Positions 1-32,000 are shown, counted from the stretch's first letter. The stretch: DNA of 32,000 bases from Copranaerobaculum intestinale (GCF_009831105.1 NZ_WUUQ01000001.1:180001-212000), one strand, 5' to 3'. Made by a program: numbers and translations. Notes: generated from the letters alone by a model not told the origin.

Positions 1-234
1 ATCACACAGGATTCGGCATGCATTGTCCTGAAATTGAAGAATTCCTCCGGAAACGGCATAGTCCTGATATTCACCTTTGATCTTCAGCTGCAGCCGGCTG
101 GTCGCAAGCATCGCCACAATCGGCATATGATTGGGAAGCAGTGTGCGTTCGCCATCCACGGTTCTTACGTGAACCGCTTCTGCTTCAGTTTCAAGATATA
201 ATCCTACGGGCGTGATAATCTTTACCTGGATCAT
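1..234 (-). CDS. atpC: F1 ATP synthase epsilon subunit, N-terminal 78 codons (3' end beyond window edge)
   Basis: Not in the ORF track because it is truncated. Manual translation from ATG 234-232 gives MIQVKIITPVGLYLETEAEAVHVRTVDGERTLLPNHMPIVAML..., an epsilon-like N-terminus. It starts 1 nt after the atpD stop (TAG 238-236) and occupies the last position of the atp operon. Confidence 0.85.
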   Translation of the reverse strand, partial: MIQVKIITPVGLYLETEAEAVHVRTVDGERTLLPNHMPIVAMLATSRLQLKIKGEYQDYAVSGGILQFQDNACRILCD

Positions 235-235
235 A

Positions 236-2490
<2,255 letters not shown>

Positions 2491-2493
2491 GGT

Positions 2494-4020
2494 TTATCCT
2501 TCCAGCTGCGCAAATTCAACAGCGAACGCATCCAGCGCTTTTCTGATTTCCGAATCCAGGCTTTCATCGATTTTCTGTTTTTCTTCCAGCTGCTTCATAA
2601 TTTCCTGATGGTTCCGTTCGATATAAGCATGCATTTCCTGTTCATATTTAGAAATTTTAGCCACCGGAATAGATTTTAGATATTTATTCTTCGCTGCAAA
2701 TAAGGATAATACCTGCTGCGGCATGGTCAGCGGATCATATTGCTTCTGAACCAAAAGCTGAGTCAGTCGCTCTCCATGATCCAATGTGGCTTTGGTCGCC
2801 GCGTCCAGATCGCTTCCGAATTTTGCGAATGCCTGCATTTCCCGATACTGAGCCAGTTCCAGCTTTAATGAACCGGATACCTGTTTCATCGCTTTGGTCT
2901 GTGCCGCAGAACCTACGCGTGATACCGAAAGTCCGGAATCAACGGCTGGACGAACACCGCTGTTAAACAGCTCAGTCTGCAAGAATATCTGTCCGTCTGT
3001 AATTGAAATAACATTGGTTGGAATATAGGCAGAAATATCACCTGCCTGCGTTTCGATGATCGGCAGCGCAGTCAAGGAACCGGCTCCGTATTCATCGCTC
3101 ATTTTCGCCGCCCGCTCCAGCAGTCTGGAATGCAGATAGAAAACATCGCCCGGATATGCTTCACGTCCCGGCGGACGTTTCAACAGTAATGACATGGTTC
3201 GATAAGCGACCGCATGTTTACTTAAATCATCGTAAACAATCAGAACATCCTCACCGTTTTCCATCCATTCCTCTCCGATAGCACAGCCCGCATAAGGAGC
3301 GATGTATTGAAGCGGTGCCGGCTCACTGGCCGTACTGGAAACGATGGTAGTATAGCTCAATGCATCGTGGGTACGCAGCTTTTCGACAATCTGCGCAACC
3401 GTAGACGCCTTCTGTCCGATTGCAACATAAATGCATTTGATTCCGGAGTCCTTTTGATTGATGATCGTATCGATCGCAATCGCAGTCTTTCCGGTTTGAC
3501 GATCGCCGATGATCAATTCACGCTGACCACGGCCAATCGGTATCATAGAGTCAATGATTTTGAGTCCGGTCTGCACCGGCTGATGTACTGATTTACGCGT
3601 CATGACCCCTGGCGCTACACGCTCAATCGGACGGCGTTTATTCGTTGTAAACGGCACTCCGCCATCAATCGGCTGACCCAGAGCATTGACGACACGTCCT
3701 AAAAGCTCATCACCGACCGGAACCTCTACGATCCGTCCGGTGCGCTTAACCTCGTCACCCTCTTTGATTCCCGAATCTTCGCCCATGAGCACCGCTCCGA
3801 CATGATCCTCTTCCAGGTTCAGCACCATTCCGTATACATCATGCGGAAACAATAAAAGCTCACCGGCCATTGCGTTTTCCAAACCATGCACCAACGCGAT
3901 GCCGTCTCCGATCGTGATTACCGTACCGGTTTCTCCAACCTCCAGCTTTTCATCATAGTGCTTGATCTGCTCTTTAATAATTTTACTGATCTCTTCAGGT
4001 CTTAAACTCACAGCTTTCAC
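2494..4020 (-). CDS. atpA: F1 ATP synthase alpha subunit
   Basis: 508 aa with Walker A GDRQTGKT and alpha-type sequence throughout. Confidence 0.98.
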
Positions 4021-4025
4021 CTCAC

Positions 4026-4568
4026 TTACAGGACTGCGCTGTCAACCGTATTGCGCATCCGATACAGACGTGTCTTTGCGGTATTATCCAGCACTTCATC
4101 CTTGATTTTAATCCGGAGCCCAGCCAGCAGACTTTCATCTACGCGGATCACCAGTTCAATTTTCTTCTTTGTTTTCGTTTCCAGCATTTTGATCAGATCA
4201 GCACGTTCCTGCTCATCAAGCGCATGCGCTGTGGATACATGTGCCACAACGATACCAAATGCTTCATTGTACTGCGCGATAAATGCCTTGACAATATCAA
4301 AGATACCGCCAAATCGGTTCTTATCGATCAGCAGCTTCAGGAAATACAATATATGAAGCGTTACCTCATTTTCAAAAACCGTAGTGAGGATCGCTTTCTT
4401 GTCATCCTTCGTTACTTTGGGATGTGCCAGCACCGTCATCATTTCCGGATTGGCCTTCAGCGTATCGGCAACCTTCAAAAGATCCTGCTTATAGCTGTCC
4501 CAGTTTTTTTCTTCCGATGCGAGTTCAAACAGCGCATCGCTGTATCCGCCGGCTACTCGCTTGTCCAT
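4026..4568 (-). CDS. atpH: F1 ATP synthase delta (OSCP) subunit
   Basis: 180 aa. Its position between atpF and atpA fits, as do the OSCP-like N-terminus (YSDALFELA) and C-terminus ([14 protein letters not shown]). Confidence 0.9.
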
Positions 4569-5074
4569 GATGCTTCACCAGCGTTATCAATGAAGTCCTT
4601 GACATAATCCTTATGCTTGGCTTCATCCAGTTCTTTTCCGACGATCTTCTCAGCAGCCAGAAAAGCAACTTCCGTAATCTGATCTTTGATTTCTTCCTTT
4701 GCCTGCAGTTTTTCCCGTTCGATATCCTGCAATGCCTTTTCTTTGATTTTATCGGCTTCCGCCTTTGCCTGTTTTAAAGCAGCCTGTTTTTCATCCTTGG
4801 CATGTACTTTTGCCTTATCGATGATTTCCAGCGCTTCTCCTTTCGCACCAGCCAGCTGGGTTTCATATTCCACTCGCATGGCTTCTCCAGCGGCCTTTTC
4901 ATCCGCCGCGGCTTTTAGATCACCGGCTATGGCGTCTTCCCGACGTTTCAGATAATCAAGAACCTTACTCCAGAAGAATTTATATGCGATCAGCACGATT
5001 AGAAATGTCGAAATCAGTACCATAAGCATATCTGTCACATTTAAGCGCAGATAATTATCGATTGTAATTCCCAT
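4553..5074 (-). CDS. atpF: Fo ATP synthase b subunit
   Basis: 173 aa with a single N-terminal TM helix followed by a long charged Ala/Lys/Glu coiled coil. Operon position fits. Confidence 0.9.
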   Translation of the reverse strand: MGITIDNYLRLNVTDMLMVLISTFLIVLIAYKFFWSKVLDYLKRREDAIAGDLKAAADEKAAGEAMRVEYETQLAGAKGEALEIIDKAKVHAKDEKQAALKQAKAEADKIKEKALQDIEREKLQAKEEIKDQITEVAFLAAEKIVGKELDEAKHKDYVKDFIDNAGEASWTSE

Positions 5075-5111
5075 AGCTGATCACCTCCTAATTAACAGCA
5101 TTCGGCTTTGA

Positions 5112-5372
<261 letters not shown>

Positions 5373-5382
5373 TTAATTACGA

Positions 5383-6093
5383 TTACGCTTCTTCCTCAGA
5401 TGCTTTAGCTTCACTTAAGAAGAAGCTTGCAAGAGTAAAGAAGATATAGGTCTGAATCAGACCAGAAAATATATCAAAATAGAAATGCAGGAACGGCGTT
5501 ACGACATATCCTAAGATCGTAAACGGCCATACCGACTGTAAAAGGCTGTAAAACAAGCCCATGATGATCGTTCCGGCAAGCAGGTTGCCGAACAGACGTA
5601 ACGATAGGGAAATCGGCAGTGCACAATCACCAATGATATTCAGCGGAGCCAAGAATGGGAATGGATCCAGCCATTGTTTCAAACGATTTACAAGACCGTT
5701 TTCCTTTACATTGGTGAACTGAATCAGCAGAAACATCATCAATGCCAGCGTAACGTTGACACTTAAATTTGATGTTGGTGGCTGAAGTCCCAAGAGCCCC
5801 AAAAGGTTGCTGACGGCCATCATCATGATCAAAGTTCCAAAGAACGGGATATAATGACGAGTCGATTCTTTCAGGTTGTCACCGATGATCGACTTGCATA
5901 GGCCAACAATCATTTCTGCGATCAGCAAGATCCCTTTGGGCGCCTTGCGTTCATCAGCAGTCTCAAATTTTTTGCCGACGATGATGAAGAACAGGCACAG
6001 TACCAGACCGATCATCAGCCAGTTAATAATGGATGTGTGCAGCTGTATATCCATACCGCCGATATGAATCAGCAGTCCGTCAAAGTTTTCCAC
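5383..6093 (-). CDS. atpB: Fo ATP synthase a subunit
   Basis: 236 aa polytopic membrane protein with the conserved Arg motif LSLRLFGNLLAG. Confidence 0.95.
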   Translation of the reverse strand: MENFDGLLIHIGGMDIQLHTSIINWLMIGLVLCLFFIIVGKKFETADERKAPKGILLIAEMIVGLCKSIIGDNLKESTRHYIPFFGTLIMMMAVSNLLGLLGLQPPTSNLSVNVTLALMMFLLIQFTNVKENGLVNRLKQWLDPFPFLAPLNIIGDCALPISLSLRLFGNLLAGTIIMGLFYSLLQSVWPFTILGYVVTPFLHFYFDIFSGLIQTYIFFTLASFFLSEAKASEEEA

Positions 6094-6096
6094 TAT

Positions 6097-6468
6097 CTAA
6101 CCTCCTTCCTTATACCTTGCGGTATCAATCAGAATTGCAAGTTTGTTGCAGAGATAACCGGCCAGCAGCGCAATCGGATGAATGCCCCGCCATACGGCCA
6201 AAGCGAAAATTACGGTATACATGAGATAACGGCGCATATAGCGAGTATATGCGAAGCGCGAGGCATCCTGAAGCTCGCCGCTTACCTTCTCACTCATACG
6301 GATGATACTATTGAAGCCTAATATTCCGGCACAGCCGCCGATAACGACACCGGCACTGACGGTAACGCCGGATTTTCCAAAGATTAGTATGGAACAAAGG
6401 GCAGCGATTATCACCAGAATCACATTCAGCCGACGGATTCTTTGATATTCCTGCTGTTCTTCATTCAT
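6097..6468 (-). CDS. atpI: ATP synthase protein I (AtpI-like small membrane protein)
   Basis: 123 aa, 3-4 TM helices, immediately upstream of atpB. 4-nt overlap with the preceding gene. Confidence 0.7.
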   Translation of the reverse strand: MNEEQQEYQRIRRLNVILVIIAALCSILIFGKSGVTVSAGVVIGGCAGILGFNSIIRMSEKVSGELQDASRFAYTRYMRRYLMYTVIFALAVWRGIHPIALLAGYLCNKLAILIDTARYKEGG

Positions 6469-6653
6469 GACTCATCACCCGTATCTTTCAATAATTGATA
6501 AAAGCTTCCGCCGATCGCATATGCTAACAGCGCCAGCATAATGATCGGGGTTGTATGTAACACTTCATCCAGCCAATGTCCGATGAACACCGCCAGTATG
6601 GATGAGATCGCCATCATCCCGATGAAACGCATTGCCCGGTGATAATCATGCAT
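6465..6653 (-). CDS. AtpZ/AtpI-family small membrane protein
   Basis: 62 aa with two TM helices. It is the first small gene of the atp cluster, and its ATG overlaps the upp stop by 1 nt (TAATG). Confidence 0.6.
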   Translation of the reverse strand: MHDYHRAMRFIGMMAISSILAVFIGHWLDEVLHTTPIIMLALLAYAIGGSFYQLLKDTGDES

Positions 6654-7273
6654 TACTTCGTTCCGAAAATACGGTCTCCGGCATCACCAAGGCCAGGTAT
6701 AATGTAGCCTTTTTCATTCAGCTTTTCGTCAAGCGCTGCCAAGTAGATATCAATTTCCGGATGCTGCTTTTCAACAGCCGCCACACCTTCCGGGGCACCG
6801 ACCAAGCACACCAGTCGGATATCCTTGGCTCCCTGACGCTTTACCATATCAATGGCAGCATTGGCGCTTCCTCCGGTTGCCAGCATAGGATCGACAATGA
6901 TCACGGTAGCCTCCGGCATCTGTTTTGGATACTTCTCAAAATACGGATGCGGCTCCAGCGTTTCCTCATCGCGGTACAAACCGATATGAGCGACCTTTAC
7001 CGTCGGAACCAAATTGCAGATTCCACTGACCATGCCAAGTCCGGCACGCAGAATCGGAACCAAAATAACTTCTTTTTTCAGTTCAAATGTTTCACAGGTC
7101 GCAACCGGGGTTTCTATCGTAACCGGCTGCACTGGAAGATTGCGGGTAATTTCATATACCATCAAACCACCGATCTCATCCAGATTCTGACGAAAATCTT
7201 TCGTTCCTGTTTCTTTTTTACGCATCTGCGTCAGCTTATGCGTAATTAATGGATGCTTTAAAACATGCAGCAT
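6653..7273 (-). CDS. upp: Uracil phosphoribosyltransferase
   Basis: 206 aa. The sequence [18 protein letters not shown]..., the PRPP-binding motif [13 protein letters not shown] and the C-terminal [17 protein letters not shown] are diagnostic of Upp. Confidence 0.97.
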
Positions 7274-7312
7274 GACTTCATCTCCTTCTGTACTTATTTA
7301 CATACTGCTTTC

Positions 7313-7341
7313 ATTATAACAAACCAGTTTTTAAAATACAA
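7313..7341 (-). promoter_or_regulatory. Candidate sigma-A promoter for upp-atp (TTGTAT-17 nt-TGtTATAAT)
   Basis: Read on the minus strand: -35 TTGTAT (7341-7336), a 17-nt spacer, and an extended -10 TGTTATAAT (7321-7313). It lies about 40 nt upstream of the upp ATG. Confidence 0.45.
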
Positions 7342-7394
7342 AATGTTTATGACGGTTTGCCGCATGGATTGATAAATTTTTCAAATGAGCATTT

Positions 7395-7416
7395 GAAAAG
7401 CCACAAAGTGGCTTTC
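7395..7416 (-). terminator. Rho-independent terminator downstream of the PRD regulator
   Basis: Stem AAAGCCAC / GTGGCTTT (7397-7404 / 7408-7415) with a 3-nt loop. On the minus strand it is followed by TTTTCAAAT. Confidence 0.6.
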
Positions 7417-7426
7417 TATATAATTA

Positions 7427-9403
7427 TTAGAGTGATTTCAGGGAGTCTTCCAGACATACCATAAAATTCTCATACGTTGGTACTTCCAGCACACTTAGCA
7501 TTGCTTTATTGTCATTCAGAAACTTCGCAAACGGTTCCTGAAACAGCAGAATGTCCTCTTTTTCTTCGCTGCCGATACTCAGCATGATGAAGCATTGTAC
7601 CGATTCACGGAACCAGATCATCGGTTTATCCAGAAAGAATACTGCTGCGAAGGATCTGTCCTGAAAGTTCTCCGAGGTTTTGAAGAATGCAATATTATTG
7701 CTGTTCTCTAACGGCGTCATGCGATCGCGCATTCGAATATCCGCTTCCAGCTGTTCCATTCCCGATAGCTTTTGGGCGATGCACTGCGACAACTCATGAA
7801 TGATCTCGTTTTTGGTGCCGCTGATCGATAGTTGAAAGAACAGATCCTTGCGAAAGATCGCGCGATAGCGTTCCAGCATGTACGGCTTATTCTGATAAAT
7901 ATAGCGTACCTTCTGATAATCGCTCTCCTGTAGATAAAAATCAAAGTGAATCAGTTTCGTATGCGGCAAATGAAACCCGGAAAACGGAAGATCGGTCAGG
8001 ATATAGTCATAGGTATGATCCTCGATCAGTTCCTGCTGATATTCCTCAAAGGTATCAATACTGCGGGCAAAGCGCGGAAACTGCTTAAACACCGTTTCGG
8101 CAATCGCCAGAGCGACATCACGTCCAACCGTTGCAATGACTGCGATTCGATTGTCTCTGCTGTAAGTCTTGTCAATTCGCGATAGTGCAGCCATAAACAG
8201 GTAAGCCATGTACATCACTTCGCAGCGATTGATTGGAAAACCAGTATAATTTTGGATATAGTCACAGCACAGAACCGCGTATTCCACCGCAATCGGACAT
8301 TTCTTGTTGACCAGATCACCGGAGATATAGTCAATAATTAAATTATACTCAAAACGAACTTTCATAGAAACAAAATGGAAGTCGAGCTGTTCCTTTAAAT
8401 GTTGATCATACAGCAGCTCCTGTGTGCCGGTTTTTTCATAGATGTAATGAAGCGCCTCATCAATCAGCATCATACCTTCATCAAGGCGCTTCTTTACGTG
8501 TACTTCCTGATACGAGAGGATGTTTCTAAAGCCAAGCATAATGATCGCTATGAAGGTGATATCTTCCGGATGTACTTCAAAATGAAGTTTTTTGGACAGT
8601 ATTTCCAGAATTTCTTTTGCTGCCCCGTAAGAGAAGGTATGGAAGGTTTTAAAACTTTCCTCACCGGTAAATGATACCACCTGTGCATAGCGGCGGCGGC
8701 TCAGCATAAGGATGATCGCAAGAATGACTTTTTTGGATCCCTGATGTGAAATAATATAATTGTGTTCACGCTTCAGGTAATTCATCATCGTTTCACGAAT
8801 GATCTTATAGGATGCTTCATCGATCCAAAAGAGATCATGATATTCCTTAACCTCATAAATCGTTCCCCGCATTGCCTGATAATACATATATTCATTAATT
8901 AAACAGATTCGTTTGTTTCGTTCCTTGCCGGTAACGATAAGGCCGTGATTTGGTGTCTGTTCCAGAAGCAGATCATAGTCTACAAAAATCTGGCGGATGG
9001 TTTTTAAAGTTGAGGTAATAATGGTTCGGCTTGAATAGATTTCATCGCACAGATCACTGATTTTGATATGCTCATTGGCCGACAGCAGCCGCTGCATCAG
9101 ATAATGCATGCGGTAATCGTTATTAGTATACGGATAAATACTCTGATAGGCGTTATGAAAATCAGCGATAAATCGTTTGAATTTATCGCTGTCTTCCCGG
9201 TGCAGATAAAAGCCGATACCGCTCTTCGCTTCAATATCGATACCATAGTCCCGATACAGAAACGTTGTCATGTGTTCGATATCCTTTCGGATCGTTTTAC
9301 CGGCTGCACCTACCAGGACAGAGAGCTGATCGGAATTGATAAATTCATCATTTTCGATCAGCTGCGTGAGGATGGCATACTGTCTTGTTGTAAGTCGTTT
9401 CAT
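7427..9403 (-). CDS. PRD-domain transcriptional activator of the MtlR/LicR/ManR (BglG-family) type: HTH-HTH(Mga-like)-PRD-PRD-EIIB-like-EIIA-like
   Basis: About 658 aa. The N-terminal DeoR-like HTH (RQYAILTQLIENDEFINSDQLSVLVGAAGKTIRKDI) is followed by a second Mga-type HTH (ISDLCDEIYSSRTIITSTLKTIRQIF...GLIVTGKERNKR), then helical PRD-like repeats and a C-terminal PTS-EII-like region. The track start at 9412 is GTG; ATG 9403 (MKRLTT) fits the AAAGG RBS better. Confidence 0.75.
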   Translation of the reverse strand: MKRLTTRQYAILTQLIENDEFINSDQLSVLVGAAGKTIRKDIEHMTTFLYRDYGIDIEAKSGIGFYLHREDSDKFKRFIADFHNAYQSIYPYTNNDYRMHYLMQRLLSANEHIKISDLCDEIYSSRTIITSTLKTIRQIFVDYDLLLEQTPNHGLIVTGKERNKRICLINEYMYYQAMRGTIYEVKEYHDLFWIDEASYKIIRETMMNYLKREHNYIISHQGSKKVILAIILMLSRRRYAQVVSFTGEESFKTFHTFSYGAAKEILEILSKKLHFEVHPEDITFIAIIMLGFRNILSYQEVHVKKRLDEGMMLIDEALHYIYEKTGTQELLYDQHLKEQLDFHFVSMKVRFEYNLIIDYISGDLVNKKCPIAVEYAVLCCDYIQNYTGFPINRCEVMYMAYLFMAALSRIDKTYSRDNRIAVIATVGRDVALAIAETVFKQFPRFARSIDTFEEYQQELIEDHTYDYILTDLPFSGFHLPHTKLIHFDFYLQESDYQKVRYIYQNKPYMLERYRAIFRKDLFFQLSISGTKNEIIHELSQCIAQKLSGMEQLEADIRMRDRMTPLENSNNIAFFKTSENFQDRSFAAVFFLDKPMIWFRESVQCFIMLSIGSEEKEDILLFQEPFAKFLNDNKAMLSVLEVPTYENFMVCLEDSLKSL

Positions 9404-9424
9404 GCATATCACAACCTTTTATTC

Positions 9425-9453
9425 ATTCTAAACTATCCTATTTCAATAGTAAA
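9425..9453 (-). promoter_or_regulatory. Possible own promoter of the regulator (TTTACT-17-TAGAAT)
   Basis: Minus strand: -35 TTTACT (9453-9448), 17-nt spacer, -10 TAGAAT (9430-9425), inside the 43-nt gap after the beta-subunit stop. The region is AT-rich, so a chance match is plausible. Confidence 0.3.
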
Positions 9454-9455
9454 TA

Positions 9456-10610
9456 TTAACCGAAGAACATCAGCAGTGCTCCGGCCGCAACCGCCGATCC
9501 GATAACACCGGCAACGTTTGGCCCCATTGCGTGCATCAGCAGGAAGTTGCTCGGATTGTATTTCTGTCCTTCTTTCTGAACGACACGGGCAGCCATCGGT
9601 ACGGCAGATACACCGGCAGCACCGATCAGCGGATTGATCTTGCCATGGGTTAGCTTGCACATAACCTTGCCTAACAATACACCGGCAGCCGTTCCGATAG
9701 AAAATGCAAGCAGACCCAAAATGATGATAGAAATCGTCTGCGTATTCAGAAAGTGAATGGCATCGGCTTTCGCGCCAACGGTAATGCCCAATAAAATAGA
9801 TACGATATACATCAGCGATTTGGTCACTGTTTCAACCAAATTCGGAACAACACCAGATTCCTTGATCAGATTGCCCAGCATCAGCATACCGATTAATGCG
9901 GCGGCCGATGGTAATAAAAGAATAACCAGTAAAGTTGTTGCGATCGGGAAAATGATGCGCTCCGTCTTAGAAACTTGACGCAGCTGAACCATTTTGATCT
10001 CTCGCTCTTTTTTCGTTGTCAGCAGTTTCATGATCGGCGGCTGGATAATCGGCACCAGCGCCATATAAGAGTAAGCGGCAATCGCGATCGGACCCAGCAG
10101 ATCCGATGCCAAACGAGAGGTCAGGTACAATGCAGTAGGACCATCTGCTCCACCGATAATACCGATAGAAGCTGCCTGCGGACCGGTAAAGCCTAACAGG
10201 ATCGCTCCGACAAAGGTGAAGAAGATACCAAACTGTGCCGCCGCACCGAGCAATAAGCTGCGGGGATTGGCAATCAGCGGTCCAAAGTCCGTTGATGCGC
10301 CGATACACAGGAATATCAACGGCGGATAAATACCTAGATCCGTTCCGATATATAAAAGCTTCAATAATCCTCCCTCTTCCATTAAGCCGGCCATCGGAAG
10401 ATTTACTAACAGCATTCCGAATGCGATCGGAATCAACAAATATGGTTCATAGCCCTTCCAAATAGCCAGATACAGAAACAGACAGGCAATACAAATCATA
10501 ATGAGATAGCCCGGTAATTGCAGCTCTAAACCAAACAGGTTCAGATCGAACATATCGAAGATATGATAGAAACCGGTACTCTCCCAGAAACTAGATAAGA
10601 TTTCTAACAT
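9456..10610 (-). CDS. Na+-translocating decarboxylase beta subunit (OadB/MmdB/GcdB family integral membrane protein)
   Basis: 384 aa polytopic protein. Family-typical stretches include [41 protein letters not shown] and [23 protein letters not shown]. Confidence 0.93.
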
Positions 10611-10626
10611 GGTTTACCTCCTTTCC

Positions 10627-10995
10627 CTATTCCAGGGTAATTAGCAGGTCACCATTTGCCACTGTGTCACCTTTGTTTACATGAACACCTTTTACCGTGG
10701 CATCAACCGGGGCAACAATTTCATTTTCCATTTTCATTGCCTCAAGAATGCACAGCGTATCGCCGGCTTTTACCGAATCCCCAGCTTTCACATCAACGGA
10801 CAGGATCGTTCCCGGCATCGGTGCATTGACCGCTCCCGCTTGCCCGCTTGGCTTCGGTGCGGCTGATTTTGCCTTTGGGGCAGCTTTCGGGGCTGCCGCA
10901 GCAGCTGGGGCAGCGCTGCTTTCAACACCGCCCAGCTCCTCTACTTCTACTTCATATAAAGAGCCATTTACTGTAATGTTGTATTTTTTAATCAT
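10627..10995 (-). CDS. Biotin carboxyl carrier subunit (biotinyl domain with Ala/Pro linker)
   Basis: Contains the biotinylation motif CILEAMKMENEI and the Ala/Pro-rich linker AAPAAAAAPKAAPKAKSAAPKP. I moved the start to ATG 10995 (MIKKYNITVNG), which follows a GGAG RBS. The track start at 11049 would overlap the preceding gene. Confidence 0.9.
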   Translation of the reverse strand: MIKKYNITVNGSLYEVEVEELGGVESSAAPAAAAAPKAAPKAKSAAPKPSGQAGAVNAPMPGTILSVDVKAGDSVKAGDTLCILEAMKMENEIVAPVDATVKGVHVNKGDTVANGDLLITLE

Positions 10996-11012
10996 TGTTT
11001 TCGTTTCTCCTT

Positions 11013-11351
11013 CTATCTCATTAAATCCCGTAATGCGGCTTGTTCCCATGGTGATTTTGCGCGGTCTGCGCGGCGGGCGCTGCGGACGATGAAGCTGTCC
11101 AAAGATTTCCCACTAGTTGCCGCTACCGCAGCAGCCAGCACCGCGATCAATTCCGTATCATCTGTATCCGGTACGCTTGCTTCAGCCGGTACCGCGGAAA
11201 CAGGTTCCGCGGCCGGTTTTTTCTTTCGATTTACCATCATGGCTACCAGATCGATAAAATAAGAGATGATGATCAGTGCTGAAAATACCAGAAGCATACT
11301 GAATATGGTAATGGTGAACGCATCACCCATGGATATTTGATTACCGTACAT
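11013..11351 (-). CDS. OadG-family small subunit (gamma/delta-type anchor of Na+ decarboxylases)
   Basis: 112 aa with one N-terminal TM helix (AFTITIFSMLLVFSALIIISYFI), a Pro/Ala linker, and the ELIAVLAAAVAA motif typical of OadG/MmdD-like proteins. Confidence 0.75.
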   Translation of the reverse strand: MYGNQISMGDAFTITIFSMLLVFSALIIISYFIDLVAMMVNRKKKPAAEPVSAVPAEASVPDTDDTELIAVLAAAVAATSGKSLDSFIVRSARRADRAKSPWEQAALRDLMR

Positions 11352-11368
11352 TTGTTACCTCCTTCGTA

Positions 11369-12607
11369 TTAGATGAACCAACCATAGACTCCGATCAAGC
11401 CAAGTGCAAATGCTACAGCGAGCGATACACCGGCACAGATCAGCTGCTGGCCAAATAATTTATTTTTATCGGTTTCCGCATTGGCTGAGGATAAGCCAAG
11501 TGCACCGATGGTGGATAATGGAGAAATGGTAACAACGTGCGCACCGATGATAACACCGCTCGCCAGAATCAGCGGAGCCATACCGCCAAGACCGGAGGCG
11601 ATATTGGTAACGGTCGGAATCAGAGTCGGCATAACGACGCCGGATGCACTGGATACTGCTGAAAGCAAACCGGCCATAACTGCCATAACGGAACCGGCTG
11701 TCTGCTCACTCATAATGTTAGACAACAAATCAGATAACAGAGTAATGCCGCCGGCTGTGTCAATTACCTTGATCAGTACGGTAACGCCGCCGACCAACAG
11801 CAGTGTTCCCCAAGGAATGCCCGCGATAACCGGCTTCTGATCAGCAGCCTTGCACAGCAGCAGAACGCCGCCGCCCAGCATTGCACATAAACCGATATCG
11901 TATTTTAAGAACATCGCCGCGATGATAACACAGACGATGACAAACAACGTAAGATACTGCTTAGTATTCAGCGCTTCAATTTTCTCTTCATCAGAGGTAC
12001 CCATATTTTTGATACCCCATCCTTTGAAAATCGTAAACAGAACTAAGAACTGTGCAACGGCAACCGTTGCCATGGTCAAAATAACCGGCAGATAATTGGT
12101 CATGCCCGCTTCTGCGCATAGGTTGTTCGCAATAATACCAGATGGTCCAAACGGTGTCATACCACCGGCCAGACCTCCGGTTGTAACGGAAATAATCATA
12201 AGGATATCAGAGATACCCTGACGTTTACCAACACTTGTGGCAATCGGGAAGATCAATGCCGGAGCAACGATCGGTCCTGCACCAACTGCAGATAATACAC
12301 CGGTAATGATAAAGAAGATAAACGGCAGCAGCTTGCTTTTTCCCTTAGCCAGCTGAACGATTTTTAAAGCAATCGTTTCCAGCGTACCGTTGACCTTTGC
12401 GATACTGAACAAAAACGTCATCGCTAACAGTGTAACGAAGGTTGATGTAGGGAAACCTCCCACGATTTCCTTTGCATTTAAACCTACAATAAATTGTCCC
12501 ATAATGAAGGCCATGCCAATACCGAGAATACCGGTATTGACATTAAAGAAATAACCAATGGCAATCGTAGCGACAAGGGAAAGTAGGGTTATGAGTGCTA
12601 TATTCAT
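11369..12607 (-). CDS. Ion-transporter-superfamily permease (CitMHS/ArsB/NhaD-like); putative organic-anion importer
   Basis: 412 aa with about 11-12 TM helices. It has two hairpin-like Gly/Ser/Thr-rich segments (TTGGLAGGMTPFGPSGIIANN and IGAHVVTISPLSTIGALG). The subfamily cannot be fixed by eye. Confidence 0.65.
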   Translation of the reverse strand: MNIALITLLSLVATIAIGYFFNVNTGILGIGMAFIMGQFIVGLNAKEIVGGFPTSTFVTLLAMTFLFSIAKVNGTLETIALKIVQLAKGKSKLLPFIFFIITGVLSAVGAGPIVAPALIFPIATSVGKRQGISDILMIISVTTGGLAGGMTPFGPSGIIANNLCAEAGMTNYLPVILTMATVAVAQFLVLFTIFKGWGIKNMGTSDEEKIEALNTKQYLTLFVIVCVIIAAMFLKYDIGLCAMLGGGVLLLCKAADQKPVIAGIPWGTLLLVGGVTVLIKVIDTAGGITLLSDLLSNIMSEQTAGSVMAVMAGLLSAVSSASGVVMPTLIPTVTNIASGLGGMAPLILASGVIIGAHVVTISPLSTIGALGLSSANAETDKNKLFGQQLICAGVSLAVAFALGLIGVYGWFI

Positions 12608-12631
12608 AAATTTTTTCCTCTTTTCTTTTTT

Positions 12632-14173
12632 TTACAAAGGTATGTTCCCGTGTTTTTTTGATACCGTGCTCACACGTTTGCCGGAAAGCATATCAAATGC
12701 ATTAATGATATATTGACGAGTTTTGCTCGGAACAATAACATCATCGATGTAGCCTAAACTTCCTGCTACATACGGATTTGCGACCGTATCTTCATATTCT
12801 TTGATCTTTTCAACTCGTAAGGCAGCCGGATCATCCGCAGCCTTGATTTCTTTTCTAAATACAATATTCGCCGCGCCGCTGGCGCCCATAACCGCGATCT
12901 GAGCACTAGGCCAAGCATAAACCAGATCCCCGCCAAGCGCTTTACAGCACATTGCGATGTAGGAGCCGCCGAAACCCTTACGCGTGATTACGGTAATCTT
13001 AGGCACGGTAGCCTCTCCATATGCGTACAGCATCTTTGCCCCATGGCGTATGATACCGCCGTATTCCTGGGCACTGCCCGGCAGGAAGCCAGGTACATCC
13101 TGCAGAGTCAGCAAGGGAATATTGAAGGCATCGCAGGTACGGATGAATCGTGCCCCCTTATCGGATGCATCGATATCAAGAGAACCGCCCATCATATTCG
13201 GCTGATTGGCAATTACTCCGACGCTCTTACCATCTAAACGCATATAACCGCATATTAAATTGCGGGCAAACAGCGGCTGATATTCCATAAACGTACCGTT
13301 GTCACTTAAAGACTCAATAACTTTTTTCATATCATACGCTTTGTTTGCCTGTTCTGGTATGATCGTATCCAGCTCCGGACACAAACGATTTACATCATCA
13401 TCGCAGGCAACCTCGGGAGTCGTTTCCATGTTATTCTGCGGAAGATAGGAAAGCAGCTCACGAATGCAGTCAAAGCATTCCTCTTCATTATCAGACATAT
13501 AGTGAGCAACACCGCTTACCTCATTATGTGTTCTGGCTCCGCCTAGCGTTTCCTGTTCAATTTCCTCGCCGGTTACAGTTTTAATAACATCCGGTCCAGT
13601 GATAAACATTCTTCCCACATTATTGACCATCAGAATAAAGTCGGTTAAAGCCGGAGAATACGTTGCCCCGCCGGCACATGGTCCCAGAATAACGGAAATC
13701 TGCGGAATTACACCGCTTGCGGAAATATTTCTGGCGAAGATTTCGCCATATCCCTGAAGAGCCGCGATCCCTTCCTGTACCCGGGCACCGCCGGAGTCGT
13801 TCATACCAATCAGCGGAACGCCGGCTTTGATCGCCAGATCCTGTATCTTGGTAATTTTTTTCGCGTGCATTTCGCCCAGTGATCCACCCAGCACCGTGAA
13901 ATCCTGTGCGTACACACATACACGGCGTCCGTTGATCAGACCGAAACCGCAGACTACACCATCAGCCGGGGTTTTTTTAGAGGCCATGCCGAAATCAGTA
14001 CAGCGGTGCGTTACAAAGGCATCAATTTCTTCAAAGCTGCCTTCATCCAGAAGCATTGCGATACGCTCACGCGCTGTCAGCTTGCCGCTGGCATGCTGCT
14101 TCTCAATGGCCTTTTCTCCGCCCCCCAGGGCAATGACCTTCTTACGTTCTTTTAAATCGTCTATTTTATTCAT
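12632..14173 (-). CDS. Acyl-CoA carboxyltransferase (alpha subunit of a methylmalonyl-/malonyl-CoA decarboxylase type enzyme)
   Basis: 513 aa. GKLTARERIAMLLDEGSF, DFTVLGGSLGEMHAKKI, MNDSGGARVQEG, SVILGPCAGGATYSPALTDF, GIIRHGAKMLYAY and the C-terminal KKHGNIPL are typical of the propionyl-CoA carboxylase beta / MmdA family. Confidence 0.93.
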   Translation of the reverse strand: MNKIDDLKERKKVIALGGGEKAIEKQHASGKLTARERIAMLLDEGSFEEIDAFVTHRCTDFGMASKKTPADGVVCGFGLINGRRVCVYAQDFTVLGGSLGEMHAKKITKIQDLAIKAGVPLIGMNDSGGARVQEGIAALQGYGEIFARNISASGVIPQISVILGPCAGGATYSPALTDFILMVNNVGRMFITGPDVIKTVTGEEIEQETLGGARTHNEVSGVAHYMSDNEEECFDCIRELLSYLPQNNMETTPEVACDDDVNRLCPELDTIIPEQANKAYDMKKVIESLSDNGTFMEYQPLFARNLICGYMRLDGKSVGVIANQPNMMGGSLDIDASDKGARFIRTCDAFNIPLLTLQDVPGFLPGSAQEYGGIIRHGAKMLYAYGEATVPKITVITRKGFGGSYIAMCCKALGGDLVYAWPSAQIAVMGASGAANIVFRKEIKAADDPAALRVEKIKEYEDTVANPYVAGSLGYIDDVIVPSKTRQYIINAFDMLSGKRVSTVSKKHGNIPL

Positions 14174-14196
14174 ATAAATTCTTCCTCTTTCATTTA

Positions 14197-15384
14197 TTAA
14201 AGAATTCCTTTTGCTTTTACAGCTTCGATTTCCTCATCGCTAAGTTGCAGGTAATTCTTTAAGATGTCATCGGTATTCTCGCCAAGCAGAGGTGCTGCTT
14301 CACGATAACCACCTTTGGTTTCAGACATTTTAATCGGTGTATTAGCCATCTTGAACGGTCCGACCCCTTCGTGATTTGCTTCGACGATCATGTCGCGAGC
14401 AAGAACCTGTTCATTGCTGACAACTTTATCGACAGTATTGACATAGGTAACCGGAACATTCGCTGCAACCAATGACTCATACCATTCATCACTGGTTTTA
14501 GACAGGAATATTTCATCCATGATCGGCTTCAGCTGATCATAGTTCTTTGTACGCAGCGGATTTGCGACAAAGCGCTCATCCTCGATCAGTTCTTCATGAC
14601 CGGCGGCAGTACAGAATTTTTTCCATAAGCCATTGTTGCCGATCGCGACCATAACCTTGACGCCGTCCTTACAAGTGAAATCTTCAAATGGCGTAATGGA
14701 TGCGTGACGGTTACCTCTTGGCTGCGGAATTTCACCATTTACACAATAGCGGGCAATCGCATTTTCCAAAATCGCAACCTGGCAGTCCAGCATCGCAACA
14801 TCAACTTTTTGTCCCTTACCGGTCTTTTCTTTGTGATACAGCGCCATCATGACCCCGATTGCTGAGAACAGTCCGGCGGTGATATCCCCGATGGATGCGC
14901 CGACACGCGTATACTGGCCTTCTCCCGGCCCAGTAATGCTCATGATACCGCCCATTGCCTGAACGACTGCGTCATAAGCCGGACGCTTGGAATACGGTCC
15001 GGTATGACCGAAGCCCGAGCATGCGGCATAGATCAGTTCCGGATTGATTTTCTTTAAATCCTCATAACCCATGCCCAATTTTTCCATGGTTCCCGGTTTG
15101 AAGTTTTCAACCACTACATCTGCTTTTTCAATCAACTGTTTGACCAATGCGATACCTTCCGGATTCTTCGTATCCACGGTAATGCTTTTCTTATTGCGGT
15201 TGATACTCATGTAATAGGCGGACTCCCCATTTACATAAGGTCCGTATGCCCTTGAATCATCCCCTGTTTTCGGCATTTCTACTTTGATGACTTCTGCTCC
15301 GAAATCGGCAAGGATCATCGTACAGTACGGTCCCGACAATACACGAGTAAGATCGACGACTTTAATACCTTCTAATGGCAACAT
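14197..15384 (-). CDS. Family III CoA-transferase (CaiB/BaiF/Frc superfamily)
   Basis: MLPLEGIKVVDLTRVLSGPYCTMILADFGAEVIKVE is the canonical family III N-terminus. The track start at 15405 is TTG; ATG 15384 follows AGGAGG at 7 nt. Confidence 0.9.
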   Translation of the reverse strand: MLPLEGIKVVDLTRVLSGPYCTMILADFGAEVIKVEMPKTGDDSRAYGPYVNGESAYYMSINRNKKSITVDTKNPEGIALVKQLIEKADVVVENFKPGTMEKLGMGYEDLKKINPELIYAACSGFGHTGPYSKRPAYDAVVQAMGGIMSITGPGEGQYTRVGASIGDITAGLFSAIGVMMALYHKEKTGKGQKVDVAMLDCQVAILENAIARYCVNGEIPQPRGNRHASITPFEDFTCKDGVKVMVAIGNNGLWKKFCTAAGHEELIEDERFVANPLRTKNYDQLKPIMDEIFLSKTSDEWYESLVAANVPVTYVNTVDKVVSNEQVLARDMIVEANHEGVGPFKMANTPIKMSETKGGYREAAPLLGENTDDILKNYLQLSDEEIEAVKAKGIL

Positions 15385-15458
15385 TTCAGTTTCCTCCTTC
15401 TGCAACCCATTATGCTCAGCAGTTTTCTGTAAAATTCACAGTCCCTGCTCATACCCTC

Positions 15459-15487
15459 ATTATAAATAGGGTCGAAACGCATCTAAA
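15459..15487 (-). promoter_or_regulatory. Candidate promoter of the decarboxylase operon (TTTAGA-17-TATAAT)
   Basis: Minus strand: -35 TTTAGA (15487-15482), 17-nt spacer, -10 TATAAT (15464-15459). It lies about 70 nt upstream of the CoA-transferase ATG. Confidence 0.4.
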
Positions 15488-15679
15488 CATTGAAAAAAAC
15501 CTTTAAAAACTGAAGATTTAATACCTTTTATAGTTCTATATCAGGTATAAAAAGTAATTTTTTCTGCTTAACAGTTCCACAAAAACAGACTTTTTCCTTA
15601 ATATAAGGTAATTAAAATACAACATCTAATGGAAATATTCGGAAACAGTGATTTAATAACGGATTTTAACAAAATTGTC

Positions 15680-15709
15680 CGTAAACCAAATCCAATTTTG
15701 AAGTTTACA
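15680..15709. promoter_or_regulatory. BirA operator-like inverted repeat cGTAAAC-N16-GTTTACa
   Basis: GTAAAC (15681-15686) and GTTTAC (15703-15708) form an inverted repeat 45 nt upstream of birA. The left arm GTAAACCAAAT resembles the E. coli bioO arm TGTAAACCAAAT. The downstream BirA has an N-terminal HTH. Confidence 0.55.
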
Positions 15710-15753
15710 TAAAAGTATGAATTTTCTAAGATTAAGACAGGAGGTGATCCAGC

Positions 15754-16713
15754 ATGAAATCAGAATTATTGAAATTATTGATTCAGCATCAGGGAACGGT
15801 CGTCAGCGGTGAGGCAATCGCCCGATCTTTGCATATAACCAGAGCCGCGGTGTGGAAAAGTATCCGGGTGCTAATTGAGGAAGGCTATGATATCCAGCGG
15901 TTTCCGGGAAAAGGGTATGCCTTGAGCTTAACCGATGATTTGCTCAGTGAAGCTGCGATACAAAAGCATCTTCCGATCGATCATGACTTTCATATTGATA
16001 TCCGCAAAACGGTAACATCTACCAATGACGCCGCGAAAGAGCTCGCCTTTCATAATGCTCCCGAACGTACCGTGGTGATCAGTGAACATCAAAGCAAAGG
16101 CAAGGGACGAAAAGGGAAACAGTTTTATTCTCCGAAGCAGGCAGGTCTTTATATGAGCCTAGTACTAAGACCTGCGTGCTCCATTCATGAATCGCTTTTA
16201 ATTACAGCAGCCGCAGCGGTGGCAGTCCGCCGTGCTATAAAAGATGTCTGCGGCATTGATGCCGATATAAAATGGGTCAATGATGTGATGATCGATAATC
16301 ATAAAATTTGCGGCATTCTTTGTGAAGGAAATCTGGAAACCGACGCTGCCCGCTTTGAATGGGCAGTACTGGGAATCGGTATCAATTGCTGGGAAGAAAC
16401 ATTCCCGCAGGATCTGGAACCCATAGCCGCAGCACTGCACACCTATACTGACCAACCGTTTACCAGAGCAGCCCTGGCCGCTTCGGTTCTGACACATTTT
16501 GATGCATGTTATCGGCATTTGGATCAGCGTGAGTATCTTGATGAATATCGGCAGGCTTCCATATTGATGAACAAGCGGATCATTATCTATGAAGGGAATC
16601 ATATTATGGAAGGAACTGCGGTCGGGATAGACGAACAAGCAAATCTTTTGGTACAGATGAAAAATCGCACCCAAAAAGTTTTCAGCGGGGAAGTGAGCGT
16701 GAGAGCCCAATGA
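15754..16713 (+). CDS. birA: Bifunctional biotin-protein ligase / biotin operon repressor
   Basis: 319 aa with an N-terminal winged HTH (GEAIARSLHITRAAVWKSIRVLIEEGYDI), the ligase motif GKGRKGKQFYSP, and KWVNDV. Confidence 0.93.
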   Translation: MKSELLKLLIQHQGTVVSGEAIARSLHITRAAVWKSIRVLIEEGYDIQRFPGKGYALSLTDDLLSEAAIQKHLPIDHDFHIDIRKTVTSTNDAAKELAFHNAPERTVVISEHQSKGKGRKGKQFYSPKQAGLYMSLVLRPACSIHESLLITAAAAVAVRRAIKDVCGIDADIKWVNDVMIDNHKICGILCEGNLETDAARFEWAVLGIGINCWEETFPQDLEPIAAALHTYTDQPFTRAALAASVLTHFDACYRHLDQREYLDEYRQASILMNKRIIIYEGNHIMEGTAVGIDEQANLLVQMKNRTQKVFSGEVSVRAQ

Positions 16714-17237
16714 ATACAAAAAAAATGACCCTATCAGCCATTTTTACTGCTTTGATCTGTGTTGGTGCCTTTTTACGGATTCCAGTACCGATCGTGCCCT
16801 TCACCCTCCAATTTTTATTTGTCGTATTATCCGGCATGCTGTTAGATTGGAAATATGGGATGCTGAGTGTGCTTGTATATATCGCGCTTGGGCTGGCTGG
16901 ACTGCCGGTATTCACCAGCGGCGGCGGATTAGGCTATGTACTGCATCCAACCTTTGGTTTTCTGTTAGGATTTCTTCCCGCGGCAGCTATCAGCGGTTAC
17001 ATTACCCGACATATTCATCATCGTTTATCACCGCTAATTGGCGGAATAGTCGCCATCCTTTGTATGTATCTGATCGCTTTGCCTTATTTGTATTTTATTC
17101 TCACCTATGTCATGGATATTGCAATTACTATTCCCGCTTTATTCACTTCCTACTGCTTTATCTTTCTGCCCGGTGATACTGTCAGCGTCTGCTTGAGCAC
17201 TTTCCTGTATCGCCGCTTATCACACATTATTAAATAA
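16710..17237 (+). CDS. bioY: Biotin transporter BioY (ECF S-component)
   Basis: 175 aa with 5-6 TM helices. RIPVPIVPFTLQ and GGLGYVLHPTFGFLLGF are BioY-typical. The start overlaps the birA stop as ATGA. Confidence 0.9.
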   Translation: MNTKKMTLSAIFTALICVGAFLRIPVPIVPFTLQFLFVVLSGMLLDWKYGMLSVLVYIALGLAGLPVFTSGGGLGYVLHPTFGFLLGFLPAAAISGYITRHIHHRLSPLIGGIVAILCMYLIALPYLYFILTYVMDIAITIPALFTSYCFIFLPGDTVSVCLSTFLYRRLSHIIK

Positions 17238-17329
17238 TGATGTCAAATCGAAATGAAAGCATCAAAAAAGGAAGAAATTTGATCGTACGATTTTGAAAAA
17301 AGCGATACAATAGTGACAAAGGAGAATAA

Positions 17330-17698
17330 ATGATGAAACATATAGTAGAACGATTTGTAAAATCAACCGATCTGAATGATCATGGAACGCTGTTTGCCGG
17401 ACAAGGCTCCAGTTGGATGGTGGAGGCGGGCTTTCTCTCTGCCGGTGCCGCAGTACAGGGCAACCATCAGATTGTTTGCCGATGTATTCAAAATCTGGAG
17501 TTTCTGCTGCCGATTCCGCTGGGAGCCCTTATTCATATGGAAAGTGAAATAACCGCAGTCGGTACAACCAGCATTCAGGTGCACTGTGAAGCCTGCGGTG
17601 TGCTGGATCCGAATCAAATTTATATCCGTTCCGATATTATCTTTGTCACAACTGATAAAGAAGGAAACAAAGTACCGCACGGATTAACCGCACAATAA
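17330..17698 (+). CDS. Hotdog-fold acyl-CoA thioesterase
   Basis: 122 aa. DLNDHGTLFAGQGSSWMVEAG ... LEFLLPIPLGALIHMESEITAVGTTSIQV follows the YciA/BFIT-type thioesterase pattern. GGAG RBS. Confidence 0.7.
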   Translation: MMKHIVERFVKSTDLNDHGTLFAGQGSSWMVEAGFLSAGAAVQGNHQIVCRCIQNLEFLLPIPLGALIHMESEITAVGTTSIQVHCEACGVLDPNQIYIRSDIIFVTTDKEGNKVPHGLTAQ

Positions 17699-17733
17699 AA
17701 CCTACCGAAGCGCATTGATCCATTTTTAAACAA

Positions 17734-17777
17734 AAAAGCAGAAGCTTCAGCAAAACAGCTGATAAACTTCTGCTTTT
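17734..17777. terminator. Bidirectional rho-independent terminator (thioesterase / glyA convergent)
   Basis: Outer stem AAAAGCAGAAG / CTTCTGCTTTT (17734-17744 / 17767-17777) with an inner stem TCAGC/GCTGA. An A-tract lies upstream and a T-tract downstream. Confidence 0.65.
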
Positions 17778-17841
17778 ATCATATAACGTTCACATGTACC
17801 TATATCGTGTAAGATATTGCTTACCCTATTGAATAAATGTA

Positions 17842-19065
17842 TTAGCGCTCGATTGGAAATTGACCTGTTAATGCGCGAACTTCCTTGCGTATATTTTCAA
17901 TGTATGCCATATCATCAGGATGACTGAGTACCTCATGAATCCAATCTGCCACCTGTGTGAATTCCTTTTCTTTGAATCCCCGGGTAGTCATCGCCGGTGT
18001 ACCCAAACGGATGCCGCTGGTGACAAATGGTTTTTCCTGATCAAAAGGAATGGTATTTTTATTACAGGTAATCCCTGCCAGATCAAGCAGCTTTTCTGCC
18101 TGCTTTCCGCTCATGCCAATACTGCCTTTTACATCAACCAGCATCATATGATTATCCGTACCGCCGCTGACAATACGATAACCGTGTTCCTGCATACGCG
18201 CAGCCAAAGTCTTCGCATTTGTAAGGATCTGCTTCTGATAATCCAAGAATCCAGGCTCCATTGCTTCATGGAAGCAAACCGCCTTCGCCGCAATGATATG
18301 CATCAGCGGTCCACCCTGCATTCCCGGGAATACTTTCTTATCTAGCAGAGCTGCGTACTTTTCCTTGCAGAGAATGATGCCCCCGCGCGGACCTCTCAGC
18401 GTCTTATGCGTGGTGCTGGTGACAAAATCTGCATATGGCACCGGGCTGGGATGCAGTCCTGCTGCCACCAAGCCGGCAATATGGGCCATATCCATCATAA
18501 AATAGGCACCTACTTCATCCGCAATCTCACGGAATTTTTTAAAATCAATGAACCGAGGATAGGCACTGGCTCCCGCGATGATCAGTTTTGGCTTTTCCTG
18601 CAGGGCAACCCGACGGGCCTCCTCATAATCGATCGTCTCATCATCCCGGCGTACACCATAAGCACAAAAATCATAGATCGTCCCACTGAAATTCAGAGGA
18701 TGCCCATGAGTCAGATGACCTCCTGCGCTTAGATCCATACCCATGACTTTATCGCCTGGCTGCAAGACCGCCATATAAACACCCATGTTTGCCTGTGATC
18801 CGGAATGCGGCTGTACGTTGGCATGTTCAGCATGGAAAATTTCTTTTACCCGTTCCCTTGCCAGCACTTCCACTTCATCAATGTATTCACAGCCGCCGTA
18901 ATAACGCTTTGCCGGATAGCCTTCCGCATATTTATTGGTCAGAATACTACCTGCGGCTTCTAAAACATCGTGAGATACATAGTTTTCTGAAGCGATCAAT
19001 TCAATATTATAAAGCTGCCGATCGTGTTCCTTTTCGATCATCTGCGCAATTTGAGTATCGTTCAT
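17842..19065 (-). CDS. glyA: Serine hydroxymethyltransferase
   Basis: 407 aa. [10 protein letters not shown], the PLP-Lys context [14 protein letters not shown], and overall SHMT sequence. Confidence 0.98.
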
Positions 19066-19445
19066 TCCTTTTCCTCCTTGTTTGTTTTATCAAACAGATA
19101 TTTTCTTATAAAAAAGATCAAAGCGATCGAGATCATTCCAAACAGGATCTCTAAGCTGCCTGAATGAGACATTACCACATAGCGGGCAACGACAAACAAA
19201 AGTACTTCCATCACTGATTCCGGTGTGTGCAGAATCAGCATCTTCACAAATTCAACCCCTATGACAATCATCAAACAGGCATTCATAACCAAATCTAAAG
19301 AGAAAGAACCTTTCAGTGTCAGCTGAAGGGTATCCTTGATTGTAAATAACAAAGCTGTCACAATCGCAATCACCAGCAGCACAGCTACCACTAGCTCAAT
19401 GATGCGCATGATTTTAATCATGAACGTCCGGCAGTTTTGTTCCAT
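19062..19445 (-). CDS. PsiE-family small membrane protein
   Basis: About 127 aa with 4 TM helices and a [11 protein letters not shown]...VVARYVV pattern like PsiE. I moved the start to ATG 19445 (MEQN...), because the track start at 19541 would overlap rpiB by 89 nt. Confidence 0.6.
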
Positions 19446-19452
19446 AACGTAT

Positions 19453-19896
19453 CTATTCCTTTTCCAGAGCTGCGACTTTCGCAATTCTTCGGACATGGCG
19501 CTCACCGTTTGAGAATGGTGTATCCAGCCATATTTTCGCAATATCTTTCATCAGCTCTTCACCGATAATGCGCTGCCCCATCGCTAATACGTTCGCATCA
19601 TTATGTTCTCTGGTCAGCCGTGCAGAGGTTGTTTCACTGCACAGCGCACAGCGAACCCCTTTTATTTTATTGGCTGAAATACTGACTCCAATGCCGGTAC
19701 CGCACATGACAATTCCGCGATCATATTCACCGCTGGCTACCGCTTTACCTACTGCAGCCGCAAAATCTGAATAATCACAGCTTTCCTGCGTAAAGGTTCC
19801 GAAGTCCTTTACTTCATGTCCCCAGCTTTTCAGTTCCTTCATTAAAATTTGTTTGTATTCAAATGCTCCGTGATCACAACCTATCGCTACTTTCAT
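19453..19896 (-). CDS. rpiB: Ribose-5-phosphate isomerase B
   Basis: 147 aa. MKVAIGCDHGAFEYK, GIVMCGTGIGVSISANK and NDANVLAMG are RpiB/LacAB-family hallmarks. Confidence 0.95.
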   Translation of the reverse strand: MKVAIGCDHGAFEYKQILMKELKSWGHEVKDFGTFTQESCDYSDFAAAVGKAVASGEYDRGIVMCGTGIGVSISANKIKGVRCALCSETTSARLTREHNDANVLAMGQRIIGEELMKDIAKIWLDTPFSNGERHVRRIAKVAALEKE

Positions 19897-20513
19897 CCTT
19901 CTGCTCCTTCCCAGATCTTTCTGATTTCCGCTTCTGTTATCAAACCGCTGCGGATAATTTGTAAGCTCCCGTCACTGACATCGACAATTGTGCTTGCCTG
20001 TGTTGCTTTGCTTTTTCCCATCACGATACCATCGATTCTGCCATCTAACTGATCCAGCACTTCATGATCAGTGACAGCACTGGGATAATCGGATAAATTG
20101 GCACTGGTAACTAATAGCGGCACTTCACATGCGCGAATCAAGCCTAATACAAAATCATCATCCGGCATGCGGATTCCGATGGTAGGAAACCCATTGGTTA
20201 CATATGCCGGCAGATCTTCCCGCTTTTTTAAGATAATTGTAAAAGCGCCCGGCATAAATGCCTGAATCAATGCTTTTGCCTTAGGCTCTACATAAGCAAT
20301 TTTTTCAATTTGTCCGACATCTGCCACCATTGTCGGAATCGGTTTTGCTTCCGGACGGCCCTTTGCTTCTTTCAGCCGCATCAACGCATTTTCATTATAA
20401 TAAACGACTCCCAGACCATATACTGTATCGGTAGGAAAGGCAATCACTTCTCCCTCTTTCAGAAGCTCTGCTACTACCGCTTGATCTTCTTTCTGATATC
20501 GGATCGTATCCAT
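19893..20513 (-). CDS. tsaC: L-threonylcarbamoyladenylate synthase (YrdC/YwlC/TsaC type)
   Basis: 206 aa. FPTDTVYGLG, RLKEAKGRPEAKP and LLVTSAN are YrdC-domain motifs. 4-nt overlap with rpiB. Confidence 0.9.
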   Translation of the reverse strand: MDTIRYQKEDQAVVAELLKEGEVIAFPTDTVYGLGVVYYNENALMRLKEAKGRPEAKPIPTMVADVGQIEKIAYVEPKAKALIQAFMPGAFTIILKKREDLPAYVTNGFPTIGIRMPDDDFVLGLIRACEVPLLVTSANLSDYPSAVTDHEVLDQLDGRIDGIVMGKSKATQASTIVDVSDGSLQIIRSGLITEAEIRKIWEGAEG

Positions 20514-20578
20514 ACCATCACCTCTTTCTAACTGGCATCATTGTATCACAGATAGGTACAGATAATCATCCGCGACAA

Positions 20579-20610
20579 ACAAAAAAAGGAATATTTTCAT
20601 CATATTCCTT
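20579..20610 (-). terminator. Rho-independent terminator after the 126-aa secreted-protein gene
   Basis: Stem AAGGAATAT / ATATTCCTT (20586-20594 / 20602-20610) with a 7-nt loop. A T-tract follows on the minus strand (complement of 20579-20587). Confidence 0.6.
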
Positions 20611-20617
20611 CTTATGA

Positions 20618-20998
20618 TTATTGAAACAGTTCCACAATGAAGCTCTTTGGTTTTACATTTTCCATACAAACGGATTCCCGTTTTAATTTTCCTTTTACAG
20701 TACTGCCTTCTCCATCTCCCTCTGTAATTATAAGCGTTTGTCTTTTCCAGCGCGCACTCACATCGGGAATCGCTTCAAACTTTTCCAGATTGTTCATGAC
20801 AATCGTCGCATAGGAATCTTTATCTAATCCCTTGGTCAGATAATCAAATATCTGCTGTACGTCATCCTTGATCTCATAGGTAGATGATGTTGACGAATCG
20901 TAATAGATACGATAGCTTACCGATTCACTTCCCTTACAGGAAACCTGGGTAGTTACTGCCAAAAACCAGATACCTATGATCAGCCAATACTTCTTCAT
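20618..20998 (-). CDS. Hypothetical small secreted protein / possible lipoprotein
   Basis: 126 aa with N-terminal signal sequence MKKYWLIIGIWFLAVTTQVSC and Cys21 as a possible lipidation site. I recognise no family. It lacks SpoIIR motifs. Confidence 0.5.
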   Translation of the reverse strand: MKKYWLIIGIWFLAVTTQVSCKGSESVSYRIYYDSSTSSTYEIKDDVQQIFDYLTKGLDKDSYATIVMNNLEKFEAIPDVSARWKRQTLIITEGDGEGSTVKGKLKRESVCMENVKPKSFIVELFQ

Positions 20999-21136
20999 AC
21001 TTCACCTCGTTATCAGCATTATGGGCAGCAATCACTTTTCTAAACGCGCAGGAATCATTTTCATAAAAGTTTTCAGGACAAACAGATGATTAATTTTGAG
21101 GTTTATGTTAAAATTCATGAGGAAATGAGGGATAGT

Positions 21137-22504
21137 ATGAAGTATGATTTAATCATTATCGGAGCTGGACCAGGCGGAATCTTTTCTGCTTATGAGGCAT
21201 TGCAGCTTCGCCCTGATTTAAAAATCGGTATTTTTGAGGCCGGAAATGCCTTGGAGAAAAGACACTGTCCGATCGACGGTAAAAAGGTTAAGTCTTGTGT
21301 AAGCTGCCCATCCTGTGCCATCATGAATGGATTTGGAGGAGCCGGTGCTTTCTCCGACGGCAAATACAATATTACCAATCAGTTCGGCGGTACACTATAT
21401 GAGCATGTGGGACGTGATCAGGCAATTGCGCTGATGCAATACGTCGATACTCTGAATTTGAAATTCGGCGGTAAAGGAACCAAGCTGTATTCCACATCCA
21501 ACACGCACTTAAAAAAGAAATGTTTGCAGAATGACCTGCATCTGCTTGATGCACAGGTTCGTCATTTGGGCACAGACATTAACTATGTGGTGCTGGAAAA
21601 TTTGTACGCATTACTTTCTGAGCACGTGGATTTCCACTTTCTTTCTCCGGTGGATTCGGTGAAGAAATTGGATGAGGGTTATGAAATTACCTCCAAAGGA
21701 GAAACGTATTCCGGTACTAGCTGTATTATTTCGACCGGCCGCAGCGGCAGTAAGTGGATGGGCGAAATCTGTGATTCTCTAGGCATCAAAACCTCCAGCA
21801 ATCGCGTGGATATCGGTGTCCGAGTTGAGCTTCCGGCAGAGGTATTCGCAGATTTGACTGATGAATTATATGAAAGTAAAATCGTATATCGGACCAATAA
21901 ATTTCAGGATTTGGTTCGTACATTTTGTATGAATCCCCGCGGTGTCGTGGTATCTGAAAATACCAACGGTATCATTACCGTGAACGGCCACAGTTATGAT
22001 GATCCGGCACGTTATACGGAAAATACAAACTTTGCCTTATTGGTAAGCAATCATTTTTCAGAACCGTTCAAGGACAGTAATGGCTATGGTGAATCCATTG
22101 CCCGCTTATCTAATATGCTTGGCGGAGGGGTCATCGTACAACGCTTCGGTGATTTGATCCGCGGTCAGCGAAGTACACCAAACCGTGTAGCAGAAAGCTT
22201 TGTGACGCCTACTCTGAGCGCTACTCCTGGTGATTTAAGCCTGGTTATTCCTAAGCGTCAGTTGGACGGAATTATCGAAATGATTTATGCGCTTGATAAG
22301 GTTGCGCCCGGTACCGCAAATGATTCAACCCTCTTATACGGTGTTGAAGTGAAGTTTTACAACCTGGAAGTAGAGGTAGATGAGAATTTGGAAACCATTC
22401 ATAAAGGATTGTATGTGATCGGAGATTGTTCCGGTGTTACACATTCGCTGTCTCATGCCAGCGCCTCCGGCGTCTATGCAGCGCGTCATCTTTATTCCAA
22501 ATAA
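21137..22504 (+). CDS. FAD/NAD(P)-binding oxidoreductase of the uncharacterised COG2509 type
   Basis: Rossmann motif DLIIIGAGPGG at the N-terminus, a Cys cluster CPIDGKKVKSCVSCPSC, and C-terminal GLYVIGDCSG. Start set to ATG 21137, which follows a GAGGGA RBS. Confidence 0.8.
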   Translation: MKYDLIIIGAGPGGIFSAYEALQLRPDLKIGIFEAGNALEKRHCPIDGKKVKSCVSCPSCAIMNGFGGAGAFSDGKYNITNQFGGTLYEHVGRDQAIALMQYVDTLNLKFGGKGTKLYSTSNTHLKKKCLQNDLHLLDAQVRHLGTDINYVVLENLYALLSEHVDFHFLSPVDSVKKLDEGYEITSKGETYSGTSCIISTGRSGSKWMGEICDSLGIKTSSNRVDIGVRVELPAEVFADLTDELYESKIVYRTNKFQDLVRTFCMNPRGVVVSENTNGIITVNGHSYDDPARYTENTNFALLVSNHFSEPFKDSNGYGESIARLSNMLGGGVIVQRFGDLIRGQRSTPNRVAESFVTPTLSATPGDLSLVIPKRQLDGIIEMIYALDKVAPGTANDSTLLYGVEVKFYNLEVEVDENLETIHKGLYVIGDCSGVTHSLSHASASGVYAARHLYSK

Positions 22505-22510
22505 AAAAGC

Positions 22511-22538
22511 AAAATGATGTCGTCGGACATCATTTTTT
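22511..22538 (+). terminator. Rho-independent terminator of the FAD-protein gene
   Basis: Stem AAAATGATGTC / GACATCATTTT (22511-22521 / 22526-22536), loop GTCG, then a T-tract. Confidence 0.7.
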
Positions 22539-22594
22539 CTTATTGTATATACGCAGTGCTTCATGCGATCTATTTTGTGCTGAATGATTAACTT

Positions 22595-24016
22595 TCAGCT
22601 TATCATCGGATAACTCGATACAAAGGAAATCACATCTTCATAACGCGCTCCTACCGCTTTGACATACTCAGCTAAAGTATATCGGAAATCCTTATCCAGA
22701 AGCGCATGCCGATCTTTCTCAAAGAAATAGCCGCCTTGAAATTCTATAACCTTATCAAAAGCTATTTTCTCCTTCATAAACAATTCTGCTAGATGACTGA
22801 TGAAATTTTTGAGATCCGGACATAATGTCATCGCTCGTTTTAAGTAGTCATCCATATAAAATAGATTTGTCCCAACTTGTACAGCACAGCTGCGGTAGGT
22901 ATCCAACGCTCCCTCCAGCATCGCTTCATCTTGAAACAACTCATCGCACCGCAGTGAATCCGCCCATGCCTGAAATGCCTTTCCTCCCAAGATAATTTCA
23001 TCTGTAGATTCCAATTTTTTTATCTCAATTAAATTTTTCAGCGATTTTCTAATACTTTCCGCAATGCTTGGATTTGCTTTTTTAGGGCCGATAAAAATCA
23101 AAGCTTCTGATTGATGAAGATCGTTTTTCACTTGAAAATAGTTACTTGAGAACACATGATCGAAAATCTCATCATCCTGCGTCTCTCCGGTAAATTGTGA
23201 CCATCCGATTAAAATATCACCGTCTTGAGCATAACCGCTAATGATCGAACAAACCGGCGGACCGACTATTCCAAAGGTAAGGACCGGAATACCGCGATCG
23301 ATTGAATCCATAATACGTTTGGTAAATTCCTTCTTATGGGTGATGATTTCCTCATGCGCATGATAGGAATACGCATATCCGCAGGCATCAAAGGCTCTGC
23401 GTATCGGTATCTGTGAATCCTTGCAGACATTGGAATACGAATCATTATAACGCCATTTCGGCTCCAGCCATGTCATATTGAAAAGATCACCAGTCACTCC
23501 GGCAAAAAACGAAAAATCATAACCTTCATCTTCATTCAGAGAAGCCATCAAAGAACGCATACAGCTGGGAAACATATAGTTCTCTGTTTTCGTATCATAT
23601 AGTTTCTCTACATTGGGTATGAGTCTACGAGACATAATTGTTCCTCCTTCGATATTAATTTGAATTCGTAATGGAGAAAAGTACCGCATTCTGCTTGCCG
23701 ATTTGCGGACAGCCGAGGGTGTCATATCGTGAAAACGCACAAAGGCTTTGGTAAAGCTCTCCGGAGTTTCATATCCATATTTTGAGGCGATATCAATTAT
23801 TCTCATAGAGCCCCGGGCAATTTCTTCCGCCGCCAGAGATAATCTACGGCTGCGGACGTATTCACCAAATGTAATACCGGTGATAATCCGAAAAATCTTC
23901 TGGAAGTATGCTGAGGATGTATAAACCTGCTTAGCAACCTCATCCGCATTAATATCCTCCAACAAATGATCCTCGATGTAATTGATCGCACCTTGAATAA
24001 CCTCGATCCATTCCAT
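22595..24016 (-). CDS. AraC/XylS-family regulator with N-terminal HTH pair and an uncharacterised ~350-aa C-terminal domain
   Basis: Residues ~1-105 form a MarA/Rob-like double HTH (ADEVAKQVYTSSAYFQKIFRIITGITFGEYVRSRRL...IASKYGYETPESFTKAFVRFHDMTPS). I cannot place the rest. Confidence 0.8.
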   Translation of the reverse strand: MEWIEVIQGAINYIEDHLLEDINADEVAKQVYTSSAYFQKIFRIITGITFGEYVRSRRLSLAAEEIARGSMRIIDIASKYGYETPESFTKAFVRFHDMTPSAVRKSASRMRYFSPLRIQINIEGGTIMSRRLIPNVEKLYDTKTENYMFPSCMRSLMASLNEDEGYDFSFFAGVTGDLFNMTWLEPKWRYNDSYSNVCKDSQIPIRRAFDACGYAYSYHAHEEIITHKKEFTKRIMDSIDRGIPVLTFGIVGPPVCSIISGYAQDGDILIGWSQFTGETQDDEIFDHVFSSNYFQVKNDLHQSEALIFIGPKKANPSIAESIRKSLKNLIEIKKLESTDEIILGGKAFQAWADSLRCDELFQDEAMLEGALDTYRSCAVQVGTNLFYMDDYLKRAMTLCPDLKNFISHLAELFMKEKIAFDKVIEFQGGYFFEKDRHALLDKDFRYTLAEYVKAVGARYEDVISFVSSYPMIS

Positions 24017-24121
24017 ACTATCACTCCTTTTTATCCATTATATCGTGGTATCGGCAATTCTTCCTGTTTTATTATGACCATATTTGTCCAGTAAATGTAT
24101 TTATTAAAACCCGTCAAATAT

Positions 24122-24150
24122 AAGAAAAGGCAGATGCTCTTCGATCTGCC
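24122..24150 (-). terminator. Rho-independent terminator downstream of the SAP-like gene
   Basis: Stem GGCAGAT / ATCTGCC (24129-24135 / 24144-24150), followed by TTTTCTT on the minus strand. Confidence 0.5.
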
Positions 24151-24294
24151 AAATTTAATAAGTCGATTCCAGATAATAGATCCGCTTCACGCAACGATTA
24201 TATATACTGAATCATTTCATCGTTTTGATACAGTAAATGCTTTTTACCAAAATGATCATCGTGATATCAATCATAACAGCTTTATATTCAATCA

Positions 24295-24885
24295 TTAGTT
24301 TTCATCCTGCTTCTTCAAAACATCCAAGTCAGCTTCCTCATAATGATTGCTTCCAGGGAGTCCCTTCTTATACTTCCAACAGCGGATCGCCTGCTCTAGT
24401 GACAGCCCCTGGTTTGCCGCAAAGAAATCTCGGATATACGTATTGTATTCAAACTGACGATCAATAATGGTCTTTTGATGCTTGCTCTTGGTTTGAAGCT
24501 CATCATACGCAAGGATCGCATCTGCATAAGTTTTGCCGGCGTTTGCTTTCAGCCATTTTTGAAACGCCAAATAAAAATGAAATTTAGGGCCAATTTCTGT
24601 TTCAAAAAATGCCCGATGTATTTGTGAACATCGAATATTCTTCTCAATTTTAGTATCTCTGGTGATATTTTCGATTAACTTACCTGCTGGTGATTTTCTG
24701 ACAGGGCTCGTCAGCTTTTCTCCGGTTTCCAGATAATGTGCGATTCGTTTCGTTATTTCAGATTTACTCCCGGTTGTCATTAAACCTTCTTTCCGACAAA
24801 AGCCCTTTAATTCCTCCAACAGATAATAGTACTGAAGAAATTGTTCTTTGCTTAATCCCGTATGTAATTCCGGTCTAGTTTCCAT
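24295..24885 (-). CDS. Hypothetical protein with N-terminal SAP-like motif (DUF6434-like, from memory)
   Basis: LEELKGFCRKEGLMTTGSKSEITKRIAHYLETGE resembles a SAP-type helix-extended-helix. Start set to ATG 24885 after a GGGAGA RBS. Confidence 0.55.
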   Translation of the reverse strand: METRPELHTGLSKEQFLQYYYLLEELKGFCRKEGLMTTGSKSEITKRIAHYLETGEKLTSPVRKSPAGKLIENITRDTKIEKNIRCSQIHRAFFETEIGPKFHFYLAFQKWLKANAGKTYADAILAYDELQTKSKHQKTIIDRQFEYNTYIRDFFAANQGLSLEQAIRCWKYKKGLPGSNHYEEADLDVLKKQDEN

Positions 24886-25039
24886 ATCTTTCTCCCTATA
24901 TATATCAGCTTTCCACTGCATTTATTCAGATTACTTTATTATAACATGATATTTTATAAACCCTTCATGGGAGTATGACCTTTCATTGTTTTCCGCAAAA
25001 TCGTATGATAAAATAGGGAGAAATGAAAGGTGATGAAGA

Positions 25040-25567
25040 ATGCGGAAATTTTGGGGCCATTTACAAACAATAACCCGACATAAATGGAAAGTGACGATGC
25101 TCTGTTTCCGCTGCGGATTATACAAACAGGGTTTGCTACACGATCTGTCAAAATACAGCCCGGTTGAATTCTGGTCAGGGGTAAGATATTTTCAAGGAAA
25201 CCGAAGTCCTATTGATCGAGAAAAAGAGGTAAAGGGATATTCACTGGGATGGCTTCATCACAAGGGCAGAAATAAACATCACTGGGAATACTGGCTCGAT
25301 AATGCATATGATGGTATTAAACCGCTGGAAATGCCGATCCCCTATGTTGTAGAAATGTTCTGTGACCGGATTGCGGCTACCCAAATATATTTAAAGCAGG
25401 CCTGCACAGATGCCAGTGCCTATGAATATTTAATGAACGGTAAAAGCCATGTGGTCATGCATGAAAATACGATGGCTCTGATTGAAGAGCTTTTGCTGCG
25501 GGTGAAGGAGAATGGATTAGATGTTACCATACAGTTTATTCGCCGCAATGTCTTAAAAAATAAATAA
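25040..25567 (+). CDS. Hypothetical protein, DUF5662-like (HDxSK motif, His-rich)
   Basis: 175 aa with GLLHDLSKYSPVEF and WLHHKGRNKHHWEYW. The family assignment is from memory only. Confidence 0.55.
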   Translation: MRKFWGHLQTITRHKWKVTMLCFRCGLYKQGLLHDLSKYSPVEFWSGVRYFQGNRSPIDREKEVKGYSLGWLHHKGRNKHHWEYWLDNAYDGIKPLEMPIPYVVEMFCDRIAATQIYLKQACTDASAYEYLMNGKSHVVMHENTMALIEELLLRVKENGLDVTIQFIRRNVLKNK

Positions 25568-25576
25568 AAGATTATA

Positions 25577-25608
25577 AAAGGTTGTCTGACAGCAGACAGC
25601 CTTTTTTA
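25577..25608 (+). terminator. Rho-independent terminator of the DUF5662-like gene
   Basis: Stem AAGGTTGTCTG / CAGACAGCCTT (25578-25588 / 25593-25603), loop ACAG, then TTTTTT. Confidence 0.7.
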
Positions 25609-25817
25609 ACAGGATATAAATTTGTTACCTAAAGTTCAATACAAAAAATTCCTCAATATATATTCACGAAGCATATGCATTTTTACTTATCGCAAATTCT
25701 TGATTGACGTGAATTTGAATCAGCGATATTGAAATTCATAACTATTTGGAAGCGGTAAAGCCGGCGTTCTTTAAAACTTTGTCAGAATGATAAAAAAGAA
25801 AAGCGCTGCATATGCGC

Positions 25818-26705
25818 CTATTCCTCTTCTAAGCAATCCAAGATTTCTAATATGCGATTTAGATCACTGACTCCGCGGTAACGAATACTGATCTGTTTTT
25901 CATCAATATGTACCTGTGTCTGAAATTTATCCTGCAGCCGCAGCCGTACCGGACGAAGATTTACATCCTCAGTCTTTGCTTCCTTTACTTCAGCAGCGGG
26001 GGCATTAACCTTTTTTACCAATGCCTCTACTGCCCGAACCGAAAGCTTTTCATGAATAGCCTTTTTAGCTACTGCTTCCATTTGCTTTTCATCCTTTAAA
26101 GCCAACAGCGCACGTACGTGACCCATGCTTAATTCTTTTTCAATAACAAATTGCTGTACCTTTTTCGGCAGCTTCAGCAGCCGCAGCATGTTGGCTACAT
26201 GTTCACGCGATTTACCAATGCGGGATGCAAGCTCTTCCTGGGTATAAGATAATTTGCGAATCAGCTTCTCATAAGCGGTTGCCTCTTCGATTGCGTTTAG
26301 GTCTTCACGCTGAATATTTTCAAGCAGGGCAATTTCCATCATCTGCTGATCATCAAATTCAACAATGATGGCCGGAATCGTTTCTAATCCGGCAAGACGA
26401 CTTGCCCGTAAACGGCGTTCTCCGGTTACCAGCTCATATCCCTTTACCGCTTTTTTTACCAAAATCGGAGTAAATACACCATGCTGGCGAATAGATTCAG
26501 CGAGCTCATGAATCTTGTCATCATCAAAATCCTTACGGGGCTGATAGGGATTGGCTTTGATTTCATCTACAGAAATTTCAATTTTTCCGCTGCTGTTTGA
26601 AAGCTCGCTTTTGCCCTGCTGAATATCTTCCAGCACCGAATCAATATTCATGCCGAATATTTCACTGAGTCCCTGACCGAGACGGGCATCATTTTTCTTA
26701 GCCAT
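25818..26705 (-). CDS. spo0J: Chromosome partitioning protein ParB/Spo0J
   Basis: 295 aa. ParB box NPYQPRKDFD, the CTP/arginine patch GERRLRA, and HTH SREHVANMLRLLKLP...LSMGHVRALL. Confidence 0.95.
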   Translation of the reverse strand: MAKKNDARLGQGLSEIFGMNIDSVLEDIQQGKSELSNSSGKIEISVDEIKANPYQPRKDFDDDKIHELAESIRQHGVFTPILVKKAVKGYELVTGERRLRASRLAGLETIPAIIVEFDDQQMMEIALLENIQREDLNAIEEATAYEKLIRKLSYTQEELASRIGKSREHVANMLRLLKLPKKVQQFVIEKELSMGHVRALLALKDEKQMEAVAKKAIHEKLSVRAVEALVKKVNAPAAEVKEAKTEDVNLRPVRLRLQDKFQTQVHIDEKQISIRYRGVSDLNRILEILDCLEEE

Positions 26706-26710
26706 TTACC

Positions 26711-27487
26711 TCACCCTCTTTTCTCATTCGTTTTTACGACTTCGTTTGCAAGTCCGGCATATGCTTTGGCGCCTTCACAGCGCACATCATATTCAAAAAT
26801 AGACATACCGCGGGAAGGTGCTTCCGACAGCTTGATATTACGCGGTATATAGCTGCGGTATACTCGATCTTTGAAGTGCTTGCGGACTTCCTGCTGAACC
26901 TCTACGCTCAATTTGGTGCGCGCATCATACATCGTAAGCACAACACCTTCTATCATCAACTCTTTATTAAACAGCTGCTGAACCAGACGGATGGTCAAAA
27001 GCAGCTGCGTGACTCCCTCCAGGGCATAATACTCACACTGCACTGGAATCATCACTGAATCAGCTGCCGTCAGCGCGTTGGTATTCAACAAGCCCAAAGA
27101 AGGCGGACAGTCAATGATGATATAATCATATTCTTCTTTTACGGTATCTAATTTATTTTTCAGCAGCTGTTCCTTACCAGCTTCAAACTTCACCATTTGC
27201 AGATCCGCTCCGGATAATGAAATATTGGCCGGAATAATATCGAGCGGCGGAGTACTCAAGTGCTGAATCAGATCATGGGGATGATAATCCTCCATAATTA
27301 GATTATAAACACTCAGCTTGCTGTCTTTTGTTGTTGCACCTACCCCTTGTGTTGCATTGCCCTGCGGATCGAAATCCACCAGCAGCACCTTATTTCCCAG
27401 ATAACCAAGTCCGGCCGCCAGATTGATTGCCGTTGTGGTTTTACCGACGCCTCCCTTCTGGTTGGAGACTGCTATGATTTTTCCCAT
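26711..27487 (-). CDS. soj: Chromosome partitioning ATPase ParA/Soj
   Basis: 258 aa. Deviant Walker A SNQKGGVGKTTT, LLVDFDPQGN and IIIDCPPSLG. Confidence 0.96.
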   Translation of the reverse strand: MGKIIAVSNQKGGVGKTTTAINLAAGLGYLGNKVLLVDFDPQGNATQGVGATTKDSKLSVYNLIMEDYHPHDLIQHLSTPPLDIIPANISLSGADLQMVKFEAGKEQLLKNKLDTVKEEYDYIIIDCPPSLGLLNTNALTAADSVMIPVQCEYYALEGVTQLLLTIRLVQQLFNKELMIEGVVLTMYDARTKLSVEVQQEVRKHFKDRVYRSYIPRNIKLSEAPSRGMSIFEYDVRCEGAKAYAGLANEVVKTNEKRG

Positions 27488-27502
27488 TTCTTCACGTCCT
27501 AT

Positions 27503-28267
27503 CTATTTCGGAAAACGAATGGTTATGATATATTCTTCATTCGTTTCATCTTCACTGACCTGCGGCTCCAAGCCGCTTCGCTTCACCATCATGACGGCCT
27601 GGTGAATCGTATTGATCGCTATTTTCACATTACGGGTAACGCCCTTTAGCAAGGGCTTTCCCGGATGTATTTTTTCATGTTTCTCTTCTTTGATCATTTT
27701 TTCAGTCTGCGCTACAGTCAGACCTTTTTTTATTATTTTATCAAGCACTTCCTGCTGCTTTTCACCCTCAACGCTCAACAGTGCCCGCGCATGACGTTCA
27801 CTGATGATTTTTGATGATACAGCATTTTGAATATTTTCATCAAGATTCAGCAGCCGCAGCTTATTGGCAATAGAAGACTGAGATTTACCCATTTTCAGTG
27901 CCAGTTCAGCCTGTGTCAGATTTGCATATTTCATAATCTGCACATAAGCCTTCGCCTCCTCGATTGCGCTCAGGTTTTCCCTCTGTACATTTTCAACCAG
28001 CGCCATCTGTGCCATCTGAATTTCACTCGCATCCATAACGATACACGGCACTTCAGTCTGTCCGATCAGCTTCATCGCTCGATATCGCCGTTCCCCGGCA
28101 ACGATTTCATAAGCATGATCCTTTTCTCTCACCGTTATCGGCTGTATCAGTCCATTCTCCCGAATCGACTGCGCGAGATCCATCAGTGCTTCATCGGCAA
28201 ATTCAAGGCGCGGCTGGTAAGGATTTGGTTGAATCAAATCAATGGATATCAATTTTGTTTCTTTCAT
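27503..28267 (-). CDS. noc: Nucleoid occlusion protein Noc (ParB paralogue)
   Basis: 254 aa. It has NPYQPR and GERRYRA, a Noc-type HTH SQSSIANKLRLLNL...ISERHARALL, and a C-terminus ...KIAINTIHQAVMMVKRSG...EEYIITIRFPK that resembles B. subtilis Noc as I remember it. It sits in the classical rsmG-noc-soj-spo0J order, and its ATG overlaps the rsmG TGA (ATGA). Confidence 0.85.
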   Translation of the reverse strand: MKETKLISIDLIQPNPYQPRLEFADEALMDLAQSIRENGLIQPITVREKDHAYEIVAGERRYRAMKLIGQTEVPCIVMDASEIQMAQMALVENVQRENLSAIEEAKAYVQIMKYANLTQAELALKMGKSQSSIANKLRLLNLDENIQNAVSSKIISERHARALLSVEGEKQQEVLDKIIKKGLTVAQTEKMIKEEKHEKIHPGKPLLKGVTRNVKIAINTIHQAVMMVKRSGLEPQVSEDETNEEYIITIRFPK

Positions 28268-28986
28268 TTTGTTCCTCCCCTTAAAGGATGCTTCTTTATT
28301 GACGCAAATGGGCGCGGATATTGTTTTGGTGTAACATGTTCTTTATAAAATTCAAGATTGATTCGCTTTGAACCATCCTGCAAGGTATTTATATAGGTAT
28401 GTGCAAGACGACAGCCTAATTTCTGAATGCCTGCTTCAGCCTCATAATATTCTTTCGTGCCGGCGCTTCCCTTCATTGCCAAAAATGTTCCCTTTAGCTT
28501 TACCAGCGGAATACACAATTCACTCAGCATAGCGAGGTTCGCTACCGCTCGGGCCGTCACAAAATCATAATACTCTCGCCGATCGGAAGCATGATCCTCA
28601 GCCCGTTCATTGATCAGTTCCACCGAAAGCCCCAGCTCCTGAGTCAGTGCAGTTAAAAAAGAAATTCGCTTGCCCAGCGGTTCTACAATCGTTACCGACA
28701 GCTGCGGGTATACGATTTTCAGCGGAATGCTTGGAAACCCCGCTCCCGCTCCGACATCACAAAGTTTTCCAGTGATCAAAGTATCAAAAGAAGGAAGAAT
28801 CGAATCCAAGAAATGTTTTTCATAAATATCCGCTACATCCGTAATTGCGGTTAGATTCATTTTTTGATTCCATTCCTGCAGCAGCTGTGCATATTCCGCA
28901 AATTGCTTCAACTGCTGATCGCTCAGACAGACACCATGATTCTGCAGCTGTTCTTTGAAATTTTCCAGATAGTTTTCATTCCTCAT
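28264..28986 (-). CDS. rsmG: 16S rRNA (guanine527-N7)-methyltransferase
   Basis: SAM motif CDVGAGAGFPSIPLKI plus GidB-like sequence. The track start at 29007 is TTG; ATG 28986 follows a GGAGGG RBS. Confidence 0.93.
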   Translation of the reverse strand: MRNENYLENFKEQLQNHGVCLSDQQLKQFAEYAQLLQEWNQKMNLTAITDVADIYEKHFLDSILPSFDTLITGKLCDVGAGAGFPSIPLKIVYPQLSVTIVEPLGKRISFLTALTQELGLSVELINERAEDHASDRREYYDFVTARAVANLAMLSELCIPLVKLKGTFLAMKGSAGTKEYYEAEAGIQKLGCRLAHTYINTLQDGSKRINLEFYKEHVTPKQYPRPFASIKKHPLRGGTK

Positions 28987-29008
28987 GCGTGTCCCTCCGG
29001 TAACCAAT

Positions 29009-29017
29009 ATTATATCA
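29009..29017 (-). promoter_or_regulatory. Extended -10 element (TGaTATAAT) upstream of rsmG
   Basis: The minus strand reads TTTTGATATAAT, ending about 22 nt before the rsmG ATG. No good -35, as is usual for extended -10 promoters. Confidence 0.4.
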
Positions 29018-29180
29018 AAATTCCAACATTAACGAAACCAGTAATGCGGTCAAATTCGTGGCCGAGTATTTACCTATCGATTTCATCATTCTGGTAAGAA
29101 TTGTGCATGGTATTATGACAACTTATCTATTTTACCAAAAATTCTTCTTTCTTCCCAGTCCTTTTGATTCACGTAAGAAA

Positions 29181-29206
29181 AAACTGATTTCCCGGGAAAT
29201 CAGTTT
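29181..29206 (-). terminator. 26-bp perfect palindrome acting as intrinsic terminator of the lipoprotein gene
   Basis: AAACTGATTTC-CCGG-GAAATCAGTTT begins 14 nt after the stop at 29220. The minus strand continues TTTCTTACG, so the T-run is CAGTTTTTTCTT. Confidence 0.6.
29187..29200. promoter_or_regulatory. Exact match to the Noc-binding site consensus ATTTCCCGGGAAAT
   Basis: The 14-mer ATTTCCCGGGAAAT is read directly at 29187-29200. It lies about 190 bp upstream of the rsmG-noc operon. Confidence 0.5.
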
Positions 29207-29219
29207 CAACAACATTTTA

Positions 29220-29681
29220 TTACTCCTCGCAGGTAAAACCCTGTGCTTCTAAACCATCGCGTGTTTTCTCTAACCCAACCTTGAAATTGTCGCTTGCTTG
29301 GGATGCATTGTTTGTCATCGTATTATAATCCTTCGCAGAAATTTTCTCCAGATCCATCGTCATTTTTTCTACGATTTCTTTTTTGTCATCATACTTTTTT
29401 AATGAATATGTTACACCCTTCATTCCATCAGCTTTATCTGCATATCCAAGTGATTCCATAGAAGAAAATAGGATATCCAATGCGGATTCATTGTCGGTCT
29501 TAACTGTTCCGGTCTGAATCTGCTTTGTTACAACCTCTCCCTTATACTCCAGCTTCATGTCGATTTCAGTCGTAATCCCCGATTGTTCTTTTGACAGCTT
29601 GCAAGTCATTGTTTTTGTTTTATCTCCCCCGCATCCTCCTAACACCAAAGCTGCCATAGCTAAACATAATAATTTTTTCAT
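29220..29681 (-). CDS. Lipoprotein (YehR/DUF1307-like, from memory)
   Basis: Signal peptide with lipobox MKKLLCLAMAALVLGG-C. About 150 aa, Lys/Glu/Thr-rich mature part. Confidence 0.65.
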   Translation of the reverse strand: MKKLLCLAMAALVLGGCGGDKTKTMTCKLSKEQSGITTEIDMKLEYKGEVVTKQIQTGTVKTDNESALDILFSSMESLGYADKADGMKGVTYSLKKYDDKKEIVEKMTMDLEKISAKDYNTMTNNASQASDNFKVGLEKTRDGLEAQGFTCEE

Positions 29682-30130
29682 ATGAAATGATCCTCCTCTT
29701 TCGTACTTTTCATACTTTTATTATAGAGGATATTTCACATAATTGGGATAAGAAAAACAGTTTTACCTGATTATTGCGGTTGAAAATTTGAAATAAATTG
29801 TTTTTTTTGCCAATATCTATATTCTCTGATGAAATGTTTCTGTTTTCACATCGTGGGAGAATCTGCTCCACATCTCGGTTCTCTTTCAAATTCGGTGTGA
29901 AAACAATGGGCAGTCCGGTTTCATGCGCAGCGACAACATGACATGAGAATTACGCAGAACACTAAACAATCTATTGCTGAGAAGAGCTTTTCTCAGTAAC
30001 TTTTTAATATATATCATGAACAGGTTTAAGCGTTTCACGTCAACTTAAATACAAAAAGCCCAATGCCCTGCACAATTTGATATTATAGGATGAATATCGT
30101 TCGCTCTAAAAGTAAGAAACGTGATTATTC

Positions 30131-30161
30131 AAACAAAAGAGCAGCGACACTGTCACTGCCC
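30131..30161 (-). terminator. Probable intrinsic terminator after sipW-like gene
   Basis: Minus strand: GGGCAGTGAC-AGT-GTCGCTGCTC followed by TTTTGTTTG, starting 3 nt after the TAG at 30166-30164. Confidence 0.45.
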
Positions 30162-30163
30162 TG

Positions 30164-31033
30164 CTATTTCCATGACCGGCGGCAGGATAGAATTTCAAAC
30201 TGGCACTTCTCGATTCGATCATCTCGTTCAATGGTACAGCTCCAGCGTTTTTCTTCATGGAGTCCCAAGCCTTCCGCTCCGACCATATACCATGGTACAC
30301 TGTCGATGACATGACCCTCCTTATCCGTAAATTTAATTTTTACTTTCAGAAAGGTGATATTCTGCGTTGTCTGATTCACAACGATGCCGCGCATCTGCAT
30401 ACTGTGTTTCATAACCAGCATATCCGTATCTCGGATTATAATGCCCTGATTAGGATCATCGCTTTTATGACGATGCTGCTTTTCCTTAAAGACAACCTTA
30501 TCTCCGTTATCCTCCGCTTTATCCAGCCGCATGCTGATGATTCGGTTTATGATCAGCATTACCAGTATGGCAAGAAGCGTCATGATGCCCCATGTGCTTT
30601 GCAGAAACCGAAAGACTTTTCCCATGAAAGGTACATGGCCTACATACGTTCCGATGATATCTTTCCGCTTGGTTTGATAATCATCATATTTATCGACACC
30701 CTCAGCCTGGGTGCGGTAAATGGTTTCCCCTTTCTGATTTTTTTCAGTTGTCCGGAAATAGTGCGTCAAGACAATGTCATTTCCGAATCGGTCGGCATGA
30801 AACGTAATAATTGAATTGGGTTTTATTTTTTCATCTTCAGGAACAAGTTTTGTCAGCACAAGGGAATCGGTGGGAATCGTAGGTTCCATACTTCCGGTCA
30901 GGATCGTATAAAACCGGTAACCGGCAAATTCAGATATTTCATCAGGCCAAAAATACATTCCCACAAAATAAATCAGAATGCTCGCAATTAATATAGTGGA
31001 GACCCACGACATGATTTTCTTAAACAGTTTCAT
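30164..31033 (-). CDS. sipW: SipW-type (ER/archaeal-type) signal peptidase I with ~120-aa C-terminal extension
   Basis: N-terminal TM helix, catalytic Ser motif ILTGSMEPTIPTDSLVL (B. subtilis SipW has LSGSMEPEFQTGSLILV), VLTHYF, and a second TM helix WGIMTLLAILVMLIINRII. About 120 further residues follow, which are absent from the 190-aa B. subtilis SipW. Confidence 0.85.
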   Translation of the reverse strand: MKLFKKIMSWVSTILIASILIYFVGMYFWPDEISEFAGYRFYTILTGSMEPTIPTDSLVLTKLVPEDEKIKPNSIITFHADRFGNDIVLTHYFRTTEKNQKGETIYRTQAEGVDKYDDYQTKRKDIIGTYVGHVPFMGKVFRFLQSTWGIMTLLAILVMLIINRIISMRLDKAEDNGDKVVFKEKQHRHKSDDPNQGIIIRDTDMLVMKHSMQMRGIVVNQTTQNITFLKVKIKFTDKEGHVIDSVPWYMVGAEGLGLHEEKRWSCTIERDDRIEKCQFEILSCRRSWK

Positions 31034-31089
31034 ACGTTACCTTTTCCTGTCTACTGTTATTTTAACGAATTCTGACCGGTTTTACTAGA

Positions 31090-31116
31090 TGAAAAATACC
31101 GCCGCAGCGGTATTTT
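31090..31116 (-). terminator. Rho-independent terminator after the extended TasA-like reading frame
   Basis: Stem AAAATACCGC / GCGGTATTTT (31093-31102 / 31107-31116) with a 4-nt loop. The T-run continues to TTTTTC on the minus strand. It begins 4 nt after the TAA at 31123-31121. Confidence 0.7.
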
Positions 31117-31120
31117 CAAT

Positions 31121-31288
31121 TTAAGCTCCTGCTTTTGACAATGTGCCGGTTACTTCAACAGTTAAATCAGACCCAGCCAATGCTCTTGCCTCAGCTGTAT
31201 CATTTGGTGTAATCTTCACTGTATAATCATTGTCTCCATCTACGATCTTACTGTCAACAGCACCGACTAATCCATTATCAGCACCTGT
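31121..31288 (-). other. 55-codon stop-free continuation of the TasA-like frame beyond an in-frame TAG
   Basis: Manual translation directly after TAG (31291-31289), same frame: TGADNGLVGAVDSKIVDGDNDYTVKITPNDTAEARALAGSDLTVEVTGTLSKAGA, then TAA. It has the same Thr/Asp/Val/Gly-rich character as the upstream part. Confidence 0.55.
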
Positions 31289-31609
31289 CTATTCATAGCT
31301 AACGGTAAAGTTATCAGTAACAACCGTATTGTCAGCTTTTTTAATAACTGTGGATAATGACAACGTATCTACCAAACTGGAACTCTTGACATTAAATTTA
31401 ACCGTAGAAGAATATTCCGGTGCTGCTCCCAAGGTACGTGTACCGGCAGTGAAATCAGCAATCGGTGTAGAAACGATATCGACCGGATTGGCAACATTCA
31501 ATTTCCCGGTTGCTGTTCCTGTTGTGTTATCCCATGCGGCAAATGATGCGGCTGAAGTGGCAACGATAGCGCCAGCTGTCAGTAATGATAATATAGTTTG
31601 ATTTTTCAT
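31289..31609 (-). CDS. Secreted protein with SipW-cognate signal peptide (TasA/camelysin-like class), as annotated ending at TAG
   Basis: MKNQTILSLLTAGAIVATSAASFAAWDNTTG. The FAAWDN junction matches the TWAAFND-type SipW-dependent signal of TasA. Start set to ATG 31609 after an AAGGAG RBS. It is adjacent to sipW. Confidence 0.7.
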   Translation of the reverse strand: MKNQTILSLLTAGAIVATSAASFAAWDNTTGTATGKLNVANPVDIVSTPIADFTAGTRTLGAAPEYSSTVKFNVKSSSLVDTLSLSTVIKKADNTVVTDNFTVSYE

Positions 31610-31735
31610 AAGATTCTCCTTCTTGCGAACTACATTCCCTTTCATATCGCGATTATTTCTATCTTTATTATATACGTTGCAAGAAAAAGTGAGTAATGCT
31701 TATATTATCATAGTCAGCTATGCAAAAAGCGCATA

Positions 31736-32000
31736 TCAGGATACATGGTAATCTTTTTTGAATATTTTTAGAAATAATTCAGCTTCATCTGACAATAACT
31801 GCTTTTTTCGATAAATTATTACTAAATGCTTGTTGATGGTATTATGGATAAGCTTCAAGGTTTTCACATGACTTTTCATAAGCTCTGTCTTCTGCCAAGG
31901 ATGTCCTAATATAAAGCAGTCGGTATGATTCAGCATATTCAATAGTGAATGATAATTACTCATGATGATTGTTCTGGGAAAGCTGGAAATTTGCACTCCA
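31736..32000 (-). CDS. 3' end of a probable LysR-type regulator (C-terminal effector domain), 5' part outside window
   Basis: The C-terminal pattern HLVIIYRKKQLLSDEAELFLKIFKK resembles the usual LysR tail (l.lv.rk...ls.aa..F..fl). The frame is open to the window edge. Confidence 0.35.
   Translation of the reverse strand, partial: GVQISSFPRTIIMSNYHSLLNMLNHTDCFILGHPWQKTELMKSHVKTLKLIHNTINKHLVIIYRKKQLLSDEAELFLKIFKKDYHVS

Follow-up and report, generated by a model that had tools for sequence, protein, structure and literature searches.

A six-gene operon on the minus strand (9456-15384) of DNA from Copranaerobaculum intestinale (Erysipelotrichaceae) probably encodes the machinery to take up malonate, to convert it to malonyl-CoA with CoA drawn from acetyl-CoA, and to pump Na+ by decarboxylating this thioester. 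The operon, located within a 32-kb stretch of DNA that was analyzed as a whole (hereafter, the window), comprises in order a family III CoA-transferase, a carboxyltransferase alpha subunit, a MatC-type permease, an OadG-like anchor, a biotin carrier, and a beta subunit (Table 1). In the proposed cycle, malonate would enter via the permease, and the transferase would move CoA to it from acetyl-CoA with the release of acetate. The alpha subunit, as a malonyl-CoA:biotin carboxyltransferase, would pass the carboxyl group to the biotin carrier. Decarboxylation of the carboxybiotin and export of Na+ would fall to the beta subunit in the membrane, which the small anchor would keep in the complex, so that overall the reaction malonate + H+ -> acetate + CO2 would drive Na+ out of the cell. 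This gradient could be used by the neighboring F1Fo ATP synthase of the Na+ type, the PRD-type regulator encoded downstream probably activates the operon, and birA-bioY would supply biotin and biotinylation. A sequence-only reading of this DNA had suggested a closed cycle in which a dicarboxylate is imported, receives CoA, and is decarboxylated by a biotin-dependent Na+ pump, with no need for mutase or epimerase. Our analysis supported this idea, as the linkage of permease, transferase, and decarboxylase was kept at all related loci that were examined. Malonate, named there as one option, is now favored because transferases linked to madLM form the sister group of the transferase clade and because an analogous operon carries madLM.

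Table 1. Features of the operon and its neighborhood (positions within the window)
Feature	Position	Strand	Evidence
F-type ATP synthase c subunit, Na+-binding signature	5112..5354	-	atp operon about 236-6653
Mga/PRD/EIIA2-type transcription regulator	7427..9412	-	HTH_11, Mga, PRD, PTS_EIIA_2 domains
Na+-translocating carboxybiotin decarboxylase beta subunit, 384 aa	9456..10610	-	OAD_beta 2e-156
Biotin carboxyl carrier, 122 aa	10627..10995	-	Biotin_lipoyl 5e-22
OadG/MmdD-like small membrane anchor, 112 aa	11013..11351	-	OAD_gamma 2e-16
MatC-type permease, ion-transporter superfamily, 412 aa	11369..12607	-	MatC_N 1.5e-34 + CitMHS
Carboxyltransferase alpha, 513 aa	12632..14173	-	Carboxyl_trans 1e-200
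Family III (CaiB/BaiF) CoA-transferase, 395 aa	14197..15384	-	CoA_transf_3 2e-132
Putative operon promoter, TTTAGA-17 nt-TATAAT	15459..15487	-	Consensus scan; ~75 nt upstream of transferase start
birA-bioY, biotin ligase/repressor + biotin transporter	15754..17237	+	Pfam/NCBIfam; divergent from operon
Small hotdog (4HBT) thioesterase-like protein	17330..17698	+	4HBT 6e-5

Direct reading of the sequence confirmed that the six genes are co-directional, with intergenic gaps of 23, 24, 17, 17, and 16 nt and a GGAGG/GAGGA-type ribosome-binding site 6-9 nt before each start, as the sequence-only reading had described. The longer starts chosen by the ORF tool for the transferase (TTG, 15405) and the carrier (ATG, 11049) are unlikely, the ribosome-binding sites lying instead at the starts at 15384 and 10995. 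Four of the operon proteins, including the transferase, were exact matches to C. intestinale database proteins. Profile searches (Pfam/NCBIfam) placed all six products in the families already assigned to them, far beyond chance, and likewise recovered the flanking birA-bioY and hotdog genes. The element listed as a promoter is a probable one for the operon, judging from its sequence, and in four lineages the DNA ahead of the operon retained both hexamers and the T-rich stretch that precedes them. Directly downstream of the operon, on the same strand, lies the regulator gene, absent from the earlier description and with a likely start at ATG 9403 (658 aa). Such a regulator usually follows copies of the operon elsewhere, being encoded directly after it in L001/L002/L004, L085, L092, L096, and L097, and it lies inside the variant operons L099 and L100; we propose that it is an operon-specific activator under PTS control. 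Regulators in relatives comprised a dCache kinase and a sigma-54 activator. The adjacency of birA-bioY was kept in L001-L004, L085, L092, L096, and L097, and a BirA-operator-like inverted repeat was found at 15670-15719. Homologues of the hotdog gene occurred near bioY in L001-L003 (tblastn, 82-83%), and a 121-aa 4HBT-like gene occupied a similar place in L092, although the link of this protein to the operon is uncertain.

The match of the CoA-transferase to the family III model extended over the full length (positions 1-366 of 366), and Asp167 in the GDITAG motif, which we take to correspond to the catalytic Asp of Frc, was invariant in 22 homologues. The protein scored below all NCBIfam equivalog cut-offs (score/cut-off: succinate-glutarate, 355/750; oxalate [YfdE], 339/522; mesaconate, 328/700). 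In a neighbor-joining tree with 300 bootstraps, the transferases of the six-gene operons formed one clade with those of L087, L088, and L090 (100% bootstrap), the transferases of succinate-type clusters (MeaB, epimerase, mmd) fell into a clade of their own (98%), and the outgroup closest to the six-gene-operon transferases was madLM-linked. Transferases 64-71% identical were encoded directly after madL-madM in L087, L088, and L089. These two genes encode the malonate transporter of Malonomonas, the only organism in which the specificity of MadLM is established (PMC8085960). In Anaerovirgula multivorans (L010), madL and madM, in this order, follow the transferase gene and precede that for alpha. 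An operon of this kind thus houses a different malonate transporter, and in another position than in C. intestinale, where the permease gene separates alpha from the anchor. All 12 of the independent contexts sampled (transferases ≥63% identical) contained decarboxylase genes and/or a MadLM/MatC transporter. Counting against malonate, transferases about 62% identical were also found in AllF/AllG-type clusters, which may handle oxalate or oxamate. On the basis of gene context, we propose that the protein is an acetyl-CoA:malonate CoA-transferase.

The permease, whose MatC-type identity had not been recognized before, covered the MatC_N domain of the MatC family (TC 2.A.101) completely (all of positions 1-149; 120 bits, with a cut-off of 23) and matched the Na+/dicarboxylate symporter VcINDY distantly over its whole length. 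Its identity was 46-77% to its counterparts in the other six-gene operons and in the madLM locus L087, where a MatC permease of the C. intestinale type (46-53%) adjoins madLM and the transferase, as against 30-35% to the type found in Phascolarctobacterium, L011, and L090 (30-33% for the two succinate-cluster loci). We propose that it is a malonate uptake carrier, although the family name is no substrate call, since MatC_N scores were about equal for the C. intestinale and Phascolarctobacterium types. The alpha subunit resembled PccB/12S closely (620-695 bits) and GcdA only remotely (83-92 bits), which by sequence places it in the PccB/12S/Mmd clade acting on (methyl)malonyl-CoA. Within that clade, it grouped with other transferase-linked alphas, apart from those of succinate clusters, and we propose that it serves as a malonyl-CoA:biotin carboxyltransferase. 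It is nonetheless indistinguishable by sequence from a methylmalonyl-CoA enzyme, as the residue equivalent to D422 of PccB is Ile, Val, or Leu in all decarboxylase alphas, that of the succinate cluster included.

The remaining subunits are those of the Na+-translocating biotin-dependent decarboxylases (TC 3.B.1), with a carboxyltransferase, an AMKM carrier, and an OadG-type anchor encoded in one operon together with a beta subunit of the OAD_beta family that bears the ion-path motifs. The beta subunit scored 488 bits against TIGR01109 (cut-off, 191) and contained GGADGPT and a second motif of 17 residues, the two presumably holding, at equal spacing, the residues D203, N373, G377, S382, and R389 of OadB. 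An Ala/Pro-rich linker and the AMKM biotinylation motif (Lys88) were evident in the carrier, and the anchor reached 50 bits against TIGR01195 (cut-off, 36). Na+ coupling is predicted for the decarboxylase. The best solved matches of the c subunit of the neighboring ATP synthase were the Na+-dependent rings of A. woodii, F. nucleatum, and I. tartaricus, and its residues Q(GIGQG) and ETTGIY were identical to those of A. woodii c2/c3; we propose that this enzyme is a consumer of the Na+ gradient.

The operon recurred in at least five further lineages with the same six genes in the same order, the transferases being 97, 84, 78-79, 77, and 72% identical, and one copy was a bare six-gene unit adjoining a phage-type integrase. 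The conservation of the permease insertion among orthologues, left by the sequence-only reading to a neighborhood survey, was borne out, the permease, transferase, and decarboxylase genes being linked at each of the related loci inspected. No gene for mutase, MeaB, or epimerase was found in the readable flanks (up to ~10 kb) of L001, L085, L092, L096, and L097, and the reported lack of mutase and epimerase genes was upheld across the 32-kb window.

The main competing explanation is an ordinary succinate-to-propionate pathway, in which succinate would be imported and converted to succinyl-CoA with CoA from propionyl-CoA, an unlinked B12-dependent mutase and an epimerase would follow, and the pump would decarboxylate (S)-methylmalonyl-CoA. 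The mmdA model indeed gave the highest score for the alpha subunit (846 bits), and succinate-type clusters do contain MatC-like permeases and related family III transferases (57-59% identical). L011 combines mmd genes with MeaB and an epimerase that passes the TIGR03081 cut-off, and Phascolarctobacterium (L018) has a similar arrangement. A transporter adjoining the P. faecium succinate cluster is, moreover, highly expressed when a partner supplies succinate (PMC7568257). However, mutase, MeaB, and epimerase genes were not within reach of any six-gene copy, yet are clustered in L011; the transferases, alphas, and permeases of succinate clusters fell into separate clades or subfamilies; the nearest outgroup of the transferase is linked to madLM; and one copy travels without other genes beside an integrase. 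We regard the succinate pathway as unlikely. The same closed cycle could also serve methylmalonate or another 2-substituted malonate (e.g., ethylmalonate), with CoA donated by propionyl- or butyryl-CoA. The cycle logic would be identical, Mmd-type enzymes accept malonyl- and methylmalonyl-CoA alike, and no feature of the Mmd/PccB-like alpha excludes a methyl branch. Against this, the transferase clade is linked to only two transporter families, MadLM and MatC, both annotated for malonate, and if the transferase yielded an (R)-thioester, an epimerase would be needed, as Mmd-type enzymes use the (S)-form; none is present in the 32-kb window. A branched substrate appears quite unlikely on this evidence.

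Two further readings concern the direction of the complex and the nature of the CaiB-family protein. Such decarboxylase pumps are reversible in vitro, and with birA-bioY next to the operon, the complex might work the other way round, using the Na+ gradient to carboxylate acetyl-CoA (or propionyl-CoA) for biosynthesis, with the transferase and permease serving export or salvage. The presence of both within the operon, along with a substrate-type regulator (PRD-type here; dCache kinase/sigma-54 in relatives), argues instead for the catabolism of an external acid, and linkage to fatty-acid synthesis genes was seen in none of the loci, making a biosynthetic role very improbable. The suggestion in the sequence-only reading that the CaiB-family protein might be a racemase or epimerase akin to alpha-methylacyl-CoA racemase (AMACR), preparing the correct stereoisomer, draws on a common fold and on the detection of AMACR-type proteins as homologues (142 bits). 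It was not supported, since the closest solved structures were true dicarboxylate CoA-transferases (SUGCT, 320 bits; YfdE, 302; Frc-type, 296) and the best NCBIfam models were all transferases. The linkage of the clade to transporters fits substrate activation, and an operon with neither transferase nor ligase would be unable to make any thioester, so that a racemase is scarcely credible here.

The operon shares subunit families and the two-step carboxybiotin mechanism with MmdABCDE of Veillonella parvula and Propionigenium modestum (EC 7.2.4.3), and its alpha lies in the same PccB/12S/Mmd clade. However, alpha, carrier, and anchor all fell below the Mmd cut-offs (846/999 bits for the subfamily model TIGR01117, and 122/200 and 26.5/150 bits for the equivalogs NF047903 [MmdC] and NF047902 [MmdD], respectively), a weak test given that the succinate-cluster alpha of L011 also misses at 928 bits. 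There is no epsilon subunit, for which the 16-24 nt gaps leave no room, and the operon has an internal permease and CoA-transferase and no nearby mutase or epimerase. The sequence-only reading had contrasted the operon with that of Veillonella, which has neither a transferase nor a permease, but the two do occur in other mmd-type clusters, as the succinate cluster of Phascolarctobacterium (mutase, MeaB, epimerase, mmd, SLC13/MatC-like transporters, family III transferase) likewise joins these to an mmd-type Na+ pump (PMC7568257), albeit from different subclades. That cluster type differs in carrying MeaB and epimerase (L011), and its permease and alpha were 30-33% and 60% identical to those of the operon.

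The proposed chemistry is that of the malonyl-CoA route of Sporomusa malonica, namely CoA transfer from acetyl-CoA to malonate, decarboxylation of free malonyl-CoA, and energy conservation, and the gene content fits these activities. Dehning and Schink are said to have described the CoA-transferase and malonyl-CoA decarboxylase of this organism in 1994 from enzyme assays only, and our search of the accessible literature found no gene assignment for the route. The host here is an Erysipelotrichaceae gut bacterium instead, and a Sporomusaceae locus (L095) that combines mmd genes with a two-component system, a transferase, and an MFS transporter had its transferase in the other of the two transferase clades. 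Rhizobium matABC similarly encodes a MatC-family carrier with malonyl-CoA-making and -decarboxylating enzymes; there, an ATP-dependent synthetase and a soluble biotin-independent decarboxylase conserve no energy, whereas the operon has a CoA-transferase and a membrane Na+ pump. Malonomonas rubra MadA-H and MadLM (EC 7.2.4.4) share with the operon the net reaction, the energy-coupling principle, a biotin carrier, and a beta-type pump, and relatives of the operon transferase are linked to madLM. According to a review that also cites S. malonica, Malonomonas activates malonate on an acyl carrier protein dedicated to this task rather than on free CoA (PMC8085960). Neither an acyl carrier protein nor a MadA-type acyltransferase was found in the 32-kb window, the beta subunit reached 170 bits against the MadB model TIGR03136 (cut-off, 597), and the transporter is of the MatC type, not MadLM.

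Decarboxylation-driven sodium pumps are among the few routes of energy conservation that involve neither substrate-level nor electron-transport phosphorylation. The chances appear evenly balanced that this operon encodes a fifth kind, in which a decarboxylase of free malonyl-CoA comes with its own malonate carrier and acetyl-CoA:malonate CoA-transferase in a portable six-gene cassette, which together with a Na+-coupled ATP synthase would yield ATP from malonate decarboxylation alone in otherwise fermentative gut Erysipelotrichaceae. It would also supply genes for the Sporomusa-type pathway, known since the 1990s from enzyme assays only, and a new specificity group of family III CoA-transferases. 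Four substrates only are listed for such pumps in a review (PMC8085960). The putative malonate-specific transferase clade, the MatC-type carrier subfamily, and the transferase-linked alpha clade are testable candidates. Predictions of propionate or oxalate metabolism may go astray where such genes are automatically labeled methylmalonyl-CoA decarboxylase or CoA:oxalate transferase. If the proposal is true, malonate, a plant and host metabolite and an inhibitor of succinate dehydrogenase, would be a usable energy source for human-gut Erysipelotrichaceae.

Our ORF calling recovered the six minus-strand genes that the sequence-only reading had named, and direct reading of the DNA agreed with its account of their close packing (16–24 nt; observed gaps of 23, 24, 17, 17, and 16 nt) and of separate ribosome-binding sites, with a GGAGG-like site at all six starts. 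Profile searches made the proposed family assignments unambiguous. The CoA-transferase retains Asp167 within GDITAG, the biotinylation motif AMKM (Lys88) is present in the carrier, and the beta subunit contains GGADGPT together with a 17-residue motif. Exact protein matches trace the window to Copranaerobaculum intestinale DONG20-135 (Erysipelotrichaceae). An Rfam scan of the window found no riboswitch or other RNA family.

Features of the operon and its surroundings, with profile matches (E-values) where available
Feature	Position	Strand	Profile match or description
CoA-transferase	14197-15384	-	CoA_transf_3, 2e-132, whole model covered
Alpha (carboxyltransferase)	12632-14173	-	Carboxyl_trans, 1e-200
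Permease	11369-12607	-	MatC_N, 1.5e-34, plus CitMHS
Anchor	11013-11351	-	OAD_gamma, 2e-16
Biotin carrier	10627-10995	-	Biotin_lipoyl, 5e-22
Beta	9456-10610	-	OAD_beta, 2e-156
Regulator	7427-9412	-	Mga/PRD/EIIA2 type
birA-bioY	15754-17237	+	
Thioesterase-like gene	17330-17698	+	4HBT
Imperfect palindrome	15517-15552		17-nt, 82% complementary, 2-nt spacer
Inverted repeat	15670-15719		GTAAAC(N23)GTTTAC
atp operon	~236-6653		
ATP synthase c subunit	5112-5354	-	GIGQG ... ETTGIY
ParB (two genes), ParA-type ATPase, rsmG (GidB)	25818-29007		In a row

The linkage of permease, transferase, and decarboxylase, a central point of that earlier reading, held in relatives: the six genes occurred in unchanged order in comparison loci whose transferases were 97% (L001-L004), 84% (L096), 78-79% (L085/L097/L098), 77% (L092), and 72% (L093) identical to that of the window. 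Exact-protein look-ups supplied these closer relatives, together with a scan of metagenomes. The regulator followed the operon in every locus with a continuing contig (that of L093 stops ~80 nt past beta), and birA-bioY lay upstream in the Erysipelotrichaceae-like loci. In L093 (390-7744), the operon lacks birA-bioY and stands immediately downstream of a phage-type integrase gene, which suggests that the six-gene module is capable of horizontal movement. Looser variants were arranged as alpha, transferase, permease, regulator, beta, carrier (L099); transferase, permease, regulator (L100); and alpha, anchor, carrier, beta, permease (L107). No mutase, MeaB, or epimerase gene was seen in the flanks of the six-gene loci or these variants. 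On two metagenome contigs the alpha gene was in two pieces through a frameshift or assembly error (L004, 2790-4345; L110, 1486-3029), which could reflect occasional pseudogenization or sequencing noise.

A genome-collection scan with the transferase alignment, which did not recover the source genus and whose best match was only 63% identical, placed the transferase in unrelated contexts in most of 80 loci, and most homologues at 45–63% identity had no adjoining decarboxylase. The Malonomonas-type malonate transporter genes madL-madM, confirmed by Pfam (MadM, 366 bits), immediately precede the transferase in L087 (71% identical) and L088/L089 (65%), and in L087 a MatC permease of the window type adjoins them. 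The Anaerovirgula multivorans locus L010 runs dCache sensor kinase, sigma-54 activator, transferase, madL, madM, alpha, an operon of the same logic that uses MadLM, the second known family of malonate transporters. Its transferase grouped loosely (bootstrap 39-50%) with those of clusters L005-L008, in which a transferase 61-63% identical to ours accompanies an AllF/FdrA-like protein and AllG. Two of these clusters also encode a cyclase-family protein, joined by a C-N hydrolase in L005 (4854-13488) and a cytosine/purine permease in L007 (5932-12888). In E. coli, AllFGH is the oxamic transcarbamylase (PMC11326118). The AllF/AllG-type clusters could serve an oxalurate/oxamate-to-oxalyl-CoA route or, more speculatively, an analogous one from pyrimidine-derived ureidomalonate to malonate. 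Transferase-decarboxylase operons with no internal transporter were found in Dethiosulfatibacter (L023) and in L094, L108, L109, and L110.

We judge malonate the probable substrate of the operon. In the proposed cycle, the MatC-type permease would bring malonate into the cell, acetyl-CoA would donate its CoA to malonate with release of acetate, the carboxyl group would pass to biotin with regeneration of acetyl-CoA, and decarboxylation of carboxybiotin would drive Na+ export. The alpha subunit falls in the PccB/12S/Mmd clade (620-695 bits), far from glutaconyl-CoA decarboxylase (GcdA, 83-92 bits), which implies that its substrate should be a 2-carboxyacyl-CoA. Glutaconyl-CoA and oxaloacetate were rejected on this distance from GcdA and on the absence of an OadA-type subunit; oxalate was rejected on general chemical grounds, because oxalyl-CoA has no alpha-carbon to stabilize the carbanion that a biotin carboxyltransferase requires. 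The alternative that the CaiB-family protein might be a racemase was removed, since among solved structures it is closest to SUGCT (320 bits) and YfdE (302 bits) and well separated from the racemases (142 bits).

The same cycle running on methylmalonate is improbable. The residue equivalent to PccB Asp422 proved no marker between malonyl- and methylmalonyl-CoA: it is hydrophobic in all the decarboxylase alphas, that of the succinate cluster L011 included (Leu), and the Ile406 of the window alpha recurs in L095 (Sporomusaceae alpha) and in the T. maritima enzyme. A succinate-to-propionate pathway is also unlikely, if slightly less so. Clusters of that kind do combine similar parts: L011 reads MeaB, a methylmalonyl-CoA epimerase that scores 149 bits against TIGR03081 (cut-off 115), alpha, carrier, beta, CitMHS transporter, MatC-like permease, transferase; beta, MatC-like permeases, and the transferase also occur together in Phascolarctobacterium L018. 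In P. faecium, an SLC13-type transporter beside the succinate-pathway cluster is highly expressed when a partner supplies succinate (PMC7568257). However, the window transferase, permease, and alpha all fall outside the succinate-cluster groups. A neighbor-joining tree (300 bootstraps, numpy implementation) united the six-gene transferases with those of L090, L087, and L088 at 100% support and placed the succinate-type transferases (L011, L018, L095, L012, L014) in another clade at 98%. The permeases form two subfamilies, one of the window type, whose members in L087 and the six-gene operons share 46-77% identity, and one of the L011/L018/L090 type, only 30-35% identical to the window permease. 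The transferase-linked alphas (six-gene loci, L099, L023, L094) likewise cluster apart from the L011 and L095 pair, itself joined at 100%. By these comparisons, each of the three window proteins sides with malonate-linked or self-contained systems and not with succinate clusters.

Other sequence signals did not serve as substrate calls. NCBIfam equivalog scores for alpha gave a weak gradient only (833-875 bits in six-gene operons vs 915-928 in others), every alpha being under the cut-off, and the transferase reached no NCBIfam equivalog, staying under every cut-off. The Pfam name MatC is no guide, as MatC_N scores are near-equal in Phascolarctobacterium-type permeases; the nearest solved transporter, matched over the full length at E ~1e-4, is the Na+/dicarboxylate symporter VcINDY. 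In L011, a MAG contig labelled Acholeplasmataceae, Maf, MreB, and MreC come after a complete succinate-type cluster, and L018 has RadC, MreB, and MreC at the same position; the contig may be mis-binned because MreB/MreC rod-shape genes are unexpected in wall-less Acholeplasmataceae. Loci L090/L091 (5422-11203) are mixed in composition: a malic enzyme gene is followed by a divergent OAD_beta (45% identical), a 42-aa ORF, and then a MatC permease of the succinate type beside a transferase from the malonate-linked clade, and neither alpha nor carrier lies nearby.

Among known systems, the malonyl-CoA route of Sporomusa malonica is presumably the functional match to the proposed cycle; we know of no published sequences for it, and literature searches on Sporomusa malonica genes and malonate CoA-transferase found no gene assignment. 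Mmd-type Na+ pumps share the subunit set and chemistry, but the operon scores under the Mmd cut-offs, lacks an epsilon subunit, and has no pathway partners (mutase, epimerase) nearby. Malonomonas, which activates malonate on an acyl carrier protein (PMC8085960), achieves the net reaction proposed here; its marker genes are absent from the window.

The block from thioesterase through bioY, birA, and operon to regulator sits between glyA and upp-atpI, which are usually adjacent in Bacillota, and appears to be an insertion hotspot or an island. Its accessory genes differ among relatives (an extra HTH_19 in L001, Exo_endo_phos in L092, an ECF component and CTP_transf_like in L085). The ParB/ParA/rsmG row, a typical neighbor of the replication origin in Bacillota, indicates that the operon is probably near oriC. 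A predicted promoter, TTTAGA-17-TATAAT, upstream of the operon is kept in four lineages, and the imperfect palindrome ~30 nt upstream of its -35 box is a candidate binding site for the PRD-type regulator. The regulator gene comes after beta on the same strand; the tool-called start, GTG 9412, gives 661 aa, an exact protein absent from the database, and ATG 9403 is the likely start because the resulting 658 aa is the length called in close relatives. Its PRD/EIIA2 type suggests phosphotransferase-system control of the operon; relatives carry dCache kinases and sigma-54 activators in its place. The inverted repeat directly upstream of birA, kept in L001 and L092, is BirA-operator-like, which makes autoregulation of birA-bioY by biotin probable.

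Literature searches found no data on Copranaerobaculum physiology. ATP synthase lies ~2 kb beyond the regulator, and its c subunit is best matched, among solved structures, by the Na+-dependent rings from A. woodii, F. nucleatum, and I. tartaricus. Its Na+-binding signature shares the Q / ETTGIY residues with A. woodii c2/c3. A Na+-coupled F1Fo ATP synthase is probable in this organism, and the c-subunit resemblance makes a Na+ cycle plausible, in which Na+ exported by the operon would be linked to the ATP synthase.
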